From assembly GCA_025450075.1 (NCBI GenBank), contig JANWIC010000009.1, forward strand, positions 38,368 to 102,367: 64,000 nucleotides of DNA. Direction: 5' to 3'. Positions 1-64,000 of this stretch are shown here, piece by piece. Source of the stretch: Patescibacteria group bacterium (GTDB taxonomy: Bacteria; Patescibacteriota; Dojkabacteria; JAKAPS01). Within the stretch, counting starts at the first letter, position 1. Each line of letters opens with the position of its first letter. Below the pieces are notes generated by a model. It worked only from the letters and a program-made list of their open reading frames with translations. It had not been told where the DNA came from and made no database searches. The translations under genes were made by a program, and so were the position numbers.

Positions 1-361
1 GCGGAATTGCATCTATAATGAGTTGTATTTTTTCTTCCATTCTTTTTCCTTTTTCCTTTAATTCTTTTTCTCCAGTTTTGGTTAGATTTAAATGAATAAC
101 ACGTCGGTCTTTTTCGTCTTGGACCCTTGCTAGCAAGTAAGACTGCATTAACCGATTAGTAAGTTGAGTTGCAGATGAAATCGATATATCCATATGTAGA
201 GAAAGTTCCTTCATTGCGCATCCGGGATGCTTATATATATATGACATTGCCTCATATTGTAGAATTGTAGCTGCTTGGTCTTCCATATGACGACCCATAT
301 GCTGGAACCAAAACTTCTTAAGTTCAATAAAGGCTTGTATTATTTCTGTTTTCTTCTCCAT
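1..361 (-). CDS. MarR-family transcriptional regulator (partial, 3' end beyond window start)
   Basis: Minus-strand ORF starts at ATG 361..359. Translation MEKKTEIIQAFIELKKFWFQHMGRHMEDQAATILQYEAMSYIYKHPGCAMKELSLHMDISISSATQLTNRLMQSYLLARVQDEKDRRVIHLNLTKTGEKELKEKGK is typical of a MarR winged helix (wing 'DRRVIHL..LT.KG'). It is absent from the ORF track because it runs off the window. Confidence 0.6.
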   Translation of the reverse strand, partial: MEKKTEIIQAFIELKKFWFQHMGRHMEDQAATILQYEAMSYIYKHPGCAMKELSLHMDISISSATQLTNRLMQSYLLARVQDEKDRRVIHLNLTKTGEKELKEKGKRMEEKIQLIIDAIP

Positions 362-421
362 TGTTGTTCATCAGAGAAATAGTTTATATCATAAACTATT
401 GATTGTCAACTTTTGCGTGAG

Positions 422-1501
422 ATGAGACAATCAATTATAATAAAGAAAATTGAAATTATGGAAGAACCAAAAGAAATACAACGACTTCGAGGAATGGTTG
501 ACGGTAAACCACTACCAGAAACTCTAAAAGACCAGATCTATGTGCTTCTAGATAGAGTTTCTCGGGCATCTACATATGGTAACTACAGTAGTGAATATGA
601 AGGTGCGGCAAAATATATTGAATGGATTGTTTCTATTCCTTGGGAAACATACTCAAATGATAATCTTGATTTACAAAATGCAAAAGTCATTCTTGACCAG
701 GAGCATTATGGGATGAATAGCGTAAAAGAGCGAGTTTTGGAATATCTTGCCGTAGTAAACCTACTACATCAAAAGCAGGTATCTGCAAAAACTCCCATCT
801 TATGTTTTGTCGGTTTACAAGGAATTGGAAAGACAACGATGGCAAGATCAATTGCAAAAGCATTGGGCAGATCTTTTGAACGTATATCGCTTGGCGGAAT
901 GCCATCTGCCTTAGAATTATTAGGCAGGTCAAAAGCAAATCCAGATGCCGAGCCTGGCCTCATCATTAGAAGCCTTGTGAAGGCAAAATCAATAAACCCT
1001 GTTATTCTTCTTGATGAGATTGATAAAACAGGAAATGATTTAGGCTCTAGAGCAAGTGTCATGGCATCGCTACTTGAAATTTTAGATCCAGAACAAAATG
1101 CCACTTTTCGAGATAATTACATTGATTTTCCTGTTGATTTATCCCAAGTGTTTTTTGTTCTCACGGCAAATAATCTGGGAACAATATCAACAGCCCTTTT
1201 AGATAGGTTGGAAATTATTAAATTAACGGGATATTCAGATGAAGAAAAAGAAACGATTGCCAGAGACTATATCTTGCCTAAAGTATATGCAAACACAGGC
1301 ATTGATGAATCTAAACTCATTTTTACACCAGATGTATGGCCACTATTGATCCGTCCATTGGGGTATGAGGCGGGAATTCGTGAACTTGAACGTGTTTTAA
1401 TGGGAATTGGAAGGAAAGCAGCGAAAAAGATTCTTGAGAATCCTGATAATATAACTACTATTTCCATTGAGAATTACAAAGACTATATAAATGAAATATG
1501 A
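422..1501 (+). CDS. Lon-like AAA+ ATPase module (no N-terminal substrate domain, no S16 protease domain)
   Basis: Strong similarity to the central part of Lon: 'ILDQEHYGMNSVKERVLEYLAV', Walker A 'VGLQGIGKTTMARSIAKALGR', 'FERISLGGMPSALELLG', Walker B 'ILLDEIDK', sensor 'VLTANN'. The ORF ends at 1501 and a family-4 UDG gene begins immediately, so no peptidase domain follows. The track start 413 is a TTG; the ATG is at 422. Confidence 0.75.
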   Translation: MRQSIIIKKIEIMEEPKEIQRLRGMVDGKPLPETLKDQIYVLLDRVSRASTYGNYSSEYEGAAKYIEWIVSIPWETYSNDNLDLQNAKVILDQEHYGMNSVKERVLEYLAVVNLLHQKQVSAKTPILCFVGLQGIGKTTMARSIAKALGRSFERISLGGMPSALELLGRSKANPDAEPGLIIRSLVKAKSINPVILLDEIDKTGNDLGSRASVMASLLEILDPEQNATFRDNYIDFPVDLSQVFFVLTANNLGTISTALLDRLEIIKLTGYSDEEKETIARDYILPKVYANTGIDESKLIFTPDVWPLLIRPLGYEAGIRELERVLMGIGRKAAKKILENPDNITTISIENYKDYINEI

Positions 1502-2118
1502 CATTAGACGAACTTGCTATACAGATTCGAAAATGTACGTTATGTGAGCTTGCGCAAGGTAGAACACATGCTGTTCCTGGGGAAGGTAATCCTCAAGCCG
1601 AAATTATGTTTATCGGAGAGGGACCTGGAGCCAATGAAGATAAACAAGGGATCCCGTTTTGTGGAGCATCTGGAAAATTTCTTGATGAATTACTGAAGTC
1701 TATTAATCTGAATAGAAGCGATGTATTTATTACAAATGTCGTGAAATGCCGTCCACCGGAAAATAGAGATCCACTTCCGCAGGAAATTGATATCTGTACA
1801 AAGCATTATCTGTTTAATCAGATTGAAGTTATCAATCCTAAAATCATCTGTTTTTTAGGGAGATACTCCATGGGATTATTCATGAAGGATATGAAAATAT
1901 CACAGGTGCATGGTAAGGCATTTAGAAGAAAAGATGGCCGGTATTACATTGCATTCTATCATCCTGCTGTTGCATTATATAACGGTTCAATGCGACAAGT
2001 GCTTTTAAATGATTTCAAAGTATTGGATAAAATCCTTAAAGGAAAGATAAAGGATGATGAAAAAGAAACCCCTCCAAAATCGGATGATACACCTCTCGAA
2101 ATGGTCTCTTTGTTTTGA
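1498..2118 (+). CDS. uracil-DNA glycosylase, family 4
   Basis: Family-4 UDG signature 'GEGPGANEDKQGIPFCGASGKFLDELL' and N-terminal cysteines (KCTLCEL..., VKCRPP) consistent with the 4Fe-4S cluster. Its ATG overlaps the stop of the upstream gene. Confidence 0.85.
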   Translation: MTLDELAIQIRKCTLCELAQGRTHAVPGEGNPQAEIMFIGEGPGANEDKQGIPFCGASGKFLDELLKSINLNRSDVFITNVVKCRPPENRDPLPQEIDICTKHYLFNQIEVINPKIICFLGRYSMGLFMKDMKISQVHGKAFRRKDGRYYIAFYHPAVALYNGSMRQVLLNDFKVLDKILKGKIKDDEKETPPKSDDTPLEMVSLF

Positions 2119-2202
2119 AACAAATTGCCGAGAATCTTGCTTATTCATTGCAAATTACCTCTTTAACATGTTATGCTTTAATGTGAGAAAATATATATAA
2201 AT

Positions 2203-3432
2203 ATGCCTCTTCCTTTTTTTTCGAAAAAATATAAAGATCAAAATCAGGTTTATATATCTCTTGATGTTGGGACAGAATTTGTCAAGGTAATTGTCTTTAG
2301 CGTAGAGGATAATATGGTTGTTGTAAAAGGAGCAGGAAAAACGAGACAGCCAATAAGTGCTGTAAAAAATGGACAAGTAACAAATATTAAAAATGTGGTT
2401 GATACTTCAAAATCCGCTATTGAAAAAGCAGTTGAAGGAATGAAAGGATTTATCCCACAGGATGTGATAATGGGAGTAGCTGGTGAACTTGTTCGTGGTG
2501 TATCAGTGATTGCCAATTATAATAGAGATAATGTCGATGCAAAAATAACATTTGAAGAAGTCTTAAAAGTATTTGAAAAGATAAAAGATGCATCTTTGCA
2601 AGAAGCTCAACATATATTTATTGAGACTACTGGAAAAAACAATCCGCAGATCAGGCAAATTAATGCAAGCATTGTCGATTCATATATAGACGAATACAGG
2701 GTTGAAACTGTCCTTGGATTTCCTGGAAAAAATGTAAAACTTACCATATATAGTACCTATGCACCGCTTGTTCATGTTGGTGCTCTTGATAATGTTGCAA
2801 AATCACTTAAACTAAAGCCATTATTAATTGCTGCAGAGCCGTTTGCAGTTGCCAGATCAGTAGTTGGGGCGAGGGATGAAAGTTTTGAAGCAATCATTAT
2901 TGATATTGGTGGAGGAACAACTGATATAGCAATTGTTAAAAAAGGTGGGGTTGTAGATACACACATGCTTGCTTTTGGTGGTCGTGTTTTTACTAAACGA
3001 ATCGCCCAAGAAATGAATATTGATTATGATAAGGCAGAAAAATTTAAAATGGACTATACGGAAGGAACATTGGATAGAGCAACTGCAAATATTGTTAAAA
3101 AAGCAGTCTCAAAAGATATTAATCTTTGGATTACCGGAGTTGAACTTGCCCTAAAAGAATTTGGAGGAGTGAAAGTTTTTCCTTCAAGTATTTTACTTTG
3201 TGGTGGAGGAAGCCTTCTTCCCGAAATAAAAGATGCCCTTATTCAGCATCCTTGGACAGATATTCTTCCTTTCAATAGAGTCCCAAAAGTTGTTTTCTTA
3301 AAACCTGAAAATATTGATAGTGTCGTTGATGAAAAGAACCTTGCTCAGGGAATAGAAATGGTAACTCCATTATCTCTTGCCAGACTTGTGCTTGATTTGA
3401 AAAATAACCTTGAACTAGTTAAAGGAACTTGA
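2203..3432 (+). CDS. ftsA: actin-like ATPase, FtsA-like cell division protein
   Basis: N-terminal 'ISLDVGTEFVKVIV' and phosphate-2 motif 'IIDIGGGTTDIAIVKKGGVV' are characteristic of FtsA/MreB-type actin folds. The ~409 aa length and the region 'KNGQVTNIKNVVDTSKSAIEKAVE' resemble FtsA. The C-terminal 'LARLVLDLKNNLELVKG' could be an amphipathic membrane-targeting helix. Confidence 0.65.
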   Translation: MPLPFFSKKYKDQNQVYISLDVGTEFVKVIVFSVEDNMVVVKGAGKTRQPISAVKNGQVTNIKNVVDTSKSAIEKAVEGMKGFIPQDVIMGVAGELVRGVSVIANYNRDNVDAKITFEEVLKVFEKIKDASLQEAQHIFIETTGKNNPQIRQINASIVDSYIDEYRVETVLGFPGKNVKLTIYSTYAPLVHVGALDNVAKSLKLKPLLIAAEPFAVARSVVGARDESFEAIIIDIGGGTTDIAIVKKGGVVDTHMLAFGGRVFTKRIAQEMNIDYDKAEKFKMDYTEGTLDRATANIVKKAVSKDINLWITGVELALKEFGGVKVFPSSILLCGGGSLLPEIKDALIQHPWTDILPFNRVPKVVFLKPENIDSVVDEKNLAQGIEMVTPLSLARLVLDLKNNLELVKGT

Positions 3433-3433
3433 T

Positions 3434-5476
3434 ATGGAAAATACAAAGATATTTATAGATATAGATGATGAGATAACATTTGTAGCGGAACGTGTTCTTG
3501 CTACAAAAACTCCTTATGTTATCCTTGTAATTCCTGAAAGAGCTACGATTCTTTCAAGTTTAGCAAGTTTAAAACTTTTATCTTATGTGGTTGGCAAAAG
3601 TGGTAAGCAGGTTGTCGTTGTTACAATGGATGAGGTTGGTAAAGTTCTTGCTGAAAGGGCAGGATTTTTAACACGAAATAGAGTTGGTGAAGTAGAAACA
3701 ACAATATGGGATTCAATTGAGGGAGCAAAAGATGAACAAAAAATTGAGGAGGTAGTACCAGAAGCAAAAAAAAGTGAAGTTGTGACTGAACAGGAAGCAA
3801 TTCCTGTTGTGGATAAAGAAGAGGATATAGTTGAGCCAGAAATTTTAAAAGAAGAGGAGCAGAACCAGCCATCTATTATTGCTGTACAGCCAATAATCCA
3901 GGAAAAAGAAATTGAAAGACCTGTTGAAGTATTACCGAAAGAAGAAATAATCGAAGAAAAACCGTTAGAAGAACCAGAACAATCTGTTCTTGATATAGAA
4001 GAGATCCCTCTTGTTGAGACTAAAGAAGTTCCTGCCGTTGAGCCTAAAATCACAAATTCTAAACCCAAATATGTAGAATCTGTTAAAATAGTAAAGCTGG
4101 ATGGTTTTGAATTGATTGTAGGGGGAGACGCAGCTGTTATCAGAAAATCGAGAGAAATTGAACGAAAAGTTATTACTAAAAAAGCTGACACTATTTCTTC
4201 TTTGCGTTTGTCATCTGAAAGATATTATGAAGAAGGAATCGTAGGAAAAGATATTGAAGCAAATATAGCAAAAAAAAAAATAACAAATAAATCCATTTTA
4301 CAAATTATGCAAACGGTAGATACTATAAAAAAGAATACCTCTGGACGTTTTAAAAAGTGGATGGTTATTCCTATTGCTATTCTTTTGTTATTACTCATAA
4401 TCTTTTCCTTTGTTATAATGCCTTCTGCGCAAGTAGCAATAACAGTAAAAGCACAACCGTTAACTGATTCTTCCGATGTGCTAGCTAACGTGAATACATC
4501 CCAGGTTGATCCAAATGCAAAAACAATCCCTGCATATTATATAGATGTAAATGAAAGCTCATCTTCATCAGCAAATACAACAGGAGCAAAAGTTATTGGG
4601 AATAAGGCGACGGGAAATGTAACTTTCTATAGTGTGAGTAAAACTTCATTTACAATTCCTAAAGGAACAGTTTTTGTGACAAATGATCAAAATGCATTAA
4701 GCTATACACTCGATAATGATGTAGCAATAAACGGAACGCCTGCTGCAGTTGTAACACAAACAGGAGGCTTGACAGCATCTGATATCGGAACAAAATATAA
4801 CATTGCAGCTAATACACCATTTACGATTCAATTAAGTAATGTTCCGGCAGGAATTACTGCTGCTTCAGGAAGTGCTTTTACGGGTGGAACTTCTCAAAAT
4901 GCACAAGTGGTCGCGCAAACTGACCAAGATCATTTGCTTGCCGGTCTTGAGCAGCAACTATACCAAAAAGGACAGGATGAATTACAGGCAAAACTAACTA
5001 GCGATATGATAGTTGCAAAGGACACTCAAAAAAATGAGGATGTAACAAAATCTTTCGATAGTAATGTCGGGGATAAATCGAATATTTTGAACCTTTCATT
5101 AACAACCAAAACAAGTGTCATCGTTTACAAGCTTTCCGATCTTACAACGTATGAGAACAAAGTTATAGCGCAAAGTTTGAACAAAAATGATACAATTAGT
5201 AACTTGTCAGTATCGCAAACATATAAAGGATATGATACAACAGCACAAAACTTGAAAATTAAAATTGATGCAAAAGCACTTGCTACTCCCGTATTAGATA
5301 AGGCTACAATAACGAAAAATATTACTAGAACATTGCAAGGTAATGCAGCATCATATATTAAGAAAGTAAATGGCGTAGTTGACGTCTCTATAAAAGTGTC
5401 TCCGTTCTGGTATGACATTTTTAAAATGATGCCTCTTCGTCAAAATAACATTACCATAGTGGTAAAAACACAATAA
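3434..5476 (+). CDS. hypothetical bitopic membrane protein (acidic cytoplasmic N-domain, one TM, large Ser/Thr-rich extracytoplasmic domain)
   Basis: 680-aa ORF tightly coupled to the ftsA-like gene (2-nt gap). It has an E/K/P-rich acidic low-complexity stretch (~aa 100-200), one hydrophobic helix 'WMVIPIAILLLLLIIFSFVIM', then ~350 aa rich in T/S/N/V with no recognisable catalytic motif. Confidence 0.5.
   Translation: MENTKIFIDIDDEITFVAERVLATKTPYVILVIPERATILSSLASLKLLSYVVGKSGKQVVVVTMDEVGKVLAERAGFLTRNRVGEVETTIWDSIEGAKDEQKIEEVVPEAKKSEVVTEQEAIPVVDKEEDIVEPEILKEEEQNQPSIIAVQPIIQEKEIERPVEVLPKEEIIEEKPLEEPEQSVLDIEEIPLVETKEVPAVEPKITNSKPKYVESVKIVKLDGFELIVGGDAAVIRKSREIERKVITKKADTISSLRLSSERYYEEGIVGKDIEANIAKKKITNKSILQIMQTVDTIKKNTSGRFKKWMVIPIAILLLLLIIFSFVIMPSAQVAITVKAQPLTDSSDVLANVNTSQVDPNAKTIPAYYIDVNESSSSSANTTGAKVIGNKATGNVTFYSVSKTSFTIPKGTVFVTNDQNALSYTLDNDVAINGTPAAVVTQTGGLTASDIGTKYNIAANTPFTIQLSNVPAGITAASGSAFTGGTSQNAQVVAQTDQDHLLAGLEQQLYQKGQDELQAKLTSDMIVAKDTQKNEDVTKSFDSNVGDKSNILNLSLTTKTSVIVYKLSDLTTYENKVIAQSLNKNDTISNLSVSQTYKGYDTTAQNLKIKIDAKALATPVLDKATITKNITRTLQGNAASYIKKVNGVVDVSIKVSPFWYDIFKMMPLRQNNITIVVKTQ
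4270..4280 (+). repeat. A11 homopolymer inside a coding sequence
   Basis: Eleven consecutive A residues encoding 'AKKKIT' in ORF 3434-5476. It is the longest mononucleotide run I saw in the window. Confidence 0.6.
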
Positions 5477-5478
5477 TC

Positions 5479-7710
5479 ATGGGAAGAAAGAAAAAGAAAA
5501 AAAAGATCACAATCAAAAGTGAAGAGACAACTACTATCTTTGGAGTCTTGGCCTTAGTTGCTGCTGGATTAGTTCTCTCAAGCATCTTTGTTACAAATCA
5601 CTACTTACTTAAGTTACATATCTTTTTTGGAGGAGGATCAGTATTTGCAGCTGTATTACTTCTCATTTTTGCTCTGAGGATGTTTGGGAATAAATTCAGA
5701 TTCAATAAAGGCAAAGTACTGATTAGTCTTTGTGTATTTTTGATGGCTTCTCTTGGTTTTATTCAACTTTTTTCGTATAACAACCAAGCTGATGATGTAT
5801 CATTACTAAATGGTGGAGGAACTTTAGGATATTGGGTCTCAAATACGGCAAATAATATTTTGGGTACAAGTCTTGCAGAAATTGTTTTGGCAATTATTGC
5901 ACTTATCTCCTTTATTTTAGGATTATCTATTCCAATAACAAAAATATTTCGACTTGTTCGCGCTTTTACTAATGCGGTTACGCACTTATTTAGTAATAAG
6001 ATCTATCCTTTCTGTTCATCACTAACAAAACATGGATATGAATCATATCAAGCAAGAAAAAAACAAAAGAAACCTCAACAGTCAGAAAAACAACAGAAAA
6101 CCCCTATGCCAGCTGCCTCAGTATCACATGATACTCCTATGATGGTAGGCGACCTTTCAGGACGGAATGTCATTCCATCCCCTGAACCAAGAACTGATGT
6201 CCCTGTCGTTACTACAGCGGCGCAAATGGCTGAACATAAGGCTGTCGTATCTGAAGAGCAATTTGCTCACTGGCAATACCCTCCTCTTGATCTATTGAAT
6301 AAACCAAAGCCATATGTGGCACATGATGAAAATGTAAAAAAGAATTCCGATATCATTGAAAAGACATTAGAAAGCTTCGGTATCCTTGCTAAGGTGGCTG
6401 ATGTAAAAATAGGGCCAGTGGTAACACAATATGCCCTCCAAATTACAATGGGGACCAAAGTTGCAAAGATTAATAATTTAAGTAAAGATCTTGCCCTAGC
6501 ATTAGCTGCTCCATCAGGTATGGTTCGTGTTGAAGCTCCGATACCAGGAACTTCTTTAGTAGGGATAGAAATGCCAAATTCACATCCAAGAACCGTATCA
6601 CTTAGAGAAATAATGGAATCACCCGACATGATGGGTAGTGGAATGAAGCTACCAATAGCATTGGGAAGAGATGTTTCCGGAAGCGTAATGATAAAAGACC
6701 TCCAAAAGATGCCTCATTTACTCATCGCCGGTTCTACCGGATCAGGTAAATCAGTGACCGTAAACTCATTTATCATAAGCCTTTTATTCAAACATTCACC
6801 GAATGAACTGAAGTTAATTATGGTAGATCCAAAGCAAGTTGAATTGTCACAATATAATGGAATTCCGCACTTGTTAGTTCCCGTCATAACAGATATGGAA
6901 AAAGTTGTAAATGCATTGAAATGGGCATTAGTAGAAATGGATAGCAGGTATAAACGATTTAAAGAGGTGCAAGTTCGAAATATTGAAGGATATAACCAGC
7001 GACCAGATGTAGAACAATTGCCGTATATCGTCATTATTATTGATGAAATGGCGGATCTGATGATGGTACAAGGTGTAGAAGTAGAAAGTTGTATTGTCCG
7101 TCTTGCTCAAATGGCACGAGCTGTTGGAATCCATTTGGTTCTCGCAACGCAACGTCCATCTGTCAATGTTATTACTGGGCTTATCAAGGCAAATATCCCT
7201 GCCCGTATTGGTATGAGTGTCGTTTCAGTTATTGACTCACGAGTAATTCTTGATACTACAGGAGCTGAAACTTTGCTTGGGAAAGGAGATATGCTTTTTA
7301 AACTTCCTGATTCTATTCGTCCGGTACGTGTTCAAGGCGTATGGACGAGTGATGAAGAAATTGAAAGAGTCCTACTTTTCATTAAAGAACAATCCCCTGA
7401 AGTCGAATATTCTGAAGAAATTACACAATTTCAAGAAGGAGAAAAGAAGAGCATGGTTGGGCATGGTTGGGAAGATGCAATGTTTCCTGATGCGGTGCAT
7501 GTCGTTGTAAATGCAGGAAGAGGATCAGCTTCAATACTACAATCAAAACTTCGAATTGGTTATGCTCGTGCTGCGAGACTTATCGAAGAATTAGAGGTAC
7601 GTGGAGTGGTAGGACGTCAAGATGGAAGTAAACCAAGAGATGTATTAATTACCGATGCTGACGTTTTCTTAGGTCAGCAGCAACAAATGAATGATGAAAA
7701 CAGTAGGTGA
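5479..7710 (+). CDS. ftsK: DNA translocase FtsK
   Basis: N-terminal polytopic membrane region. FtsK motor: Walker A 'LLIAGSTGSGKSVTVNSFI', Walker B 'IVIIIDEMADLMM', 'LVLATQRPSVNVITGLIKANIPARIGMSV'. C-terminal winged-helix gamma domain 'SASILQSKLRIGYARAARLIEELEVRGVVG'. Confidence 0.9.
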   Translation: MGRKKKKKKITIKSEETTTIFGVLALVAAGLVLSSIFVTNHYLLKLHIFFGGGSVFAAVLLLIFALRMFGNKFRFNKGKVLISLCVFLMASLGFIQLFSYNNQADDVSLLNGGGTLGYWVSNTANNILGTSLAEIVLAIIALISFILGLSIPITKIFRLVRAFTNAVTHLFSNKIYPFCSSLTKHGYESYQARKKQKKPQQSEKQQKTPMPAASVSHDTPMMVGDLSGRNVIPSPEPRTDVPVVTTAAQMAEHKAVVSEEQFAHWQYPPLDLLNKPKPYVAHDENVKKNSDIIEKTLESFGILAKVADVKIGPVVTQYALQITMGTKVAKINNLSKDLALALAAPSGMVRVEAPIPGTSLVGIEMPNSHPRTVSLREIMESPDMMGSGMKLPIALGRDVSGSVMIKDLQKMPHLLIAGSTGSGKSVTVNSFIISLLFKHSPNELKLIMVDPKQVELSQYNGIPHLLVPVITDMEKVVNALKWALVEMDSRYKRFKEVQVRNIEGYNQRPDVEQLPYIVIIIDEMADLMMVQGVEVESCIVRLAQMARAVGIHLVLATQRPSVNVITGLIKANIPARIGMSVVSVIDSRVILDTTGAETLLGKGDMLFKLPDSIRPVRVQGVWTSDEEIERVLLFIKEQSPEVEYSEEITQFQEGEKKSMVGHGWEDAMFPDAVHVVVNAGRGSASILQSKLRIGYARAARLIEELEVRGVVGRQDGSKPRDVLITDADVFLGQQQQMNDENSR

Positions 7711-8659
7711 AACATTACGAACTGCCCGAGAAAAAAATAACTATGACCTCCATTATATTTCCGATACACTTAAAATACGGGAAAAATATCTTGAGGCACT
7801 TGAAGTAGGAGATTATTCACTTTTTCCTTCTCCAATATATATTAAAGGATTTTTAAAAAATTACGCTAAATTTCTTCATCTTGATGAAAATGAATTGCTT
7901 GCTTTATACAGGAGAGAATATACTGATCCTGTAGCGAAAGATCCTTACTGGGAGCGATCACGTCCGGTAGTAAAAACGATTAAATTTGCATTAAAACCAA
8001 GCCATCTTGTTACTGCCTTTACGATAATATTTGTCCTTTTTATTGTTGGATATCTATTTTATGAATTTCGGCTTTTTTCAACACCTCCAGCTTTACAGAT
8101 AAGTACTCCAAGTGAAAATGAAATCGTGAATACAAATAGTATTACTGTAATTGGTACTACTGATCCAGCAAATAAAGTATATATTAATGGTGCACAAGTT
8201 CCATATATTAGTACAACGGGTGATTTCTCATTAACTGTAAATCTCCATGATAATATTAATGAATTGACAATAACCTCAACAAACAATTTGAACAGGACTA
8301 CAACTATTAAGCGTGATGTCATATTCGTGAATAAGGCATTAAGCGTTTCTCAAACCACAACTCCAACTCCATCTTCCTTGTCTCTTTCTGCTCGATTGGT
8401 CATATCCGGTGATAATACATGGATCCATGTGAACGCAGATAATAAAGTGATAATTAATGGGGAAGTATTAACCCCCGGAACAATTAAAACGTTCTCAGCA
8501 CTGCAAACTATTGTAATTCAGACAGGTCGGCCAAGTGACACAAAATTCTCTGTTAATGGGCAAACAATTGATCTGTCTGGAGATGGAACCCAAGTAGTCG
8601 TGACAAAAAAAATATCATTTGATGCTACTGGAAATTTAAAAATTGAAAATATCCCTTAA
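7691..8659 (+). CDS. rodZ: RodZ-like HTH-domain membrane protein
   Basis: N-terminal HTH 'VGETLRTAREKNNYDLHYISDTLKIREKYLEALEVGDYSLFPSPIYIKGFLKNYAKFL' matches the RodZ/HTH_25 pattern. One TM 'LVTAFTIIFVLFIVGYLF', then a Thr/Ser-rich extracytoplasmic C-terminus. It overlaps the ftsK 3' end by 20 nt. Confidence 0.65.
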   Translation: MMKTVGETLRTAREKNNYDLHYISDTLKIREKYLEALEVGDYSLFPSPIYIKGFLKNYAKFLHLDENELLALYRREYTDPVAKDPYWERSRPVVKTIKFALKPSHLVTAFTIIFVLFIVGYLFYEFRLFSTPPALQISTPSENEIVNTNSITVIGTTDPANKVYINGAQVPYISTTGDFSLTVNLHDNINELTITSTNNLNRTTTIKRDVIFVNKALSVSQTTTPTPSSLSLSARLVISGDNTWIHVNADNKVIINGEVLTPGTIKTFSALQTIVIQTGRPSDTKFSVNGQTIDLSGDGTQVVVTKKISFDATGNLKIENIP

Positions 8660-8660
8660 T

Positions 8661-9833
8661 ATGAAAATATCGTTCTTTATGCCATTGCATGATAAAGGAA
8701 TTCGAATTTATTCAGACCATCTAATTGCAGCAATGGAAAAAGATACTGAAATTCAAGTGCATCGTGTAGGTTTGGAAAAAATCTTTCGCATAAATTTTCA
8801 TCCTTTTCGTTATTTCTTTGCACTTGGTTTATACAAGAAGCTTGGAAAAGAGATGAATGTGGGTGATATTGCGCATATACAGCATGATTATTCTCTCTTT
8901 TGTTTGTGGAATAATCCCTTTGAAAATATGTACCGCCATTTTAGAAAGCAAATCCATATTCCAACGGTATTAACCGCCCATGAAATTGTGCATAGGACAA
9001 TTAGAGATGAGAAAAATATTGTTTTAAAGCTGAAATATATGCTTAAACGACTCTATTACATTCTTTTCCAAAAATACATGCGATATATCGAAGTAGGGAT
9101 GTTTGAAGAATGTGATGCAGTTATCGTTCATACAAGAAAGTCTTTCCAAACATTGGTAGAGCGTGGGGTAAATGCTTCAAGGATCCATGTTATTCCTCAT
9201 GGTATAGCGAATGTAGAAAAAAGTACATTAACGAAAGAGCAGGCAAAGGAAAAATTTAAAGTTTCCGGCAAATATGTACTGACAACATTTGGCCTAATAC
9301 ATGAACGGAAAGGTCAGGATATTGTAATAGATGTTCTTAAAGAGCTGGATGAGGATTGTGTCTATCTCGTTGCTGGAACAATTGAAAAAAGAAAAGTTTT
9401 TAAAAAATATTTTGCTTTTCTCCAAGATAGGGTAAAAGAATTGGGATTGGATGATAGAGTTATTTTTACAGATTTTATCAATGACAATGACGTAAAAGAC
9501 CTTATGATGGCTACAGATATTATCATTTATCCTGCCAGAGAAATTACTGCTTCCGGTTCTATTAGTGATGCTATTGCTTATGGAAAAGCAATTATCGCAT
9601 CTGATCTTGAATTTGTCAGGGAAATAAATGAGAGGATTAAGTGTATAGCAACTTACTCACATGATGATACAAACTCCATGGTAAATATGATAAAATCTAT
9701 GAGACAAAATGAAGATCAAAGAATTGGACTCGAGGATAAAGCAAACAAATATGCGGCTTTATATGGATATGAATATAGTGCAAAAAAAACTATTGAAGTA
9801 TATAAAATTGTGCAGAGTGTAAGGCATAATTAA
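8661..9833 (+). CDS. glycosyltransferase family 1 (GT4-like)
   Basis: C-terminal GT-B fold motif: 'GLIHERKGQDIVIDVLKEL...VYLVAGT...EL GLDDRVIFTDFINDNDVKDLMMATDIIIYP...E.SGSISDAIAYGKAIIASD'. ATG at 8661 lies directly after the rodZ-like stop; the track start 8643 is a TTG. Confidence 0.75.
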   Translation: MKISFFMPLHDKGIRIYSDHLIAAMEKDTEIQVHRVGLEKIFRINFHPFRYFFALGLYKKLGKEMNVGDIAHIQHDYSLFCLWNNPFENMYRHFRKQIHIPTVLTAHEIVHRTIRDEKNIVLKLKYMLKRLYYILFQKYMRYIEVGMFEECDAVIVHTRKSFQTLVERGVNASRIHVIPHGIANVEKSTLTKEQAKEKFKVSGKYVLTTFGLIHERKGQDIVIDVLKELDEDCVYLVAGTIEKRKVFKKYFAFLQDRVKELGLDDRVIFTDFINDNDVKDLMMATDIIIYPAREITASGSISDAIAYGKAIIASDLEFVREINERIKCIATYSHDDTNSMVNMIKSMRQNEDQRIGLEDKANKYAALYGYEYSAKKTIEVYKIVQSVRHN

Positions 9834-9890
9834 CTGAAGTATATAAAATTTTAATCTGGCGTTATACTACTCTTATCATTATTTTTATTT

Positions 9891-10583
9891 ATGTCAAGAT
9901 CTTTATCCATATTTTTCCCTGCCTTGAACGAAGGAAGGAATATTGAAAAAACGATAAAAAAGGCTGAAGCATTTTTAGAAAAGAAAAAATTTGATTATGA
10001 AATAATCGTTGTGAATGATAGTTTCACTACTGATGATACTTCTGCACGTGTAAAAAAACTATCGAATAAAAATCCAAGAGTAATATTTATACAAAATAGA
10101 GGACACGGCTATGGCTCAGGGTTGAAAAAGGGATTCGCTTCTTCTACAAAAGAATTAATCTTTTTTACCGATGCTGATTTACAGTTTGATATTAATGATC
10201 TGGATAAGCTTTTAAAACATATTGATACTTATGATTATGTAATAGGGTATAGGAGAAGGCGCTCTGATCCTTTTATACGAAATTTTAATGCAAAAGCGTA
10301 TGGCTTGTTAGTCAGGTTGCTTTTAGGTGTACATGTTAAAGATGTAGATTGTGCTTTCAAATTATTTCATGCATCTGATATCAAATCCATAAAGATGAAA
10401 TCTACTGGAGCCCTTATCAGTGCTGAAATTCTGTATAAGCTGCAACAGAAGAAATATACTTTTACCGAAGTCCCTGTTCGTCATTTTGAGCGAAAATATG
10501 GGAAGCCAACAGGAGCCAATATTCGTGTTATACTAAATATGTTTATTGAGCTATTTCGGCTTAAATTTAATCTTCAAAATTAG
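9891..10583 (+). CDS. glycosyltransferase family 2, polyprenyl-phosphate sugar synthase-like (GtrB/DPM1-like)
   Basis: 'LSIFFPALNEGRNIEKTI...YEIIVVNDSFTTDDTSARV...GHGYGSGLKKGF...FFTDADLQFDINDL' is the GT-A fold DxD region, typical of GtrB/Dpm1-type enzymes. Confidence 0.85.
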   Translation: MSRSLSIFFPALNEGRNIEKTIKKAEAFLEKKKFDYEIIVVNDSFTTDDTSARVKKLSNKNPRVIFIQNRGHGYGSGLKKGFASSTKELIFFTDADLQFDINDLDKLLKHIDTYDYVIGYRRRRSDPFIRNFNAKAYGLLVRLLLGVHVKDVDCAFKLFHASDIKSIKMKSTGALISAEILYKLQQKKYTFTEVPVRHFERKYGKPTGANIRVILNMFIELFRLKFNLQN

Positions 10584-10584
10584 C

Positions 10585-11022
10585 ATGTCAAAAGTTTTAA
10601 TAAAATTTGGCGCTGTCGGGTTGATAAATACAGCTTTAGACTTTTCCATAGTGCAAATCCTTGCATTTGTATTTGATATTAAAAGTGGAATATTCCTATT
10701 GTTGGCAAATACGTTTTCTGCGTCAGTTGCAATGATAAATAGTTTTTTTTTGAATAAGAAGTGGACGTTTGAAGATAAAGAAGAAAGATATATAAAACAA
10801 TTCCTTGTGTTTATTTTAGTAAATCTATTTTCAATTGTAATAAATGATACAATTGTTTTATCTTTAAGCAATTATGTACCACATTATGTGATTGTTTACC
10901 ATCACTTTCTTCAAAGTTTGCTTTTCACTAAAGTTATAGCTATTGTCTTTACAATGATCTTTAATTTCTTCGCATATAAATTATTCGTATTTAAACCTGC
11001 TGTTGAAGCAAATATTACTTAA
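10585..11022 (+). CDS. GtrA-family membrane protein (polyprenol-P-sugar flippase-like)
   Basis: ~145 aa with 4 TM. N-terminal 'LIKFGAVGLINTALDFSIVQIL' matches the GtrA family. It lies directly downstream of the GT2 gene. ATG 10585 follows the GT2 stop at 10583. Confidence 0.75.
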   Translation: MSKVLIKFGAVGLINTALDFSIVQILAFVFDIKSGIFLLLANTFSASVAMINSFFLNKKWTFEDKEERYIKQFLVFILVNLFSIVINDTIVLSLSNYVPHYVIVYHHFLQSLLFTKVIAIVFTMIFNFFAYKLFVFKPAVEANIT

Positions 11023-11028
11023 ATAATT

Positions 11029-11301
11029 ATGGAAATTTTTTTAATCATTTGTACTATTGTTTTATTAATCCTCATTGGATACCTCATATTCTATATAGTT
11101 GAGCTATTAAAAGTAGTAAAAAGAATTGCCGAACATATAGAGCAGGTAACTGATAGGGTAGCATTTTTGCAATCAGCTCTATTTCGATCGAAAAATATTA
11201 TAGAGAATATTGAGGGAATGGTAGATATGATAGAAAATATGGTACAAGTTGGAAAACATGTAAAGAAAACTTGGAAAAAGCATGAAGATGAAAAAGCTTA
11301 A
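11029..11301 (+). CDS. hypothetical small membrane/coiled-coil protein
   Basis: 90 aa with an N-terminal TM 'IFLIICTIVLLILIGYLIFYIV' followed by a charged helical region. No known motif. Confidence 0.4.
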   Translation: MEIFLIICTIVLLILIGYLIFYIVELLKVVKRIAEHIEQVTDRVAFLQSALFRSKNIIENIEGMVDMIENMVQVGKHVKKTWKKHEDEKA

Positions 11302-12832
11302 ACTTTCCAAATATCAAATCGCTTTTATTGCAGTTGTTATAATTTTCCTTTTATTAAAGATTCCTGCTATATGGGAGCCAGAGTGGTATATAGATGAAGG
11401 AATTTATTCTTCTATAGGAAATTTTATTCACCATGGAGCTTTACTATATAAAGATACATGGGATAATAAACCCCCATCAATTTATTTCTTGTTTTTCTTT
11501 TCACGAATCATTTGGGGATTTCATATTATTCCTCTTAAAATACTTATTGTAGTCCTTTCTATCTTATCTTTTATCCTTTTTTATCGATTACTTCGAAAGT
11601 GGTTTGTCGGATATACTGGCTTTTTCTATATACTTGCCTCATTATTATTTGTGAGGATAAACAATATAGAGGGAACAATTGTAAATGCAGAACTTTTTTT
11701 TACTTTTTTTACATTAGCTTCTCTCTATCTTCTTCAAAGATTTGATGAAGAAAAATCTAAAGCTAAATTTTTCTTTGCAGGTCTTAGCATGGGAATTGGG
11801 ATAAGTTTTAAAATGACTGCATCATTTGATGCTGCGGCATTAATTTTTGTCCTCGGAATTTTTGGTTATGAATCATACCTGCAAACAAAGGAAAAATCCC
11901 AACTACTAAAGTATTTGTCTTCTATTTTAATGTTTATTCTTGGTTGTTTTCTGCCATTATTTCTCTATGCAATATATTTTTATCTTAATCATGGTCTCGA
12001 TGACTTTATTCAAGGAACATTTTTATCCAATTCAGGGTATGTCTCCACGTATAATAATTCTATACTTGGTGTAAGTACAGTTTATCTAAACTCCATCTTT
12101 GCTATTATAAGTTCAATACTTATTATTTGGCTTTATTTAAAAAGGAAAGTTCCTTTCTTGCAGGACAAACAATCATTTTTTATCATGATGTGGCTTATTT
12201 TCGCATTATATGGAGTTTTTTTATCCGGCCGACCTTATACACATTATCTTATTCAACTTGAAGTTCCAGCATCAATTGTCATAGCATATATTATCTATAA
12301 ACTAAGGACAAAAGGACTTATTGCTGTCATTATTATATATGCTCTTCTCAATGCCTATTTTATTCGAAATGTAACTACAGGAACAGTTATTGAGGCTCTT
12401 AGAGATAATGCAGTTTTATATATCCATTCATATCAATATGCTTTTGGGGTAATATCTGAAAAATCATATCTTAATAATTTCTATTTAGGGGAGAATAACC
12501 TAACAGCAAATGCTCCTCGTGAAGTAGCAAATTATACAAACGCACTAAGCGCATCTGGAGCAGACAAAATATATTTATGGGGAAATCTATCATGGGTTGA
12601 TTCTTTTACTACCATGACGCCAATTTGCAAGTATATCAATAATTTCGATGTTCAGAATATTCCAAAAAAGCAAACTGAAATAATACATTGTTTAGATAAG
12701 AATTACCCGAAAGTAATTGTTGATGAAAATTCAATATATTCATTTCCTGATTTAAATACTTATGAACAATCACATTATAATCTTGCAAACACTCTTCTTA
12801 ATGGAACGGTTAGAATTTATGTTCGAAAATAG
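11282..12832 (+). CDS. GT-C fold glycosyltransferase (PMT_2/ArnT-like, polyprenol-phosphate-sugar dependent)
   Basis: 516 aa, ~11-13 TM. First extracytoplasmic loop carries 'WYIDEGIYSSIGNFIHHGALLYKDTWDNKPPSIYFLFF', matching the DE...PPL motif of the PMT_2/ArnT (GT39/GT83) families. It is clustered with the GT2 and GtrA genes. Confidence 0.7.
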   Translation: MKMKKLKLSKYQIAFIAVVIIFLLLKIPAIWEPEWYIDEGIYSSIGNFIHHGALLYKDTWDNKPPSIYFLFFFSRIIWGFHIIPLKILIVVLSILSFILFYRLLRKWFVGYTGFFYILASLLFVRINNIEGTIVNAELFFTFFTLASLYLLQRFDEEKSKAKFFFAGLSMGIGISFKMTASFDAAALIFVLGIFGYESYLQTKEKSQLLKYLSSILMFILGCFLPLFLYAIYFYLNHGLDDFIQGTFLSNSGYVSTYNNSILGVSTVYLNSIFAIISSILIIWLYLKRKVPFLQDKQSFFIMMWLIFALYGVFLSGRPYTHYLIQLEVPASIVIAYIIYKLRTKGLIAVIIIYALLNAYFIRNVTTGTVIEALRDNAVLYIHSYQYAFGVISEKSYLNNFYLGENNLTANAPREVANYTNALSASGADKIYLWGNLSWVDSFTTMTPICKYINNFDVQNIPKKQTEIIHCLDKNYPKVIVDENSIYSFPDLNTYEQSHYNLANTLLNGTVRIYVRK

Positions 12833-12887
12833 TTTGACAGGTTATATATGAGGACATACAATAGATATATATCTTAATTATCTATCA

Positions 12888-13322
12888 ATGAAAAGATTTT
12901 TCCATATTGAAACAGTCTATGCACATTGTGATATCCCATGCGGAATTTATGATGCAAGACCTTCTGAGATTGCTGCAGAGACAGTATTGAAAATGGTACA
13001 AAAGATCCAAGAAATTGCTGGAAGTGAAGAATATAAAGCGGGAGATCCTACTGCTACAAGCAATTTTATCAGATGTGTTTTAGTAAAAGAAGAACATGCC
13101 AGAAAATGCAAAGAAGAAATACTTATCTTATGGACTGACTTTTTTAAACCAGAAGATTTGGAAAAATATCCGGATCTACATAATAAAATCTGGAAAACTG
13201 CAAAAATGCTTTCTAAAGAAAAGCAGGAAGTAAATCTTGAAAATACAAAACAACTCGTTGCAGATGTCCGATCTATAGGAGAAATGGTAAAAAGTGTACA
13301 AGAAGCTCGAAGTAAAAAATAG
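12888..13322 (+). CDS. sodN: nickel-containing superoxide dismutase precursor
   Basis: Pro-peptide 'MKRFFHIETVYA' followed by the Ni-hook 'HCDIPCGIYD' (canonical mature N-terminus His-Cys-Asp-x-Pro-Cys-Gly-x-Tyr). Four-helix-bundle length ~130 aa. Confidence 0.85.
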   Translation: MKRFFHIETVYAHCDIPCGIYDARPSEIAAETVLKMVQKIQEIAGSEEYKAGDPTATSNFIRCVLVKEEHARKCKEEILILWTDFFKPEDLEKYPDLHNKIWKTAKMLSKEKQEVNLENTKQLVADVRSIGEMVKSVQEARSKK

Positions 13323-13616
13323 ATGATTATTCTAGGAATCTTTCGGGTTAGTGGAAATAGTATGAGACCAAATTTAAAGAATAATGATCTCATCCTGGTA
13401 AGTGCAATTCCCTACGTTTTCCACTCACCAAAAGAAGAGGATATCATATTGGCACTAGATCCAAGAGACAAAAGGAAAATAGTAAAACGGATAATTCATG
13501 TTTCTATTGATGCTTATATAATACAGGGTGATAATCCTGAAGAGAGTACAGACAGTCGTATATTTGGAACAATAACAAATGTATCTATTTTAGGAAAAGT
13601 TTTATGGAAGTTATAA
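13323..13616 (+). CDS. sodX: S26-family signal-peptidase-like maturation protease for Ni-SOD
   Basis: 97 aa. 'VSGNSMRPNLKNNDLILV' (catalytic Ser in the SM box) and 'KRIIHV' (Lys box). It lies immediately downstream of sodN with a 1-nt gap. Confidence 0.75.
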   Translation: MIILGIFRVSGNSMRPNLKNNDLILVSAIPYVFHSPKEEDIILALDPRDKRKIVKRIIHVSIDAYIIQGDNPEESTDSRIFGTITNVSILGKVLWKL

Positions 13617-13852
13617 GAAACATAAGTGAAGTTTTTTTGATTCTTGGATTATTGGGGGTTGCTGTAACAGCATTATCTTCAATATCAGTGACTTTTGTAA
13701 GTATGATTATTAAGAAAATTCGATCGCAAACATATATCCTTCCTTCATATCAAACAATGCAATCATTACTTGTCCTCTCCTTTATCTTCTTTGTCTGCAT
13801 TGCAATAATTGGCTGTTTAGTTCTTGTCATCCTCCATTTATTACCTGCTTAA
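13604..13852 (+). CDS. hypothetical small membrane protein
   Basis: 82 aa with two hydrophobic helices. It overlaps the sodX stop. Confidence 0.3.
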   Translation: MEVIRNISEVFLILGLLGVAVTALSSISVTFVSMIIKKIRSQTYILPSYQTMQSLLVLSFIFFVCIAIIGCLVLVILHLLPA

Positions 13853-14629
13853 GCCAAAAAGCTCTGATGTATTCATTTCCATTTGACTCTGCAGATCCAG
13901 TAAAGAAATAGCTTTCAACTGAGCTATATACGAGTATATATTTGGTATAAGGGAAGGAGAGTTTTGCTTTCCTCTGAATGGAACAGGAGTAAGAAAAGGT
14001 GAATCTGTTTCAAGAAGAATATTCGTTATTGGAATATTGCGGGCAAGCATATTGATATGCTCACTATTTTTGAATGTAATAATACCATTAAATGATACAT
14101 AAAACCCGAGAACTAGAATTTTTTCTATTATTCCTAAGTCTCCGTCAATACTATGTACAACTCCTTTTAAAGTTCGTTGCTTTTGCAAAATTGTATAGGT
14201 ATCTTCTAATGCAAATCTTGTATGGATAATAACAGGAAGAGTATATTTCATTGCTAAATCAAGCTGGGATTGGAATAGATATTCCTGCTTTTTTTGTATT
14301 TGTTTATCATTTTGGCAGTCCTTATAATCAAGTCCGCATTCACCGATTGCAACTATATTTTTATTCCTTATCAATAATTCTTCAAGTTCATTTATCTGTA
14401 CTTTAAGAGAATCCATATCTTTTTGTTTTGCTTCATCAGGATGTATTCCCACTGTTGGAAAAAGGAGAGTGGGGTATGTATGTGAAAGTCTTATAACTTC
14501 TTTTGATTCATCAATCGTTGTGCCAACATTAATGATTTTTTCAACCTTGGCATATATGATTTCTTGTACTAAAGCGGGAATATCGGTATAAAATGTACCA
14601 AAAATATGGGCATGAGTATCAATAAACAT
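13841..14629 (-). CDS. tatD: TatD-family metal-dependent hydrolase/DNase
   Basis: Starts 'MFIDTHAHI' (HxH metal site), then '...ECGLDY...HTRFA...HSIDGD...ETDSPFL', typical of TatD. Confidence 0.85.
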   Translation of the reverse strand: MFIDTHAHIFGTFYTDIPALVQEIIYAKVEKIINVGTTIDESKEVIRLSHTYPTLLFPTVGIHPDEAKQKDMDSLKVQINELEELLIRNKNIVAIGECGLDYKDCQNDKQIQKKQEYLFQSQLDLAMKYTLPVIIHTRFALEDTYTILQKQRTLKGVVHSIDGDLGIIEKILVLGFYVSFNGIITFKNSEHINMLARNIPITNILLETDSPFLTPVPFRGKQNSPSLIPNIYSYIAQLKAISLLDLQSQMEMNTSELFGLSR

Positions 14630-16266
14630 TATTTTGGAGCTAACATAAGTGCCTTTTCTTCAGGAATTACTTTTTCATCAATTTTTGCAAAAAGCAATCC
14701 GACAGATGTTAAGTTAGTTCCTACTTTCACTGGTGTATATTCCCATTTTTCCGCTTGCTGAAGATCTAATAACTTTTCAAGATTATGCGAAGTCTTTGGA
14801 AGATACGGATTTAACAACGTCCGAAGTGCAGAAATTATTTGTATTACATTAAAAAGTGTATTTGTCGATTCTTTGGGAGACACCCAAGGTTTTTGATTAT
14901 CAAAATATTTGTTGCCAAATTTTGAAAGTTCCATTATGGCTGCCAATCCTTGCTGAAATCTTGCCTGTTCAAGAAAATCTGAAGTCTTTGCAAAAGAATC
15001 TTTAATTGCTTTTTCTACATCTTTATCAAGCTTCCCTTCAGGTACTTTTCCATCATAATACCTTTCAATAAAAGTTACTGTTCTGTTTACCAGGTTACCA
15101 AAATTTGCCACCAACTCGTTATTAATTGAATCCACAAAATTTTTCCATGAAAAATCTGTATCAGATGTTTCAGGCATAATTGAACTGATATAGTATCTTA
15201 CCTGATCTGAACCGTATTTTTGAATAATATAATCAGCTTCAATATAGTTACCTGTACTTTTAGAAAATTTTTCACCTTCCAATGTAAGGTTCTCATTCGA
15301 AACTACATTATATGGTAAGTTCAATTCCAGATTATATCCCATTAACATTGCTGGCCAAATAATGGTATGGAATGGAATATTATCTTTTCCCATGAAATAA
15401 TAATGGAAGGCACTTTTGTTATCTTTCCAAAATTCTTCCCAAGAGCCTCCCGTCAACTTTGCCCATTCAATAGATGCGGATAAATAGCCGATCACAGCCT
15501 CAAACCAAACATATAATACTTTGTTTTCATAACCTTTTACTGGCACAGGAATTCCATAATTCATGTCTCGGGTAATAGGTCGTGCTTTTAATCCTTCCTT
15601 TAACCAACTTAATGGAAATGATCGTACATTTGCCCTCCAATAATCTTTTGAAGAGATATAATCATATAGTTTTTGACTAAATTGCGGAAGATCGAGGAAA
15701 TAATGCTCGGTTTCCTTTTCTACAGGAGGATTTTTACAGAATTTACATTTGGGATCCAGTAAATCTTTCGGATCTAATGTCCTTCCGCAGCTATCACATT
15801 GATCTCCTCTTGCTTTAGGATTTTTACAATACGGACATACACCTTCAACAAACCTGTCAGGCAAGAATCTGTTATCATGAGGGCAATATGCTTGCATCAT
15901 TTTTTCTTTAAATACATACCCATTTTTTAAAAGGGTAAGAAAGATCTCCTGAGAAACCTCTTTATGATTTTGGGTTGACGTTTTTGTATACAAATCGAAT
16001 GAAACATCAATAGATTTCAGTGTATCTGACATTCTTTTATGGAATCTTTCTGCGACTTCAATTGGAGCAACTCCTTCTTGTTCAGCTATAACAGCCGTTG
16101 GTGTCCCGTGCATATCGCTTCCTGAGACCATCAATACTTTATCACCATTGAGTCTATGGAAGCGTGCAAATATATCGGCCGCTATATATGCCCCAGCTAG
16201 GTGTCCTATATGCATTGGTCCGTTTACATACGGCCATGCTACTGCTACAAGTATCTTTTTTTCCAT
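14629..16266 (-). CDS. metG: methionyl-tRNA synthetase
   Basis: 'AWPYVNGPMHIGHLAG' (HIGH motif), Zn knuckle 'CPYC...CDSCG', and 'KFSKS' (KMSKS) motif. Confidence 0.95.
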   Translation of the reverse strand: MEKKILVAVAWPYVNGPMHIGHLAGAYIAADIFARFHRLNGDKVLMVSGSDMHGTPTAVIAEQEGVAPIEVAERFHKRMSDTLKSIDVSFDLYTKTSTQNHKEVSQEIFLTLLKNGYVFKEKMMQAYCPHDNRFLPDRFVEGVCPYCKNPKARGDQCDSCGRTLDPKDLLDPKCKFCKNPPVEKETEHYFLDLPQFSQKLYDYISSKDYWRANVRSFPLSWLKEGLKARPITRDMNYGIPVPVKGYENKVLYVWFEAVIGYLSASIEWAKLTGGSWEEFWKDNKSAFHYYFMGKDNIPFHTIIWPAMLMGYNLELNLPYNVVSNENLTLEGEKFSKSTGNYIEADYIIQKYGSDQVRYYISSIMPETSDTDFSWKNFVDSINNELVANFGNLVNRTVTFIERYYDGKVPEGKLDKDVEKAIKDSFAKTSDFLEQARFQQGLAAIMELSKFGNKYFDNQKPWVSPKESTNTLFNVIQIISALRTLLNPYLPKTSHNLEKLLDLQQAEKWEYTPVKVGTNLTSVGLLFAKIDEKVIPEEKALMLAPK

Positions 16267-16302
16267 ATCAATTTGCCAATAATCTGCATTATACGAGCAA
16301 AT

Positions 16303-16659
16303 TTAATCTTGTGCAACCTTCTTAGGATGGAGGAAAATTAAACAAGCAATAAGAAAAAGGAAAATCGTAATAAACAGATTTACACTAATTTGTTTGTGAA
16401 TCCTGACGTTTAAAAGTATTGTTACAATAAGACTAAAGCTGAAACTGTAAAATATCGGGAAACGCCTACGGAAAAAAATTAGGATAATATCAGAAGCGAT
16501 AAATGTAATACAAAAAAACAAGAAAGAAAAAAGATAAATCATATTATTATTTAATGAAGAACCTGAGAGTGGAGAAGAGATGAACATTATCCCCATTTCA
16601 AAAAGGATGAGGATACAAAATAGTATGGTTAATATAATCCGCTTAATGGAATGCTTCAT
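16303..16659 (-). CDS. hypothetical membrane protein
   Basis: 118 aa, 3-4 TM, no motif. It overlaps the start of the downstream RimK-like gene. Confidence 0.35.
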   Translation of the reverse strand: MKHSIKRIILTILFCILILFEMGIMFISSPLSGSSLNNNMIYLFSFLFFCITFIASDIILIFFRRRFPIFYSFSFSLIVTILLNVRIHKQISVNLFITIFLFLIACLIFLHPKKVAQD

Positions 16660-17524
16660 AATTATCTAATACGGCCTGAACAAAAAGTTCAGCAACGGGT
16701 ATATTGGTTACTGATGTAAATCCTTTAAATTGAGGAGCATTGTTTACCTCAAGCACATATGGTACATCTTCATGTACCATGACATCAACTCCAGCAAAAT
16801 CTACTTGCATTACTTGAGCAGCTTTTATGGCAATTTCTTCAAGCTGAGGAGTAAGTTTCGCTTCTTCAATTTTGCTACCTTGAGAGAAATTTGTTTTAAA
16901 TGCGCCATCTACAGCAATTTTCTTCATTGCTCCTAATGCTTTTTCATACAATACAATAATTCTGTAATCCTCCCGATTGCCGATAAAATCTTGAACGAAA
17001 AAATTAATTCTATCAGATGTTTGCTTGACTACCTGCTCTATCTCTTCAAAGTTATTTGCCAAGAATACGTTATTCCCTTTACTGCCAGGAAATCCTTTAA
17101 GGATAAGAGGATAAGTGAATTCTTTTTCAATAAATGTACGGGTTTCATCTGTTTCTGATTCAAGTCGCCCAATAAAAAAAGTACGAGGAATTTGTATCCC
17201 ATGCATACTCAATCGAACCATCTCATCCATCTTGGTATTGCGTTGTAATAGACATTGTAAATCTTGAATATATGCACCACTTTCGAGCGCAACTCGGGAA
17301 GCATAGATGGATTTTTGTGATCCTACTCTTCTGATAATAATATCAAATGTACGAATATCTCCGTGTAGAGTCATCGCATATGTCTTGTCTTTTTGCATAA
17401 AGATTTGTATTTCATCAGAAGTTATTGCATGGCAAATATGGCCATGCCGGGTGAATGAACTGACCATCTCGTCTGCTTCGATGGTATGTGGCGCACCAAT
17501 GATGAGTATATTTAATTGCTTCAT
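16643..17524 (-). CDS. RimK-family ATP-grasp ligase (alpha-L-glutamate ligase-like)
   Basis: 293 aa. ATP-grasp elements: '...LILKGFPGSKGNNVFLANN...', 'DYRIIVL', 'FAGVDVMV...VLEVNNAPQFKGF'. RimK-like size and layout. Confidence 0.75.
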   Translation of the reverse strand: MKQLNILIIGAPHTIEADEMVSSFTRHGHICHAITSDEIQIFMQKDKTYAMTLHGDIRTFDIIIRRVGSQKSIYASRVALESGAYIQDLQCLLQRNTKMDEMVRLSMHGIQIPRTFFIGRLESETDETRTFIEKEFTYPLILKGFPGSKGNNVFLANNFEEIEQVVKQTSDRINFFVQDFIGNREDYRIIVLYEKALGAMKKIAVDGAFKTNFSQGSKIEEAKLTPQLEEIAIKAAQVMQVDFAGVDVMVHEDVPYVLEVNNAPQFKGFTSVTNIPVAELFVQAVLDNYEAFH

Positions 17525-17533
17525 ATCAATATA

Positions 17534-18418
17534 CTAACATAAATTAGAATATGTGAGGACAAAATCAATCAAAGCTTTGGCTACATTCACACCTGTAGCA
17601 TCTTCAAAACCTTTAAATTGGGGGTATAGGTTTACCTCTAGTACTTTATATTGCCCGTTTTCAATAATGAGATCAACCCCACAAAAATCCATACCAAGTA
17701 CTTCAGCTGCTTTTACGGATATATTTATAATCTCATCACTTAGAGGAAAGTTCTCAACACTTCCTCCCAGTGAGTAATTATTCCTGAAATCATTTTGTGG
17801 ATGAATTCGTTTCATAGCTCCAAGAACCTTCTTTCCTATAACGATAATTCGAAGATCAAAATCAGATTGGACAAAAGGTTGAAGCAAGAGTCTTCCTCTT
17901 CCATACTCTGCAAGGAGTCTTTGGATATCTTCAAGATTATTGACTAGGTGTACGGCTAAACCCTGGCTCCCAAAAATTCTTTTTGCTACAAGAGGAAAGT
18001 GTACATCCAGCTTATCCAGTTGTTCCTGACCAAACTTTGTTCCAGGAATAGCTATTGTATTAATGATTGGGACGTGTGCGCTTGATAATGTTACATACTG
18101 ATGGAGCTTCGTATTATACCCTGCATTTTGAATGAGATATCTCTCATTTAACACATACTTTCCAAGCCTTTGTTGTTCAAGAGCAATCATAAAAAGATAT
18201 GGGGTCATCGAGCTAACTGTGACTCTTGGAATTATGATATCGTAATCTGCATAATCGAATCCCTCATAAGAATGGAGAGTAGTCTTCTGTTCAGAAATAC
18301 GTGCATATATATCTTTGAAATAGAGGTTGTCCGGAGTAATTCCCCGAAGTTGAAGTTCTTCGTTTAATCGCCTGACTTGATAACCATTTCCGGTACTTGA
18401 AAGGAGTGCAATTTTCAT
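17534..18418 (-). CDS. RimK-family ATP-grasp ligase (paralog)
   Basis: 294 aa, paralogous to the gene at 16643-17524. 'FPLVAKRIFGSQGLAVHLVNN', 'DLRIIVIGKKVLGAMKR', 'FCGVDLII...VLEVNLYPQFKGF'. Confidence 0.75.
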   Translation of the reverse strand: MKIALLSSTGNGYQVRRLNEELQLRGITPDNLYFKDIYARISEQKTTLHSYEGFDYADYDIIIPRVTVSSMTPYLFMIALEQQRLGKYVLNERYLIQNAGYNTKLHQYVTLSSAHVPIINTIAIPGTKFGQEQLDKLDVHFPLVAKRIFGSQGLAVHLVNNLEDIQRLLAEYGRGRLLLQPFVQSDFDLRIIVIGKKVLGAMKRIHPQNDFRNNYSLGGSVENFPLSDEIINISVKAAEVLGMDFCGVDLIIENGQYKVLEVNLYPQFKGFEDATGVNVAKALIDFVLTYSNLC

Positions 18419-18432
18419 ATAGTAAAGATAAA

Positions 18433-19851
18433 TTATTTTCTTGATGGATCAATAATGAAATGATGGAGATCTTTTGCTCCAATAATACCCGGGTATTTTA
18501 AGAGAGTTCGATCAACAACGGTGAATTTAGTTTTAAGATGAAATCCTTCAATTACCATCTCTGCTTCAATTATTGGCCGGATGGTAATCCCATTGCCAGC
18601 TTTAATGATTGAAATGTCAGTAATATCAGGTGATTCATGTAAGATTGTCGGCTCATTAATGGCGCAAAATTCTTTAGCTTGTGTACGGGTAAGGTCGGTT
18701 GGAATTGAGTATGTGTTGAAATAGTCTATTGCTGTTCCAAATCCTAGCTTTCTTGCAAGTTCAGTGTCAATAGATGAAAAAGTTGCTCCCGTATCAACTT
18801 TTGCTGCCACTTCCTGTATTTCAAGAGATTTTCCTTTAATCAAGACAGAAGTATGCAATCCAATGATTTTTTTCCCAATAAGAGTCTCGACTTCTTCTTC
18901 AACTTCTCCCCCAAAAAGCTCTTTCCCAAGCCTGATACCACGTTTAATGCTTTTTACTTTTAATCTTCTGACTCTTTTTAATCTTTCTACTAATCCATCA
19001 TTATTCGCTATTTGGATTGCAAGTCCGGGACGTGCATTAACTTCAAGCATTACAGGTCCTTTTTCTCGATCTATTGCAATATCTACTCCAATATATCCAA
19101 GGTCAGTTTGGGTCTGTGCCTTGATAGCCATTTCTAGAATTCTATCCCAAAATGGAATTGTAACCCCGCTGAGCCTCATTTTAGTATCAGGGTGTATTTC
19201 AATAACCTTATCATGTTGAATAGCAACCGTAGTAATTCCAGAAGCTATATCAATTCCTACTCCAACACCTCCTGCATGGAGGTTCGCTTTACCATTTGAC
19301 TCACGTGTAGGGAGTCGCAATTCTGCCATGATGGGCACCTTATTATATACAATGAGCCTGATATCAGGTACACCTTTGTATAAAAAAGGTTTCAATTCCG
19401 GAATATTTTTTAACCTCTCTTCAAAGAATGCCCTATCAGGTGTATTGTTTAAAGAAAAATTCCCTTCCAAAATATTTCTAATATGAGCACTCAAATCTTC
19501 TTTCGAGTAAGTTTTCCCGTCAGCTTGAATCCATTCCCGTTTTTGATCTGGAGATTTTCGTTTTTTTTCTCCATATACCACAATAATGCCTTCTCCTCCA
19601 AATCCCTTATTTGGCTTTAATACAAAACTTGATGGCAATTTATTCCAATCAAATTGTTCTAACGCCTCTTTCGTTCGTATAACAGCATATGTTTTCGGTG
19701 TAGATATGTCGGTAGTTTGAAGAATTCGTTTAAATCGAAGTTTGCTGTCAGCAATCGCACGTGATTCCTTTGAGTTTTCGGGAAGGGTATAAAGCAGGTT
19801 TCGAGCATTTAACCCTAATATTGATTGTGTTGCTCTTAAATATTTAAACAT
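18433..19851 (-). CDS. alpha-L-glutamate-ligase-related ATP-grasp protein fused to a retropepsin-like (putative 'ATP-dependent zinc protease', DUF785-like) domain
   Basis: N-terminal ~320 aa is ATP-grasp-like ('FVLKPNKGFGGEGIIVV', 'IRLIVYN', 'IGVDIAIDREKGPVMLEVNARPGL'). C-terminal ~150 aa has 'LEIQEVAAKVDTGATFSSID', the D-T-G-A aspartic-protease-like signature of retropepsin-like domains known to accompany RimK-type ligases. Confidence 0.65.
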   Translation of the reverse strand: MFKYLRATQSILGLNARNLLYTLPENSKESRAIADSKLRFKRILQTTDISTPKTYAVIRTKEALEQFDWNKLPSSFVLKPNKGFGGEGIIVVYGEKKRKSPDQKREWIQADGKTYSKEDLSAHIRNILEGNFSLNNTPDRAFFEERLKNIPELKPFLYKGVPDIRLIVYNKVPIMAELRLPTRESNGKANLHAGGVGVGIDIASGITTVAIQHDKVIEIHPDTKMRLSGVTIPFWDRILEMAIKAQTQTDLGYIGVDIAIDREKGPVMLEVNARPGLAIQIANNDGLVERLKRVRRLKVKSIKRGIRLGKELFGGEVEEEVETLIGKKIIGLHTSVLIKGKSLEIQEVAAKVDTGATFSSIDTELARKLGFGTAIDYFNTYSIPTDLTRTQAKEFCAINEPTILHESPDITDISIIKAGNGITIRPIIEAEMVIEGFHLKTKFTVVDRTLLKYPGIIGAKDLHHFIIDPSRK

Positions 19852-20557
19852 ACTCCTTACTTTTTTCTTTAATGACTGATCTAAACCTAATTATTTCAGT
19901 AAGACGTAATCCTTTCCATTGTCCCATGAGCAAATCAACAACAAGAGCCAGAATGATTACTTCAGGATATTGCATCAGCAAATTACGGAAAATATGTGAA
20001 GTTATGATAAGAAAGATTATTGCAGCAGTCACGATTGTTTCCAGATAAAGTTTACGGGCTGCCTTAAATCCATTTTTTACTTGAGCTGTTAAATAAATAT
20101 CACTAAGGGTGATAAAAAGAATGACAGACATAGCCATCATATTTGCTTGTCCAACATCAGGAAGAGAAATGGTGAATGGCAGAATAAGCAAAAAAATAAT
20201 ACATATAAGTGTTACTAAGATTGCCATTCTAGGTAAATAATGGATACGAAGTTGTCGTGTTAAAAATCGTAGGATAATAGCTGAAAGGAATATCAGAAGT
20301 GATAAAAGAAAGCCTGGAATCAAACCAGTTCCTAAGAAAGCATAAGTTGCTATTACTGGTGCATAAGCTCCAAACATTTTTATTCCGATTACCTGACGTG
20401 AAAACGCAACAAACATCATTATTATAGGGAGCGATAACACATACATGACCAGCTGTTCGGAAATCTTACCATGAGCAGTAAGGAAGATAAAGAAGTTTGA
20501 CATAGTCCGGTTTTTATATAAGCGCCTCCTTATAGCATAAATGCGCAAAAGAAGCAA
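19844..20557 (-). CDS. polytopic membrane protein (7TM-like, RimK-cassette associated)
   Basis: 237 aa with ~6-7 hydrophobic helices. It overlaps the ATP-grasp-retropepsin gene by 8 nt. No transglutaminase domain is detected. The true start may be internal (MSNFF...). Confidence 0.45.
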   Translation of the reverse strand: MLLLRIYAIRRRLYKNRTMSNFFIFLTAHGKISEQLVMYVLSLPIIMMFVAFSRQVIGIKMFGAYAPVIATYAFLGTGLIPGFLLSLLIFLSAIILRFLTRQLRIHYLPRMAILVTLICIIFLLILPFTISLPDVGQANMMAMSVILFITLSDIYLTAQVKNGFKAARKLYLETIVTAAIIFLIITSHIFRNLLMQYPEVIILALVVDLLMGQWKGLRLTEIIRFRSVIKEKSKEYV

Positions 20558-20611
20558 GATAACGTGCCTATTATAGGCGTTTTACTGGGGATTTTCTATA
20601 TAACAGTATAG

Positions 20612-21736
20612 TTAATTGATATAGTCTTTAAGGGCTTTTTCTACGTCCTTACTCTTTAATCTTTTCAGTGCTTTAGATTCAATTTGTCGGATACGTTCTC
20701 TCGTGACATTGAATTCATGTCCAACTTCTTCAAGAGTACGAGCAATTCCATCCTTCAGCCCGAATCTGAGTTCTAACACTCTTCGTTCTCTGTCGTTAAG
20801 TTTGTCAAGAATTTCTTCAACCTGGCTTTTCAGGAATGCATAGTTTGCCTGTTCCATTGGGGACATGCTTTCTTCATCTGCAATTATATCTCCTAGGTTG
20901 CTATTACTATCTTCACCGATACGTGCCTCAAGGGATGTTGGAACTTGGGAAATCTTTAAAATTTCATAGACTTTTTCTTCAGGAACCTGCATATATTTTG
21001 CAATTTCACTTGTACTGGGTTTTCTCTCCAGTTTAATGGAAAGCTCGTTCACTGCCCGTGATAGTTGATTAATTGTTTCAATCATATGTACAGGAACTCG
21101 TATAGTTCGAGCCTGGTCAGCAATTGCTCTTGTTATAGCCTGTCTAATCCACCAGGTTGCATAAGTAGAAAATTTATATCCTTTTTTGTAGTCGAATTTC
21201 TCAACAGCACGCATTAACCCAAGATTTCCTTCTTGAATAAGGTCAAGAAGATCAAGTCCTCTTCTTGAGTATTTCTTTGCGATACTCACAACAAGTCTAA
21301 GGTTAGCAGTAGTTAAGTGTGCGGCTGATTCTTTATCTCCTTTTTCAATACGTTTTGCAAGAATAATTTCTTCTTCAGCTGTCAATAATGGAATTCTGCC
21401 AATCTCATGGAGATAAGCACGAATTGGGTCAGTTGCGATATTTGCCTGGATACTTTTAAGGATTTTAATCTTTTTTTCAAGGGTCATTCCTTCATTATCA
21501 CTGTTTTTACCGGTTTTCGGTCGTGCAGCTTCATCTTCTTCAGATAATCCTATGACTTCAATTTCTTGGTCATAAAGCCGAGACAAAAGCTCATCAACTT
21601 CGACAATATATTCTTCTATCTCAGGAAATGCTTTATATATCTCTTCTTGAGTCAGAAAACCCTTTCGTATAGCTTCTTGAGCCAGTGCATTAATCTTGTC
21701 TTCATCTCTCTTTTTGATTTTGTAAGTTGATTGCAT
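20612..21736 (-). CDS. rpoD: RNA polymerase sigma-70 factor RpoD
   Basis: Region 2-4 motifs: '[54 protein letters not shown]' and a C-terminal HTH '[27 protein letters not shown]'. Start taken at MQSTYK (21736); the track ORF extends to 21778 with a non-ATG start. Confidence 0.88.
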
Positions 21737-21795
21737 AATGGGGATTTTTCTGATAATGTTAGTATGTATTATATACAAAAAAACCCAATCTGTCC

Positions 21796-22671
21796 ATGTA
21801 TTTTGCCAAGTCTAGAAAAGCCCTGCTCCTATCTCTACAGAAAATACGCCATCAGCGAGCCTTCCTCATCATGGCATTTTGTCTTTCTATTTTTGGTTCA
21901 AGCTACCAGGGATATGAGTTTTTCAGGCTACATATGCTATCAGCAATTTTATCCTTATCTATACAGGCAAAGATTGCCTTCGTAATCTGGGAAATTGTTT
22001 CCTGGCTAGTATCCTTTATCCTAGGCGCAATAGTGATCCCTTCCTTTATCCTTATGGTTTATCAGCAGGATGTTGAACATACCTCTATTAATTTCCATGA
22101 AATTTTTAGAAAATCCAAAGATATATCATATCGCTTTATTGTTCTTCTATTTTCATATTATAACATCATATTTATCATCGCTGGAGGAGGTTTGTTGGTC
22201 GCAGTACTTGCAACAATTAATAATATCTATTATGGAAAAGACATAATTACTGTTTATGACTTAACAAGCAATATGCCAATAACTCTTACCTTTATCTCAT
22301 TAGGAGTTATTGCAGCATCAGTGATTTCCTTACTGTTTAATCTTATATCACAAATTATTGTACTTGAATCAAAGGAAGTTGTGGAATCAATCATCCAGGG
22401 ATTTAAGTTTTTCAATAATAACTTGGCATATATCCTTTCTGCATGGGTGCTTTTAAACCTTGCTTGCTTAATACCTTTATGTGTTCTTAGTGTCCTTCTC
22501 CATATCATCACCCTTCTGGCATTCCATTCAACGTTTTTTGCTACATTTGGTCTTTATCTAGGGTTGATTTCTTTCTTAGTAATATATACATTTGTTATTG
22601 CTCTTTCTAATATTTATTGGACAGAAATATACCTGAATATTAAGGGAAAGATCAGTTTATATACCCCGTAG
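21796..22671 (+). CDS. hypothetical polytopic membrane protein
   Basis: 291 aa, ~7 TM, no motif. Divergent from rpoD. Confidence 0.4.
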
Positions 22672-23167
22672 GATCTACAATCATATATTTCCCATCAACT
22701 TTTTTATATATTTGATAATGGACATGCGCACCTGTAATACAAACACCCAATTCACCTGATTCTCCCATTGTGGCGACATTTTCACCATAACTGACATGTG
22801 ATTGATTTGGAACTAAAAAGGATGCAATGTGCCCAAGATAGACGATAAACTGAGGATTAATAATAATTATGGCATTTCCTGAACATTGTTCTGAATAATG
22901 GTAAGCAATTCCTGAAATGGTGCTATGTAATATGACAGGATTTTTATATGGTGGAGCAGGTATTAAATCTATTCCTGTATGCTCTTTGTGAAATATTTTT
23001 ACATACGAAGGATCATGATATCCTGCTGTTATAATAAATGCTCCAGGAAGAGGCACCCCATTAGGGATAAACTGAGAAGTAGTCGAAAAAGATTTTGGTT
23101 GAGAAGAAGGAAGTGAAATAATGAAAAGTATTGCAAAACATGTTATAAGACTTGCAATCTTTTTCAT
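22652..23167 (-). CDS. M23-family (LytM-type) metallopeptidase, secreted
   Basis: Signal-peptide-like N-terminus. 'EHTGIDL' (HxxxD) and 'GAHVHYQIY' (HxH) are the M23 zinc ligand motifs. Confidence 0.7.
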   Translation of the reverse strand: MKKIASLITCFAILFIISLPSSQPKSFSTTSQFIPNGVPLPGAFIITAGYHDPSYVKIFHKEHTGIDLIPAPPYKNPVILHSTISGIAYHYSEQCSGNAIIIINPQFIVYLGHIASFLVPNQSHVSYGENVATMGESGELGVCITGAHVHYQIYKKVDGKYMIVDPTGYIN

Positions 23168-23169
23168 CT

Positions 23170-23715
23170 TTAAGTCGTAAGGGTGCCGGATATTGCATAG
23201 ATACTGTAACGTTCGACAATTTCAATAGTCATATGACCATTAATTGGAAAGGACACATTAGTCACACCGTTTAGATTGGTTGGAGGTATAGGAATATCTC
23301 TGTTGTTTGCATGTATTATTCCAGTGGCATTTGACAATGGATTTCCTGAATTATCAAAAAGCGAAATGGTTAAGTTTAATACATCATTTGAGATATTGGC
23401 TTTCATTCCCATATTAATATCATATGGATGTTGAGGAGCTATTGAGGAGTTTAGGGCAGCTGAGGCGGTATTGAGGAAAATGGAAGGCACTGGCTTCCAT
23501 GAGAGGTAATACTGGTGAGGAGTAGGTATAGGTGTTGAAGTAGGAAGCAGCACATGATAATGCTGTATGAAAAGAAAGCTTACCTCATTTGCGGCAGAAA
23601 CCACTTCATGATTAGGAAGAGAAATATGGCTTAATCCAAGGGTAAGAGTAGGTAAAGCAAGTAATAAGCTAAATCCACGTAATCTATTCGGTTTATAATC
23701 TGATTTAGAAAACAT
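23170..23715 (-). CDS. hypothetical secreted protein
   Basis: 181 aa with an N-terminal hydrophobic signal-like segment 'LLLALPTLTLGLS'. No motif. Confidence 0.4.
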   Translation of the reverse strand: MFSKSDYKPNRLRGFSLLLALPTLTLGLSHISLPNHEVVSAANEVSFLFIQHYHVLLPTSTPIPTPHQYYLSWKPVPSIFLNTASAALNSSIAPQHPYDINMGMKANISNDVLNLTISLFDNSGNPLSNATGIIHANNRDIPIPPTNLNGVTNVSFPINGHMTIEIVERYSIYAISGTLTT

Positions 23716-24577
23716 GATTAAACATTCCCTTTAATAAATTAATAAGCTTAAGAATATGGTCCAATATATTGGCGAATGATGCTTCTGATACTGGGGGATT
23801 ATTCCTTTGGGCAACCATTGTTTCAAAAAGTGTAGGTTTTGGTTTGGTGGATGAAGGAGAAGCAATACCCGTACTATCAGTTGGGAATGGAGGATGGAGG
23901 ATAGTAAGGGCACTAGGTATTATTGCTATAGTTGAATTGCCGTTTTCAATCTGAATGGGAAAAGTGCCAGAACCAATTCGAGGAAAAGTTGCTTGTATAG
24001 ATCCACAATAATAAATAGGGCATGATGAGTCCAGTTTTGCTTGTTCAACCTGGCCTTGGACTTCAATATATAAGTCATCTTGATTGTACTCTCGAAAATT
24101 AATTGCATCATTTGTACTTGAAAAAGTGAGTGTTATAGCATCATTTTCATCTTTGTTTACTGAATAAATAAGATCCTTTACAACTGGAGATAAGAGGATA
24201 TGTGTTGTCACTTCTGAGAAGTTCTCAGCATATCCTTGTCCATCATTATCATCAAATATCGCTAGATCAGTATCTGGATTATATGAGGTTGTTGTGCTCA
24301 TCGGCTGGTATGCAAAAATATAATATGAATTTGCAGGAAGATCTGAAAAGGTTGCAATATACTTTTTAAAATGGTCGCTGTAAATTGCCTCAACGGTTTG
24401 AGTAGGTTGTTTATCAGCAGAGTAGGGCATTGAATAGATGCTTGCCCAAACGGGAGAAGTATTTGGTGTAAAGAAATAAAAGCTTGCTGTTTGTTGTGCA
24501 GCAACTTCTTGAGTTGAGACAAGAAATACCACAACAACGAAAATGAGTAAAGTACTCAATTTCATAAAATTATACAA
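23705..24577 (-). CDS. hypothetical secreted protein
   Basis: 290 aa with a signal peptide 'MKLSTLLIFVVVVFLVSTQEVAAQ'. No catalytic motif. Confidence 0.4.
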   Translation of the reverse strand: MYNFMKLSTLLIFVVVVFLVSTQEVAAQQTASFYFFTPNTSPVWASIYSMPYSADKQPTQTVEAIYSDHFKKYIATFSDLPANSYYIFAYQPMSTTTSYNPDTDLAIFDDNDGQGYAENFSEVTTHILLSPVVKDLIYSVNKDENDAITLTFSSTNDAINFREYNQDDLYIEVQGQVEQAKLDSSCPIYYCGSIQATFPRIGSGTFPIQIENGNSTIAIIPSALTILHPPFPTDSTGIASPSSTKPKPTLFETMVAQRNNPPVSEASFANILDHILKLINLLKGMFNHVF

Positions 24578-24736
24578 TTAGGGGGAAATGTAGCTTCAGG
24601 CAGCTTCACTATCTTCGATTCCAAACTGGAGTATAATCAATGCTTAGGTCTATGTCAAAATACCCTCAAAATATATTTATACATCAATGTAAAAAGTATT
24701 AACCGCCTTCGACAATAGCTATGGGATAGATATTTA

Positions 24737-24765
24737 TTGCATAACAACGATATTTTTGATATACT
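24737..24765 (+). promoter_or_regulatory. sigma-70-like promoter upstream of rpsT (TTGCAT-17 nt-TATACT)
   Basis: TTGCAT at 24737-24742, a 17-nt spacer, TATACT at 24760-24765, ~25 nt upstream of the rpsT ATG. Confidence 0.35.
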
Positions 24766-24789
24766 CCCTACGTATTATTACATTCACTC

Positions 24790-25026
24790 ATGGCAAATAT
24801 AAAAGCAGCAAAGAAAGATATTCGAAAGACACAAAGAAGAACTATTCGAAATAAGAAGCTATATGCTGAACTTGATAAAGCAGTAAAGCATGTTCGAAGC
24901 AAAAAAGATGGTGCATTAAATGAAGTATACTCAATTCTTGATAAAATGGTCGGTCGCGGTGTTATTAAGAAAAATGCTGCTGCACGAAAGAAATCAAGAA
25001 TCACTTCAAAGACAAACAATGTCTAA
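24790..25026 (+). CDS. rpsT: 30S ribosomal protein S20
   Basis: 'MANIKAAKKDIRKTQRRTIRNKKLYAELDKAVKHV' has typical S20 N-terminal basic helices. 78 aa. Confidence 0.9.
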   Translation: MANIKAAKKDIRKTQRRTIRNKKLYAELDKAVKHVRSKKDGALNEVYSILDKMVGRGVIKKNAAARKKSRITSKTNNV

Positions 25027-25552
25027 ATCGTTAATACGGCTTGTTGATGAAGCAATTTTGCCGGCGTTTCTAATCATCGGGTTAAAAGCAATTGCAATTG
25101 CTGGGGTTAATAATATTCTCTCCTTATCGTACTATTATCAAAACTTTGGAAAGATCTATTATCCGAAGCCATTTGATGCTCTTCTCGTAAACACCTATTC
25201 AGACTTCTTCGTCTTCTTCCTATTCTTTTTATGTATTGCAGTTATTTTAATCAAACTATTGTATTTTAGTGACAATAAGACAAATCCTTCAATTATTCTC
25301 AAACTGGCAAAAGCAAATAAAATGCATTTTATACAAACTTCTCTTGAAATTTACCATATACTTTTTGTATGGATGGTATTTTTTACCGGGATTGTAGTAT
25401 ACATCCTCATTCGTGTCATTTATTTTATTGATTATCCCCTCATTATTCTTCCTATTGCAGTTATTTACATGACTGTTATCTGGGTAATTATCAAAGAAGT
25501 AGAGAGAGATATCATCAAGCGATTAGAATTTGGTAAGCAAAACCTCGTTTAA
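25019..25552 (+). CDS. hypothetical membrane protein
   Basis: ~177 aa from ATG 25019 (MSKSLIRL...), which overlaps the rpsT stop. 4 TM. The track ORF start 24920 lies inside rpsT and is unlikely. Confidence 0.4.
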   Translation: MSKSLIRLVDEAILPAFLIIGLKAIAIAGVNNILSLSYYYQNFGKIYYPKPFDALLVNTYSDFFVFFLFFLCIAVILIKLLYFSDNKTNPSIILKLAKANKMHFIQTSLEIYHILFVWMVFFTGIVVYILIRVIYFIDYPLIILPIAVIYMTVIWVIIKEVERDIIKRLEFGKQNLV

Positions 25553-25616
25553 TCAATTCAAATTGACTTCTATTTGTATACGAATTAATATCAAAACAAT
25601 ATAATTAGTTACTACA

Positions 25617-26129
25617 ATGACAGAAGAAAATCCAGGAGGTTCAGAGATCTCACAAGAAATGCGTAATGTATTAAGAGCGGTAGGGGTGGCTGATCCTTGG
25701 GCATTTGCTACAAGATACGAAAAACTCTCTCCCCTTGAACAAGAAATGGGTATAAGTATTAATCCTGAGCTTTTTGACAGTAATACAGATAAAGCATTTC
25801 AATTTGATGTATGGACACGAAGCGGGGTTCAATTTAGAGCAATTTTTGGACATTCTCGATTAGCTGTAAATCAAAATAAAACCCCTTCTTTACAAGAGTA
25901 TATCATTGGTGCGGTCGCAACTATCGGAAATAATGGACAGTTTGAAGTGGGATCTTCAAGTTTATTTGTATTAAACTTAAAGTCAAGAACTCCATACAAG
26001 GACATGCTAAAAATGTATCCTGCAGCGTGTAAGAAGCTTGCTGCACTTGCAGGTATTGAAACTCCACGAAATTCTAGTGGATTAAAAATGTTATTCGAAA
26101 TACTGGGAGCTGAGTTTCATAGGATATGA
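25617..26129 (+). CDS. hypothetical protein, member 1 of a three-gene paralogous family
   Basis: 170 aa, soluble. Shares a C-terminal block ('...GSSSLFVLNLKS..YKDMLKMYPAACKKLAALAGIE') with the next two ORFs. Confidence 0.45.
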   Translation: MTEENPGGSEISQEMRNVLRAVGVADPWAFATRYEKLSPLEQEMGISINPELFDSNTDKAFQFDVWTRSGVQFRAIFGHSRLAVNQNKTPSLQEYIIGAVATIGNNGQFEVGSSSLFVLNLKSRTPYKDMLKMYPAACKKLAALAGIETPRNSSGLKMLFEILGAEFHRI

Positions 26130-26180
26130 ATTCCTTAGAACATAATGTTAGAAATTCAACTGTAAAGATATCATAAATAA

Positions 26181-26624
26181 TTGTATAGTAAGGTATATTA
26201 TTTAATACTTATGAGAGTTACTTCTCCAGATGCTTCGAGTACATCCCCTGAAACTATTGATTTTGAAAGTTTATTACAGCAAGCAATACAGGATCCTGAA
26301 GGCTTTATTGCTCAAGGTGGATTTATTTTTACTGATAATTCTACAACAATAATTGCAGTAAGAAGCAATGCGGGAGAAACGGAGGAGGTATCCGGTATCA
26401 TATCAAGGAGAGAACATGATACAGAGTTACATGAAGTCTTTCAGATCGAAAAAGGAAAGATACTTTTCTTTATGGAGAATTATCCCAATGCCTATCGTTT
26501 ACTTATATTAATGGCTTATGAAGGTGTAGGTAGAAAAGTACATTTCTCTCGTGATGATCACATTCCACCTCTTGGATATCTTGTAATAGAAGTTTTAGAT
26601 GATATAAAACTATTTGAAGGCTAA
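26181..26624 (+). CDS. hypothetical protein, member 2 of a three-gene paralogous family
   Basis: 147 aa. Block 'EEVSGIISRREHDTELHEVF...FFMENYPNAYRLLILMAYEGVG' aligns with members 1 and 3. Confidence 0.45.
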   Translation: MYSKVYYLILMRVTSPDASSTSPETIDFESLLQQAIQDPEGFIAQGGFIFTDNSTTIIAVRSNAGETEEVSGIISRREHDTELHEVFQIEKGKILFFMENYPNAYRLLILMAYEGVGRKVHFSRDDHIPPLGYLVIEVLDDIKLFEG

Positions 26625-26677
26625 AGATATACTTATTTCATGTGTTTGTTGACATAAGTATTGCTACCGGATAGTAT

Positions 26678-27736
26678 GTGAATAATTATCTCATACATTT
26701 TTCTATGGATCCTATTCCAGATAACCCTCATATTGATTCCGTAGAACAAACAACTATAGGTGGAGGGCAATCTTTAGCTGAAGTACTTTCTTCTAAAATT
26801 GAAAGACATGATGGTGATTCTCTTAGATTGTTATTTAGTGGACTATTACACCAACTTCGATCCGATGAACTTCCTCCCGAATATGGATTTGAAGATTTTG
26901 ATGATGAATTTTTATTTTCAATAAGATATCTTGAAGGAAGCGGGAGAAGGCTATATATAGCGAATAGGATAAGGGTATTTGATAAGGACGGAGTTGCATC
27001 AGATAATGAAGAAGTTGATGTTATTGGAGTAGTGGGAAGTGTAAATAGTAGCGGTGATTTAAAAGAATTGCATAATTTTGAATTTCATGCATTTGGTCAT
27101 GGAACAGGAGATTACATGGAATTGGTAAATCAATATCCTGAAGCATGTAGAGATATTATTGATTTGGTACTTGGAATAGAAGATGATTTAGAAGTATTCG
27201 CTATGGAATATCTCATTGCGAAAGCATTTACAGAAGCATTGGTATATACACCACATCCTCTACAACGTTTGACACAATTGATTTCATATGTGCCTGAAAG
27301 TTTACGGATTGGAAATCCTGATTTGTATTACTATATAGCGGAACATATATTTAAATCCATTTCCCCAGATTCATATATATTTGGAGATGAAGGCCATGGA
27401 ATATACTTTCAAATAGAAGTAATTAAAGGGAGAAAGCCTTGCTTTCTAATACATATTATAAATGAAAATTATAACAATTTGGCCATAATTGTCATTCATG
27501 AAATGCAAGATGGAAATTTACCCATATACGAATTCAAAGGATTTATAGATATCAATGAAATTTTATTGAACGGCAACAATTTGAATGTTCCTCAAAAACA
27601 AATAAGATTTTTAATGAAATTAGCCGGAATACAATCAAGAAATAGAAGAAAACTTACAAAGCAAGATCTTTTGGATGCATTACAAAAGTTAAAGATACGA
27701 GTTGTTGGTCAAGAACCAGGAATTGTAACGAACTAA
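26678..27736 (+). CDS. hypothetical protein, member 3 of a three-gene paralogous family (longer, C-terminal extension)
   Basis: 352 aa. Block 'EEVDVIGVVGSVNSSGDLKELHNFEFHAFGHGTGDYMELVNQYPEACRDIIDLVLGIE' aligns with members 1 and 2. The track start is a GTG; an in-frame ATG is at 26705. Confidence 0.45.
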   Translation: MNNYLIHFSMDPIPDNPHIDSVEQTTIGGGQSLAEVLSSKIERHDGDSLRLLFSGLLHQLRSDELPPEYGFEDFDDEFLFSIRYLEGSGRRLYIANRIRVFDKDGVASDNEEVDVIGVVGSVNSSGDLKELHNFEFHAFGHGTGDYMELVNQYPEACRDIIDLVLGIEDDLEVFAMEYLIAKAFTEALVYTPHPLQRLTQLISYVPESLRIGNPDLYYYIAEHIFKSISPDSYIFGDEGHGIYFQIEVIKGRKPCFLIHIINENYNNLAIIVIHEMQDGNLPIYEFKGFIDINEILLNGNNLNVPQKQIRFLMKLAGIQSRNRRKLTKQDLLDALQKLKIRVVGQEPGIVTN

Positions 27737-27776
27737 ATTTTTTGAAATTTGACATATGTAGAGTTTAATCCTCTAT

Positions 27777-28019
27777 TTACTTGTATTTTAGTGCGTTATT
27801 GTATAATATAGTAAGTAATAGCTGTAAGAATATGAAGATAATCACTGCCGTTTGTGAAGCATTATTACTAGTCGTACTATTTGCATTATTTACTGTTCCG
27901 TTTTTCTTCTTAAACAGCATGAGCGCCCATACAACAGGTAGTTCAGTTATTGCCCAGAATAATAGATAAATTAGATGTCGAACATCAGAAACTTTTGCAT
28001 CATTGCCCATATTGATCAT
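27777..28019 (-). CDS. hypothetical small membrane protein (weak)
   Basis: 80-aa ORF with one hydrophobic helix. It overlaps the lepA start, so it could be spurious. Confidence 0.2.
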   Translation of the reverse strand: MINMGNDAKVSDVRHLIYLLFWAITELPVVWALMLFKKKNGTVNNANSTTSNNASQTAVIIFIFLQLLLTILYNNALKYK

Positions 28020-29768
28020 GGGAAGTCAACCCTAGCCGACAGGCTGCTTGAAATTACTAAAACTGTTGATAAAAGGAAAATGCATGATCAGTATATGGAT
28101 ACGCTTGAACTGGAACAGGAACGTGGAATCACAATTAAGTTGCAAACTGCAAGGATGCACTATACCCTCAACAATGAAGAATATATCCTTAATCTAATTG
28201 ATACACCGGGACATGTAGATTTTGCCTACGAAGTATCTAGAAGCCTTGCTGCCTGCGAAGGAGCAATTTTGCTCGTGGATGCTACTCAAGGAATTGAAGC
28301 ACAAACATTAAGCACAGTTATGCAGGCGATTGACCATAATCTTGAGATAATACCTGTGCTGAATAAAATTGATTTACCGAATGCAGAGGTGCCACTTCGC
28401 TTAAAAGAAATGAAAGATATTCTAGGATTTAAAGAAGAAGAAGTACTTTGCGCATCCGGAAAAACTGGAGAAGGAGTTGAAGCTATTATTGAAAAGATTA
28501 TTGAAAAAATTCCAGCTCCAACAAAAGGAACTAATGATCATATCCGTGCTTTAGTATTCGATTCTTTTTATGATGAATTCAAAGGAGTAGTGTGTGTAGT
28601 GAAATTAACGGATAAAGGAATTACAGGACTTCCGAAACTCCAACTGTTAACCTCAAATACAACATTTTCACCATTAGAGATAGGGTATCTCACTCCATAC
28701 CAAGTAGTAGCAAAAGAAATTCATGAAGGAGAGGTAGGATATATTGCCACAGGATTAAAAGATATCCATACAGTAGGAGTAGGAGACACGATTTCGGATA
28801 ACGAATCTACTACACTTTTAGAAGGATATCGTAAAGTCAAACCTATGGTATATGCGGGTATTTATCCAATTGACGTCGATGATCAAAAAGAATTTAAAGA
28901 AGCCGTAGAAAAACTAAGCTTAAATGATGCAGCATTTAGTTATGAAAAGGAAAATAGTCCTGCTTTGGGATTCGGGTACAGATGCGGATTCTTGGGTTTG
29001 CTTCATATGGATATTATAAGGGAAAGACTGGAACGTGAATTCAATGCGGACATCCTAATGACTAGTCCAACAACAGAATATATCGTGAAGCGAAGAGGGA
29101 GTGATGATGAAGAAAAAATAATTACTACATCTGGTTTTATGGCAGAAGATGTTGAATATTTGAAAGAGCCGTGGGTGAGAATGGAAATATATACTCCCTC
29201 CCAATACATTGGCGATATTATGTCCTTATGTCATACAAAACGTGGGGAATATATTAATACCGAATATTTTGGTGATAAAGATTCAACACTCTCACGTGTC
29301 AGTATAGTATTTAATATCCCTCTTGCAGAGATTATTACGGACTTTTTTGATTCGCTGAAATCACAAACGCAAGGTTATGCTTCCATGGATTATGATTTTA
29401 TCGGGTATCGAGAATCGGATATTGTAAAGTTAGATATTGCAGTTAATTACCAGATAATTGATCCTCTCTCTATTTTTATCCATGCATCTCTTGCAGAAGA
29501 AAAAGGAAGGATATTAGTCAAACAATTAAAAGATATTATTCCAAAGCATCAATTTAAAGTTCCGATTCAGGCAATGATAGGATCTAAAATTCTTGCCAGA
29601 GAAGATATTCCTGCATTAAAAAAAGATGTTACTGCAAAATTATACGGTGGAGATATCAGTAGAAGAAAGAAATTATGGGAAAAACAGAAGCGTGGGAAAA
29701 AGAGATTAAAAGCATTTGGTAAGGTAGAGATCCCTCAAGAAGCATTTTTAGTAGCAAGCCGTGTATAG
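27975..29768 (+). CDS. lepA: elongation factor 4 (LepA)
   Basis: 'IRNFCIIAHIDHGKSTLADRLLE', 'DTPGHVDF', 'NKID', and the C-terminal LepA-specific domain. Confidence 0.95.
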   Translation: MSNIRNFCIIAHIDHGKSTLADRLLEITKTVDKRKMHDQYMDTLELEQERGITIKLQTARMHYTLNNEEYILNLIDTPGHVDFAYEVSRSLAACEGAILLVDATQGIEAQTLSTVMQAIDHNLEIIPVLNKIDLPNAEVPLRLKEMKDILGFKEEEVLCASGKTGEGVEAIIEKIIEKIPAPTKGTNDHIRALVFDSFYDEFKGVVCVVKLTDKGITGLPKLQLLTSNTTFSPLEIGYLTPYQVVAKEIHEGEVGYIATGLKDIHTVGVGDTISDNESTTLLEGYRKVKPMVYAGIYPIDVDDQKEFKEAVEKLSLNDAAFSYEKENSPALGFGYRCGFLGLLHMDIIRERLEREFNADILMTSPTTEYIVKRRGSDDEEKIITTSGFMAEDVEYLKEPWVRMEIYTPSQYIGDIMSLCHTKRGEYINTEYFGDKDSTLSRVSIVFNIPLAEIITDFFDSLKSQTQGYASMDYDFIGYRESDIVKLDIAVNYQIIDPLSIFIHASLAEEKGRILVKQLKDIIPKHQFKVPIQAMIGSKILAREDIPALKKDVTAKLYGGDISRRKKLWEKQKRGKKRLKAFGKVEIPQEAFLVASRV

Positions 29769-29821
29769 CGTTTCTATTCTCGAGTTATTATTGGTATAAT
29801 ACAGATAATAGGGAAAAATGC

Positions 29822-30757
29822 ATGGGGGAATTATTGAAAAACATCATTATTGAAACCCGCCCTCGTCAGTGGGTTAAAAATCTTACGATTTACGTCTTCT
29901 TGGTGTTCAGTCCGGATAGAGAACTTGTTTTATTACACCAATTCCTTATTGTTTCCTATTCTTTCATTGCTTTTACATTGTTGACATCAGGTGTATATAT
30001 CATCAATGATTTAATTGATATTGAATCTGATAGAAAAAATCCTGAGAAGAAAAATCGGCCAATAGCATCGGGAAAAATTTCCAAAAACCTCGGAATTATA
30101 CTTGCCATTATTTTTTTGCTTTTAAGTTTTATTCTCTCATGGATTATCGGTGAATACCTATTCATAATGTGTCTTTTCTACTTTATTCTCATGATATTAT
30201 ACTCTTTATGGCTGAAGAGATTGGTCATTATTGATGCATTAGTGATTGCGGGAGGATTTGTTGTTCGAGTTCTTGCAGGAGCTTTTATAATTAATGTTCC
30301 GAATCTTTACTCTTGGCTTATTATTGTGACCATATCAATAGCGCTTTTATTAGGATTTGGAAAAAGAAGATCAGAATTGACATTATTAGGATCAGACTCT
30401 AAATATCAGAGAAGTGTTTTAGAAGCATATCCAGTTGATCTGCTTAACTCATTAATATCTGCACTAGTATCATGTACTTTTCTTTCATATATTCTATTTA
30501 CTTTTCAGACTGATCTTACAGGCAATTTTGGTTTAAGCGGTTTTATTAAACTTCCTTCTCCTCTTTATCGAACCAGTCATTTATTAAAATTAACTATACC
30601 AATTGTATTTTATGGTATAGCGCGATATTTATATATTATATATACTAAGAAGGATGGATCAACACCTGAAACTGTATTGTTTAAAGATAAGCCCTTGCTC
30701 TTCACCATTATATTATGGATCTTATCTACGGTAGTATTATTGTATGCATTTAAATAG
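29822..30757 (+). CDS. UbiA-family prenyltransferase (decaprenyl-phosphate phosphoribosyltransferase-like)
   Basis: 'YIINDLIDIESDRKNPEKKNRPIASGKIS' (NDxxDxxxD aspartate-rich motif, RPxxSG). 8-9 TM. Confidence 0.8.
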   Translation: MGELLKNIIIETRPRQWVKNLTIYVFLVFSPDRELVLLHQFLIVSYSFIAFTLLTSGVYIINDLIDIESDRKNPEKKNRPIASGKISKNLGIILAIIFLLLSFILSWIIGEYLFIMCLFYFILMILYSLWLKRLVIIDALVIAGGFVVRVLAGAFIINVPNLYSWLIIVTISIALLLGFGKRRSELTLLGSDSKYQRSVLEAYPVDLLNSLISALVSCTFLSYILFTFQTDLTGNFGLSGFIKLPSPLYRTSHLLKLTIPIVFYGIARYLYIIYTKKDGSTPETVLFKDKPLLFTIILWILSTVVLLYAFK

Positions 30758-31967
30758 TAAAAATATTTTATTGGTTGGGATAATTCTCACTTTCCTTGCA
30801 ATAGTAGGAGGAAACGTATATGCGCAATCCATTTCATTAACCTCCCGATCTGATTGGAAAGCTGATGATAGTCTAATAAACAATATTCCATCATATACAC
30901 AGGTAAAAACCATTGAAATTGAAGATATCACATCAAAAGATCCTACTTTAGCAACATCTACAAATGCTTATGTTCGCGGGTTATATTATTATCTAGGTGC
31001 AGAATATGGTTTAGATCTTCCTTTTACCTATCTAGTTGGTTGGGATGGAAATATTTATGAAGGAGCAAAAAGCGGTATTGGTGCAACGGTTCAAAAGACT
31101 GCAGATGGATCAGTCATCATTGGGTATCTTGATAATGGAGATGGTATAACTTCAAATGCAACAACTTCTTTTTCATATCTTCTTGCAAAACTTGCAAAAC
31201 AAACAGGAGTCGGTCTTGATAATATTTCATCTGCCTCGTATATTTTTGACAATGGGGGTTTTATCCTCTCTGATACAAATCCTTCATGGGATGATCAAGT
31301 ATCAACTTTAAAAACCGCATTAAAAGGGCAAGTGCCAGATAAGACAGGAAGTGTCAATGATGTAGTTGGAATAAAGAGTGTTGGGGTAGAACCATCAAAG
31401 GATGGAAATCTGAATGTAACAATTAAAGCTATCAATAAAGGTGATGCAACTATATATGGAAGGATTTATGCCGGTACTGATAAAGCATCTGGTATATCTA
31501 TTCCGAATATATGGATAAGTAATCTGAGGTCGAATGCTGCTACCGTGAGTAATATACAAAATGGTGATACTTTTAGTGTTACCTTTGAGATTCTTGGAAA
31601 AGCAGCTAAAGGCCAATATTCACTTGATCTATATACCGATACCAGTAAAATTTCCGGAGGAACATTTGTTGTAACGTATGCGGATGCAAATTCATTTGCA
31701 GCAATTACAACTCCAATTGTTACACCAACTCCATCAGTAACAAATACACCTACTACAACTGGATTACAGGTTACGATTTCCAATACAGGGCTTGGATATT
31801 TAAATGTCCATGATTCACCATCAATTAGTGCTAAAATTATTGCTAAAGTAAATACTGGCGCAACATTTTCTGTTCAGAATACAGCAACAAATACCTCGGG
31901 GAAATGGTATCAAATATTATACGATGGAACAAATTCAGGTTGGATAAGTGCACAATATACTCATTAA
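30744..31967 (+). CDS. secreted cell-wall binding protein: PGRP/amidase_2-like domain + Thr/Pro linker + C-terminal SH3b-like domain
   Basis: Signal peptide 'ILLVGIILTFLAIVGGNVYA'. 'FTYLVGWDGNIYEGAKSGIGATV' resembles the PGRP/amidase_2 core, but the zinc-ligand His residues are not evident. Linker 'TPIVTPTPSVTNTPTTTG'. C-terminal 'GKWYQILYDGTNSGWISAQY' is SH3b-like. Confidence 0.45.
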   Translation: MHLNSKNILLVGIILTFLAIVGGNVYAQSISLTSRSDWKADDSLINNIPSYTQVKTIEIEDITSKDPTLATSTNAYVRGLYYYLGAEYGLDLPFTYLVGWDGNIYEGAKSGIGATVQKTADGSVIIGYLDNGDGITSNATTSFSYLLAKLAKQTGVGLDNISSASYIFDNGGFILSDTNPSWDDQVSTLKTALKGQVPDKTGSVNDVVGIKSVGVEPSKDGNLNVTIKAINKGDATIYGRIYAGTDKASGISIPNIWISNLRSNAATVSNIQNGDTFSVTFEILGKAAKGQYSLDLYTDTSKISGGTFVVTYADANSFAAITTPIVTPTPSVTNTPTTTGLQVTISNTGLGYLNVHDSPSISAKIIAKVNTGATFSVQNTATNTSGKWYQILYDGTNSGWISAQYTH

Positions 31968-32320
31968 CTTCTACCTCTATACTGACCTATACTTAGAATA
32001 TCCTTTGGTACTTTAAAGAAAATACCACTTAATGCTAGGAATATGATGTAAAGGATGAAAAGGATGATACATGCCATAATAAAGTGATAGACCTGTGTTA
32101 GATGAAAAAAATCAAATATTTTTCCTCCTAAAAAGAAGAATACGAGAAGAAAAACAATTGGAATGACGATGCTAAGGCATGTTCCTAAAGACTTGTTCTT
32201 GGAAGTGTTTAAAGTATTCAAATTTGGAACCATTGCATCATATGCTGTTTGTTGTTGAGGCGATGAGCTCATCTGTTCTTGAGGAATTTGATTTTGTTGT
32301 TGTGCTAAATTTGGTTCCAT
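31964..32320 (-). CDS. hypothetical membrane protein with Q-rich N-terminus
   Basis: 118 aa with an N-terminal 'MEPNLAQQQNQIPQEQMSSSPQQQ' and two TM helices. Confidence 0.35.
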   Translation of the reverse strand: MEPNLAQQQNQIPQEQMSSSPQQQTAYDAMVPNLNTLNTSKNKSLGTCLSIVIPIVFLLVFFFLGGKIFDFFHLTQVYHFIMACIILFILYIIFLALSGIFFKVPKDILSIGQYRGRS

Positions 32321-34374
32321 GTGAGTGTTTCTCCTTGTTTAATTTGTCCTGAAATAATTTTTTCAACAATAGGGTCTTCAATCTTTTCTTCTACAAGTCG
32401 TTTTAGAGGCCTTGCACCATAGGTATCTGATATTCCTTGTTTGGCAATTTGTTCAATAACGGAATCGGTTACCTCAAGAGTAATATGCTTTTCTTGCAGA
32501 CGTGTTTGTAAATCTTTTATGAATAATTGTACAATTGATTTTCCAACTTCTGTCGTAAGCGGTTTAAAATGAATAATCTGATCGATTCTATTCAAAAATT
32601 CAGGTCTAAAGAACTGATGAAGATTATCTTCATCTTTTAAGTTTGAAGTCATAATAATTATGGTATTTTTGAAATCAACTGTTTTTCCTTGTCCGTCAGT
32701 TAATCTTCCATCATCTAGTACTTGCAAAAAGATATCAAATACTTTCGGATTTGCTTTCTCAACTTCATCAAGAAGGATTAAGGAATATGGTTTTTTCAAT
32801 ACTTTATTCGTAAGCTGACCTCCTTCTTCATATCCTACATAACCAGGAGGAGCACCGATAAGTCTGTCAACTGTATGACTGTCTGTATATTCAGACATAT
32901 CAATACGGATCATTGCATTTTCGTCTTTATATATAACTTTTGCAAGAGCCTTTGCAAGTTGTGTTTTACCCGTTCCGGAAGGACCAATAAAAAGGAAGGA
33001 TCCGATAGGACGTTTTGGGTCTTTCAATCCAGCTCTCGCTCTTTTTATCGTTCTTGCAACACCTTCAACAGCCTCATCCTGGCCAATAACCGTTTCTTTC
33101 AAATATGATTCAAGATTCTGCAGGTCAGTTGCTTCTGCATCTGTAATATCTGTCACAGGTATACCGGTTTTTTGTGCAAGAATTTTTTTAATATCATTTA
33201 AAGTAACTTCTGTTGCATTATCAATACGAGCTTGAGATATCGCTTCATCGATTAATGAAATTGCATTTTCTGGAAGAAAAGTATCATGGACATATCTTCT
33301 GGCAAGCTCAATAACTTGTTTCGTTACTTCAGATGAGATAGGAAGGGTTGATGTCCCTCCGTATTTTGAATCCAGTATCAATTGTGCTGTTTGGATATCA
33401 GGTTCATCCATGTAGATGACTTCTGTTTTTGTTGCAAGAATTGGATAAGCCTTTAAAAAATTTTGATACTGAGTATATCCTAATGGAATAACACCATATG
33501 TAGGTGAAGCTGAAAGTATTTCAAATATTTGTGAAATAGGGGACCATTGTTTGGTATTCTCATTTGTGGATACATCTACATTATTAATATATACTACCCT
33601 TTTTGCATTGTTATTTGAAGATAATTGATCTTTACCTAAAGCAGTAAATATCTTTGCAATATTTGTTGCATTTGCTTTAGTAATATCAAGGTTAAATACT
33701 TTTGAATCATAAAAAATATTATTCTTGTCTAATGCTTTCTTTGCTAAAAGAAAACGAGTAGTTTTCTTTCCGATTCCTTCATTTCCTACAAGGAGAATAT
33801 CTTTTTTAACATCTTTATAAAAGACGCGAATAAGTTGGTCAATATATGTTGGACGGTCAACATATGCTCCTAATGTTTTCTCATCAAGTAAAGTAACATC
33901 CTCTAAAATACTTACGGTTTCCTGGTCTTGAATCTGCTGCATGTCAATTCCTTGAACGATATTTACAACTTTCAACAAACTTTCATATGATATTCGTGCC
34001 AGCTTATTCTTGCTGAGCGACATAAGAAATGCAGTTGGAGAAATCGTTTGCTCATGAAGAATATATGATTCAGACAGACTAGCTATGAGAGAACGACGTA
34101 CATCAGTACTTGTAGGGATAATATCAGGTGGTTTAGTCCATTTCTCTTTATTCTTTAATGTTTCTTCAATTTCTTTCATGAAAGGCTCAAGTTGCCCATT
34201 GCTGACAAAAATATTTTGGATTTGAGGATCATATGCAATTAATGCCCATAACATATGTTCTACACCGATCTCTTTATGCTTATCCTTAAAAGCTCTAGCT
34301 GATGCACCAATAAGAACATAAATAAGTTGATCCGAAAGAAATTGTGTTAAGTCAATTGTCCTATTCTTATCCAT
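32305..34374 (-). CDS. ClpC/ClpA-like AAA+ chaperone with degenerate first ATPase module
   Basis: Clp_N-like 'HMLWALIAYDPQIQNI'. D2 is intact: 'FLFIGPSGTGKTQLAKALAKVIY', Walker B 'LILLDEVEKANPK', sensor 'IIIMTSN', 'GARPLKRLVE'. D1 Walker A reads 'LLVGNEGIGKKTT' and the Walker B position reads 'VVYINNVDVS' (no DE), so D1 is predicted inactive. Confidence 0.8.
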   Translation of the reverse strand: MDKNRTIDLTQFLSDQLIYVLIGASARAFKDKHKEIGVEHMLWALIAYDPQIQNIFVSNGQLEPFMKEIEETLKNKEKWTKPPDIIPTSTDVRRSLIASLSESYILHEQTISPTAFLMSLSKNKLARISYESLLKVVNIVQGIDMQQIQDQETVSILEDVTLLDEKTLGAYVDRPTYIDQLIRVFYKDVKKDILLVGNEGIGKKTTRFLLAKKALDKNNIFYDSKVFNLDITKANATNIAKIFTALGKDQLSSNNNAKRVVYINNVDVSTNENTKQWSPISQIFEILSASPTYGVIPLGYTQYQNFLKAYPILATKTEVIYMDEPDIQTAQLILDSKYGGTSTLPISSEVTKQVIELARRYVHDTFLPENAISLIDEAISQARIDNATEVTLNDIKKILAQKTGIPVTDITDAEATDLQNLESYLKETVIGQDEAVEGVARTIKRARAGLKDPKRPIGSFLFIGPSGTGKTQLAKALAKVIYKDENAMIRIDMSEYTDSHTVDRLIGAPPGYVGYEEGGQLTNKVLKKPYSLILLDEVEKANPKVFDIFLQVLDDGRLTDGQGKTVDFKNTIIIMTSNLKDEDNLHQFFRPEFLNRIDQIIHFKPLTTEVGKSIVQLFIKDLQTRLQEKHITLEVTDSVIEQIAKQGISDTYGARPLKRLVEEKIEDPIVEKIISGQIKQGETLTWNQI

Positions 34375-34645
34375 GGGTGTTGAAAATGATAAGGTAGGAT
34401 ATAACTAGTGAGAGGATGAATAAAGCTGTCATACCTGCTAGAACTATATTTCGTAACCGAAGTAACTGATCTCTTTTTTTTGCTTCAATTATAAATGGAT
34501 AATCAAATGTAAATGTTACTTCATTATTTGCAAGAGTTGCAATATATCCGAAATTATTACATGATTCGCATCCTTCACCGTTGCATACTGGGCAGGAAGT
34601 TATGTTTGGTTTTCCGTAGATTCCAAAAAGATTTGTTAAGTCCAT
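34367..34645 (-). CDS. hypothetical zinc-ribbon protein with C-terminal TM
   Basis: 'CPVCNGEGCESCNNFG' is a CxxC...CxxC zinc-ribbon. C-terminal TM 'LAGMTALFILSLVISYLIIF'. It overlaps the start of the Clp-like gene. Confidence 0.4.
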   Translation of the reverse strand: MDLTNLFGIYGKPNITSCPVCNGEGCESCNNFGYIATLANNEVTFTFDYPFIIEAKKRDQLLRLRNIVLAGMTALFILSLVISYLIIFNTHG

Positions 34646-34837
34646 AGAACGGATATTACATGCAACATTATATGTTTTTTGCTAGATAAAAAGCAATGAA
34701 AGCAAAATTGTTTCAAATTTAACGAAAACTCATAAATATGTAAGAAAAAGTATTGACAAACTCATTATTATTATTTACTCTAGTGATAATATATTATGGT
34801 ACCACGGCCTCAAAGCCCCAGGGAGGTGAAGTTTAAA

Positions 34838-34936
34838 ATGGCAACTGCAAAAAGAAAAACTGCTAAGAAAACAGTAAAGAAAGCTGCAAAAAAAACAGCT
34901 CGAAAAACAACAAAGAAAGCAGCAAAAAAGAGATAA
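34838..34936 (+). CDS. very small lysine/alanine-rich basic protein (histone-H1/Hc1-tail-like), 32 aa
   Basis: ATG 34838 is preceded by a strong RBS GGGAGGTG (34821-34828). Translation MATAKRKTAKKTVKKAAKKTARKTTKKAAKKR*. A perfect hairpin terminator follows. The ORF is below the 60-aa track cut-off. Confidence 0.45.
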   Translation: MATAKRKTAKKTVKKAAKKTARKTTKKAAKKR

Positions 34937-34957
34937 TCTTTTTTGATTCACTCGAAT

Positions 34958-34997
34958 GATCCTATATGTACTCTACGTATAGGATCATTTTCTTTTG
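34958..34997 (+). terminator. Rho-independent terminator (9-bp perfect stem GATCCTATA/TATAGGATC, 11-nt loop, T-tract)
   Basis: GATCCTATA (34958-34966), loop tgtactctacg, TATAGGATC (34978-34986), followed by ATTTTCTTTTG. Confidence 0.5.
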
Positions 34998-35046
34998 ATT
35001 AACAGATACTATATAATGGAAAAACTCTCCGACATAAAAAAATCTT

Positions 35047-37149
35047 ATGGATAAATTCATTGAAGAGCTGAATAAACAGCAGCAGGAAGCAATAAAGAAA
35101 ATTGACGGGCCAGTTCTTGTTATTGCAGGAGCAGGATCAGGAAAAACAAAAACATTAACGTATCGAATTGCCTATCTTATTCAAGATAAAAAAGTAAGCC
35201 CTCATTCTATTCTTGCAGTAACTTTTACAAATAAAGCTGCAAATGAAATGAAACAAAGGATATATTATCTAATCGGAGAAACAAACATCCCGTTTTTAGG
35301 AACTTTCCATGCAATGTGTGTCAAATTCTTGCGAAGAGATGGAGAGAATATTGGTGTGGGAAAGAACTTCAATATTTATGATACCAATGATTCATTGGAA
35401 GCAATTAAAGACGCAATGAAGATACTGAATATTTCCCCTAGAGAATATAGTCCGAATAAAGTATTGGGATTGATATCTTCTTGCAAAAACGAATTAATGT
35501 CTCCTGTTGAATATGCAAGTTTTGCACGAATGCCAATACAAGAAGTAGCAAGCCAAGTGTATCCTGTCTATCAGAATATTTTAAAAAATGCGAATGCATT
35601 AGACTTTGATGACTTGATAATGAAAACAGTAGAATTGTTTTCATTCAAAGATATTTTAGAGAAATATCAAGAACAATTTAAATATGTTTTGGTTGATGAA
35701 TATCAGGATACAAATCATGCGCAGTATATTCTCATAAAAATGCTTGCTTCTAAATATCGAAATCTTTATTGTGTAGGAGATCCTGATCAAAATATCTATA
35801 CCTTTAGAGGAGCAACAATTGATAATATTTTGAATTTCGAAAATGACTATCCAGAAGCAACTGTTATCATGCTTGAACAAAATTATCGTTCTACGAAAAA
35901 TATCCTAAAGGCAGCTCATCATGTGATATCCAAAAATGTGAAGAGAAAAGAGAAAGAAATGTGGACAGAAAATTTTGAAGGAGACAAAATTAAAAGATAT
36001 ATTGCAAATAGTGAGAAAGATGAAGGATATTTTATCGTACAAAAATTAAAACAAAAAGGCGATTACAAGAATGCAGCTGTACTATACCGTACGAATGCAC
36101 AATCACGTGCAATAGAAGAAGTTTTTCTAGAAGAAAATATTCCATATAGACTGGTAGGAGGTGTACGTTTTTATGATAGAAAAGAAATCAAAGATATTCT
36201 TTCGTATTTAAAAATTTTAAGTAATCCCAAAGATAATATTGCCTTGAAAAGAATTCTTAATGTGCCAGGTAGAAAGATAGGGAAAAAATCAGAAGAAGAT
36301 CTCGAAGATTCCGCTAGAAATGAAAACTTGAGTATATTGGAATATCTCGTAAGTCATCAGGATAAAATTAACCAAAATGTTCGTACATTTGCCTCTTTGA
36401 TGGAATATTTCCTATCATTAATTGAAAGGAATGAAATAAATCTCTCTCGTTTTATCGATATCATTATTCAAAAAATAAACTATATTCCGTATTTAGAAGA
36501 GGAGGGAGAAGCAGGTGAGGTTCGTATTGAAAACATTAAAGAATTAAATACTGTAGCATCAAGATATGACAATGCAGAATTAAAATTAGGATTAAGAGAT
36601 TTTCTAGAAGATGTATCATTGGTTGAGAAAGAAACCGGAGCAGAAGATGAGTCAGAAAACCAGGTAACTTTAATGAGTGTTCATAGTGCAAAAGGACTTG
36701 AATTTGATACAGTGTTCATTGTCGGGATGGAAGAAGGGTTATTTCCGCATAGTAACTCAATGTTTAGTCCAGATGATATTGAAGAAGAGCGACGACTTGC
36801 GTATGTAGGAATGACACGTGCAAAGCGAGAACTTTACATCCTGAATGCTGAAAGAAGAACCATCTATGGGTCATCTCAATCAAATCCTGTATCACGATTT
36901 GTTCGTGATATCCCTGACTATTTACTCACATTTGAAGATAAGTTTTCAGGATATGGAGGATCATCATATAGTTACGATTTACCAGCCTCTAATCCTTTTA
37001 AAAAAGGAGATTATGTAATGCATCCAATGTTTCAAAAAGGCGTAGTCCTAGTCTCTGAAGCTGATAGTGTTACGATTAGCTTTGAAGGTTATGGGATTAA
37101 AAAGCTTCTCATCTCGTTTGCAAAAGGATTAAAAAAGATTGATTATTAG
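35047..37149 (+). CDS. pcrA: ATP-dependent DNA helicase PcrA/UvrD
   Basis: 'LNKQQQEAIKKIDGPVLVIAGAGSGKTKTLTYRIAYLI', 'AVTFTNKAANEM', 'VLVDEYQDTN', 'YCVGDPDQNIY', 'LEQNYRS', 'VTLMSVHSAKGLEFDTVFIVGMEEG', 'YVGMTRAKRELYI'. Confidence 0.92.
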   Translation: MDKFIEELNKQQQEAIKKIDGPVLVIAGAGSGKTKTLTYRIAYLIQDKKVSPHSILAVTFTNKAANEMKQRIYYLIGETNIPFLGTFHAMCVKFLRRDGENIGVGKNFNIYDTNDSLEAIKDAMKILNISPREYSPNKVLGLISSCKNELMSPVEYASFARMPIQEVASQVYPVYQNILKNANALDFDDLIMKTVELFSFKDILEKYQEQFKYVLVDEYQDTNHAQYILIKMLASKYRNLYCVGDPDQNIYTFRGATIDNILNFENDYPEATVIMLEQNYRSTKNILKAAHHVISKNVKRKEKEMWTENFEGDKIKRYIANSEKDEGYFIVQKLKQKGDYKNAAVLYRTNAQSRAIEEVFLEENIPYRLVGGVRFYDRKEIKDILSYLKILSNPKDNIALKRILNVPGRKIGKKSEEDLEDSARNENLSILEYLVSHQDKINQNVRTFASLMEYFLSLIERNEINLSRFIDIIIQKINYIPYLEEEGEAGEVRIENIKELNTVASRYDNAELKLGLRDFLEDVSLVEKETGAEDESENQVTLMSVHSAKGLEFDTVFIVGMEEGLFPHSNSMFSPDDIEEERRLAYVGMTRAKRELYILNAERRTIYGSSQSNPVSRFVRDIPDYLLTFEDKFSGYGGSSYSYDLPASNPFKKGDYVMHPMFQKGVVLVSEADSVTISFEGYGIKKLLISFAKGLKKIDY

Positions 37150-37175
37150 ACTAAAATATCGTATATTCCTATGAT

Positions 37176-37249
37176 CGGGATGTAGCTCAGTTGGCTAGAG
37201 CGCGTCGTTCGGGACGACGAGGCCGCAGGTTCAAGTCCTGTCATTCCGA
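37176..37249 (+). tRNA. tRNA-Pro (anticodon CGG)
   Basis: The manual cloverleaf folds as follows. Acceptor CGGGATG/CATTCCG with one G-U pair, then T8 A9. D-arm GCTC-AGTTGGCTA-GAGC. Anticodon stem CGTCG/CGACG with loop TTCGGGA (anticodon CGG). 5-nt variable loop. T-arm GCAGG-TTCAAGT-CCTGT. Discriminator A. No encoded CCA. Confidence 0.8.
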
Positions 37250-37301
37250 TTCTCTTTTTTATCTTTCAAGAGAGTTATAGAAGGAATTACACTATATTAG
37301 A

Positions 37302-37787
37302 TTAATAGTTGTCTTTATTTATCTCATCAAGCTTCAACTCAATTCTTTTTAATTCTTCTAAAATTACTTTGTTTTCGGATTCAATTTTAAATTCTTCTTT
37401 CTCTAATATTTTATCTCGTGTGGTAATATCTTGTTCTAATTGATTTTCTTCTTGTTTAATATCTGATTGGACTTCTTCTTCAGTAAAAAACGATGCAATG
37501 ATAGCAGTAATTACACTAAATATTCCTAAACCAATAATCATGAGTAATATGTTTAATACTTTCCCGAGTGGAGATTGAGGTACAATTGTACCTATACCAA
37601 TTGTTGATATCCCTACCGCTGCCCACCAGAGACCATCGCCAAATGATTGTATTTTGCTTCCTGGGTAACCTTGCTCGAAATATACAATAAGTATTGAAGA
37701 TATAATGACAACTATAACTATTATTCCCATTCCAATAGCTACTGCTTTTAATGAGGTTTTTTTTGGTGTTGGAGGACTTACTCTCAT
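37302..37787 (-). CDS. two-TM potassium-channel-like protein (Ion_trans_2) with non-canonical TIGIG filter and C-terminal coiled coil
   Basis: Pore region 'LWWAAVGISTIGIGTIVPQSPLGK' parallels KcsA 'LWWSVETATTVGYGDLYP'. TM1 'AVAIGMGIIVIVVIISSILIV', TM2 'VLNILLMIIGLGIFSVITAIIASFF'. Acidic coiled-coil tail. Confidence 0.6.
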   Translation of the reverse strand: MRVSPPTPKKTSLKAVAIGMGIIVIVVIISSILIVYFEQGYPGSKIQSFGDGLWWAAVGISTIGIGTIVPQSPLGKVLNILLMIIGLGIFSVITAIIASFFTEEEVQSDIKQEENQLEQDITTRDKILEKEEFKIESENKVILEELKRIELKLDEINKDNY

Positions 37788-37855
37788 ATATTCACTTTAA
37801 AATTGTTAACTTATTATAATTAATCCGTGATTAAGTATATTTTGACAAAAAATAA

Positions 37856-38488
37856 TTAGATAAGTTTATGTAAATGCCTTTGTAACTCTGCTACAACTAC
37901 TTCAGGTTCGGCAACATCTTCCATTACAATCACTTTTTCTTGGAGAGGTTCATAAATACGAATTGTTCCACTTCTGAATATTTTCTCCATAATACTCTTC
38001 GTCAAAGTAATAGAATCGATTTTATGAAATTCAATATTTTCTTCAGTCCTTGAGAGGAATCCTTTAACATGTTTTATTGTGCCATTTTTAATTTCATACG
38101 TTTCGCTTTGCCAATCTTTTTTAATCCAAAATCCAGTTATTACTTGGAAGATAATTAAGAATAGAATACCCCCAAATATAATGAAAAATGGCATGCCTAG
38201 CTTTAATGTTATGAAAAGCCACCCAATATCTATCACTGATATAGCAATTTCAGTAAAAATAATCTTTATGATTAATAACCCCGGATCGAGTTTGATAACA
38301 AATGAGTAATCATCCGGTAATGGAGTGTCTTGCAAGGGTTCATCTCCAGGATTTGCAGCTAAAGGGACATCGTCGGATGTGTTAGCATCAAGAGAAAAAT
38401 CCTTTTCATAATTAGGATTTTCCGTTCCGCAATTTGAACAAAAATGTTCATCTGGAAAGATTGCTGATTTACAATTGTCACATATCAT
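37856..38488 (-). CDS. zinc-ribbon + bacterial PH-domain (DUF304/YdbT-like) membrane protein
   Basis: N-terminal 'CDNCKSAIFPDEHFCSNCG', an acidic/Pro linker, two TM, then 'YEIKNGTIKHVKGFLSRTEENIEFHKIDSITLTKSIMEKIFRSGTIRI' (bPH_2 pattern). Confidence 0.5.
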   Translation of the reverse strand: MICDNCKSAIFPDEHFCSNCGTENPNYEKDFSLDANTSDDVPLAANPGDEPLQDTPLPDDYSFVIKLDPGLLIIKIIFTEIAISVIDIGWLFITLKLGMPFFIIFGGILFLIIFQVITGFWIKKDWQSETYEIKNGTIKHVKGFLSRTEENIEFHKIDSITLTKSIMEKIFRSGTIRIYEPLQEKVIVMEDVAEPEVVVAELQRHLHKLI

Positions 38489-38609
38489 AGAGTATTTTTC
38501 AATTGAATATATTATACATAAATTACTTCTGCTTGCAAGATGTTTTTGGGGGAATGATATTAAATTAGAGGAAGTTGTAACATCAACTCCTATCCATCCA
38601 AATCTTCTT

Positions 38610-39683
38610 TCATTCTAATTTTGAGGTGGGTGGGGTAGAAATTATCAATCCACCATCTGTTGAAGAAATAGGAGTTATTCTATCCCCTTTTGGATCTATA
38701 TGCTTTCGTATTTGATATGCGGTACCAGTTGCGGTTCTTACAATTCTTTCGATACTTGCAAATCTATATTGCTTTCGAAAATTATTTATATCCCAATTTA
38801 AATGATGTCTATTATTAATTTCAACAATTCTTTGATCAATATATTTTGTACTGACAGAAGCCAGTCCTATATCATTGAGGTAACAAAAAGAATACAATAA
38901 AATATGCGCTAATTCTTCACGATTATATCCAACTGCCTGCAAATCATCTATTAATTCTACGAATTCAATAAATCTTTCTTTTGCATCTCCGAAATCATAT
39001 ACTAAAGTATTATCAACTCTTTTCAATGAAAAAATATATTCTGTAAGGTCTTGAGGCGTATATGCTGTTATGAGATGATTAGATATATTTAATCGCCACA
39101 AAGGAAAATCATTATATCTGTATGCAATAGATTCAGTAATAGCTAAAAAATTTGGAGATTCTTCTAATATACCTAATACAGCTGCGTATTGATCAACTTC
39201 TTGATGGGTTTTTTCATGAAGATATCTCATTGGGACACCACCAATTTTACCATATGTTAACATATATATTAAAACACGCCTCGCTTCATCTTCATATAAT
39301 TCACTTAGTGGTAATCCTATTCCGAAGTTTCTAGAATAAATTCCACCAACTATCCTTTCTTCTAATTTTCCTTTAAATTCTTCGTTTTTTGTATAAAGTT
39401 TTGATCTGGGATCAAAGATAGCATTAAGTTCTTCGGGAGAAAGTTGTTCTCCTAATATCCCATTTGTCCAAATATCATCAAATATTACTCTAGATACTCT
39501 AGTCCTTTTATCGCCTTGTAAGTTATGAATTGCATCAGAAGCATGATGCATCAAATGAAGATAGTTTGCAGCATAATCTCGTTGAGTAGTTATCGTATTC
39601 TGTGAAAAATCAGAATGTATATCAGGAAATGATGGAAGCATCTCTTCTGCACCTATACCATATATTGATGGTGAATCGCTCAT
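38610..39683 (-). CDS. hypothetical protein (no recognisable domain)
   Basis: 357-aa soluble ORF with good coding periodicity. No Walker, nuclease, HTH or metal motifs recognised by eye. Confidence 0.45.
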   Translation of the reverse strand: MSDSPSIYGIGAEEMLPSFPDIHSDFSQNTITTQRDYAANYLHLMHHASDAIHNLQGDKRTRVSRVIFDDIWTNGILGEQLSPEELNAIFDPRSKLYTKNEEFKGKLEERIVGGIYSRNFGIGLPLSELYEDEARRVLIYMLTYGKIGGVPMRYLHEKTHQEVDQYAAVLGILEESPNFLAITESIAYRYNDFPLWRLNISNHLITAYTPQDLTEYIFSLKRVDNTLVYDFGDAKERFIEFVELIDDLQAVGYNREELAHILLYSFCYLNDIGLASVSTKYIDQRIVEINNRHHLNWDINNFRKQYRFASIERIVRTATGTAYQIRKHIDPKGDRITPISSTDGGLIISTPPTSKLE

Positions 39684-39798
39684 ATGAGGCTAGTCTGAAA
39701 TATATTTGAAAGATCCAAATTCATGAAGCGTATTTTTATATGCAGTAGAACTGAATCTATTTATAAATGATTTTTTTTCAATTTGCATTGTTTCCATA

Positions 39799-40398
39799 TT
39801 ATTTTCTTTTTGATTTGTAATAATAATAGAGAGCAATACCTAGCAAAATGATAATGATGAGGGCTGTAAAGTCCAATCCTACAAAACGCAGTACTTTATG
39901 AAGTAGAGGTAAGTTGTTTCCTAAGGCATACCCAAGAATTGCATAGACGGTTGACCAGAGAAAACATCCGAAGAAATTTGCAATAACAAATTGCATGTAT
40001 GGCATCTTATTCATTCCTGCTAGAAGGGGAGAGAAGATTCTAAGAAGTGCAGTGAATCTTCCAATAAAAACAGTTAATGATCCATAGCGTTTAAAATATT
40101 TCTGCGCTTTTTCAAGATGGTCTGTAGTTAATCCAACCCTATGCCCATGTTGTATTAAAAGAGCATATCCTTTCTTAAGCCCTATATAATAGCCGAGGTT
40201 ATCACCAAGAAATGAGCCTATTGTTGAGAATAGGATAATAAGCGGAAGCGAGAGGTTTCCAGATGCACCGGCATATACAGCTGCAGTAATTAAAAAGGTT
40301 TCACCGGGAAATGGAATCCCCATTCCCTCTAAAGCCTCGCCAATAATAAGGATGGGATAGCCAAAAATACTGATTAGATTAAGAATGAATGAGCCCAT
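39799..40398 (-). CDS. DedA-family (SNARE-associated/TVP38) membrane protein
   Basis: 'GIPFPGETFLITAAVYAGASGNLSLPLIILFSTIGSFLGDNLGYYIGLKKG' is the DedA core with the GxxxxG and FLxR-like region. 5-6 TM. Confidence 0.75.
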   Translation of the reverse strand: MGSFILNLISIFGYPILIIGEALEGMGIPFPGETFLITAAVYAGASGNLSLPLIILFSTIGSFLGDNLGYYIGLKKGYALLIQHGHRVGLTTDHLEKAQKYFKRYGSLTVFIGRFTALLRIFSPLLAGMNKMPYMQFVIANFFGCFLWSTVYAILGYALGNNLPLLHKVLRFVGLDFTALIIIILLGIALYYYYKSKRK

Positions 40399-40441
40399 GT
40401 AATTAGTATAACAGATTAATCTTCATTCAGCTTCTTATACA

Positions 40442-40957
40442 TTACTTTTTCATGTTTCCAAACATTCCAAGATGGCTTTGATCAAATTGTTTAACGTGAT
40501 TATTATGGGAGTATAATCCCTTCATTTTCGTCAGCCACATATAACTTGTACCTTCTAAACTTATTTCCCATTCGTTTGGTTTTAAGAAAGTTTGTACAAG
40601 TACAAGGGTTTCATCTTTTTCGCATTCCAGCTCAATGATTACTCTTACATTATCAACATTAACTATGACAATTTCATTATTTCCATTTTTGAAAACTTGA
40701 CGAGTTTTTGGCATATGTTGTTCGTCAAGATAATCATGCTGATTAAGAAATGTAATAAGATCTTCTCCTGATTTAAATTCTATGTCGTTGGTTTTTATTT
40801 CAATCTTTGTGAATATTTCATTGATAACTTTATTATCTAAAGGAAATTTTGTTTCAATTTCTTCGATAAGTGTGAATCCATGCACCTTTATTCGGTTGAT
40901 AAATTCATCTAGAGAAAGTGAAGTTAACCTAATCTTAATTTCTTTTTCACGTGCCAT
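40442..40957 (-). CDS. CYTH-domain protein (triphosphate tunnel metalloenzyme / class IV adenylate cyclase-like)
   Basis: N-terminal 'EKEIKIRL' (ExExK) and a later acidic 'IIELECEKDETL' block are consistent with the CYTH fold. 171 aa. Confidence 0.45.
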   Translation of the reverse strand: MAREKEIKIRLTSLSLDEFINRIKVHGFTLIEEIETKFPLDNKVINEIFTKIEIKTNDIEFKSGEDLITFLNQHDYLDEQHMPKTRQVFKNGNNEIVIVNVDNVRVIIELECEKDETLVLVQTFLKPNEWEISLEGTSYMWLTKMKGLYSHNNHVKQFDQSHLGMFGNMKK

Positions 40958-41017
40958 AAGGTCGAGATAATGTGCCCGAATTATAGCAGAATAAAAATCG
41001 GATAGGAAATAGTTTAG

Positions 41018-42160
41018 TTATTGTACAGTGATGTTTTGGGTATCCGGGATAACACTTATCCAGATCTTGCCACGATTAAATTGAATTTCATTTCCATTCG
41101 AATCATAAAAGCGAGTCCGATCGGTAATAGAAGTTTTTTTCCAAGTTGCTTGAATCTGTTTTCCATCTTCAAATACATATGCTTGTCCTTGTCCACTGAC
41201 TTCCTGAATAGAACGGTCTTTTTCATCATAAGTTTGTTTGTATGGAACTTTTTGGACAATGAGTGTTTTTGTATATACCTGTGTATTATCAAGAGCATCC
41301 ATAAATGGCTTCTGATAGTTATCTTCTCTGTTATATACATTATTTACAGGGTTGTATACCCAGAAAGTAGTTGAATAATCATTTGCGTATAGGAATGGTA
41401 TTTTTATGGTCGTAGCAGTACCTCGTGATTGTAGCTTTGCTTCATCTTTGAATATCCATTGTAAAGCTGGAGTAAGTCCACCCCAATTGCTTCCAGTCCA
41501 TTGGTGTTTTGTCTCTGCAACATTCCACAGGCGTTGAGAATCTGAATAGGCACAATTCCATACTGGACGAGTTGCCTGACATGGAGTGTCATAAGTTGCA
41601 GGAAAATCCCAGATAAGTGTTTTTACATGGTAATTTTGTAGGATCGCAAGAGCATTTGTTTCGGGATTATTTGTTTGAGCATATCCTGTATGCATGACAA
41701 TAATATCGTTATACTCTAATAGCCATTGTAAAAAGTATACTCGAATACTTCGTATTGGCATGATTTTGTAATCCTGTTGGTTTGACCAGAATATTCCCAT
41801 AAATCTTGTTATTGGCCCTTCAGTTAGAGCTTCATAAACGACATCTGCTTTGTTTAATCCTAACTGTGGTCGTGCAGAAGGGTCATTCGGAATCATTACG
41901 GCAATAGGTCGATGGAGGGAAAGGGATGTATATTGTTCTTTTGTCATTTGCGTCCCATTCAAAAAGTTATAAGCAACATCAGGAGAAGGTGTTGGAGTTA
42001 GTGTAGGAGTAATGGATTGCGCATTAAGGTGAGGGGATATATTTTGACTAGAGTGAAGAAGAAAAAATTTTGTTGCAATCCCTCCGCTTACAAGTCCAAC
42101 AAAAGCTACGGAACTAAGAATAATGATTCCTTTTTTCTCTTTAATAAATGTGGTAAGCAT
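41018..42160 (-). CDS. DUF3048-family secreted/lipoprotein-like protein (YerB-like)
   Basis: N-terminal TM/signal, low-complexity 'TPTLTPTPSP', then 'RPIAVMIPNDPSARPQLGLNKADVVYEALTEGPITRFMGIF', matching the conserved DUF3048 N-terminal block. Confidence 0.55.
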   Translation of the reverse strand: MLTTFIKEKKGIIILSSVAFVGLVSGGIATKFFLLHSSQNISPHLNAQSITPTLTPTPSPDVAYNFLNGTQMTKEQYTSLSLHRPIAVMIPNDPSARPQLGLNKADVVYEALTEGPITRFMGIFWSNQQDYKIMPIRSIRVYFLQWLLEYNDIIVMHTGYAQTNNPETNALAILQNYHVKTLIWDFPATYDTPCQATRPVWNCAYSDSQRLWNVAETKHQWTGSNWGGLTPALQWIFKDEAKLQSRGTATTIKIPFLYANDYSTTFWVYNPVNNVYNREDNYQKPFMDALDNTQVYTKTLIVQKVPYKQTYDEKDRSIQEVSGQGQAYVFEDGKQIQATWKKTSITDRTRFYDSNGNEIQFNRGKIWISVIPDTQNITVQ

Positions 42161-42259
42161 ATCTATACCAGTGTATCAAAGTTTACCTGCAGTGGCTAGA
42201 CAAGGTTGTTCCAATATCCGCAGTTTTTGAGTATAATACGAACGCCTTAAGATAAAATT

Positions 42260-43282
42260 ATGGATGGGCATATAATAAAAGAGCTGGAAAAGAAGTTGAA
42301 TGAAGTTCAGTCGTTACAAGAACTGGATGAGGTTAGACGTGCATACCTTGGAAGTAAAGGAAGTTTAAAGCTTCTTTCAAAGCAATTAGGAAACCTTCCA
42401 ATTGAAGAAAGGAAAGAACAAGGAAAGTTTCTTTTTTCATTACATGAACAAGTAGAATCATTATTGAATCAAAAGGAACAAGATCTTCAAGGGATAGAAG
42501 AAGAAAAGAAGTTAAGAGAAGATGCCGAATCTATTGGATTCACTCCTGTTAAAGTCGGCCATCTTCACCCGATTACCCAGGTTATTCGCAAAATGAATGG
42601 AATCTTTTACCAAATGGGATATAGTGTCATGGAAGGACCAGAACTTGAAACAGACGAATACAACTTCCAAAGATTAAATGTTCCATTAAACCATTCTGCA
42701 AGAGATATGCAGGATACGATATATATTGAAGAACCAAATTACCTTCTTCGCACCCAAACTTCTTCTATTGAATCTCATATCCTTCAGAATTTTGTTCCAC
42801 CTTTTAAGGCGGTTATTCCAGGGAGAGTCTATAGGAATGAAAAAGTGAACAAAAGTAATCATTTCATATTCCACCAATACCAAGGCGTTGTTGTTATGGA
42901 ACAAACAAGTTTAAAAGACTTATTTGGAACATTTACATATCTTTTCAGAGCATTGTATGGAGAAGATGTAAAGGTAAGATATAGAAGTAAATATTATCCT
43001 GAAGTTGAACCTGGAGCCGGATGCGATATGGAATGCTTCAATTGCAATGGAAAAGGATGTCCAGTATGTAAATATGTAGGCTGGATAGAAATGGGAGGAT
43101 CAGGTATGATCCACCCATCAGTTTTGCAGGCGGCTGATTTAGATACAAGCAAATGGATGGGGTTTGCCTTCGGGTTAGGACTTGACCGATGGGTGATGTC
43201 AAAGTACAAGATTACCGACATCCGATCACTTTTAGGAGGTAATCTTGCATATAAATATTACGAACATGAAAATACTATTTAG
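42260..43282 (+). CDS. pheS: phenylalanyl-tRNA synthetase alpha subunit
   Basis: 'HPITQVIRKMNGIFYQMGY', 'RTQTSSIESHIL', 'FNCNGKGCPVCKYVGWIEMGGSGMIHPSVL', 'AFGLGLDRWVM'. Confidence 0.95.
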   Translation: MDGHIIKELEKKLNEVQSLQELDEVRRAYLGSKGSLKLLSKQLGNLPIEERKEQGKFLFSLHEQVESLLNQKEQDLQGIEEEKKLREDAESIGFTPVKVGHLHPITQVIRKMNGIFYQMGYSVMEGPELETDEYNFQRLNVPLNHSARDMQDTIYIEEPNYLLRTQTSSIESHILQNFVPPFKAVIPGRVYRNEKVNKSNHFIFHQYQGVVVMEQTSLKDLFGTFTYLFRALYGEDVKVRYRSKYYPEVEPGAGCDMECFNCNGKGCPVCKYVGWIEMGGSGMIHPSVLQAADLDTSKWMGFAFGLGLDRWVMSKYKITDIRSLLGGNLAYKYYEHENTI

Positions 43283-45227
43283 CCAATTACAAGAATTAAT
43301 CCCGGATCTTACCGATACACCAAAAGAAGCAGGTGAAATTTTCACGATGATTGGTTATATGATGGACAGGTTTGAAGAGGTAATATTTAATGGTAAAAAA
43401 GATTACTTACTTGGTTTAGAAATTCGGCAAAACAGACCAGATTGTTTAAGTATTATTGGACTTGCTAAAGAACTCGCCGCATATCACGGGCTCCAGCTTC
43501 AGCTTCCTCAAACCTATCCGATTAACGAAGGAAAAAGTCCGGTTGATATTGCAATTAATGCAAAGGACTATGTGTGGAGAGTCATGGCATATGAAGTAAA
43601 AGGTGTTGACATAAAAGAATCACCAGTCTGGCTAAAAGAATTTCTTTCATTTTATGATATGAATAGTATTAACACATTAGTTGATATTTCTAACTTCGTC
43701 ATGTTGATGACCGGAGAACCCTCTCACATTTTTGATAAAGATAAAATTGAAGGGACACTAAGATGGGCATTGAATAAAAAGCATGAAAGCATAACGACCT
43801 TGGATGGATCTGTTATTCCTTTGAGCAAAAACATGCTTGTGATAGAAGATGATCATAATCCATTAGCATTAGCAGGAATGGTTGGAGGAGATAAAGCACG
43901 TATTACGGAAAGTACTACACATATCATTATCGAAATGGGAGTATATGACCGAGCACTAGTAACACAAAATTCACGAGAAGTTAGTATTACAACAGAGGCA
44001 AGTAGAAGGCTTGAAAAAGATCTGGATCCAAATAATATGGATTATGGAATGAAGATGCTTATGAACATGATACAAGAATATGGTGATGGAGAAGTTGTTT
44101 CTCAAGTATTTAACTTTTATGAAAATCCATATATCCCTCCGGTGATATCATTTGATTCATCACTTCCTTCCAGGTTTGCAGGAGTAAGTATTTCAGAAGA
44201 ACAATCAATTGAAATTTTGAAGAATTTAGGATGTGTTGTTGAAGGAAATTCACCATATATGGTAACTCCTCCTGTAAATAGATTGGACTTGCAAGTACCG
44301 GAAGATCTTGTTGAGGAAGTGACACGTATATATGGCTACTATAATATTCCATCAGACCAGGTACCTTCTCTCAAAGTTGTAAATGATATCACTCCTGTTA
44401 TAGCCAAATTGGATGAACAAATAAAGGATATTCTGGTATCAAACGGATTGGACGAAATACTTTCCTGGCCATTAACAGGGATAGAAGAAAATATTCAGGC
44501 AAATTATAAAAAATGGGAAGTTATAAAAACACAAAATTCAGTCAATGAAGAATTTCCGGATCTACGTCAAACACTTCTTGCAGGATTATTTCATCAATTT
44601 AAAGAATACAAAAAAAATAATTTAAACCATATCAGTATATTTGAGATTGGGAAAGTCTTTGGAAAACAAGATGGTGAGTACATGGAAAACGAATCGCTGG
44701 GTTTGCTAATTCATGATGATGGCCAGAAAGTTAGTTTAGATATGATACGAGGAATTATTGAAACCGTAATTCGATTATGCGGATTTAGTACTATCCAATA
44801 CAGAAAAAGTAAACATGTCCCGCTTCTTGCTAATCCATATTCAATCTGGGATATATTTGTAGACGATGTATTTGTTGGAATAATAGGCAAAAGTCGTCAA
44901 ATAGAATGGAAAGGGAATACATATTTTGCTGAAATTGACTTGTCTATTCTGGCATCTCGAATTGGATCTTTAACAACTAATCCGATAGTTGAAGTAACAA
45001 CAAAGATCATCACGCTAGATGCAAATCTAGAAAAAAAGCAGGGAGAAGAAATCGATAAAATTATTGGCCATGTGCGATCTTTACTTCCACTTGAAAATAT
45101 TTGGAATGTTGAAGTGATAGACATCTATCCATTAAAAGATACAACAAGATATACTATTCGTGTATCTTACAACAACATGTCTGATCAGGAAGCAAAAAAG
45201 CTTCATGTATCAATATTCGGAGAATAG
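43266..45227 (+). CDS. pheT: phenylalanyl-tRNA synthetase beta subunit (short form)
   Basis: B3/4 and B5 regions ('GLEIRQNRPDCLSIIGLAKELAAYHG', 'MAYEVKGVDIKESPVWLKEFL', 'NTLVDISNFVMLMTGEPSHIFD'). ATG 43266 overlaps the pheS 3' end. There is no N-terminal tRNA-binding domain. Confidence 0.85.
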   Translation: MKILFSQLQELIPDLTDTPKEAGEIFTMIGYMMDRFEEVIFNGKKDYLLGLEIRQNRPDCLSIIGLAKELAAYHGLQLQLPQTYPINEGKSPVDIAINAKDYVWRVMAYEVKGVDIKESPVWLKEFLSFYDMNSINTLVDISNFVMLMTGEPSHIFDKDKIEGTLRWALNKKHESITTLDGSVIPLSKNMLVIEDDHNPLALAGMVGGDKARITESTTHIIIEMGVYDRALVTQNSREVSITTEASRRLEKDLDPNNMDYGMKMLMNMIQEYGDGEVVSQVFNFYENPYIPPVISFDSSLPSRFAGVSISEEQSIEILKNLGCVVEGNSPYMVTPPVNRLDLQVPEDLVEEVTRIYGYYNIPSDQVPSLKVVNDITPVIAKLDEQIKDILVSNGLDEILSWPLTGIEENIQANYKKWEVIKTQNSVNEEFPDLRQTLLAGLFHQFKEYKKNNLNHISIFEIGKVFGKQDGEYMENESLGLLIHDDGQKVSLDMIRGIIETVIRLCGFSTIQYRKSKHVPLLANPYSIWDIFVDDVFVGIIGKSRQIEWKGNTYFAEIDLSILASRIGSLTTNPIVEVTTKIITLDANLEKKQGEEIDKIIGHVRSLLPLENIWNVEVIDIYPLKDTTRYTIRVSYNNMSDQEAKKLHVSIFGE

Positions 45228-45319
45228 TACGAAAAATACACTATTCGTATTTGGTGTATAAGATCTCTTTCTGTTATCATTAAGTAAGGCATTCTAAGAA
45301 TGCAATAACACAACTGCCT

Positions 45320-47242
45320 ATGTTAAATTTACTTCCTTTTGTAAAATCCTCAGGGATATACTGTTCCTTGACAGCATTACGATATGAAGAAGATTTTGGT
45401 ATCGGGGATATCCGGGGCGGATATAAATTTATTGATTTTCTGGCAAAAGCAGGATTCGGAGTATGGAAAATGCAACCTCTTCAACAAATGGATGGAGCTA
45501 AAGAATCAATTCCATATTATCCGCTTAGTTCATTTGCAATTGATGAAATTTATGCTGATATTTTAAGCTTGGAAGATATCGATTATGCTTCACGTCAGGC
45601 ATTCTTAGATAATCATAGAAGCATTTTACATGGTAATAAGTCTGTACAATATTCCCAGATTAGGCAATTAAAACAAAAAATTCTCCAGGAAGCATTCATG
45701 CTTTTTTATGAGAACCAATATCATAAAGATTCGGAGCGAAAACTTACTTTTGATAATTTCATTGCAAGAAATACAGCTTGGCTTCCTGATTTTGCGCTCT
45801 TTATGTCCATATTTAGCGCATATAACAGTCAAGTAAAAGAATGGCCTGAAGAATTATTACAAAAAGATGCGAATGCAATTAAGGTATATAAGGCAAAATT
45901 TGAGAAAGATATCCTGATGTATATGTATATCCAGTGGATATTACAAGAACAGTTTGTTGCACTGACTCAATATGCCCACAATAAAAACGTTTATCTTATA
46001 ACAGAAATTCCTTTCTATCCGAGTATATTCAGTGCTGATGTTTGGGCACATCCAAATCTATTTGAAGTTGATGTGAACCTTAATCCTCTTGCATATCCAG
46101 GATCTGCACCAGATTTATCCCATCCGTACGGTCAACAATGGAATTACGCATTATATAACTGGGAGAAAATGAAATCTAATGGGTATAGCTGGTGGATAAA
46201 TAGGTTAGCAAAGTTATCATCATATACGGATGGAACAATCATAGACAACTTTGACTGCTTTTTGCAATATTGGAAAATTACAGGAAACCAAGGAAGGGGT
46301 TTTACTGGCCCTGGGGTAGAGCTTCTCAATATGATTGCAAAACAATACAAAGATGAAAAGCTATTTATGCTTTATGCCGATAATTCTTATTTATCAGGAG
46401 GTGTAGGAGAAACTTTACGAAAACAAGTAGGCTTTGAAGCCTATTTCCCATATATTCAAAAATATAAAGATATTTTAAAACATACAATTGATTATCAAGC
46501 TGCTGCACAAATAAGCGTTGCTGATACACCAACTTTAAAAGGGTGGTGGAAGATGCTTCCAGAAGTTGATAAGAAATATGTTTTAGAAGAACTGAATGTA
46601 CCAGTTATGGAAAGTGACCTTCAGGAATTGAAAGATACTGTTAGATGGAGAATCTTGGAAGATATCCTTTATCAACCATTCACTCTCGTGCTTCTACCGA
46701 TTCAAGAGATTCTCGGGCTTGATGTAACTATTCAGGGAAAGTTAACTGAAGATTGGGTATATAGAATGGATATATCCGTCGAAGAACTACTAAAAGATGA
46801 TGATCTTATAAGTAAATTTGATATTTATGCAAGTAAGTTTTCAACAAATAGATATTTTAAAGAATACCGTCTTCGGGCAATTCCTGAAATCTATGATGAA
46901 GTACAAAGGCATTATACCGTTGGTGAGACGATTACGCTTTGGGCTTTAGTTGAAAAGGAACATGAAATAAGTGGGATAACGAATTTGCCTGTGGTGGGAA
47001 ATATGAGCGAGGAAATTAAAGAACTACCTTTCATGAAAGTTGCGGCAGATACCAGAGGGACACTTTTTCGTCTTGAGATTATTGCTCAAAAACCGGGAGA
47101 ATATGTTATTTCGGTTCATGCAGGGAATAATTCTATTAGGAGTCTAGAAAAAAAACTTGAAGTTATTATTGAAGATGATAAGAAAAACTACAAACCATTC
47201 TTTAGTTCCGTGTTTAAACCATTTCCAAAGATAAGTGATTAA
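45320..47242 (+). CDS. malQ: 4-alpha-glucanotransferase (GH77, MalQ-like) with ~150-aa C-terminal extension
   Basis: N-terminal 'SSGIYCSLTALRYEEDFGIGDIRGGYKFIDFLAKAGFGVWKMQPL' matches the GH77 start. Aromatic-rich catalytic core. The C-terminal ~150 aa (VGETITLWALVEKEHEISG...) is an additional beta-rich domain. Confidence 0.7.
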   Translation: MLNLLPFVKSSGIYCSLTALRYEEDFGIGDIRGGYKFIDFLAKAGFGVWKMQPLQQMDGAKESIPYYPLSSFAIDEIYADILSLEDIDYASRQAFLDNHRSILHGNKSVQYSQIRQLKQKILQEAFMLFYENQYHKDSERKLTFDNFIARNTAWLPDFALFMSIFSAYNSQVKEWPEELLQKDANAIKVYKAKFEKDILMYMYIQWILQEQFVALTQYAHNKNVYLITEIPFYPSIFSADVWAHPNLFEVDVNLNPLAYPGSAPDLSHPYGQQWNYALYNWEKMKSNGYSWWINRLAKLSSYTDGTIIDNFDCFLQYWKITGNQGRGFTGPGVELLNMIAKQYKDEKLFMLYADNSYLSGGVGETLRKQVGFEAYFPYIQKYKDILKHTIDYQAAAQISVADTPTLKGWWKMLPEVDKKYVLEELNVPVMESDLQELKDTVRWRILEDILYQPFTLVLLPIQEILGLDVTIQGKLTEDWVYRMDISVEELLKDDDLISKFDIYASKFSTNRYFKEYRLRAIPEIYDEVQRHYTVGETITLWALVEKEHEISGITNLPVVGNMSEEIKELPFMKVAADTRGTLFRLEIIAQKPGEYVISVHAGNNSIRSLEKKLEVIIEDDKKNYKPFFSSVFKPFPKISD

Positions 47243-47243
47243 T

Positions 47244-49271
47244 ATGGCAAATCCTTTGATAAGTATCAAAAATATAACAAAGACGTATAAAGAGAAAAAA
47301 AATCGTATTCAAGCTTTGGATCATTTAACTCTCGATATATACAAAGGAGAGTTCCTTGTTATTATGGGGCCATCGGGAAGTGGAAAATCTACTCTACTAG
47401 ATATTCTTGCATGTATTGATACACCAGATGAAGGAAGTGTCTGGTATAGGGATTTGGAACTTACTAAGGCTTCTTCAAAAATTATTGCTTTATACCGACA
47501 AAGAATTATTGGAATTGTATTCCAAAGAAACTTTAACCTTATTCGAAATTTATCAGTCAACACAAATTTGCTTTTGCCTCGATTATTAAATAAGGTTCAT
47601 GAAAGACAAGCAGATTTTGATTCACTTAACTTATTACTTGATTTGAATCTGAAAGAAATTGAAAAGCGGCCAGCAGAAACACTTTCATTGGGTGAGCAAC
47701 AAAGGGTAGCAATTGCCCGAGTTCTTATGAATAACCCGGAAATTATTATTGCTGATGAACCAACTGGAAATTTGGATAGTGCAAATGGAGCAAGGCTAAT
47801 GGAAATATTAAAAAAGCTCAATGAAGAGAATGGTAAAACTATTATTATCGTTACCCACAATCCTGAATTTGCCACACTTGCAAGCAGGGTAATATATCTC
47901 AAAGACGGAAAAATTGAAAGAACTGAAGTTAGAATAGATAAATCTACAAATGAAGATGATACAAGTGAAAATATTTTAAAAACTGAGAAAGCAAAACCTT
48001 TTAGATTGTCTACAGCCATATGGTTAGCTTCTCAGTTATTCATGAAAAACAAATACCGCTTTATTATAACTCTTTCAAGTATTATCCTTGCATTAGCAAT
48101 TCTAGTTGTACAGATAGATTTAGTTAATCTGTCACCTGAAACTATTTCAGCAAGTAAAGATGCAACTGGATACAATAATGAGATAATTGGTTCTCAACAA
48201 ATTGTTATTGCGGCACAAGGAAAGGAATACTTTGATAATCCTTGGCTTCTAAACCCATACCTACCGATCTCTCCAGGAAGACTTGTAACAAAGGGAGGAA
48301 TAGCAAACATTAGTTCGATACCGCATGTAAAGGATGCCTATCCGGTTATTCCACTTGAAGTGAAAACACCAAATATCTCTTTTTTTGCAGAAACCGGATC
48401 ACCGGTAGCCACTTCCAATCTCCCATCAACATATTTTGTATCTGGTGCGTATTTTAAAACAGACACGCAACATGCAATCATCCTTAATGAGGAGATAGCT
48501 CGTGTTATAGCAGGGGGAAGTGATGTCACTTCCCTTATTGGAACGACAATTCCTATCCAAGTGAGTATTCGTGAGATTCCATTATCGCAAAATGTCTCCA
48601 TTCATGAGAATGCAACAATAGTTGGAATTCAAAATTATGCTGAGCCTTGGATTGTTGCCCAGGTTCCTTATGCCTTTGGAGATTTAATTCAAAACAATAT
48701 TCTGAAAGGATACCCCATAACAAAAATTGATGTTGATGGCGCATCTCATCTTTCCCAGGTTAAAGATGCTTTGGGTAATATGGGATATGCTGCATTTAGC
48801 CAAACAGACGAATTGCATATTCTTGATATTATCATTAATCTTATTGCTATTGTGTTATTAAGCATCATTCTCTTAAACTTTATTGCCATTTGCATCAATA
48901 TCCTAAATGCAATTGTTATTCTTGTGGTGAAAAAATCTCGTATGCTTATGGCGCTATTATCTATTGGGGTCAGGAAAAATGACATAAAAAAATACATTCT
49001 CCTTCAAGGAATAATTATTGGAACCATTGCAGGCATAGGAGGATGGGTACTGGGATATGTATTTTCTGATATTCTTGCAAATGATATTACGGTTACAATA
49101 CTTGGCGGATCTAAAACCGGTGCAGGAAATCCTTTATTATTTGTTTCAAGCCCCGGTGAAATGGTTATTTTAATTTTAATATCGATTGTTTTGGCAATAC
49201 TAGAAGTTACATATTATATGTATAAGATTCCGTCGAAGAAATCTGTGTTGAAAATATTACGAAGAGAATAA
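47244..49271 (+). CDS. ABC transporter, fused ATPase-FtsX permease (MacB-like)
   Basis: N-terminal ATPase 'GPSGSGKSTLLDILACID', signature 'LSLGEQQRVAIARVL', Walker B 'IIIADEPTGNLD'. C-terminal FtsX-type 4-TM permease with a large extracytoplasmic domain between TM1 and TM2. ATG 47244 is directly after the malQ stop. Confidence 0.85.
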   Translation: MANPLISIKNITKTYKEKKNRIQALDHLTLDIYKGEFLVIMGPSGSGKSTLLDILACIDTPDEGSVWYRDLELTKASSKIIALYRQRIIGIVFQRNFNLIRNLSVNTNLLLPRLLNKVHERQADFDSLNLLLDLNLKEIEKRPAETLSLGEQQRVAIARVLMNNPEIIIADEPTGNLDSANGARLMEILKKLNEENGKTIIIVTHNPEFATLASRVIYLKDGKIERTEVRIDKSTNEDDTSENILKTEKAKPFRLSTAIWLASQLFMKNKYRFIITLSSIILALAILVVQIDLVNLSPETISASKDATGYNNEIIGSQQIVIAAQGKEYFDNPWLLNPYLPISPGRLVTKGGIANISSIPHVKDAYPVIPLEVKTPNISFFAETGSPVATSNLPSTYFVSGAYFKTDTQHAIILNEEIARVIAGGSDVTSLIGTTIPIQVSIREIPLSQNVSIHENATIVGIQNYAEPWIVAQVPYAFGDLIQNNILKGYPITKIDVDGASHLSQVKDALGNMGYAAFSQTDELHILDIIINLIAIVLLSIILLNFIAICINILNAIVILVVKKSRMLMALLSIGVRKNDIKKYILLQGIIIGTIAGIGGWVLGYVFSDILANDITVTILGGSKTGAGNPLLFVSSPGEMVILILISIVLAILEVTYYMYKIPSKKSVLKILRRE

Positions 49272-49272
49272 T

Positions 49273-51234
49273 ATGGGAAAAATTATTGAATTAAAAGAAA
49301 TTACGAAAAGATATCACTTAAAGGAAGAAGTGGTGGTTGCACTTGATGCGCTATCAGTAGAAATCTATGATAATGAATTCATTGTTATTATGGGGCCTTC
49401 TGGAAGCGGCAAATCAACTCTTGTTAATATCCTTGCTGGAATGGATCATCAGGTAAAAGGTTCTTTGTTATATAAAGGTATTGATATTTATCATGGAAGC
49501 AAAAAAATACTTTGGTTATATAGGCAAAAAGTAGTAGGACTTGTCTTTCAAACTCTCAACCTCATACCTGGGACAACTGTTGGATATAATATAAAGTTGC
49601 CAAGATATATTTCATCAATCAAAGAAAGCAGTATCAATTTTGATAAGGATTTGTTGCTTAATGATTTAGGTATTAAACTTAAAAAGTCATCCATTGTGGA
49701 TAATCTCTCACTTGGTGAGCAGCAGCGTGTAGCTATAGCCAGGGCTTTAATGAATGATCCAGATATCTTAATAGCTGATGAACCAACTGGAAACCTGGAT
49801 AGCGCGAATGGGACTAGGCTTATGGAAATTCTTATTCATTTGCACAAAGAAAGTAAAAAAACAATTGTTATTGCAACCCATAACCCAGAGATAGCGCTTG
49901 CAGCTGATAGGGTAATATATCTAAAAGACGGGAGAATTGATCGAATAGAGGTTCATACAGACAAAAGTTCTCAAGAATTGGCGGCTGGTGGAATGCATAC
50001 TATACAAACAGGTCGATTCGACATGTTGAAAAAAATAGCTCTTGCATTTTTCAACCTAAGGAAGGATTTTATGAAATATTCATTGATGACGTTCGCATTC
50101 GGTGTTTTTATATCCATTCTCGTATCAATTAGCTTGTTTAGTTATGTTGTAATAAATAACTTATTGCTTGCATTTGCTCCCCATTCATTTTCACAGACAT
50201 ATGAGCTTACACAGCCATTGTTACAAAAGCTTCCTGATATTCCTATTACTCAACATACAATTGACACACTTAATCGTTTACCTGGAGTAGGAAGTGCTTA
50301 TCCTATTACTCATTTTTATGGAGATATGGTTTACAACCATACAAGCAAGACTCTTTATGCTGCAACCGGCTCATCTGTAACAAAAGCAAGACAATCGGAA
50401 GAAACCATTTCTTCTGGAAGATATTTTTTGAAAGATGACGAACATAGCATTATCTTAACCCCATCTTCTCTTCATGTATTGGGTATCACAAATGGAGGTG
50501 ACATAATTGGCAAGAAAATTGAATTGGATGTATCCCTGAATCCAGATACAGCAAAAACTCAACAAATACAAGTTTATGTTACAGTTGTGGGAATTTTAAA
50601 AAATGACTTAATGCTTTTTCCAAATCTTCTTCCTTCTAATTTCTTCTCAATTGCTGGATTTAAAGGAACTGAACCATTTGATTCTGCATATATATATGTC
50701 CAGGATCCAAGTTATATCGGAAATGTAGGGAGTAAAATACAAAATATGAGATATCAATCAATTCTGCTATCAGATATGACCAAAGGAAGCTCTGACGGTG
50801 CAGCTATTACTCAAAGCTGGTTGTTCATTATTGGATTTGTTGTTCTTACAACAGTGGTTTTCAGTATGATCAATTTCTTAACTGTAATTTTTAATGAAAG
50901 AATTCGAGAGGTAGGTATATTGAAAGCAATTGGTGCAAGTGCAAAAGATATTATATTTCTTTATGCTTGGGAAGGTGCATTTATAGGAATTGGGATAGGG
51001 TTTATTGCTGTTCTTTTGTGCATTCAAGAAATTTCAATATTAAATAGCTTTTTACAAACCCAGTTCCTTCAAAATGCTACAGTTACATCTACTATTGGAA
51101 TTACATATGGTGGAAGTGAGAAGGCCATAACTTTTATTGTAAGTATTTTAGTCGGAATCTTAACAATTGCTTATCCAGCGATTTGGGGTGCACGGATAAA
51201 TATTATGAAGGCACTTGGAAGGGGAATATCATAA
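49273..51234 (+). CDS. ABC transporter, fused ATPase-FtsX permease (MacB-like), tandem paralog
   Basis: 'GPSGSGKSTLVNILAGMD', 'LSLGEQQRVAIARAL', 'ILIADEPTGNLD', and a C-terminal FtsX permease. 1-nt gap from the upstream paralog. Confidence 0.85.
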   Translation: MGKIIELKEITKRYHLKEEVVVALDALSVEIYDNEFIVIMGPSGSGKSTLVNILAGMDHQVKGSLLYKGIDIYHGSKKILWLYRQKVVGLVFQTLNLIPGTTVGYNIKLPRYISSIKESSINFDKDLLLNDLGIKLKKSSIVDNLSLGEQQRVAIARALMNDPDILIADEPTGNLDSANGTRLMEILIHLHKESKKTIVIATHNPEIALAADRVIYLKDGRIDRIEVHTDKSSQELAAGGMHTIQTGRFDMLKKIALAFFNLRKDFMKYSLMTFAFGVFISILVSISLFSYVVINNLLLAFAPHSFSQTYELTQPLLQKLPDIPITQHTIDTLNRLPGVGSAYPITHFYGDMVYNHTSKTLYAATGSSVTKARQSEETISSGRYFLKDDEHSIILTPSSLHVLGITNGGDIIGKKIELDVSLNPDTAKTQQIQVYVTVVGILKNDLMLFPNLLPSNFFSIAGFKGTEPFDSAYIYVQDPSYIGNVGSKIQNMRYQSILLSDMTKGSSDGAAITQSWLFIIGFVVLTTVVFSMINFLTVIFNERIREVGILKAIGASAKDIIFLYAWEGAFIGIGIGFIAVLLCIQEISILNSFLQTQFLQNATVTSTIGITYGGSEKAITFIVSILVGILTIAYPAIWGARINIMKALGRGIS

Positions 51235-51282
51235 TTGACACATAATTCGCTATTCATTACAATAACATAAACTGCCAAATTC

Positions 51283-53010
51283 ATGAAAAAATCAATTGTT
51301 AAGAAAATATTAAAAGATTGTGAATATTGTGTAAAAGAAATAGGAAGAGATGTGATTAGCGCCAACATACTGCTATATGTCCTTATACTCGATCCTGAAG
51401 TGCATGGAGAGCTATTATTAAACAACACTGATATGCATACTCTCCATTTTCTTCTTAACCCATACCATGTCAGGAAAAATACTCCTCTTAAAATATCAGT
51501 CAGTGAAGAAGTAAAATCTATTCTAAATGGAAGCGAAAATGATGCTAGCGCTTTAGATATCTTTAAAGGTGCAATCAAACAAAAATATATTAAGGATATT
51601 TTTACGAAAGCAGGTTATGTTCCCGGAAATGATCAAAATACCATTTTATCAAAATATACAAAGAAAATAGACGATGGGGTAGCTCATCAGGAAGATATAG
51701 ATAAGTATGAAAAGATAACAAATCATTTAGGAAACAGGAATGTTATGATAATGGGAGCAATGGGATCCGGCAGATTTGAATTTATAAAATCATATGCAAA
51801 GTATAGTAGTGCGAATTTTTCCATCTATTATTTTGATTTATTTAAATGCTTAAAACTTGAAGAAGATCGTCTATTTGGCATTGTCAACGGTATATTTGAT
51901 GAATTAAGAGATGATTATCTCTATATCCCCAATTTTTTGAAAGTAATGATTTGGGTTCGTTCGCTAAAAATGCATAATATATATATACTTCTTGAAGAAC
52001 TTGCCAATAGGGGAAAAATAATTACAAAGGTAAATAAAAATACATTTGATTCAAAAGAATTTCAATTAAGTAAACAATTTAATTTCTTTTCAATTAATAT
52101 TCCGCCAATAACGATAGATCAGTTGTATGGCATTCTCAATTCATATGCTTTTGCATATGAAAAATTTTATCATATTAATATTCCAAAAGAAGAAATTAAA
52201 AGAATAATAAAGGAAGCAAATTTTAAAGATACTGCGCTTGCTCAACCAGGTAAATCATTAAAAAGGCTCATGCATTTTGCAATGATCACTTATGGCCAAG
52301 ATGAGACAATTTTACAGAAACCTAAAGATAAGGGGAGTTTTAGTGAAAACCTATCACTTGAACAACATCTAAATAAATCAATAATTGGACAAGCGAGAGT
52401 CATTGAGGAAATATCATATGAAATTGGTAAAATTAATTTTCTTGAAGGCGGTATTGTTAAATCCTTCCTTTTTCAAGGAGAAATAGGGTGTGGAAAATTG
52501 AAAACTGCAACAGAGATGAGCAAATTCCTTTTTGGAGAAGATTCTCTTCGATATATAGATATGGGAGTTTACAGCCAATTTCCATTCAAGATGAAAATAT
52601 ATGAAAAGTTAGATCGATTAATCCAGACAATGTATGGAGGTATCATATTTATAGATAATTTTGAAGAATTAGATACAACACAAATAGATATCTTTTCATA
52701 TATTAAAATGAAGGTAAAAGAAGCAAATTTTGAAGGTCTTATGGCCCCAATTATTATCATTGCTTCGAGTAGGAAACCTGTTACAGAGATACCAAACTAT
52801 GCATATATAATTGAACATTTTGATAAAATAGTGTATTTTAATAAGCTGACGATTCGGGATCTTGAAAAAGTAGCTGAAATTCAATTAATGAAAATAAAAG
52901 GAATAATTCAGACGGATAAGGTATTTAGTACGTTCGTTATAAGCGCTCAAGCAAATCCCCAGCTCAATGCGTTGGGAATCAAGAAGTTGATTACATCCAT
53001 GTGTTTGTAA
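51283..53010 (+). CDS. Clp/Hsp100-like protein with degenerate Walker motifs in both AAA+ modules (predicted pseudo-ATPase)
   Basis: Clp_N-like 'ANILLYVLILDPEVHGELLL'. D1 'VMIMGAMGSGRFEFI' (K to R, T to F). D2 'FLFQGEIGCGKLKTATEMSKFLFGEDSLRYIDMGVY' (GK followed by L, not T/S). Walker B positions read 'IFIDNFEE' instead of DE. ClpA D2-like 'SIIGQARVIEEISYEI' is present. Confidence 0.5.
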   Translation: MKKSIVKKILKDCEYCVKEIGRDVISANILLYVLILDPEVHGELLLNNTDMHTLHFLLNPYHVRKNTPLKISVSEEVKSILNGSENDASALDIFKGAIKQKYIKDIFTKAGYVPGNDQNTILSKYTKKIDDGVAHQEDIDKYEKITNHLGNRNVMIMGAMGSGRFEFIKSYAKYSSANFSIYYFDLFKCLKLEEDRLFGIVNGIFDELRDDYLYIPNFLKVMIWVRSLKMHNIYILLEELANRGKIITKVNKNTFDSKEFQLSKQFNFFSINIPPITIDQLYGILNSYAFAYEKFYHINIPKEEIKRIIKEANFKDTALAQPGKSLKRLMHFAMITYGQDETILQKPKDKGSFSENLSLEQHLNKSIIGQARVIEEISYEIGKINFLEGGIVKSFLFQGEIGCGKLKTATEMSKFLFGEDSLRYIDMGVYSQFPFKMKIYEKLDRLIQTMYGGIIFIDNFEELDTTQIDIFSYIKMKVKEANFEGLMAPIIIIASSRKPVTEIPNYAYIIEHFDKIVYFNKLTIRDLEKVAEIQLMKIKGIIQTDKVFSTFVISAQANPQLNALGIKKLITSMCL

Positions 53011-53072
53011 ATTATGTTTAATTTATATTCGTTTTTTGATATCATTGATATGTCCTTATACAGCAATTTTGG

Positions 53073-55046
53073 ATGAAGCAGCATACTGTTCCACAAAATA
53101 TAATGAGTGTGGAGTTTAAGATAATAGGGGACTTGAGTATAAGGCAATTTATTTATATTAGTTTGTCTGGTGGTCTTGCCTTTATCTTTTGGCTTACATA
53201 CTTGCCGGGAATTATAAAATATACCCTTATTTTCATTTCGGTAGTATTAGGATTATTAGTAACGTTCGCTAAGATAAATGAACGGCCATTTGACCAATGG
53301 ATTACTAATTTTATTACAGCTGTCATGCTGCCTACTCAGCGGATTTGGGCAAAACATCATGAATTGCCGTATTATTTAGAAGAACAACCTGCTCCAACTT
53401 CAAAAGTTGAAGATCAGAAAAAAGAAAAGGGGTATCAGAAAGTGGTTTCATATCTTAATTCACGAAACCTCCCTACTGATGAAATGTATAAATCGAACAC
53501 TGTACTTGATATTGAAGAAATAAAAATGCTTACAAATATAGGAAAATTAATGAATCAAGCGATGACTCCTGACCCTGATGCAATTTTGCAAGCAGCGGCA
53601 GCGCCAGTTCAGGTTCCAAATCCAGCACAAGCGGTAATTCCTCCACAGCAAAGCAATGCAAATATACCCATTGAACCCCTTGTACAACCTACAACTCCAA
53701 TTCAACCTAAAGTAGAAATACCGGTTCAGCAGGTGGCACAACCACAGCATGTAGTGATTCCTCCACCAGTTTCAGTTCCTCCTACACCACCTGGGATGAC
53801 ATCTATTCCTGATCCAATCGTCCAGCCGGCTGTAAATGTTTCTTCAGTGCAATCACCATATCCACAGGTACAGACTCCTGCACCCCAGCAAATTGACCCA
53901 CCCATTGTTATTCCGGAAGCAATCCCTGATAAGGAAAAGCCGGTTCAAGATGAAATCATTACGATAGAGCCAAACACGGTGGTAAAATTGGATGATTTAA
54001 AAAATCTAAAATCCAGCGTATTAGATTCCCTAGACAATGAATTAAAAAGCTTGGATACAAGAACAGCAGTAATTGAACCTAAAACGGAAACTCAAAAACA
54101 ACAGACTGAGCTTGAAGCATCACTTGCAGATTTAATTCCTAATTTTGGAGGTCCTCTGCCACCACTTCCACCAAAACAAACTCCTGAAACACCCCCAGCA
54201 CCTCCAGTGATAGTAGTACCTGATACAGCATCAATACCTGAACCGAAAATGGAAATACCGGAAGTTGTCATGAAGGAACCAGATGTTACTAGTGAGCCGA
54301 TTAAAACCTCAGTCATTGAACAGCCTTTCGAACAGATACCAGAAGAAAGAGTTCCTGAATATACTCAAACAATTGATGAGCCAGTAGTTGTGATCAATGA
54401 ATCAGATATTGTCCATCCTGAAGATGTTGTTACATCTATCCAGGAAACTGAAGCCCCTCCAGTACAGCCGGTAACAGTAGATACTGTTGTAGCAGCAGAG
54501 CCGCAAGTTATTCAAACTGAAATAGTAGCCCCTGATGTGGAAAATCGTCCTCAAGCAATGACTTCTGATGAATTAGCAATTTTACAAGAAGAAAATCGAA
54601 GATTACGGGAAGAATTATTAAAAGCCAAAACCGAGGCATATCCAATTACTGATCAGCAACCTGAACAGGTAGAAGTAAGAGATGATAACAAAATATTAGG
54701 ACATATGCCTGATTTTGTTAATTTCCCAAATGTTTTAAGCGGAGTAGTTGTTGATTCAAACGATAAAACTGTTGAGGATGTAGTAATAATCATTAAGAAT
54801 AAATCAAAACAGATTATGAGGGCAATGAAAACAAATATTCTCGGACAATTCTATTCTCGAAATCCTCTTCCTAATGGAAACTATGATATTGAAGCAAATA
54901 AAGAAGGATATGTTTTTGAGAACATGGGGATCAATTTGACCGGAGTCGTCATGAAGCCTATGATTATAAGGACGAAGAAATTTTCAAGTATCCAAAGTGG
55001 AACCGAATTTAATTTAATGAATAACTCAAACGATGGCAGCAAATAG
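53073..55046 (+). CDS. PrgI/VirB3-like membrane protein with long Pro-rich extracellular extension and C-terminal CarboxypepD_reg-like beta domain
   Basis: N-terminal 'VPQNIMSVEFKIIGDLSIRQFIYISLSGGLAFIFWLTYL' matches the PrgI-family pattern (two TM). Middle ~300 aa is P/Q/V/E-rich low complexity plus a coiled coil 'LAILQEENRRLREELLKAK'. C-terminal 'LSGVVVDSNDKTVEDVVIII...NGNYDIEANKEGYVFE' is carboxypeptidase-regulatory-domain-like. Confidence 0.5.
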   Translation: MKQHTVPQNIMSVEFKIIGDLSIRQFIYISLSGGLAFIFWLTYLPGIIKYTLIFISVVLGLLVTFAKINERPFDQWITNFITAVMLPTQRIWAKHHELPYYLEEQPAPTSKVEDQKKEKGYQKVVSYLNSRNLPTDEMYKSNTVLDIEEIKMLTNIGKLMNQAMTPDPDAILQAAAAPVQVPNPAQAVIPPQQSNANIPIEPLVQPTTPIQPKVEIPVQQVAQPQHVVIPPPVSVPPTPPGMTSIPDPIVQPAVNVSSVQSPYPQVQTPAPQQIDPPIVIPEAIPDKEKPVQDEIITIEPNTVVKLDDLKNLKSSVLDSLDNELKSLDTRTAVIEPKTETQKQQTELEASLADLIPNFGGPLPPLPPKQTPETPPAPPVIVVPDTASIPEPKMEIPEVVMKEPDVTSEPIKTSVIEQPFEQIPEERVPEYTQTIDEPVVVINESDIVHPEDVVTSIQETEAPPVQPVTVDTVVAAEPQVIQTEIVAPDVENRPQAMTSDELAILQEENRRLREELLKAKTEAYPITDQQPEQVEVRDDNKILGHMPDFVNFPNVLSGVVVDSNDKTVEDVVIIIKNKSKQIMRAMKTNILGQFYSRNPLPNGNYDIEANKEGYVFENMGINLTGVVMKPMIIRTKKFSSIQSGTEFNLMNNSNDGSK

Positions 55047-55776
55047 GATTATGTCAACAACCCAAGATCATCTCGATATAGAAGATGTGAGGGATGATAT
55101 GATGGTTTTAAAAGATGGAAGAGTATGTATTATTCTTGAAACAAGTGCAGTGAATTTCAGCTTACTTTCAGAAATAGAACAGGATGCGAAGATAGCCGCA
55201 TTTGCAGGATTACTCAATTCAATCAATTACAACCTCCAAATAGTTGTACACACAGAAAGTGTTGATGTCTCAAAATATATTGTAACCCTTGAAAATTACA
55301 AGAATAAACAAACGAGTGAGAAGATCAAATACCAAATTTCAAACTATATTGAGTTTATAAAAAACCTTATTAAAAAGAATGATGTGCTTGATAAACGATT
55401 CTATGTTGTAATACCATATATACCTTATGGAGTAAAAAGGACAAGCCCTTTGAGACAAGTATTTGGTAAACCAAATAGAATTCTTGATTTAGGGAGGCTT
55501 CTTGAAACTGCAAAACTTGACCTCTATCCAAAAAAAGATGGAATCGTTAAACTTTTAATTAGAATGGGAATTAAAACGAGGCAACTAACTACAGAAGAAA
55601 TTATTAAGCTTTTTTATAAGCTCTATAATTCAGAAGGGAATACTTTACCAAAATCACGATTTACAGAAGATGATGTTCTTGCTGCAGTAGTTGGAACACC
55701 TAAAAATTACGATACCGTACAGGAAGATATTACTATCCCATATACAAATAATGAACCCAACGACATTAAACAATAA
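55033..55776 (+). CDS. T4SS-associated protein resembling the N-terminal domain of VirB4/TrbE, encoded separately
   Basis: 'LDIEDVRDDMMVLKDGRVCIILETSAVNFSLLSEIEQDAKIAAFAGLLNSINYNLQIVV' resembles the VirB4 N-terminal region. Its stop (55776) overlaps the VirB4 ATG (55751) by 26 nt. It is paralogous to ORF 59403-59858. Confidence 0.45.
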   Translation: MAANRIMSTTQDHLDIEDVRDDMMVLKDGRVCIILETSAVNFSLLSEIEQDAKIAAFAGLLNSINYNLQIVVHTESVDVSKYIVTLENYKNKQTSEKIKYQISNYIEFIKNLIKKNDVLDKRFYVVIPYIPYGVKRTSPLRQVFGKPNRILDLGRLLETAKLDLYPKKDGIVKLLIRMGIKTRQLTTEEIIKLFYKLYNSEGNTLPKSRFTEDDVLAAVVGTPKNYDTVQEDITIPYTNNEPNDIKQ

Positions 55777-57769
55777 TATAGCACCTCCAACGGTTGATCC
55801 GTTTGGAAAACCTTTACAACCGAAGGAAAATCAAACCCAACCAAAACAGTTGATTCCTATTCAGGAAATAAAGAGTATGGTAACAAGTTTACTTGGAATG
55901 CTACCTTTTTTTAAAACAACCGAGGAACCAATTGATCCTGTATACCAAAAGCGAAAAGAAAACATGCAACGCTTTTCCGATGGAATGGTAGATATCCGTG
56001 ATATAATAGCTCCTTCAGCAATAGAGATTGATTTTGATTATGTAAAGATAAATAAGAAATTTTATAAAACTTACTTTGCTGCACTTTTTCCTCGTTTTGT
56101 ATCATCCAATTGGTTGTCACCTTTGATTAATTTCGAAAAGACACTAGATATCTCAATGTTTTACTATCCTGTAGATTCAAGGGTAGTTATGCAAAAGCTT
56201 CGAAGAAAAATTGCTGAAATGGAAGCAACATTAAATACATTGGCTGAACAAGGTAAAGTGCTTGACCCAAATGTAAAAGTTGCATTGGAAGATGCAAAGA
56301 ATTTACAGGAGCAATTGGCAAAAGGAAGTGAAAAATTTTTCCATTATGCTGTATATATAACGATTCAAGCAGATACTATTGTTGAATTAAATGATATCGG
56401 AAAAAACCTTGAAACAATACTAGGCGCTAGTGGTTTGGTTGTAAAGTCATCATATTTGCAGCAAGAATTTGGTTTCCAATCTACACTTCCTGAGAATAAC
56501 GATAAATTGCAAGTAGTCCGGAATATGGATACTACATCTATAGCCACTACTTTTCCATTTGTCTCATCTGACTTAACATCTGATACTGGTATATTATATG
56601 GAATCAATAAATCTAATAAAAGTTTAGTAATTTATGATAGGTTCACAAGTGAAAACTATAATACAGTCATATTTGCACGGTCTGGTGCAGGGAAAAGTTA
56701 CCTGGCAAAACTTGAAGCGCTTCGATCATTGATGTTGGGGGCACAGGTAATTATCATTGATCCTGAGCGCGAATATGAAAAACTCTGTCAGGCATTAGGT
56801 GGAGCTTACATTTCTTTCTCCCAAGATGGGGCAAGCAAAATTAATCCATTTGACCTATCTGGTATACGGGAACCAGGAGAGGATGAGTTACGTTTTAAAA
56901 TCCTTTCTCTTCACGGGTTATTTAGGATTATGCTTGGGGAAAATGGTGAAAGCTTATCATCAATTGAAAACGCAATTTTGGATAAAGCATTGATTGAGAC
57001 GTACAGACAAAAAGGTATTACTGTAGATGCAAGTACTCAAACAAAAGAACCTCCTCTTTTAGAAGACTTGTTTAAAGTTTTACAAGGAATGGAGGAACCT
57101 GAAGCACAAGGTATTGCAAAGAGATTAGAGAAATTTATACGTGGTAGTGCAACTGGGATCTTTGACCAGCGTTCTAATGTTGAGATCAATAATCCATTCA
57201 CTGTTTTTTCGATTCGTGACTTATCTGATGAATTACGTGCTCCGGCAATGTATCTCATGCTTGACTATATTTGGACTCGAGTGAAGAAAGAAAAAGTAAA
57301 AAGAATCTTAATGGTCGATGAAGCATGGATTTTGATGAAGTATCCTGATAGTGCACAATTTATGAATGCTATTGCAAAGCGTGCACGTAAATATTATCTT
57401 GGTTTGACCACGATTACACAGGATGTTGAAGATTTTCTTTCAACAGATTATGGGAAAGCAATAGTGAATAATGCATCAATGCAGATTCTTCTTAAGCAAA
57501 GTCCTAGTGCAATAGATAATATTCAACGTGTTTTCTTCCTATCTGAAGGAGAAAAGGAACTATTGTTGAATGCGGCACAAGGCGAAGGATTATTCTTTGC
57601 AGGGGCAAATCATGTAGCAATTCAAATTATTGCAAGTCAATATGAACATTCTCTCATTACAACTAACCCAACTGAGACACAAACAGAACCAACCATTCAA
57701 AATCAAAATTTAAGACAGGTTGTGCAGGAACAAGTAAAAGCGGTATCACTTGAAGCTCAAGTTGAATAG
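55751..57769 (+). CDS. VirB4/TraE/PrgJ-like type IV secretion ATPase
   Basis: 'DIRDIIAPSAIEIDFDYVKINKKFYKTYFAALFPRFVSSNWLSPLIN', Walker A 'VIFARSGAGKSYLAKLEALRSLMLGAQVIIIDPEREYEKL', Walker B 'ILMVDEAWILM', 'GLTTITQDVEDF'. ATG at 55751; the track start 55691 overlaps the upstream gene further. Confidence 0.85.
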   Translation: MNPTTLNNNIAPPTVDPFGKPLQPKENQTQPKQLIPIQEIKSMVTSLLGMLPFFKTTEEPIDPVYQKRKENMQRFSDGMVDIRDIIAPSAIEIDFDYVKINKKFYKTYFAALFPRFVSSNWLSPLINFEKTLDISMFYYPVDSRVVMQKLRRKIAEMEATLNTLAEQGKVLDPNVKVALEDAKNLQEQLAKGSEKFFHYAVYITIQADTIVELNDIGKNLETILGASGLVVKSSYLQQEFGFQSTLPENNDKLQVVRNMDTTSIATTFPFVSSDLTSDTGILYGINKSNKSLVIYDRFTSENYNTVIFARSGAGKSYLAKLEALRSLMLGAQVIIIDPEREYEKLCQALGGAYISFSQDGASKINPFDLSGIREPGEDELRFKILSLHGLFRIMLGENGESLSSIENAILDKALIETYRQKGITVDASTQTKEPPLLEDLFKVLQGMEEPEAQGIAKRLEKFIRGSATGIFDQRSNVEINNPFTVFSIRDLSDELRAPAMYLMLDYIWTRVKKEKVKRILMVDEAWILMKYPDSAQFMNAIAKRARKYYLGLTTITQDVEDFLSTDYGKAIVNNASMQILLKQSPSAIDNIQRVFFLSEGEKELLLNAAQGEGLFFAGANHVAIQIIASQYEHSLITTNPTETQTEPTIQNQNLRQVVQEQVKAVSLEAQVE

Positions 57770-57796
57770 GAGTATAAGATTTGTGAGGTGATATAA

Positions 57797-58078
57797 TTGA
57801 TAAAATTTATCCTAGATTTACTTCCCCCTCGTGCTGATGTTTACCAAATTCCCGAACTTTCAAACACAATAAATAACATTACTGATACGATTGCTTGGAT
57901 TGTATTGAGTCTACTCATCTTATTTATCATTAGTTTTGGAGTTCAATTCATTTTGGCAGCGGATAGTCCACAAGAACGTGTTAAGCTAAAAAACAAAATC
58001 ATTTGGGCTCTTGTTGGTCTATTCATTATCTTAACAGCAAAACCATTAAGTATATGGATTCAATCAATTGTAAAATAA
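57797..58078 (+). CDS. VirB2/TrbC-pilin-like small two-TM protein
   Basis: 93 aa. TTG start with a GAGGTG RBS 6 nt upstream. Two hydrophobic helices 'IAWIVLSLLILFIISFGVQFIL' and 'IIWALVGLFIILTA'. It is located between the VirB4-like and VirB6-like genes. Confidence 0.35.
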   Translation: MIKFILDLLPPRADVYQIPELSNTINNITDTIAWIVLSLLILFIISFGVQFILAADSPQERVKLKNKIIWALVGLFIILTAKPLSIWIQSIVK

Positions 58079-59205
58079 AGAGTATATGGTATAGATTACA
58101 CAGTCAGCTTGTTGATCTATTTCCTTTTGTTCTAGTCTTTATCCTTATTTTTGCATTTTCTATCAACACCTTGACCAGTACATATATAGGAAATACAAAT
58201 GCGAATACTTCATTCATTGTATCAAAGAACCAGATAGGTGATGGGCCATCAGAAGAATGTTTCACTAATTTTTCATTAAATATATTCAGCACGGGTATTT
58301 CTTTTTTAGTTTGTCATCTTTCATTTTTCTTTGATGATTATGTTGCATTTACACATAACCTTTTCTCTCCATCAGACACTTTATATTCATCTTACCAAAA
58401 TGAATTATATTTACCGATGAAAAGACTTGCATTTATATTATTACCGCTCTCATTTTTGATAGCTGTAGCAATAAATATCCTTCGAGCAATGATTGATTTT
58501 GGAAGTGATATTCATGTCTTACGGTATATCCAAGAACTGTTATTCTCTCTAATCATACTTTTGATTCTTCCAGCTATTGGAAGGTTTAGTATTGATTTAA
58601 ATAACGGCATCTCCAGCTATATTATATCTACAATAACAGGTGGATATACTTCTCAAAATGGTCTCGCATCGTTGATTTCACAAAATATCAATATCAATGA
58701 AATTGCACAGCAACAATTTATACCAGCAGTAGCATCCAATATCTTATGGATATCATTTTTTATAGCTATGCTATTTCTTGTGATCTTTTTTATTGTTCGT
58801 TTTATAGTTATATGGCTTGTGTTTTTAGTACTTCCATTACTGATTTCTTTAGAATTTATTCCTTATATGAAAGGAATCAAAGAGACAATTATTACAAAAC
58901 TTTGTCAGTTTATCATTGTTCAACCAGTTTTTCTCTTAGGATTAGGTTTCTTTTTTATTATCATGAAAGAGCAAATGGACAGTATCGCAAAATTTATTCT
59001 TGCGATTTGTTCGCTTATTACCTTAGGATTTATTCCATCATATATATCAAGTGTCTCGGGAGGAAAGTTAATGTCCTTATCAACAAATGATATGAAGCAT
59101 TTCTTTCATAGTGTTGGACAGCGGATTGATATTGCAATTGGCTGGATAGAAGAATCTCTTTCAAAACCTTATGAGCTTCCTTTAGAAAAACCATCCAAGA
59201 AATGA
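58054..59205 (+). CDS. VirB6/TrbL-like polytopic membrane protein
   Basis: ~380 aa with an N-terminal extracytoplasmic region, then 5-6 TM (e.g. 'ILWISFFIAMLFLVIFFIVRFIVIWLVFLVLPLLI'). The assignment rests on size, topology and T4SS context only. Start taken at ATG 58054 (MDSIN...); the track start is 58003. Confidence 0.35.
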   Translation: MDSINCKIKSIWYRLHSQLVDLFPFVLVFILIFAFSINTLTSTYIGNTNANTSFIVSKNQIGDGPSEECFTNFSLNIFSTGISFLVCHLSFFFDDYVAFTHNLFSPSDTLYSSYQNELYLPMKRLAFILLPLSFLIAVAINILRAMIDFGSDIHVLRYIQELLFSLIILLILPAIGRFSIDLNNGISSYIISTITGGYTSQNGLASLISQNININEIAQQQFIPAVASNILWISFFIAMLFLVIFFIVRFIVIWLVFLVLPLLISLEFIPYMKGIKETIITKLCQFIIVQPVFLLGLGFFFIIMKEQMDSIAKFILAICSLITLGFIPSYISSVSGGKLMSLSTNDMKHFFHSVGQRIDIAIGWIEESLSKPYELPLEKPSKK

Positions 59206-59206
59206 T

Positions 59207-59413
59207 ATGAAAATTGCTTACTACATCTTAATATTATCTATTGTAGCTATCTGGACAATATTACCTTTACAACTATATATGAAAGTACTTTTAACAATAA
59301 TGGTTATTGGGATTCATATTTGTTTTCAGGTAAAAGTAAAGGATAAGCATCTCTATACATGGATTTTGATTATATTACTATATCTGATGAGGCGAAAAAG
59401 ATATGTCAAATAG
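59207..59413 (+). CDS. VirB3-like small two-TM protein (second module)
   Basis: 68 aa with two hydrophobic helices. It sits in the same relative position as the PrgI-like gene of the first module, immediately upstream of the second N-domain gene. Confidence 0.3.
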   Translation: MKIAYYILILSIVAIWTILPLQLYMKVLLTIMVIGIHICFQVKVKDKHLYTWILIILLYLMRRKRYVK

Positions 59414-59858
59414 GATTGGAGATATACTTAAAATTGATCATATTGAGGGGTCATACATTTTAATGAAAGATAAAACAAAAAAAATTGTTGTTGAAATTTC
59501 TTCTGTTTACGGTGATAAGAATAGTATTTTTCAACCAATCCTATCTTCAATTGATACGGATATTATAGTTTTATATAGGAAATCGTTACTTGTTGAAGAT
59601 GATTACAAAGATTATTTCCATGAAATGATAGAGCGGAATATACAAGCAAAACTTCTTCCGGAAGTACTTGCATATATTAAAGAATTGAAGGTACAACTTG
59701 AAAAAATGTCGCATTATAGTGTGCTTTTTATAATTACTATGAATAATAGAATATCCACTATAGATAGTATTCATACCATGTTTTCTCATCTCAATGTTGA
59801 ATATGAAATCTATGAAAATTATAAATTACAGCAATTTTTGAACACTCTTTTCTTATGA
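59403..59858 (+). CDS. VirB4 N-domain-like protein (paralog of 55033-55776)
   Basis: 'LKIDHIEGSYILMKDKTKKIVVEISSVYGD' aligns with 'LDIEDVRDDMMVLKDGRVCIILETSAVNFS' of ORF 55033. It overlaps the downstream VirB4-like ATG by 4 nt. Confidence 0.4.
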   Translation: MSNRIGDILKIDHIEGSYILMKDKTKKIVVEISSVYGDKNSIFQPILSSIDTDIIVLYRKSLLVEDDYKDYFHEMIERNIQAKLLPEVLAYIKELKVQLEKMSHYSVLFIITMNNRISTIDSIHTMFSHLNVEYEIYENYKLQQFLNTLFL

Positions 59859-61423
59859 AAACACTACTTTTAAATATTTTAGATGATATATCAGCTTTAA
59901 TACCATCTTTTGAAAATATTAAAATAGATTTCAGAAAGAGACAGAAAAAAGATTTCATAATTAAGAAGAATGTTAATATACCTGAACATATATTTACTCT
60001 TAAAGAATTTTACCAATATATTTCCCTAAATGAGCAAAACTATCAATTCATCGATATTCATGTAGACAATGACTCCAAGAATCTATTATCGGCATTACTA
60101 AAAGAATACGAACAAATATATCTTGCTATGCATATTAACAAGCTAAAAAAAGAAGAAGTACATAATTCATTAAAGAAAAAACTGGCAAAACTATATGAAG
60201 AAAAAATATCAACTTCTCAAAAAGGAATATTATCTACTGGATTTCTTGATCATGAGATTCAGGATATAAAGAAAAAAATAGATGAATATGTTATACAAGC
60301 AGATCCGTATATGGTTACCTTAAAGATGAGTATTAAATACGAAGCAGATATTCAAAAGTTGAAAATGCTTGCAACTATTTTTAATGTCAGCTTTTACCCA
60401 TTATATTTTAAACAATTGGTTTCATTACAGAGTTTTTTCTTATCTCCCGTATTAGATAATGAATACTCGCTTTTAAGTAATTTAGCTGTTGTAGATCCTT
60501 TTCCAGCATTTACTCCTGTTCAATGTAAAGGTATATTTATTGGACATGAAATGAATACTCAATCACCAATTTTTGAAGATTTCTTTGGATTTGAAAATTT
60601 TAATTCAGTAATTATGGCAAAATCAGGAGCTGGGAAAAGCCTTCTTGCTTCTATGCTTATGAAAAGGCTCCTTTTTGAAGGTATTGCGATTGTTGTTTTT
60701 GATCCTGAAAAAGAATATGAATCATTTTGTAATGCACTTCATGGCAAAAACTATTATGAAGAAGATATGGTCTTTATAGATGCCTATATGCAAAATAGCG
60801 AAAATATTTCATATTTTCTAAATTTACTTCCATTAATCTTTGAGAGTAGAGAAGACGGAGAAGAAATGTTTAGCTTTTTTCATGATTGTAGGACATATAG
60901 TGAAATTAAAGAAAAGATTGAGATGTTATCTGTCAAGAAGAAAAACAAATTACTTAGATATTTCCAGTCAGATAAGAAAAGGAGCTTGAAGGATTTTCAA
61001 ATTATTAATTTCGTCATTACATCTGATAAGAGTAAAATTGATTTATATAAGATTATTATGTACTGCATGAATAGAAATATTGGGAAAACAATATTATTTA
61101 TCGATGAAGCACATAAAGTAATGGATGATGAATATATAGCTCAGATAGTTAGACAGGTATCTAAGAGAGGGAGAAAACATAATCTTGGGATATGTGTCAT
61201 CTCACAAGATATCATTGATTTTGTACAAAATAAATGGAGTAAAGCAGTGATTTCAAATGCTACTTTCACTTTTCTTTTAAAGCAAGAATTAATCAATTTA
61301 CCGCTAATTAACAAAATCTTTGGAGTAGAAGATTATGAGGATTTCCTTTTGCATGCCCGTGTTGGAGAAGGCATATTTATGAGAAATGGTGAAATTCAAA
61401 AAGTCATATTTGACAAGATTTAA
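59855..61423 (+). CDS. VirB4-like ATPase, shorter paralog
   Basis: Walker A 'VIMAKSGAGKSLLASMLMKRLLFEGIAIVVFDPEKEYESF', Walker B 'ILFIDEAHKVM', 'GICVISQDIIDF'. The preceding 'FNVSFYPLYFKQLVS...VVDPFPAFTP' region aligns with the first VirB4 ('FGFQSTLPENN...TFPFVS'). Confidence 0.75.
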   Translation: MKTLLLNILDDISALIPSFENIKIDFRKRQKKDFIIKKNVNIPEHIFTLKEFYQYISLNEQNYQFIDIHVDNDSKNLLSALLKEYEQIYLAMHINKLKKEEVHNSLKKKLAKLYEEKISTSQKGILSTGFLDHEIQDIKKKIDEYVIQADPYMVTLKMSIKYEADIQKLKMLATIFNVSFYPLYFKQLVSLQSFFLSPVLDNEYSLLSNLAVVDPFPAFTPVQCKGIFIGHEMNTQSPIFEDFFGFENFNSVIMAKSGAGKSLLASMLMKRLLFEGIAIVVFDPEKEYESFCNALHGKNYYEEDMVFIDAYMQNSENISYFLNLLPLIFESREDGEEMFSFFHDCRTYSEIKEKIEMLSVKKKNKLLRYFQSDKKRSLKDFQIINFVITSDKSKIDLYKIIMYCMNRNIGKTILFIDEAHKVMDDEYIAQIVRQVSKRGRKHNLGICVISQDIIDFVQNKWSKAVISNATFTFLLKQELINLPLINKIFGVEDYEDFLLHARVGEGIFMRNGEIQKVIFDKI

Positions 61424-61480
61424 TGAATTTCTGAGCATCACTTTCATTATGATATAATACACTTAATTAAGATAAAAAAA

Positions 61481-61975
61481 ATGAATCGAAAAACTTCACA
61501 TGATAGTGAAACACCGGCAGTTGGTCAACAGGTTTTTACTGCATGTGCCTTTATCCATAGGAAGGTGGGCGGTAAAGAAAAAGTATTGTTAGCCAAAAGG
61601 GCAGATTCAAAGAAATTCTTGCCAGGTGTTTATGAGCTTCCGGGAGGGCATATAAACTTTGGTGAAGATATGAAAGAAGGTCTAAGACGTGAAATTGAAG
61701 AAGAATTGGAGGTTAAGATATCAATTGGAGACCCTTTCTTCGTTTTTACAGGAATGAATCCTATCAAAGGATCAAACTCTATAGAGGTCACTATGTTTCT
61801 CAACACTCCTGATGAAATAAAAATTCACCCTGAAGACCATTCAGCAATAATATGGGTTTCTGAAGAAGAGATACCTAGTATTTACACACATACAAAAGGC
61901 TCGGATGATATTGAAGTAGAAGCGATACGAAAAGGTTTTTCCTTTCTTAAAGGCATTCCTTGTCAATTTGTCTGA
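61481..61975 (+). CDS. NUDIX hydrolase
   Basis: Nudix box 'GGHINFGEDMKEGLRREIEEELEV' (GX5EX7REUXEEXGU). Confidence 0.8.
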   Translation: MNRKTSHDSETPAVGQQVFTACAFIHRKVGGKEKVLLAKRADSKKFLPGVYELPGGHINFGEDMKEGLRREIEEELEVKISIGDPFFVFTGMNPIKGSNSIEVTMFLNTPDEIKIHPEDHSAIIWVSEEEIPSIYTHTKGSDDIEVEAIRKGFSFLKGIPCQFV

Positions 61976-62026
61976 TGCATGAAACATCAATTTACATTGA
62001 TAGGAATTTAGAAGTATAATCACACT

Positions 62027-62437
62027 ATGGAAAATGACAGCTTTATCATATATACTGACGCAGGATCGAGAGGAAATCCTGGTAAGGCAGCTGCAGCAGC
62101 AATTCTGTTAAATGATAAACAAATGCTAGTCGATCTGAATGCAGCCTATCTGGGTATTACGACTAATAATTGGGCAGAATATGAAGGTTTGATTTTGGGA
62201 ATGCGGTTAGCAATAAAGCATCACTGCAAAAGCCTTTTAGTATATATGGACAGTCAGTTAGTTGTGAAGCAAATACAAGGAGAATACAAGATAAAAGACA
62301 ATAACTTAAAATTGCAGTATAATATTGTAAAAGAGCTCATGGACAAATTTGATCATATTGAATTTACCCATGTTTTACGAGGTAATAATACTTCGGCAGA
62401 CAAGCTTGTTAATATTATCTTAGATAATAATCAATAA
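62027..62437 (+). CDS. rnhA: ribonuclease HI
   Basis: 'IIYTDAGSRGNPGKAAAAAIL', 'NNWAEYEGLILGMRLA', 'LLVYMDSQLVVKQIQGEYKIKDNNL', 'ADKLVN'. These are the DEDD-type RNase H motifs. Confidence 0.75.
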   Translation: MENDSFIIYTDAGSRGNPGKAAAAAILLNDKQMLVDLNAAYLGITTNNWAEYEGLILGMRLAIKHHCKSLLVYMDSQLVVKQIQGEYKIKDNNLKLQYNIVKELMDKFDHIEFTHVLRGNNTSADKLVNIILDNNQ

Positions 62438-62438
62438 T

Positions 62439-63098
62439 ATGGAAACTCTCGTTTTACATGATTATGTGCATATCTTACGACGTCATTTTAAAGTGTTCTT
62501 AGGTATAGTCTTCCTTTGTACTCTATTAGGAGTCTTGCTTACTTACCTAATTCCTGTAAGTTATTCATCTTCAATTGATGTATATGTAAGGCATAAAGGG
62601 ACAGCAAACTCCCAGTTATTTTATACCTACGATGGGTATTATTCCACACAAGCGAGTGTACAATATACTGATACAGTTGCAGGTTTCCTACAATCTCTTT
62701 CAACAGTTGATGATGCTGCAAACTTAGTACAAAAAGATCCATTATATAAATCTGGAGATTTTCAACCTGCAGAATTAACTGACCAAGCTGATTATCTTGC
62801 TTCTTTTCAAAGAAATATCAATGTAAAAATTGTAGCTCCACAGCTTGTAAATGTATCCGTTCATGATAATAGTCCTGTTGTTGCACAATTATGGGCACAA
62901 TCTCTTGGTACAGTTCTGACAGCAAACTTAAAGCAATTAAACCAGGAGGGGGATGCAAATTTTACTATCGATACGATCCATGCTCCGATAACTGAAACGA
63001 ACAAACTTAATCTATATATTGATACTGCTATTGGACTTATCATAGGAGTATTCATGGGATTTACCATTGGCTTTATTCTTGAAGCATATAAAGAATGA
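62439..63098 (+). CDS. Wzz/chain-length-determinant-like bitopic membrane protein
   Basis: N-terminal 'ILRRHFKVFLGIVFLCTLLGVLLTYLIPVSYSSSIDVYV' (Wzz N-terminus pattern), a periplasmic domain, and a C-terminal TM 'AIGLIIGVFMGFTIGFILEAY'. Confidence 0.55.
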   Translation: METLVLHDYVHILRRHFKVFLGIVFLCTLLGVLLTYLIPVSYSSSIDVYVRHKGTANSQLFYTYDGYYSTQASVQYTDTVAGFLQSLSTVDDAANLVQKDPLYKSGDFQPAELTDQADYLASFQRNINVKIVAPQLVNVSVHDNSPVVAQLWAQSLGTVLTANLKQLNQEGDANFTIDTIHAPITETNKLNLYIDTAIGLIIGVFMGFTIGFILEAYKE

Positions 63099-64000
63099 TA
63101 TGCTATATATCTTTCAAGGGACAAATACCCATTACAAGAGAAAACTTGTAACATCACTTCAGGAAAAATTTTCAGATTATTCGACATATATACTGGATTG
63201 TCAGGATCATGACAAAGTAACGCCTGCGTATATAGATAAAATTGTTACTTTAACTTCACTTTTTGAAGAAACAGGAAAGATAATTTGGTTAAAAGAATAC
63301 TCGAAATTTGATGATATCGATTATTTATATAAACTGTTATTTACATACAGCAAATCTAAAAATTGTATATTCATTTGTGACACATCAGAGAAATTGAGAT
63401 CAAATGCAAAAATGTTAAAATTCATTGAGAAGAAAACGCATTGTATAGATTGCCGGGAATATGATAGGCGAAAATTAATCACTTTAGTTAAATCCAAGCT
63501 GGATGATGCTAAAATCCCCAATACAAGCCAGATTGCTTCATATATACTTGATGTTGTAGATAATGACCCTTTTATGCTTGAATCTGAAGCGGAAAAGATT
63601 GTCCTTGCCTACACAGGGGGAGAGAGAGAAGAGAATAATTTAAAAATAGCAATAACAAAAAGCAGCAGTTATACTATTTGGGAATATATTACATTCCTCT
63701 CTAAGGGAGAACGACAAATGGCAGTAAAAACAATTGTAGATCTTTTGGACAAGGGAGAGAATGAGTATAGCATTATTGGTATGATTGTATGGAACCTCAG
63801 GCTTATTACTGGGATATTAATCGCTGGAAAAAGAAGTGATGTTGAAATTGCAAAAGAATTGGGGTATAGCCCTTTTTCAGTCAAACATGCAAGAGAAATT
63901 ATACACAGATTCTCAATAGAGAAGGTAACTTTTCTATACGAAAGAATTATAGAGCTGGATATGAAAATCAAAACTGGATTAATCACACCACGGCTCGGAG
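63095..64000 (+). CDS. holA: DNA polymerase III delta subunit (partial, continues past window end)
   Basis: ATG 63095 overlaps the Wzz-like stop (ATGA). The translation ends '...GYSPFSVKHAREIIHRFSIEKVTFLYERIIELDMKIKTG', the characteristic delta C-terminal domain. There is no stop before the window end, so it is absent from the track. Confidence 0.55.

Follow-up and report, generated by a model that had tools for sequence, protein, structure and literature searches.

What do three ATP-grasp ligases, one of them fused to a retropepsin-like peptidase, do beside a membrane protein in an ultra-small CPR/Patescibacteria bacterium? The question is raised by four genes within a 64-kb stretch of its DNA (the window, here meaning the whole stretch analysed). 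A first-pass annotation had assigned them to a system that is known but functionally uncharacterised. Known it is, but wholly uncharacterised it no longer is, given the work on RloABC of Pseudomonas, where there is genetics plus RloA biochemistry and structure (Lormand et al., mBio 2025, PMC12239564), and on RimBK (PMC11957791). We lean, with modest confidence, towards reading the cassette as the form that the Rlo (RloABC-type) system takes in CPR/Patescibacteria, acting as proposed below.

A compact four-gene cassette

An ORF check places all four genes co-directionally on the minus strand, overlapping or tightly spaced as first described: an 8-nt overlap joins the 7TM gene to the fusion gene, and the gaps after the fusion gene are 14 nts to ligase A and then 9 nts to ligase B. 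One boundary needs correction. The 7TM gene was rightly taken to encode a membrane protein, but its ORF, 19844-20557, was read from a TTG; because the Pfam match begins only at residue 19, the public gene call (P0121) has 219 aa from an ATG at 20503 and homologues are 211-240 aa long, the true gene is 19844-20503. The features are as follows.

20570..20598, minus strand: promoter-like site, TAGAAA and TATAAT 17 nts apart, in the interval from the rpoD stop (20612) to the 7TM start (20503)
19844..20503, minus strand: RloB-like 7TM protein, 219 aa, without a transglutaminase-like domain (PF14402)
18913..19851, minus strand: RloC-type ATP-grasp domain of the fusion, residues 1-313 (PF14397, TIGR02291)
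18877..18912, minus strand: acidic interdomain linker GGEVEEEVETLI, residues 314-325, predicted disordered (coordinates verified)
18436..18876, minus strand: retropepsin-like (RloA/RimB-type) aspartic peptidase domain of the fusion, residues 326-472 (PF05618, NCBIfam RloA1)
18784-18801, minus strand: catalytic K351-x-D353-T-G-A of the retropepsin domain
18577-18579, minus strand: conserved Arg, R425 of the fusion
18508-18510, minus strand: conserved Arg, R448 of the fusion
17534..18418, minus strand: ligase A, RimK-family ATP-grasp, 294 aa (TIGR00768, PF18030)
16643..17524, minus strand: ligase B, RimK-family ATP-grasp, 293 aa (TIGR00768)
16303..16659, minus strand: 118-aa ORF with four hydrophobic segments, overlapping ligase B by 17 nts (public annotation gene P0134)

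The E-values, 1e-21 to 1e-71, and a gene order shared by more than 70 independent genomes show that the cassette is not due to chance; it is a genuine four-gene operon. The Shine-Dalgarno sequence of the fusion gene, AAGGAG, is inside the 7TM gene, and the two genes are coupled in translation. The TAGAAA/TATAAT site is only a candidate for the cassette promoter, since consensus matches in this region are fewer than in shuffled sequence. Whether the 118-aa ORF belongs to the cassette is uncertain; it has no match in Pfam or NCBIfam and no homologue among 80 related loci. (A metG promoter-like site lies within its 3′ end.)

The fusion protein

The gene at 18433-19851 encodes 472 aa, an RloC-type ATP-grasp ligase followed by a retropepsin-like domain, and this bears out the architecture first suggested. 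PF14397 (ATPgrasp_ST) matches residues 17-295 with 241 bits, and TIGR02291 gives 286 bits, slightly under its cutoff of 314. Over its full length the ligase domain shares 40% identity with the 314-aa RloC of a canonical Legionella rloABC operon, whose C-terminus falls exactly where the fusion linker starts. The catalytic D/E/N triad and the R/N are conserved in it, and all three ligases of the cassette retain K100/D187/R189/N213/D248/E260/N262 (E. coli RimK numbering). Its nearest solved folds are ArgX/LysX at the top, RimK and CphA1, and Ddl enzymes are also among its structural neighbours.

For the C-terminal domain PF05618 (Zn_protease/RimB-like) scores 36.7 bits (cutoff 27), NCBIfam RloA1 covers residues 326-472, and the motif AAKVDTGATFSSID is confirmed, with its DTGA at 18784-18795. 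A profile of 20 CPR domains matches the crystal structures 9G59 (E 1.9e-12) and 9G58 (5.6e-12), both confirmed to be RloA entries, and then 2pma and Ddi1. The domain is retropepsin-like, as had been claimed. All 28 fusion proteins aligned have D353, G355, A356, R425 and R448. The two Arg align to R94 and R117 of 9G58, 66 and 89 residues after the catalytic Asp of that structure, and this is the spacing of D48, R114 and R137 in RloA (PMC12239564). K351, D353, R425 and R448 are conserved and align with K46, D48, R114 and R137 of RloA, mutation of which abolishes polyE cleavage (PMC12239564). Judged by alignment, the domain keeps the two Arg that coordinate poly-glutamate in RloA. The flap region is replaced in this clade by a helical insert of ~45 aa, and for this reason specificity may differ from that of RloA and RimB. 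No conserved Cys pair, typical of periplasmic RloA, is present in the CPR domain, and no signal peptide or TM segment is found in the fusion protein, which is accordingly predicted to be cytoplasmic.

The membrane protein and the accessory ligases

The 7TM protein matches PF14402 (7TM_transglut) with 76.7 bits (cutoff 25), but of NCBIfam RloB only the C-terminal 311-508 is matched, and on the Legionella RloB (508 aa) its alignment is confined to residues 316-508. The transglutaminase domain, whose apparent absence had been remarked on, is indeed lacking from this protein and from every ORF of the window. A conserved basic C-terminal tail, G-x-W-K-G-L-R-L-x-E-x-x-R-F-R, is predicted from positive-inside topology to be cytoplasmic. 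The AF2 model has a pLDDT of 83 and a pTM of 0.78; as Foldseek reveals no solved structural relative of the fold, a role as "exporter" or "acceptor platform" is purely conjectural.

Ligase A passes TIGR00768 (rimK_fam) with 169.6 bits (cutoff 143.4) and has 43 bits to PF18030; it is full length, including the pre-ATP-grasp N-domain, and its residues 1-287 align to E. coli RimK (5ZCT) with an E-value of 5e-29. Its nearest relatives, at 36% identity, sit inside 7TM-fusion cassettes. Ligase B, 29% identical to A, passes the same model with 150 bits and is a singleton among the cassette ligases compared. Models for Ddl, CPSase and other biosynthetic equivalogs all score far below their cutoffs, so the ligases are, as first proposed, RimK or RimK-related rather than biosynthetic. 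Ligases A and B appear catalytically intact yet divergent.

Distribution in CPR

The fusion was found in 74 CPR loci, with the 7TM gene directly upstream in 72; the remaining two are cut by contig ends. Where there is enough downstream sequence to count RimK-like genes (49 loci), 0, 1, 2 and 3 occur in 12, 18, 15 and 4 loci, so that 37 of the 49 have one to three extra ligases, which form position-specific groups within lineages. The closest relatives (L004, L054 and L058) are without accessory ligases, which are thus not essential to core function. A class A penicillin-binding protein (PBP) gene comes after the cassette in 30 of the 74 loci, in 28 of these on the same strand (Pfam-verified). 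Such loci span Moran-, Kerfeld-, Portnoybacteria and others; as most are Moranbacteria, part of the adjacency may be inherited synteny. The ligase-protease fusion, the extra ligases and the missing transglutaminase domain had been thought unusual, and compared to proteobacteria they are; within CPR/Patescibacteria, however, they are the norm.

Proposed function

The most likely function is that of a membrane-docked enzyme which makes and trims an envelope-linked acidic peptide of the poly-α-glutamate type. The fusion protein would dock to the 7TM protein from the cytoplasmic side, where the basic C-terminal tail of the latter is predicted to lie; a haloarchaeal plasmid has its ligase joined directly to this end. 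The ligase domain is predicted to polymerise or attach alpha-linked glutamate (acidic peptide) in an ATP-dependent manner, and the retropepsin domain, as a dimer, would trim or release the acidic chain and probably also modulate the ligase, by analogy to RimB and RimK. The accessory RimK paralogs may extend or diversify the peptide, and the 7TM protein would export the product or offer it to an acceptor in the envelope. In physiological terms the cassette could serve cell-envelope or osmotic homeostasis.

Physical coupling of 7TM protein and ligase is suggested by the gene overlap with its internal Shine-Dalgarno sequence, and by the Halobacterium 7TM-RloC single protein. Functional coupling of ligase and protease is suggested by RimB, which not only trims the poly-Glu product of RimK but also binds and stimulates that enzyme (PMC10092738, PMC11957791), and by suppression of an rloA1-3 mutant on deletion of rloB or rloC (PMC12239564). 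The link to the envelope comes from the PBP gene in 30 of 74 loci and from Pseudomonas rlo mutants, which have cell-shape, beta-lactam and hypo-osmotic phenotypes (PMC12239564). A cytoplasmic protease and a dropped external domain fit a cell without a periplasm to hold a secreted RloA. However, with the protease extracytoplasmic in Pseudomonas and cytoplasmic in CPR, the system may work differently rather than equivalently.

Alternative explanations

Tailoring of peptidoglycan or a wall precursor is unlikely. The three ligases would add a short acidic (alpha-glutamyl) side chain or cross-bridge to a membrane-bound precursor which the 7TM protein holds. The retropepsin domain would keep the chain from growing too long, and polymerisation of the modified precursor would fall to the neighbouring class A PBP. 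An analogue is the D-aspartate ligase of enterococci, an ATP-grasp enzyme making cross-bridges. The Ddl neighbours of the ligase domain accord with this reading. So do the co-oriented PBP gene that immediately follows the cassette in 28 of the 30 PBP-bearing loci, from several CPR lineages, and the varying number (0 to 3) of accessory ligases in position-specific groups, which suit stepwise residue addition. The rlo mutant cell-shape and beta-lactam phenotypes are in line with it, and the Pseudomonas authors suspect peptidoglycan homeostasis. However, the lipid-linked or nucleotide-linked substrate is hypothetical, the PBP neighbours occur mainly in Moranbacteria and may reflect inherited synteny, and no PBP adjoins this cassette or is encoded anywhere in the 64-kb window. 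RloA and RimB, moreover, require at least 5-8 contiguous Glu, which far exceeds any known cross-bridge. Action on ribosomal protein S6 (RpsF), the substrate of RimK whose poly-Glu tails RimB trims (PMC11957791), is less probable again. The cassette would then be the CPR equivalent of RimK/RimB or RimBK, with the 7TM gene a mere neighbour. Ligases A and B pass the RimK-family threshold, with A aligning to E. coli RimK over its full length, the retropepsin domain is of the RimB family and a ligase-protease hybrid, RimBK, is already known. But the fused ligase is RloC-type with a domain order the reverse of that in RimBK, 12 of the 49 loci, closest relatives included, have no RimK-like gene, and ligases A and B score 113.7 and 96 on the NCBIfam S6-Glu ligase equivalog (cutoff 331). 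The 7TM gene adjoining, and overlapping, the fusion gene in 72 of 74 loci and the archaeal 7TM-ligase fusion point instead to a membrane system. There is no rpsF in the window, and in another CPR genome a stand-alone RimK is near rpsF, where S6 ends ...EGKIV, not in Glu.

It is quite improbable that the acidic linker serves as a built-in site of processing, as a primer or as a pseudosubstrate, with the retropepsin domain cutting or binding its own GGEVEEEVE linker in the manner of retroviral polyprotein autoprocessing. The released, Glu-ended ligase would be poly-glutamylated by the RimK paralogs, or the linker would auto-inhibit in the basic substrate channel. F313, G314, G315, E316, E318, E319, E320 and E322 (F-G-G-E-x-E-E-E-x-E) are invariant in the 28 aligned fusion proteins, which are only ~50% identical overall. 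The linker is predicted to be disordered (pLDDT <50 across residues 316-325), and therefore accessible, and it starts at the natural C-terminus of unfused RloC. RimB and RloA cut internal and terminal Glu runs (PMC11957791, PMC12239564), and RimK extends C-terminal Glu residues. Yet RimB needs at least 5-6 contiguous Glu (PMC11957791) and RloA at least 8 (PMC12239564), whereas no Glu run of the linker exceeds three before Val/Ile/Leu breaks it, and RloA no longer cut substrates with bulky interruptions (PMC12239564). The apparent ubiquity of the motif is inflated, as FGGE[IV]EEE was itself one of the two patterns used for the genome scan; in Shapiro- and Levybacteria fusions with catalytic residues retained it is degenerate (e.g. 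LFGESFVDKV, LFTAAFSDKI), and many loci are without an accessory ligase. Least probable is another biosynthetic pathway, with amino-group carrier-protein ligases (LysX/ArgX), cofactor glutamylation (MptN/CofF) or RiPP/graspetide maturation, in which the protease would be a leader peptidase and the 7TM protein an exporter. Among solved structures, ArgX and LysX come nearest to the fused ligase domain, and LysX, MptN and CofF are among the better-scoring NCBIfam models for ligases A and B, but all of these models stay far below cutoff (LysX 115 vs 276, MptN 132 vs 350, CofF 83-91 vs 300), and graspetide maturases give <35 bits. A small substrate ORF with an acidic tail had been anticipated nearby; in the 64-kb window no ORF ends in an acidic (LysW-like) tail or carries a poly-Glu run, nor is any small precursor-like ORF conserved across related loci. 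Lysine, arginine and cofactor pathway genes are absent from the vicinity of the cassette. The sub-cutoff scores, missing carrier or precursor and missing pathway genes largely refute this reading.

Relationship to known systems

Ligases A and B resemble E. coli RimK (TIGR00768; PDB 5ZCT/4IWX) in passing the family threshold and keeping the catalytic K/D/R/N/D/E/N, but are only 27-29% identical to it, and its substrate-loop H215/R216 become S-L in ligase A and S-Q in ligase B. Their closest kin are found within 7TM-fusion cassettes. RimBK (e.g. Desulfotalea psychrophila DP2392; also in Flavobacteriales and Rhodobacterales; PMC11957791) and RimK-RimB share with the CPR fusion the joining of a retropepsin-like poly-Glu endopeptidase and an ATP-grasp enzyme of the alpha-L-glutamate-ligase type in one cytoplasmic polypeptide or complex. 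In RimBK, however, the protease is N-terminal (residues 1-163) to a true RimK. The CPR fusion has the reverse order, an RloC-type ligase with two characteristic inserts and without the RimK pre-ATP-grasp N-domain, and strict coupling to a 7TM membrane protein, and it is therefore an independent fusion event. Also, RimK and RimB act on S6, to which nothing ties the CPR cassette. An unannotated 584-aa ORF on a plasmid of Halobacterium sp. DL1 (L006) has a 7TM_transglut-type domain followed by an RloC-type domain, and likewise no transglutaminase, but there the ligase is fused to the membrane domain, not to a protease; phmmer detected no retropepsin domain at that locus.

The closest parallel is with RloABC, for which the canonical loci compared were Legionella adelaidensis plasmid L005, Aeromonas L007 and L080-L086. 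In Pseudomonas, RloA is a secreted retropepsin that cuts poly-Glu, RloB an inactive transglutaminase plus 7TM, and RloC an ATP-grasp protein (PMC12239564). The modules are the same: a TIGR02291/PF14397 ligase, a PF14402 7TM protein whose gene is immediately 5′ of the ligase gene, and a PF05618 retropepsin-like peptidase with DTGA and the Lys and Arg that bind poly-Glu. Their arrangement differs. RloA is separate and encoded upstream of rloB, whereas the CPR protease, without signal peptide or disulfide Cys pair, is the C-terminal domain of a cytoplasmic ligase. The CPR 7TM protein is without the external inactive transglutaminase domain of ~300 aa, the cassette in most cases carries one to three RimK-family ligases in addition, and the acidic linker and the helical insert of the protease are clade-specific. 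The hosts are also different, RloB being reported to be 96% proteobacterial (PMC12239564). The compact cassette would thus be a previously undescribed variant of the RloABC envelope-stress system, and its standard form across CPR.

Layout of the cassette

The cassette is very probably a re-wired Rlo-type system, akin to RloABC of Pseudomonas (RloA a retropepsin, RloB a transglutaminase plus seven-transmembrane (7TM) protein, RloC an ATP-grasp ligase). Its first-pass reading as RimK-like ligases with a retropepsin-like domain and a 7TM partner is supported by family matches, with two corrections: a system that had been called functionally uncharacterised is now partly characterised (RloABC, PMC12239564), and the arrangement is typical of Patescibacteria (CPR).

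The ORF map of the window contains the four co-directional minus-strand ORFs first proposed. For the 7TM gene the end stands; the start, placed at a TTG at 20557, is moved to the ATG at 20503, because the Pfam match starts at residue 19, homologues have lengths of 211-240 aa, and the gene is called publicly with 219 aa.

16303-16659, minus: 118-aa ORF with four hydrophobic segments, overlapping ligase B by 17 nt, called in the public annotation
16643-17524, minus: RimK-like ligase B
17534-18418, minus: RimK-like ligase A
18433-19851, minus: fusion of RloC-type ligase, acidic linker and retropepsin-like domain, 472 aa
19844-20503, minus: 7TM protein, 219 aa
20598-20570, minus: promoter-like site preceding the 7TM gene (weak evidence)

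An 8-nt overlap joins the 7TM and fusion genes, and the 7TM gene contains a Shine-Dalgarno sequence, AAGGAG; the gaps between the fusion and ligase A, and between ligases A and B, are 14 and 9 nt. The 118-aa ORF has no family match in Pfam or NCBIfam and no homologue among 80 related loci, and on these grounds was rejected as part of the core cassette; it could represent a membrane component restricted to this lineage, or else be a spurious AT-rich ORF. The cassette is preceded on its own strand by the gene for the housekeeping sigma factor, rpoD, and downstream are metG, which has a second promoter-like site ahead of it (again on weak evidence), and tatD. The G+C content of the window is low, about 0.35; this, its genes and the relatives identified assign the window to a CPR genome. 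Elsewhere in it, a nickel superoxide dismutase (Sod_Ni) gene at 12888-13616 (+) is directly followed by that of a small S26/S24-type peptidase, presumably the Sod_Ni maturation protease. Two successive ABC ATPase and FtsX-type permease fusions, at 47235-51234 (+) and 53073-57769 (+), precede type IV secretion-like genes (a PrgI family protein and a TraG/VirB4-type P-loop ATPase).

The membrane protein

The 7TM protein matches PF14402 (7TM_transglut) with 76.7 bits (cutoff 25) and has the seven-TM domain that is a feature of RloB, though not the N-terminal periplasmic inactive transglutaminase domain (PMC12239564). BLASTP with Legionella RloB (508 aa) gives an alignment to residues 316-508 only, the C-terminal 193 (E 2e-16), and coverage of the NCBIfam RloB model is limited to positions 311-508, with 58.8 bits against a cutoff of 900. 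As alignment is to the C-terminal part of RloB only, the external, inactive-transglutaminase half is missing, and no transglutaminase-like ORF is present anywhere in the 64-kb window. Foldseek found no solved structural relative of the 7TM fold. The protein ends in an invariant, strongly basic tail (G-x-W-K-G-L-R-L-x-E-x-x-R-F-R), which the positive-inside rule predicts to be cytoplasmic.

A halobacterial ORF of 584 aa (positions 4164-5918 of locus L006, on Halobacterium sp. DL1 plasmid CP007061.1), where the deposited record has no annotated CDS, encodes a 7TM domain (residues 56-244) and an RloC-type ATP-grasp (278-557) in one chain. This archaeal arrangement puts the ligase at the C-terminal, cytoplasmic end of the 7TM domain and indicates that the two associate physically.

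The ligase-retropepsin fusion

Residues 1-313 of the fusion match PF14397 with 241.4 bits (cutoff 31.4), and TIGR02291 scores 286.1 bits, slightly below its cutoff of 314.2. The domain is a cytoplasmic ATP-grasp of the RloC type known from RloABC (PMC12239564). Over its full length it shares 40% identity with the 314-aa RloC encoded in a canonical rloABC operon of a Legionella adelaidensis plasmid, and the terminus of the latter (...KEMFAR, then stop) is the exact point at which the fusion runs on into GGEVEEEVE. The closest solved folds are those of ArgX/LysX, RimK and cyanophycin synthetase. An AlphaFold2 model of the fusion has two confident domains (mean pLDDT 83.7) and a disordered linker, residues 316-325. 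A fold search with the whole fusion returned ATP-grasp matches only among the top 50, and so the protease domain was examined by sequence profile.

Residues 326-472 match PF05618 with 36.7 bits (cutoff 27). A profile of 20 diverse CPR protease domains finds PDB entries 9G59 (E 1.9e-12) and 9G58 (E 5.6e-12), both verified as RloA, and next Legionella 2pma and then the retropepsin domain of Ddi1. The D-T-G-A motif and the basic poly-Glu-binding residues characteristic of RloA (PMC12239564) are present in the fusion, where they belong to a domain rather than a free-standing protein. Across 28 fusion proteins that share about 50% identity with the window's, D353, G355, A356, R425 and R448 do not vary, and position 351 holds Lys or Arg. 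In the HMMER alignment R425 pairs with R94 of 9G58 and R448 with R117, residues that are +66 and +89 from its catalytic Asp; this spacing matches D48/R114/R137 of P. aeruginosa RloA, where mutation of R114 or R137 abolishes poly-Glu cleavage and complementation (PMC12239564). Absent, with the protease being fused to the ligase C-terminus, are the signal peptide and disulfide pair of separate, secreted RloA (PMC12239564): the fusion protein has no hydrophobic N-terminus and no TM segment, and its protease domain has a single non-conserved Cys and no conserved pair of the sort that marks periplasmic RloA proteins.

At the position of the RloA flap region there is an insert of ~45 aa, predicted to form two helices (window 18577-18780 (-), fusion residues ~358-425). 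It is present in the window and in Moran-, Dojka- and Kerfeldbacteria versions and missing from those of Shapiro-, Levy- and Portnoybacteria.

The accessory ligases

Ligases A and B exceed the RimK family cutoff (TIGR00768, 143.4 bits) with 169.6 and 150 bits and have intact ATP-grasp residues; residues 1-287 of ligase A align with E. coli RimK. All three ligases of the window, and RloC, have kept K100, D187, R189, N213, D248, E260 and N262 (E. coli RimK numbering), and with this catalytic set conserved all three are predicted to be active. The substrate-loop residues of RimK, H215 and R216, are not retained in A and B. Both are far under every equivalog cutoff (S6 ligase, LysX, MptN, CofF), with 113.7 and 96 bits for the S6--L-glutamate ligase model NF007764 (cutoff 331) and 114.9 and 112.7 bits for LysX (cutoff 275.6). 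The accessory ligases are paralogs of long standing. A and B share 29% identity, and each is ~30% identical to every other ligase found in these cassettes. Groups of cassette ligases keep a fixed operon position within lineages, and the closest relatives of ligase A (36% and 39% identity) are likewise inside 7TM-fusion cassettes. A more distant relative is a stand-alone RimK-family gene of another Patescibacteria genome (L090, 5001-5888), ~4.4 kb from rpsF (10337-10819). At 160 aa the S6 protein encoded there is long, and its last residues, ...EGKIV, offer no C-terminal Glu that a classical RimK could extend.

Distribution

Relatives of the fusion number thousands. The best 120 are nearly all of 455-503 aa with PF14397 and usually PF05618, and the named sources among them are Moranbacteria, Parcubacteria and Patescibacteria; names given to fusion relatives in public annotation include "RimK/LysX family protein" and "alpha-L-glutamate ligase-like protein". 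A single-sequence search with the protease domain yields only 330 representatives at E<=1e-3, and many are fragments; since the domain diverges fast, this number understates the family.

A neighbourhood scan with one genome per species, for which FGGE[IV]EEE was one of two search patterns, found the fusion in 74 CPR loci, from Moran-, Kerfeld-, Dojka-/WS6, Shapiro-, Levy-, Portnoy- and Paceibacteria and others. The 7TM gene is directly upstream of it in 72 (the remaining two end at contig edges), in a sample that is enriched for Moranbacteria, so that adjacency counts are not phylogenetically independent. RimK-like ligases number none, one, two and three in 12, 18, 15 and 4, respectively, of the 49 loci with at least 3.5 kb downstream. 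The fusion, the extra ligases and the missing transglutaminase had been noted as unusual; the features themselves are confirmed, and by this survey of loci they are the CPR standard. The proteobacterial and cyanobacterial loci in the same scan (L005, L007, L080-L086) have canonical separate RloA, RloB transglutaminase plus 7TM, and RloC.

The 7TM proteins are mostly of 211-240 aa, with ~290-330 aa in Shapiro- and Levybacteria and 535-553 aa in Kerfeldbacteria. Kerfeldbacteria partners (L037 6416-8023, L039 6356-8017) have an extracellular N-terminal extension of ~300 aa with a signal-peptide-like start and a PKD-like repeat. By phmmer the extension in these two has no transglutaminase likeness; certain CPR lineages thus have another external domain on the 7TM partner.

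The closest relatives of the window's cassette are at loci L004 (62% identity), L054 and L058. The last two have the synteny rpoD-7TM-fusion-metG and L004 its 7TM-fusion-metG part; both RimK-like genes are missing from all three, from which it follows that accessory ligases come and go. Other variants include an 815-aa protein with an RloC domain and no detectable retropepsin domain (L063 7977-10424) and proteins of 592-635 aa resembling tandem RimK-like ligases (L008 9417-11195, L018 3029-4813, L019 9416-11323). Many contigs with a CPR-type cassette are labelled "uncultured Bdellovibrionales", "uncultured Gammaproteobacteria" or "Candidatus Fimivivens" (e.g. L008, L011, L016, L048, L052). The flanks on these MAG contigs often have Moranbacteria-like synteny, and their taxonomic labels are doubtful.

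Candidate substrates

A gene for a class A penicillin-binding protein (PBP; transglycosylase plus transpeptidase) follows the cassette in 30 of the 74 CPR loci and shares its strand in 28 of them (L001, L002, L008-L038, L037, L042, L044, L057, L068). The adjacency is seen in Kerfeld-, Portnoy- and Moranbacteria, the loci of Moranbacteria type having ruvB, yebC and ruvC upstream; the 64-kb window has no class A PBP gene. This recurrent adjacency supports the suspected link of Rlo to peptidoglycan or the envelope, and it bears indirectly on whether the cassette may share the role of RloABC in hypo-osmotic tolerance, cell shape and beta-lactam tolerance. It is also what favours tailoring of a wall precursor, in which membrane-docked ligases would build alpha-glutamyl chains on a wall precursor or polymer, the retropepsin would gauge their length and the downstream PBP would incorporate the product. 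As a specific proposal for CPR walls this is unlikely. A small substrate ORF with an acidic tail had been anticipated nearby; no acidic C-terminal tail, poly-Glu or Glu/Asp run occurs among the 482 window ORFs of at least 30 aa.

Modification of S6 is decidedly improbable; with scores so far below the curated cutoffs, and given the context, this reading was rejected together with LysX/ArgX, MptN/CofF and graspetide functions. There is no rpsF gene in the window. A part in carrier-protein, cofactor or RiPP pathways has a close to negligible probability; no LysW-type carrier with an acidic C-terminus is encoded among the same 482 ORFs. The linker itself could be a self-processing site or pseudosubstrate, as its motif, F-G-G-E-x-E-E-E-x-E, does not vary within the clade of the window and begins at the natural RloC terminus. 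However, it has at most three contiguous Glu where known enzymes require at least five to eight, it decays in Shapiro- and Levybacteria, and FGGE[IV]EEE was itself used to find loci. Autoprocessing was down-weighted for the first two reasons and is very unlikely.

Proposed mechanism and significance

The mechanistic picture preferred for the re-wired Rlo-type system has, as a whole, a somewhat better than even chance of being right. The CPR fusion would by itself both make and trim an acidic, alpha-linked peptide while docked at the cytoplasmic face of the 7TM protein, which in turn may export the product or present it to an envelope acceptor. Accessory RimK paralogs would lengthen or diversify that product. 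CPR cells are not known to have an outer membrane; the shift of the protease into the cytoplasm and the loss of the external domain would fit cells without a periplasm in which to retain a small secreted protease.

The presence of ligase and protease in a single polypeptide and the archaeal 7TM::ligase fusion argue for the three modules working as a single physical machine on one product. The CPR version is independent comparative evidence on RloABC; going by it, the protease need not be extracytoplasmic and the transglutaminase-like domain is dispensable for core function. Retention of the cassette in many CPR lineages, whose genomes are tiny and encode few biosynthetic pathways, suggests an envelope function that is important in a large and poorly understood part of bacterial diversity. 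Were wall decoration true, it would be a new kind of envelope chemistry and would reveal the long-sought substrate class of the Pseudomonas and Vibrio RloBC proteins. With just two proteins, the compact core would lend itself well to biochemical reconstitution as a minimal system. The main value is comparative leverage on RloB/RloC biochemistry, together with a possible lead to CPR envelope chemistry.

Comparison with known systems

The searchable literature has no description of a 7TM/RloC-retropepsin fusion cassette, no paper naming TIGR02291, PF14397 or PF14402, and nothing that ties RimK, RimB, Rlo or retropepsin to Patescibacteria. The Pfam families of these domains reportedly stem from Iyer et al. 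2009.

In Pseudomonas, work published in 2025 connected RloABC with survival of osmotic stress, biofilm formation, cell shape and tolerance of beta-lactams (PMC12239564). It serves in hypo-osmotic tolerance, rloB and rloC being epistatic to rloA: without any of the three RloA proteases the cells die in low-osmolarity medium, and loss of rloB or rloC suppresses this lethality (PMC12239564). RloA cleaves runs of at least eight Glu, internal or terminal; RloB is 96% proteobacterial, and fusions are not mentioned in that mBio paper (PMC12239564). RimK synthesizes poly-alpha-L-glutamate and extends the C-terminus of S6 (PMC12239564, PMC10092738, PMC11957791). RimB binds RimK, alters its ATPase rate and trims poly-Glu (PMC10092738, PMC11957791), for which it requires at least 5-6 contiguous Glu (PMC11957791).

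In how it would work, the cassette resembles RloABC and RimK/RimB. With the former it shares RloC, 7TM and retropepsin features, and it differs in having neither the RloB transglutaminase domain nor a separate secreted RloA. In the known hybrid RimBK the protease is N-terminal to a true RimK (PMC11957791), whereas here it is C-terminal (residues 326-472) and the ligase is of RloC type, without the RimK N-domain. Lacking two defining features of RloABC and falling outside the definition of RimBK, the cassette is a distinct architectural variant that arose by an independent fusion.

Follow-up and report, generated by a model that had tools for sequence, protein, structure and literature searches.

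A chromosomal, relaxase-less T4SS locus of Patescibacteria with a second, fast-evolving VirB3/TrsD/VirB4 set

Non-conjugative chromosomal T4SSs of ultra-small Patescibacteria are already known. They form a clade derived from MPF-FATA systems (Quinonero-Coronel et al. 2025, PMC12102498), in which TrsD is the most abundant component and PrgI, VirB2-like pilins and VirB6 are also found, without relaxases. VirB4 occurs about once per genome (2,474 copies in 2,417 assemblies; PMC12102498). A comparable gene order, a VirB3-like protein followed by a separate TrsD and then VirB4, is seen in the staphylococcal trsC-trsD-trsE conjugation genes of the pGO1/pSK41 type, an MPF-FATA subclass with TrsD; the TrsD of pGO1 is homologous to the N-terminus of VirB4 and encoded by its own gene (PMC12102498). 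Two VirB4 paralogues in a single organism have been described for the rvh system of Rickettsiales (RvhB4-I and RvhB4-II; PMC4676284, PMC2653234), where a conserved copy is paired with one of markedly faster evolution, both strictly retained across the lineage (PMC4676284). As for the role of such systems, the work of Wang et al. (2023), as reported in PMC12857230, describes the T4SS genes of Southlakia epibionticum as essential for epibiotic growth.

The locus described here lies in a window of 64,000 nucleotides, the whole stretch of DNA analysed, from a Patescibacteria group bacterium (GCA_025450075.1 JANWIC010000009.1:38368-102367). The nearest relatives of its first VirB4 are Dojkabacteria MAGs, and the genome that carries the locus appears to be Dojkabacteria-like. 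An earlier note had proposed a T4SS-like locus at positions 53073-61423 (+ strand); all eight ORFs were confirmed there as overlapping or tightly packed co-directional genes, with Pfam and NCBIfam matches to PrgI, TrsD, VirB4 and pilin. The array encodes, in order, a long PrgI/VirB3, TrsD and VirB4 (Part A), then a VirB2-like pilin, a VirB6-like protein and the second set VirB3', TrsD' and VirB4' (Part B). Junctions between the genes range from -26 to +27 nt, an operon-like packing, and a terminator search inside 53073-61423 gave no convincing candidate. The best promoter-like site in the region (51235-51263) matched at 11 of 12 positions, in a scan that was overall at chance level.

This arrangement agrees with the Patescibacteria-clade T4SS in being chromosomal and without a relaxase, with prgI/virB3 and trsD preceding virB4 and a VirB2-like pilin and VirB6 nearby. 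It differs in having a second VirB3'/TrsD'/VirB4' set attached to the pilin and VirB6, a type of paralogue that is not discussed in the survey of patescibacterial T4SSs (PMC12102498), and in its 657-aa PrgI, to which a Pro-rich linker and a beta-sandwich domain are fused. Unlike our locus, the pGO1/pSK41 systems are plasmid-borne and conjugative, with relaxase and T4CP, and have a single motor and no VirB2-like pilin. The earlier note held that duplicated VirB4 engines with a split-off N-domain are not a described canonical architecture. Of these two traits, the former domain corresponds to the TrsD of pGO1, abundant in Patescibacteria (PMC12102498), so that an architecture with a separate TrsD is not new, and the VirB4 duplication has a precedent in rvh (PMC4676284). 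The rvh system is, however, a diderm P-type (MPF-T), and its RvhB4-II, a full-length protein whose gene lies at a distance from the other loci, has lost the ATPase active-site residues, whereas our VirB4' keeps all catalytic motifs, is shortened and has its own VirB3-like and TrsD-like partners. Our analyses established the gene identities, paralogy, conservation and chromosomal, non-conjugative context, and we read the locus, with a probability of roughly 0.72, as a chromosomal, relaxase-less, MPF-FATA-derived patescibacterial T4SS in which VirB3'/TrsD'/VirB4' is an old, fast-diverging paralogue that has been kept functional. The unusual point is that a small lineage has a second, fast-evolving copy of the membrane anchor, the N-domain protein and the ATPase motor.

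Part A opens with the 657-aa PrgI/VirB3 protein (53073..55046, +; Pfam PF12666 PrgI, 37.5 bits, cut-off 27). Its residues 1-90 constitute the PrgI domain with two TM segments (within residues 26-69), followed by a Pro/Val/Glu/Gln-rich linker of about 440 aa (15% proline) and a C-terminal CarboxypepD_reg-like beta-sandwich (Pfam PF13620, 4.4e-7); the same architecture was found in three relatives (L001, L004 and L085). The next gene, whose start overlaps prgI by 14 nt, encodes the first TrsD (55033..55776, +), a soluble homologue of the VirB4 N-terminal domain. It matched NCBIfam TrsD/TraD at 1.2e-9 (38 bits, under the curated cut-off of 200), VirB4_plasma at 3.6e-9 over its N-terminal part (positions 110-233), and positions 20-70 of VirB4 PRK13853 at 0.067; its L001 orthologue carries PF26593 TraC-like. 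In nearly all complete patescibacterial loci fetched, trsD was likewise located upstream of virB4. The first motor (55751..57769, +) is a canonical patescibacterial VirB4 ATPase (NF045971 CD1110 family, 382 bits, cut-off 325; Pfam P-loop_TraG, 2.3e-28) with a GAGKS Walker A and a DEAW Walker B, and shares 43-71% identity with VirB4 of Dojkabacteria, WWE3, Paceibacteria and Saccharimonadia MAGs.

Part B begins with the VirB2-like T4SS pilin (57797..58078, +), which has two TM segments (residues 27-57 and 68-88) and matches Pfam PF18895 T4SS_pilin at 53 bits (cut-off 26.6) and the NCBIfam Mbov_0395 pilin-like family at 5e-9. The polytopic protein that follows (58054..59205, +) has about seven hydrophobic segments. 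Because the local Pfam scan gave only TrbL at a non-significant E of 0.64, we base its assignment to VirB6 on the precomputed PF19590 TrbL_3 match of an identical database protein (P0181) and on family HMM matches to the VirB6-position ORFs of L017 (2e-11) and L018 (1e-9); PF19590 is also present in the orthologues of L003 (weak) and L089.

The second set starts with a 68-aa VirB3'-like membrane protein (59207..59413, +), which consists of a hydrophobic hairpin, a K-x-K...W motif, a short hydrophobic helix and a basic tail, and is kept at the same position in six relatives (L001, L003, L004, L084, L085 and L087). Its direct comparison with the PrgI profile was weak (hhalign probability 20%), so that the assignment rests on topology and on transitive matches of the family HMM to the PrgI-position ORFs of L042 (2e-5) and L043 (3e-4), the former being a Pfam PrgI protein (2.5e-6); one family member matched TcpE at 0.045. 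TrsD' (59403..59858, +; 151 aa) is a shortened TrsD paralogue: hhalign matched it to the TrsD family with a probability of 92.9% (E 3.6e-7), in a collinear alignment that spans 146 columns and contains a single deletion of about 30 residues, although BLASTP found no match between TrsD' and the window TrsD. The TrsD' family HMM retrieved the window TrsD at 2e-11, as well as the TrsD of all patescibacterial loci, and its 173-aa relatives carry PF26593 TraC-like. In a Foldseek search against the PDB, an AF2 model of TrsD' (pLDDT 68.9) had R388 TrwK/VirB4 chains as top matches, at a non-significant E of 0.09. Finally, VirB4' (59855..61423, +; 522 aa), whose start overlaps the TrsD' stop as ATGA, is a divergent VirB4 paralogue about 150 residues shorter than the first (BLASTP 2e-17) and constitutes the second motor. 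Its NCBIfam matches to VirB4_plasma (1.8e-29) and CD1110 (1.8e-26) scored far under the curated cut-offs, and its family profile matched PDB 4AG5, a structure of the C-terminal domain of VirB4, at 4.6e-31; the family-wide motifs are GAGKS (Walker A), DEAH (Walker B), RGRK and SQD. As the earlier note had supposed, both ATPases are of the VirB4 type rather than HerA/FtsK-type.

All three components are thus homologous between the sets and arranged in the same order, and the sets adjoin in the window, L001 and L004, as would be expected if a VirB3/N-domain/VirB4 module had been duplicated in tandem in situ, yielding a novel T4SS built from two copies. We consider this unlikely. DNA repeats between the sets were limited to motif remnants of about 40 nt, the ATPases are only about 22% identical on trimmed columns, and VirB4' is not nearer to its neighbour VirB4 than to the VirB4 of other classes; by NJ it branches away from the canonical patescibacterial clade. 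Walker B is DEAH in all VirB4', versus DEAW in 33 of the 33 canonical patescibacterial VirB4 examined, and the novelty is reduced by the earlier description of a split N-domain (TrsD). The natural unit is instead the five-gene block of pilin, VirB6, VirB3', TrsD' and VirB4' (Part B), which L084, L087, L088 and L089 carry at a distance from the first triplet; conservation of the second set in relatives was confirmed, but its adjacency to the first set holds in some of them only. In its gene order, Part B corresponds to a minimal but complete T4SS cluster of Patescibacteria: other-class clusters (L042/L043) run pilin, VirB6, VirB3, TrsD, VirB4, as do L017/L018 with a less complete set of matches. 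VirB3'/TrsD'/VirB4' are true paralogues of the first triplet but not a recent tandem duplicate; the claimed duplication stands as paralogy with conserved order, and 'tandem' is a misleading word for it.

A more plausible alternative, although still clearly less probable than our reading and partly compatible with it since it concerns origin and independence, is that Part B was acquired separately and is what is left of a mobile MPF-FATA element, an ICE or plasmid that became domesticated and no longer has its integrase, relaxase and coupling protein. The genome would then have two T4SSs of different origin that perhaps assemble independently. DEAH is common to many Firmicute or ICE-type VirB4, the block occupies differing chromosomal sites in different genomes, and in the NJ tree VirB4' does not group with the canonical patescibacterial sequences. 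The NJ tree of VirB4 is prone to long-branch artefacts and is compatible with either old duplication or separate acquisition; fast evolution alone could explain this position. A compact ICE-like MPF-FATA cluster (L090) resembles the block in having a pilin, a VirB6-like protein, a 269-aa ORF with a borderline TrsD-like match (5e-3) and a DEAH VirB4 of about 526 aa (526 aa in L090), in an order repeated in L091 and L093; it differs by its integrases, ParA, M23 peptidase and T4CP-like ATPase, none of which is present in the window block, which sits in conserved chromosomal synteny. No mobility genes adjoined the block in any genome seen, and the flanking RNase H, Wzz and holA synteny is kept in the window, L001, L003 and the contig encoding P0003. 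Moreover, the Dojkabacteria Part A loci examined (L005-L008) have no pilin or VirB6 of their own, which suggests mutual dependence of Parts A and B.

Divergence is much faster in the second set than in the first. Between the window and L001, identity was 79% for VirB4 and 70% for TrsD, and 63% and 68% for the flanking RNase H and Wzz, versus 43% for VirB4', 29% for TrsD', 32% for VirB3' and 41% for VirB6. G+C content is 0.27-0.28 in Part B, compared with 0.32-0.36. VirB4' length decreases across genomes (543, 522, 479 and 415 aa), the 415-aa copy of L004 having lost the C-terminal GEG motif. The low identity to orthologues, shortening, GEG loss, family scores under the curated cut-offs and low G+C are also compatible with relaxed constraint, and could point to a decaying, non-functional duplicate. 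We find this improbable, slightly more so than a tandem duplication. Intact ORFs for all three proteins were found in the window, L001/L002, L003, L004, L084, L085/L086 and L087/L088; their genes show translational coupling in at least seven genomes, between which housekeeping proteins share only 46-68% identity where comparable. L089 has pilin, VirB6, TrsD' and VirB4' with no match to the small protein, and the P0003 contig encodes only the last part of the block; overall, intact ORFs and ATPase motifs were observed in at least eight genomes. All copies retain Walker A, Walker B, RK and [ST]QD, and, to our knowledge, pseudogenes do not outlast such divergence in streamlined genomes below 1 Mb. 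The second motor is, judging by these motifs, apparently still active. The second set is also rare: 1.84 billion proteins contained seven clusters of it at 50% identity.

The chromosomal setting bears on whether the locus could belong to an ordinary conjugative element with relaxase and coupling protein just beyond the window, which ends 2.6 kb downstream of VirB4'; T4CP genes are, moreover, often far from virB4 (PMC12102498). This seems very improbable. As the earlier note had stated, no T4CP (VirD4), relaxase or VirB11 was found among the 40 window proteins scanned, and the sole FtsK-like protein (5479-7710) has the alpha and gamma domains of a true FtsK. The 53 kb upstream of the array contain housekeeping genes, among which no integrase, relaxase, T4CP or VirB11 was found, and the window content (FtsK, MetRS, sigma-70, LepA, UvrD, PheST, RNase H, Wzz) is that of a chromosome, in agreement with a non-conjugative role. 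Downstream, the flank was read in syntenic relatives: the 10 kb following the array in L001, L003 and L004 encode only RNase H, Wzz, holA, YceG, RuvX and similar proteins. Relaxases are in any case missing from most patescibacterial T4SS loci (PMC12102498).

Under our preferred reading of an old paralogue kept functional, Part A would be the slowly evolving motor common to the whole phylum, and Parts A and B would be expressed as one tightly packed gene array. Each VirB3-like protein may anchor a split VirB4, made of a TrsD-type N-domain and an ATPase, to the membrane next to the VirB6 channel. ATP hydrolysis would pull pilin out of the membrane for assembly into a VirB2-type pilus, or move substrates. 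Such a pilus or transport would serve contact with a host bacterium rather than conjugation. The conserved motor could act as the core engine, while the fast-evolving one may co-evolve with the pilin and VirB6 in a specialised role; the two motors might thus be assembled into one machine and divide the labour between them.

Upstream of the array, a 575-aa degenerate ClpB/ClpV-like AAA protein is encoded at 51283..53010 (+), with weak NCBIfam matches to the ClpB D2 region (5.8e-7) and TssH (1.8e-3). It is a conserved upstream neighbour whose membership in the T4SS is uncertain: orthologues immediately precede prgI in L001 (57% identity) and L004 (34%), but none was found upstream of prgI in L085.

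Eight co-directional ORFs on the + strand filled window positions 53073-61423, and the coordinates assigned to each of them in the earlier note were all correct. Adjacent genes in this array overlapped by up to 26 nt or were separated by at most 27 nt. No convincing internal terminator was detected when the array was scanned, and promoter-like matches at the locus remained at chance level (promoter and terminator scan; counts at chance). Across the second half of the T4SS locus, at positions 58000-62000, the G+C content fell to 0.29-0.31, versus about 0.34-0.36 around this region, with the lowest values (0.27-0.28) in the genes encoding the 68-aa protein, TrsD' and VirB4', below those of the first triplet.

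This first triplet consisted of prgI, trsD and virB4, which were adjacent and overlapping. The prgI gene (53073-55046, +) encodes a PrgI/VirB3 protein (PF12666, 37.5 bits; cut-off 27) with two transmembrane segments at its N-terminus, followed by a Pro-rich linker of ~440 residues and then by a CarboxypepD_reg-like beta-sandwich. The linker (53373-54700, within prgI) was rich in Pro, Val, Glu, and Gln, and imperfect 37-nt repeats were present in it at 53610, 53730, and 53865, with a spacing of 120-135 nt. The same PrgI-linker-beta-sandwich fusion was observed in L001 and L004, two loci syntenic with the window, as well as in the related locus L085. Given the two transmembrane segments, this extension would be predicted to be cytoplasmic, an odd location for a proline-rich stalk and an Ig-like domain.

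The trsD gene (55033-55776, +) encodes a protein matching the NCBIfam TrsD/TraD model (1.2e-9, below the curated cut-off) and the N-terminal part of the mycoplasma-type VirB4 (positions 110-233, 3.6e-9); its L001 orthologue carries PF26593 (TraC-like). The VirB4 protein of this first motor (55751-57769, +) belonged to the CD1110 family (NF045971, 382 bits; cut-off 325). It shared 43-71% identity with VirB4 of patescibacterial MAGs and about 30-35% with VirB4 of Clostridia. In a scan of GTDB genomes, its nearest relatives were found in Candidatus Dojkabacteria MAGs (61-71% identity), followed by WWE3, Paceibacteria, and Saccharimonadia (about 43-56%), and it also grouped with Dojkabacteria in an NJ tree.

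Immediately downstream, we identified a VirB2-like T4SS pilin (57797-58078, +; PF18895, 53 bits) and a VirB6-like polytopic protein (58054-59205, +). The latter was not significant in a local Pfam scan; PF19590 (TrbL_3) was precomputed on an identical database protein and was also carried by the orthologues in L003, a third syntenic locus, and in L089, another related locus. Since direct scans were non-significant, family HMMs and profile-profile comparison were used for this protein and for the next two, of 68 and 151 aa, neither of which had a significant match in Pfam/NCBIfam scans. The family HMM of the VirB6-like protein matched VirB6-position ORFs in other patescibacterial loci.

The 68-aa membrane protein (59207-59413, +) had been described in the earlier note as a small two-TM protein opening the second module. 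Pfam gave no PrgI match for it, and hhalign against PrgI gave a probability of only 20%. The family HMM matched the PrgI-position ORFs of the Saccharimonadia-type clusters L042 and L043 (2e-5 and 3e-4, respectively), and the L042 ORF is itself a Pfam PrgI protein (2.5e-6). On this indirect evidence, with which topology and gene position fit, the 68-aa protein may be homologous to PrgI/VirB3. The 151-aa protein, TrsD' (59403-59858, +), is encoded directly upstream of VirB4', the start of which its gene overlaps. Its proposed homology with the N-domain protein of the first set was confirmed by hhalign against TrsD (92.9% probability, E 3.6e-7) and by its family HMM, which matched TrsD in all loci (1e-6 to 1e-13). 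The TrsD family profile gave no meaningful match among PDB sequences, and a single-sequence AF2 model of TrsD' had a pLDDT of 39.6, too low for use.

The second motor, VirB4' (59855-61423, +), matched the VirB4_plasma (1.8e-29) and CD1110 (1.8e-26) models, and scored above the Pfam cut-offs for P-loop_TraG and AAA_10. Its Walker A (GAGKS) and Walker B (DEAH) motifs were conserved, and its family profile matched 4AG5, the structure of a VirB4 C-terminal domain (4.6e-31). The two ATPases were homologous by BLASTP (2e-17), as had been claimed for the two modules. A HerA/FtsK-type identity was rejected for both, as the best family and structure matches were all to VirB4, and the question raised earlier on this point was settled in favor of VirB4-type ATPases. 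Because even the best NCBIfam scores of VirB4' fell below the curated cut-offs (102 versus 590 bits for VirB4_plasma; 92.6 versus 325 bits for CD1110), we regard it as a divergent VirB4-like paralogue that belongs to no curated equivalog. Its less diverged L085 orthologue (L085_2) aligned to positions 187-732 of the 752 positions of the CD1110 model (1.5e-79). Judged by their predicted products, the eight genes supply every component that a monoderm-type T4SS needs to form a pilus, and they encode two split VirB4 motors, both complete.

Such a system has already been described. A monophyletic, MPF-FATA-derived, chromosomal T4SS is present in most Patescibacteria, accompanied by PrgI/VirB3, VirB6, and VirB2-like pilins, and almost never by relaxases (PMC12102498, Quinonero-Coronel et al. 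2025). The window shares with it a patescibacterial VirB4 with adjacent TrsD and PrgI/VirB3, a pilin and a VirB6 near virB4, and a chromosomal site around which neither a relaxase nor a coupling protein was found; by its gene content, the locus is identified as this T4SS. The earlier T4SS reading was therefore right but already published, and the split-off N-domain, which had been thought undescribed, is part of the published system (PMC12102498). In Southlakia, growth as an epibiont requires the genes of this T4SS (PMC12857230).

No integrase, relaxase, coupling protein, or VirB11 was found among the 40 window proteins scanned. The window otherwise encodes chromosomal housekeeping functions, including an FtsK that has both alpha and gamma domains, an FtsA/PilM-like protein, RodZ, MetRS, sigma-70, LepA, a ClpB-like protein, UvrD, tRNA-Pro, PheS/PheT, MalQ, RNase H, and Wzz. 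Housekeeping genes also occupied the 10 kb downstream in the syntenic relatives and flanked the T4SS in L001, L003, L004, and L085. A conjugative T4SS of ICE or plasmid type would carry a relaxase, a coupling protein and an integrase, none of which was found in the window or the syntenic flanks; the non-conjugative role suggested in the earlier note agrees with this and with the literature. Compared with the Rickettsiales rvh system, which has a P-type diderm scaffold (VirB7-10), the window lacked VirB8, VirB9, and VirB10; moreover, RvhB4-II has lost its ATPase sites (PMC4676284), whereas the catalytic motifs of VirB4' were intact. The likeness to rvh is an analogy of evolutionary pattern only.

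The new element is a rare, conserved and fast-evolving VirB3'/TrsD'/VirB4' set, tied to a pilin and VirB6 in a Dojkabacteria sub-lineage; everything else at the locus, the split N-domain protein among it, had been described before. When 5.8 billion proteins were searched by word index, only three relatives of VirB4' (40-45% identity) were recovered. HMMER, run exhaustively on 1.84 billion cluster representatives, gave four strong members; two intermediates (192 and 191 bits) ranked next, ahead of generic VirB4 (≤169 bits), and a two-HMM classification restricted the clade to seven 50%-identity clusters. An exact database look-up of the window VirB4' sequence returned no record. The matches listed from a metagenome scan with a further alignment (A10) were ICE-type relatives (L091 and L093) and distant VirB4, with no new VirB4' among them, and a scan of GTDB genomes with patterns from the VirB4' alignment, which were too narrow, gave no confirmed match.

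In the contexts looked up, the pilin and VirB6-like genes always preceded those of the small protein, TrsD' and VirB4', and the second set was therefore parsed as a five-gene block including both. This block directly followed prgI-trsD-virB4 in the window, L001/L002, and L004, and probably also in L003, the contig of which starts inside virB4. In L085/L086, it came after prgI-trsD-virB4 and two inserted genes (L085 5169-8467, between virB4 and the pilin-VirB6 block), encoding a DUF5663 protein (101 aa) and a 996-aa protein without family match. In the related loci L084, L087/L088, and L089, the block was located at sites with unrelated neighbours. In other Dojkabacteria loci (L005-L008, L011, and L036), prgI-trsD-virB4 was present, and neither a pilin nor a VirB6 gene lay within 10 kb of it. 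Gene order in the block (pilin, VirB6, VirB3, TrsD, VirB4) was the same as in the canonical clusters L042/L043 of other patescibacterial classes; L017/L018, also from other classes, were less complete. The first triplet and the five-gene block may be two independent machines. We favor one interdependent apparatus, because the pilin and VirB6 were present only in the five-gene block and the motor conserved throughout the phylum only in the first triplet.

Between the window and L001 proteins, identity was 79% for VirB4, 70% for TrsD, 68% for Wzz, and 63% for RNase H; the values were 52% for the pilin, 43% for VirB4', 41% for VirB6, 32% for the 68-aa protein, and 29% for TrsD'. Divergence is thus much more rapid in the five-gene block than in either the first triplet or the two housekeeping genes beside it. 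The second set could accordingly be read as a pseudogene, and the most eroded VirB4' copy, in L004, was 415 aa long and without the GEG motif. This reading is disfavored because in at least seven genomes the genes of the small protein, TrsD' and VirB4' overlapped and had stayed intact, the Walker A, Walker B, RK, and [ST]QD motifs of VirB4' were invariant, and the L085 copy aligned to the CD1110 model.

At the DNA level, no repeat was detected between the two sets, except for ~40-nt remnants at the DPE-EY and Walker B codons. VirB4 and VirB4' shared about 22% identity over trimmed columns, and VirB4' was no closer to the neighbouring VirB4 than to VirB4 of other classes. The Walker B motif was DEAH in every VirB4' and DEAW in all 33 canonical patescibacterial VirB4 examined. 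Since many Firmicute and ICE-type VirB4 also carry DEAH, this motif was rejected as a unique VirB4' synapomorphy and separates VirB4' only from the patescibacterial DEAW clade. Taken together with the existence of compact, DEAH-type ICE-like relatives, these features indicate an old paralogue, which would have arisen by early duplication or by separate acquisition from a mobile element, two origins between which the NJ tree does not discriminate because of long branches. Among the ICE-like loci, L090 (1-18602; JGI 3300027815) has the compact gene order of the block, with a TrbC-like pilin, a VirB6-like protein of 587 aa and a compact DEAH VirB4 of 526 aa; it also encodes two integrases, ParA, AbiEii, an M23 peptidase, and a T4CP-like ATPase of 795 aa. 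L091 and L093 resemble it. The five-gene block may have come from an element of the kind that L090 exemplifies. A further unusual arrangement was observed in L092, from a very AT-rich organism (GC 0.26), where a DEAH-type VirB4 was located at the end of the contig and a PrgI-N-containing protein of 383 aa was encoded ~7 kb downstream.

From established knowledge of how VirB3, VirB4, and VirB6 work, the TrsD-type N-domain protein and the ATPase of each set would be brought to the membrane, at the VirB6 channel, by their VirB3-like anchor. Energy from ATP hydrolysis would then serve to extract pilin, to assemble the pilus or to move substrates toward the host bacterium. Both split-VirB4 motors could be non-redundant within one machine, the VirB3'/TrsD'/VirB4' set holding a role that belongs elsewhere to a separate ATPase; we consider this unlikely, with a probability of roughly 15%. 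The set might then ensure substrate recruitment, replacing the missing VirD4-type coupling protein, or alternatively hold a second, non-equivalent VirB4 position, such as exists in the R388 inner-membrane complex. The coupling protein arose by an ancient VirB4 duplication, and non-redundant motors would represent an independent re-run of this event in an obligate epibiont. On this reading, the rapid divergence of the second set, the pilin and VirB6 would reflect adaptation to different host bacteria. Whichever reading holds, a lineage retaining two complete split-VirB4 motors is a natural experiment in dividing the tasks of a machine, because one is conserved and the other diverges fast alongside the pilin and channel genes, in a system essential to the epibiotic lifestyle in the one cultivated model. 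Counts of VirB4 per genome based on a single HMM can miss such divergent paralogues. Alone, the finding adds one new detail to a described locus.

Several other genes of the window were also observed. Between the FtsA/PilM-like gene and ftsK, a 680-aa ORF (3434-5476, +) had no Pfam/NCBIfam match. Three ATP-grasp genes (16643-20557, -; two RimK-like and one ATPgrasp_ST with a Zn_protease-like tail), located beside a 7TM_transglut membrane protein, resemble a cassette for ligating or modifying peptides. Two adjacent paralogues (47235-49271 and 49273-51234, +; 678 and 653 aa) shortly precede the T4SS locus; each codes for a MacB-like protein in which an ABC ATPase is fused to an FtsX-type permease, and they were not conserved at this position in L001. 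They are followed by the gene of a 575-aa protein (51283-53010, +) that resembles the ClpB/ClpV (TssH) D2 region only weakly and contains a GEIGCGK motif similar to Walker A. This gene was directly upstream of prgI in L001 and L004, and not in L085. By analogy with ClpV in T6SS, its product might be a T4SS-associated, unfoldase-like partner.

What the first reader, a model, noticed from the sequence alone, without database searches (positions are those of the whole stretch)
55033..59858. VirB4 N-terminal domain encoded as a separate, overlapping gene, in two copies
ORF 55033-55776 (247 aa) and ORF 59403-59858 (151 aa) share an N-terminal block: 'DIEDVRDDMMVLKDGRVCIILETSAVN' and 'KIDHIEGSYILMKDKTKKIVVEISSVYG'. 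Each immediately precedes, and overlaps, a VirB4-like ATPase gene, by 26 nt and 4 nt respectively. The block resembles the N-terminal region of classical VirB4/TrbE proteins, so these may be naturally split VirB4 subunits. The 86-nt overlap in the six-frame track could be misread as a frameshift. However, an in-frame ATG at 55751 gives a clean gene start, so a true two-gene arrangement is more likely than a pseudogene.
Basis: partly seen in the sequence, partly recalled or inferred. Interest (0 to 1): 0.55.

Follow-up and report, generated by a model that had tools for sequence, protein, structure and literature searches.

The report
Split VirB4 ATPase: TrsD-like partner genes
Two small genes, each just upstream of a type IV secretion ATPase (VirB4) gene in this Patescibacteria genome, encode the first part of VirB4 as a separate protein; this split is real, but it is already described as the TrsD/TraC-like family, so only the very divergent second copy adds anything new.

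Summary
ORF 55033-55776 (S1, 247 aa) and ORF 59403-59858 (S2, 151 aa) exist. Each overlaps a VirB4-type ATPase gene, by 26 nt if V1 starts at ATG 55751, and by 4 nt (ATGA).

S1 belongs to a large family of stand-alone ~230-aa Patescibacteria proteins (Pfam PF26593 TraC-like; homologous to TrsD/TraD). It is not a frameshift. In 83 of 85 related loci the small gene and VirB4 are separate ORFs, in all three frame relations.

S1 and V1 map collinearly and without overlap onto single-chain VirB4 proteins. On the Clostridium sporogenes 866-aa VirB4, S1 covers residues 66-249 and V1 covers 283-865. One Amesbacteria MAG carries a PrgI-TrsD-VirB4 fusion.

S2 has no significant pairwise similarity to S1. 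Its small family does match the S1 family profile end to end (hhalign 90%, E 1.4e-6). It has the same predicted topology, and its top structural hits are also TrwK/VirB4.

The separate piece is only the first half of the VirB4 N-terminal domain, not PF03135, which stays in the ATPase gene.

This arrangement is already published for Patescibacteria (Microb Genom 2025, PMC12102498). The new elements are the unannotated S2 family and a duplicated VirB3-like/TrsD-like/VirB4 triad. Interest is low.

The parts
53073..55046 (+). PrgI/VirB3-like membrane protein (657 aa). It has an N-terminal PrgI domain, a long proline-rich region and a C-terminal CarboxypepD_reg beta-sandwich. It overlaps the S1 start by 14 nt.
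   Evidence: Pfam PF12666 PrgI, E 3.5e-9, residues 6-88; PF13620, E 4.4e-7. The same gene precedes the S1 homologue in L004/L005.
55033..55776 (+). S1: TrsD/TraC-like protein (247 aa). It is the stand-alone counterpart of the first ~200 residues of full-length VirB4.
   Evidence: 164 homologues of ~230 aa, carrying PF26593 TraC-like. NCBIfam TrsD E 1.2e-9 and VirB4_plasma 110-233/894 E 3.6e-9. Aligns to residues 66-249 of a fused 866-aa VirB4, E 7e-13. AF2 pLDDT 76; Foldseek top 14 hits are TrwK/VirB4.
55751..57769 (+). V1: VirB4 ATPase (672 aa from ATG 55751; the frame is open from TTG 55691). It has a variable N-terminal linker, the second half of the VirB4 N-terminal domain, and the P-loop C-terminal domain.
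   Evidence: NF045971 CD1110-family VirB4, 382 bits (cutoff 325), profile 176-733/752. PF19044 E 2.5e-28. PF03135 part at 196-270 of the TTG-start protein. PDB 4AG5 VirB4 C-terminal domain, E 2.4e-54.
57797..58078 (+). VirB2-like T4SS pilin (93 aa).
   Evidence: PF18895 T4SS_pilin, E 3.6e-14, 53 bits.
58003..59205 (+). Polytopic membrane protein, probably VirB6/TrbL-like (up to 400 aa; the true start may be further downstream).
   Evidence: The window's own Pfam TrbL match is not significant (E 0.58). The syntenic gene in L086 hits PF19590 TrbL_3 weakly. The position between the pilin and the second ATPase module is conserved.
59207..59413 (+). 68-aa two-helix membrane protein, a candidate minimal PrgI/VirB3-like partner of the second module.
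   Evidence: Its 3-member family vs the PrgI N-terminal profile: hhalign probability 64%, E 6.6e-5, 60 columns in the expected register. A 75-79 aa gene sits in the same position in L086 and L087.
59403..59858 (+). S2: a shortened, highly divergent TrsD/TraC-like paralogue (151 aa).
   Evidence: Only six ~150-aa relatives among 1.84 billion representatives. Family profile vs S1 family: 90.4%, E 1.4e-6, 149 columns. AF2 pLDDT 82.6 with the same strand/helix order as S1. Foldseek top 14 hits are TrwK/VirB4. Relatives always lie directly upstream of a 512-524 aa VirB4-like gene.
59855..61423 (+). V2: divergent second VirB4-like ATPase (522 aa). The Walker A motif (GAGKS) and Walker B motif (IDEA) are kept.
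   Evidence: PF19044, PF12846 and PF01935 all above Pfam cutoffs. BLASTP vs V1 gives E 2e-17, including the N-terminal-domain region. NCBIfam VirB4 profiles, E 1.8e-29.

Best explanation
This is a chromosomal Patescibacteria (CPR) type IV secretion locus of the monoderm (MPF-FATA-like) kind. In it the VirB4 ATPase is naturally encoded in two pieces. A small soluble TrsD/TraC-like protein (S1) supplies the first ~200 residues of the VirB4 N-terminal domain. The following gene (V1) supplies a flexible linker, the second half of the N-terminal domain and the ATPase domain. The gene order is VirB3-like (PrgI), then TrsD-like, then VirB4, with short overlaps that suggest coupled translation.

The inferred mechanism is that the three products assemble non-covalently into the same unit that a single-chain VirB4 forms with VirB3 at the membrane. 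In the R388 structure, VirB3 wraps the VirB4 N-terminal domain, and that domain also mediates VirB4 dimerisation.

The locus holds a second, fast-evolving copy of this arrangement: pilin, VirB6-like, 68-aa VirB3-like candidate, S2, V2. There S2 is a trimmed 151-aa TrsD-like paralogue.

Shown here: homology, collinearity with fused VirB4 proteins, conservation as separate genes, and synteny. Inferred: physical assembly, translational coupling, and function in trans.
For: - Family: S1 has 164 homologues of ~230 aa carrying PF26593 TraC-like, in Patescibacteria. At least 561 relatives occur in one-genome-per-species GTDB.
- Separate genes: 83 of 85 loci have distinct S1-like and VirB4 ORFs in all three frame relations, 43 overlapping and 40 spaced.
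- Collinearity: on NCBIfam VirB4_plasma, S1 covers 110-233 and V1 covers 292-893; on CD1110, V1 covers 176-733/752. On PF11130 TraC_F_IV, the Clostridium S1-like region covers 41-179 and V1 covers 278-372.
- Fused VirB4: on the C. sporogenes 866-aa protein, S1 covers 66-249 (7e-13) and V1 covers 283-865 (8e-61). Related C. botulinum pCBG is split, and differs at the junction by a 25-nt indel that carries AAGGAGG and ATG.
- Rosetta-stone fusion: L077 encodes PrgI, TraC-like and VirB4 in one 1584-aa ORF.
- Structure: S1 and S2 models, built from independent alignments, both have TrwK/VirB4 as their top 14 PDB hits.
- S2: family-level homology to S1. The positional equivalents of S2 in L004 and L012 match the S1 family at 96.5%, E 9e-10. 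Synteny is conserved.
- Literature: TrsD shares remote homology with the VirB4 N-terminal portion, has 2,272 homologues in Patescibacteria of which 1,664 lie next to VirB4, and is essential in Ca. S. epibionticum ML1 (PMC12102498). VirB3 wraps the VirB4 N-terminal domain, residues 15-400 (PMC9259494).
Against: - No direct evidence of an S1-V1 or S1-PrgI interaction.
- The Foldseek matches are modest (TM-score normalised to the query 0.35-0.48, E 4e-4 to 4e-2), and the output does not say which part of TrwK was aligned.
- S1 scores only 38 bits against the NCBIfam TrsD model (cutoff 200), so it is a homologue, not a curated member.
- S2 shows no significant similarity as a single sequence to S1 (E 1.4), to the S1 profile (E 0.035), or to the L004/L012-type second-copy family (E 0.46).
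- One of 150 shuffles came close to the real profile score.
- The S1 family profile found no PDB sequence match.
Confidence: 0.82

Rival explanations
1. Sequencing or assembly frameshift, or a pseudogene: S1 and V1 are really one VirB4 gene broken by an indel.
For: The V1 frame is +1 relative to S1 and stays open for 86 nt upstream of the S1 stop. Single-chain versions exist in Clostridium and in L077. A 25-nt indel is enough to switch between the two states.
Against: 83 of 85 related loci from independent assemblies keep two ORFs in frame relations 0, 1 and 2. Many have intergenic gaps, for example +28 nt in L004. Homologues are consistently ~230 aa. The window's exact S1 protein is also in an NCBI record as a 247-aa product.
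Confidence: 0.03
2. S1 and S2 are extra duplicated copies of the N-terminal domain that V1 and V2 already carry (accessory paralogues), not the missing piece of a split VirB4.
For: V1 and V2 keep an N-terminal-domain-like region before the P-loop, with a similar beta-beta-alpha-beta pattern by eye. Part of PF03135 lies in V1.
Against: S1 and V1 map to non-overlapping, consecutive segments of the same full-length profiles and of a fused protein. The S1 family profile vs the V1 N-terminal alignment is not significant (E 0.03, probability 1.7%). V1 lacks the first ~175 positions of the CD1110 model.
Confidence: 0.07
3. S2 is an unrelated small lineage-specific protein, and its likeness to S1 is chance plus AT-rich composition.
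For: No pairwise or single-sequence-to-profile significance. No Pfam or NCBIfam hit for any of the 7 family members. One shuffled control scored 42.7 against the real 46.8.
Against: The profile-profile match is end to end and beats all 150 shuffles. An AF2 model built without any S1-family sequence has the same secondary-structure order as S1 and the same top PDB hits. It occupies the same position as the clearly TraC-like proteins of L004 and L012.
Confidence: 0.1
4. Programmed +1 ribosomal frameshifting in the 26-86 nt overlap makes a fused S1-V1 protein in vivo.
For: The V1 frame is +1 relative to S1 and the two overlap. Fused forms are functional elsewhere.
Against: No slippery motif is visible in 55691-55776 (by eye). 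Relatives show every frame relation, as well as gaps and in-frame stops, so no conserved shift site exists.
Confidence: 0.02

Closest known systems
TrsD (pGO1/pSK41) / TraD (pIP501) family, NCBIfam NF041427; Pfam PF26593 TraC-like
   Same: A small soluble protein encoded directly upstream of the VirB4 ATPase in monoderm T4SS, remotely homologous to the VirB4 N-terminus. S1 hits the TrsD model (E 1.2e-9), and the identical database protein carries PF26593.
   Different: S1 scores far below the NCBIfam cutoff (38 vs 200 bits), so it is a distant relative of the staphylococcal and enterococcal proteins. S2 is 151 aa and hits neither model.
Patescibacteria T4SS as described in Microb Genom 2025 (PMC12102498)
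   Same: The same component set (VirB4, TrsD, PrgI/VirB3, VirB6, VirB2-like pilin), with TrsD next to VirB4 in a chromosomal location.
   Different: That survey found about one VirB4 and one TrsD per genome (2,425 VirB4 in 2,407 assemblies). This locus has a second divergent VirB3-like/TrsD-like/VirB4 set. The survey reported no VirB3-VirB4 fusions, whereas L077 is one.
Single-chain VirB4 (R388 TrwK; Clostridium sporogenes plasmid 866-aa VirB4; Mycoplasma ICE Mbov_0397 VirB4)
   Same: S1 plus V1 are collinear with these proteins and together cover the same segments. The S1 and S2 folds match TrwK.
   Different: Here the polypeptide is broken after the first N-terminal subdomain, and V1 begins with a variable low-complexity linker.
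VirB3-VirB4 fusion proteins (e.g. Campylobacter plasmids, cited in PMC12102498)
   Same: They show that VirB3 and VirB4 act as one unit. L077 fuses PrgI, TrsD-like and VirB4 in that order.
   Different: The window has the opposite state: three separate genes.

Membership tests
Pfam PF26593 TraC-like | Match to the Pfam model | tested here: met
   For S1: the identical protein P0001 and nearly all homologues carry precomputed PF26593. The local Pfam copy returned no hit for S1, so this rests on the precomputed annotation. For S2: no PF26593 on P0121 or on the L086 homologue, so not met.
NCBIfam NF041427 TrsD/TraD | Score at or above the curated cutoff (200 bits) | tested here: not met
   S1 scores 38.3 bits, E 1.2e-9, residues 8-127 on profile 13-142/201. 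It is a homologue but not a curated member. S2 and its 6 relatives have no hit.
TrsD/TraD-type split VirB4 partner | Gene immediately upstream of, and co-oriented with, a VirB4 ATPase that lacks the first N-terminal segment | tested here: met
   S1/V1 overlap by 26 nt and S2/V2 by 4 nt. V1 starts at position 176 of the 752-position CD1110 model. The arrangement is conserved in 83 of 85 loci and in S2 relatives.
TrsD/TraD-type split VirB4 partner | Homology to the N-terminal segment of single-chain VirB4 | tested here: met
   S1: fused Clostridium VirB4 residues 66-249, E 7e-13; VirB4_plasma 110-233; Foldseek TrwK. S2: only through its family profile and fold.
TrsD/TraD-type split VirB4 partner | Physical association with VirB4 and/or VirB3 | not testable with these tools
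   Supported only indirectly, by the L077 fusion and by the R388 structure (PMC9259494).
VirB4 ATPase (CD1110-family, NF045971) | Score above the curated cutoff; Walker A and B motifs | tested here: met
   V1: 382 bits vs cutoff 325; GAGKS and DEAW motifs in the translation. V2: 92.6 bits, below the cutoff, so not a curated member. It is above Pfam cutoffs for PF19044, PF12846 and PF01935 and keeps GAGKS and IDEA.
Conjugative T4SS (DNA transfer) | Relaxase and type IV coupling protein near the locus | not tested
   phmmer with V1 and V2 found no further VirB4-like ATPase in the window. The flanking genes scanned are housekeeping genes. No dedicated relaxase or coupling-protein search was run.

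The most novel reading that the evidence does not exclude
In one Patescibacteria clade the whole VirB3-like/TrsD-like/VirB4 triad has been duplicated, and the two sets have specialised. One is linked to the large surface-exposed PrgI protein. The other is linked to the pilin, VirB6 and a minimal 68-aa VirB3-like protein. They might act as two non-equivalent ATPase positions of one machine, analogous to the central and outside VirB4 subunits of R388. S2 would then represent an unannotated minimal TrsD family.
Probability: 0.15. Interest if true: 0.5.

Novelty: new member of a known kind. Interest (0 to 1): 0.22.

Why it matters
The T4SS is one of the few systems shown to be essential for the epibiotic lifestyle of Patescibacteria, and the role of TrsD is still unassigned. 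The data here give a concrete structural hypothesis: TrsD is the detached first subdomain of the VirB4 N-terminal domain, the part that contacts VirB3. That hypothesis rests on the split and fused Clostridium pair, which differ by 25 nt, and on the PrgI-TrsD-VirB4 fusion. The basic fact is already published, so the window mostly confirms known biology. The divergent second module is a modest addition that profile-based surveys would miss.

Tried and rejected
- Pairwise BLASTP found nothing for S1 vs S2, S1 vs V1, S2 vs V2, or S2 vs the L004/L012 positional equivalents.
- The local Pfam scan gave no hit for S1 and only noise for S2 and its family. NCBIfam gave nothing for the S2 family.
- The PDB sequence search with the S1 family profile returned only a chance hit.
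- The word-indexed 5.8-billion-protein search found only S2 itself. The exhaustive HMMER search was needed to find relatives.
- The S1 family profile vs the V1 N-terminal alignment was not significant, so there is no sequence support for an internal duplication of the VirB4 N-terminal domain.
- The profile of the L004/L012-type second-copy family vs S2 alone was not significant (E 0.46).
- The look-up of encoding contigs had no record for the exact S1 protein.
- Fold-search output gives no target ranges, so I could not confirm which TrwK segment S1 and S2 align to.
- The V1 start codon could not be settled from conservation, because homologue N-termini are variable linkers.
Full report
**Observation.** The ORFs are as described. 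S1 is 55033-55776 (247 aa) and S2 is 59403-59858 (151 aa), both on the + strand. S1's stop (TAA, 55774-55776) lies inside the next reading frame. That frame is open from TTG 55691 (86-nt overlap) and has an ATG at 55751 (26-nt overlap). S2 and the next gene share ATGA at 59855-59858. Both downstream genes are VirB4-type ATPases. V1 scores 382 bits on the NCBIfam CD1110-family VirB4 model (cutoff 325) and E 2.5e-28 on PF19044. V2 is divergent but above Pfam cutoffs for PF19044, PF12846 and PF01935. V1 and V2 are homologous to each other (E 2e-17).

BLASTP S1 vs S2 gives E 1.4. The S1-family profile vs S2 alone gives E 0.035, although it aligns exactly that block.

**What S1 is.** S1 has 164 homologues in the 5.8-billion-protein database. 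Almost all are stand-alone proteins of ~210-260 aa from Patescibacteria (Beckwithbacteria, WWE3 and others), and they carry Pfam PF26593, named TraC-like. A species-level genome scan found at least 561 relatives.

S1 hits the NCBIfam TrsD/TraD model (E 1.2e-9, below the cutoff). It also hits positions 110-233 of the 894-position Mycoplasma ICE VirB4 model, while V1 hits positions 292-893 of the same model. V1 begins only at position 176 of the 752-position CD1110 model.

An AlphaFold model of S1 (pLDDT 76) has R388 TrwK/VirB4 chains as its top 14 PDB matches. Nothing convincing follows them.

**Not a frameshift; fused orthologues exist.** I analysed 85 related loci. In 83 of them the S1-like ORF (median 232 aa) ends in a stop and a separate VirB4 ORF follows.
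- Frame relations 0, 1 and 2 occur in 15, 39 and 29 loci.
- Spacing runs from -116 to +651 nt, with 43 overlapping pairs and 40 non-overlapping pairs.
- One locus (L069) has no adjacent VirB4.
- One locus (L077, Amesbacteria GW2011_GWA1_47_20) encodes PrgI, CarboxypepD_reg, TraC-like and VirB4 as a single 1584-aa ORF.

In Firmicutes plasmids, tblastn with S1 finds 376 records.
- C. botulinum pCBG has a PrgI gene, a 257-aa 'TraC family protein' and a 620-aa ATPase gene.
- The related C. sporogenes AM553 plasmid has PrgI and one 866-aa ATPase.
- The two differ at the junction by a 25-nt indel that carries AAGGAGG, an ATG and the stop.
- On the fused protein, S1 aligns to residues 66-249 (E 7e-13) and V1 to residues 283-865 (E 8e-61).

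The detached piece is not PF03135. Neither small protein hits it, and its C-terminal part lies inside V1. It also lies inside the L070 VirB4. On PF11130 (F-type TraC N-terminal region), the Clostridium S1-like segment covers 41-179 and V1 covers 278-372. So only the first half of the VirB4 N-terminal domain is detached.

**What S2 is.** S2 found only itself in the word-indexed search. The exhaustive HMMER search found six ~150-aa relatives at 25-34% identity.
- Their alignment matches the S1 family end to end: hhalign 90.4%, E 1.4e-6, 149 columns.
- The score of 46.8 beats 150 of 150 column shuffles (mean 14.5, max 42.7), so the nominal E-value is optimistic.
- An AlphaFold model built from S2-family sequences only (pLDDT 82.6) has the same order of strands and helices as S1.
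- It again has TrwK/VirB4 as its top 14 PDB hits.
- S2 relatives always sit in the same order: pilin, TrbL/VirB6-like, 75-79 aa membrane protein, S2-like, 512-524 aa VirB4-like. They have 4-nt overlaps, and RNase H and Wzz genes follow, as in the window.

In the closer relatives L004 and L012, the small gene in the same position (200 and 174 aa) is clearly TraC-like: 96.5%, E 9e-10 against the S1 family. It is not detectably similar to S2 itself. S2 is therefore a trimmed, fast-evolving paralogue. Its module also has the lowest G+C in the window (0.29-0.31).

Summed BLAST scores place both types of second VirB4 nearer to Patescibacteria V1 than to Firmicutes VirB4. That fits a divergent internal duplication.

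**Mechanism (inferred).** In the R388 structure the VirB4 N-terminal domain (residues 15-400) is wrapped by VirB3 and mediates VirB4 dimerisation (PMC9259494). The gene order here is VirB3-like, TrsD-like, VirB4, with short overlaps. L077 fuses the three in that order. I conclude that S1 is supplied in trans and completes the V1 N-terminal domain at the VirB3 interface, and that S2 does the same for V2.

The 68-aa membrane protein upstream of S2 aligns to the PrgI N-terminal profile (64%, E 6.6e-5). This suggests that the whole triad is duplicated. None of these interactions was tested here.

**Comparison with what is known.** The arrangement is published. [quoted passage not shown] It was the most abundant T4SS component in Patescibacteria, with 2,272 homologues of which 1,664 lie next to VirB4. 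It is essential in Ca. S. epibionticum ML1 (PMC12102498). That survey found about one VirB4 per genome and no VirB3-VirB4 fusion. The additions here are the second module, the S2 family (which no curated profile detects) and the L077 fusion.

**Verdict.** On novelty, this is a new member of a known kind. Interest is low, about 0.2.

Noticed in passing
L077:9239-13993 (LCOA01000014.1, Candidatus Amesbacteria GW2011_GWA1_47_20): A single 1584-aa ORF fuses PrgI/VirB3-like, CarboxypepD_reg, TraC/TrsD-like and VirB4. The 2025 Patescibacteria T4SS survey reported no VirB3-VirB4 fusions. I have not excluded an assembly error.
   Followed up: partly
L077 (protein residues ~731-1272), L070:10758-14414, L084:10789-14799: Three of 85 Patescibacteria VirB4 genes carry an intein with a LAGLIDADG homing endonuclease. 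In L077 it sits directly after the Walker A motif (GSGK|S...VHN|S). In L070 and L084 the intein was detected by Pfam, but its insertion site was not read.
   Followed up: partly
L088:4400-4700 vs L090:4400-4700 (C. botulinum pCBG vs C. sporogenes AM553 plasmid): Closely related Clostridium plasmids carry the same VirB4 either split (257 aa + 620 aa) or fused (866 aa). They differ by a 25-nt indel at the junction that holds a ribosome-binding site, a start and a stop. This is a natural experiment on the split.
   Followed up: partly
window 59207-59413: A 68-aa two-helix membrane protein directly upstream of S2 resembles the PrgI/VirB3 N-terminal hairpin at profile level (64%, E 6.6e-5). The VirB3-like/TrsD-like/VirB4 triad therefore appears to be duplicated.
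   Followed up: partly
window 53073-55046: The PrgI/VirB3-like protein is 657 aa instead of ~100 aa. It has a ~450-aa proline-rich low-complexity region and a C-terminal CarboxypepD_reg beta-sandwich. The same architecture is seen in L004 (635 aa) and within the L077 fusion.
   Followed up: no
window 58001-62000: The second T4SS module has the lowest G+C of the window (0.287-0.307, against ~0.33-0.37 elsewhere). Its proteins are near-orphans, which fits accelerated evolution.
   Followed up: no
window 47235-51234: Two tandem genes each fuse an ABC ATPase to an FtsX-type permease (MacB-like, 678 and 653 aa). They lie upstream of the T4SS locus, separated from it by one gene (next item).
   Followed up: no
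window 51283-53010: A 575-aa protein between the MacB-like genes and the T4SS locus has only a weak ClpB-like AAA match (TIGR03346 E 5.8e-7, well below the cutoff).
   Followed up: no
L069:333-1211: An S1 homologue (292 aa, with an N-terminal extension) is followed by a 503-aa protein unrelated to VirB4. This is an example of a TrsD-like gene not linked to VirB4, as the 2025 survey noted for some lineages.
   Followed up: partly
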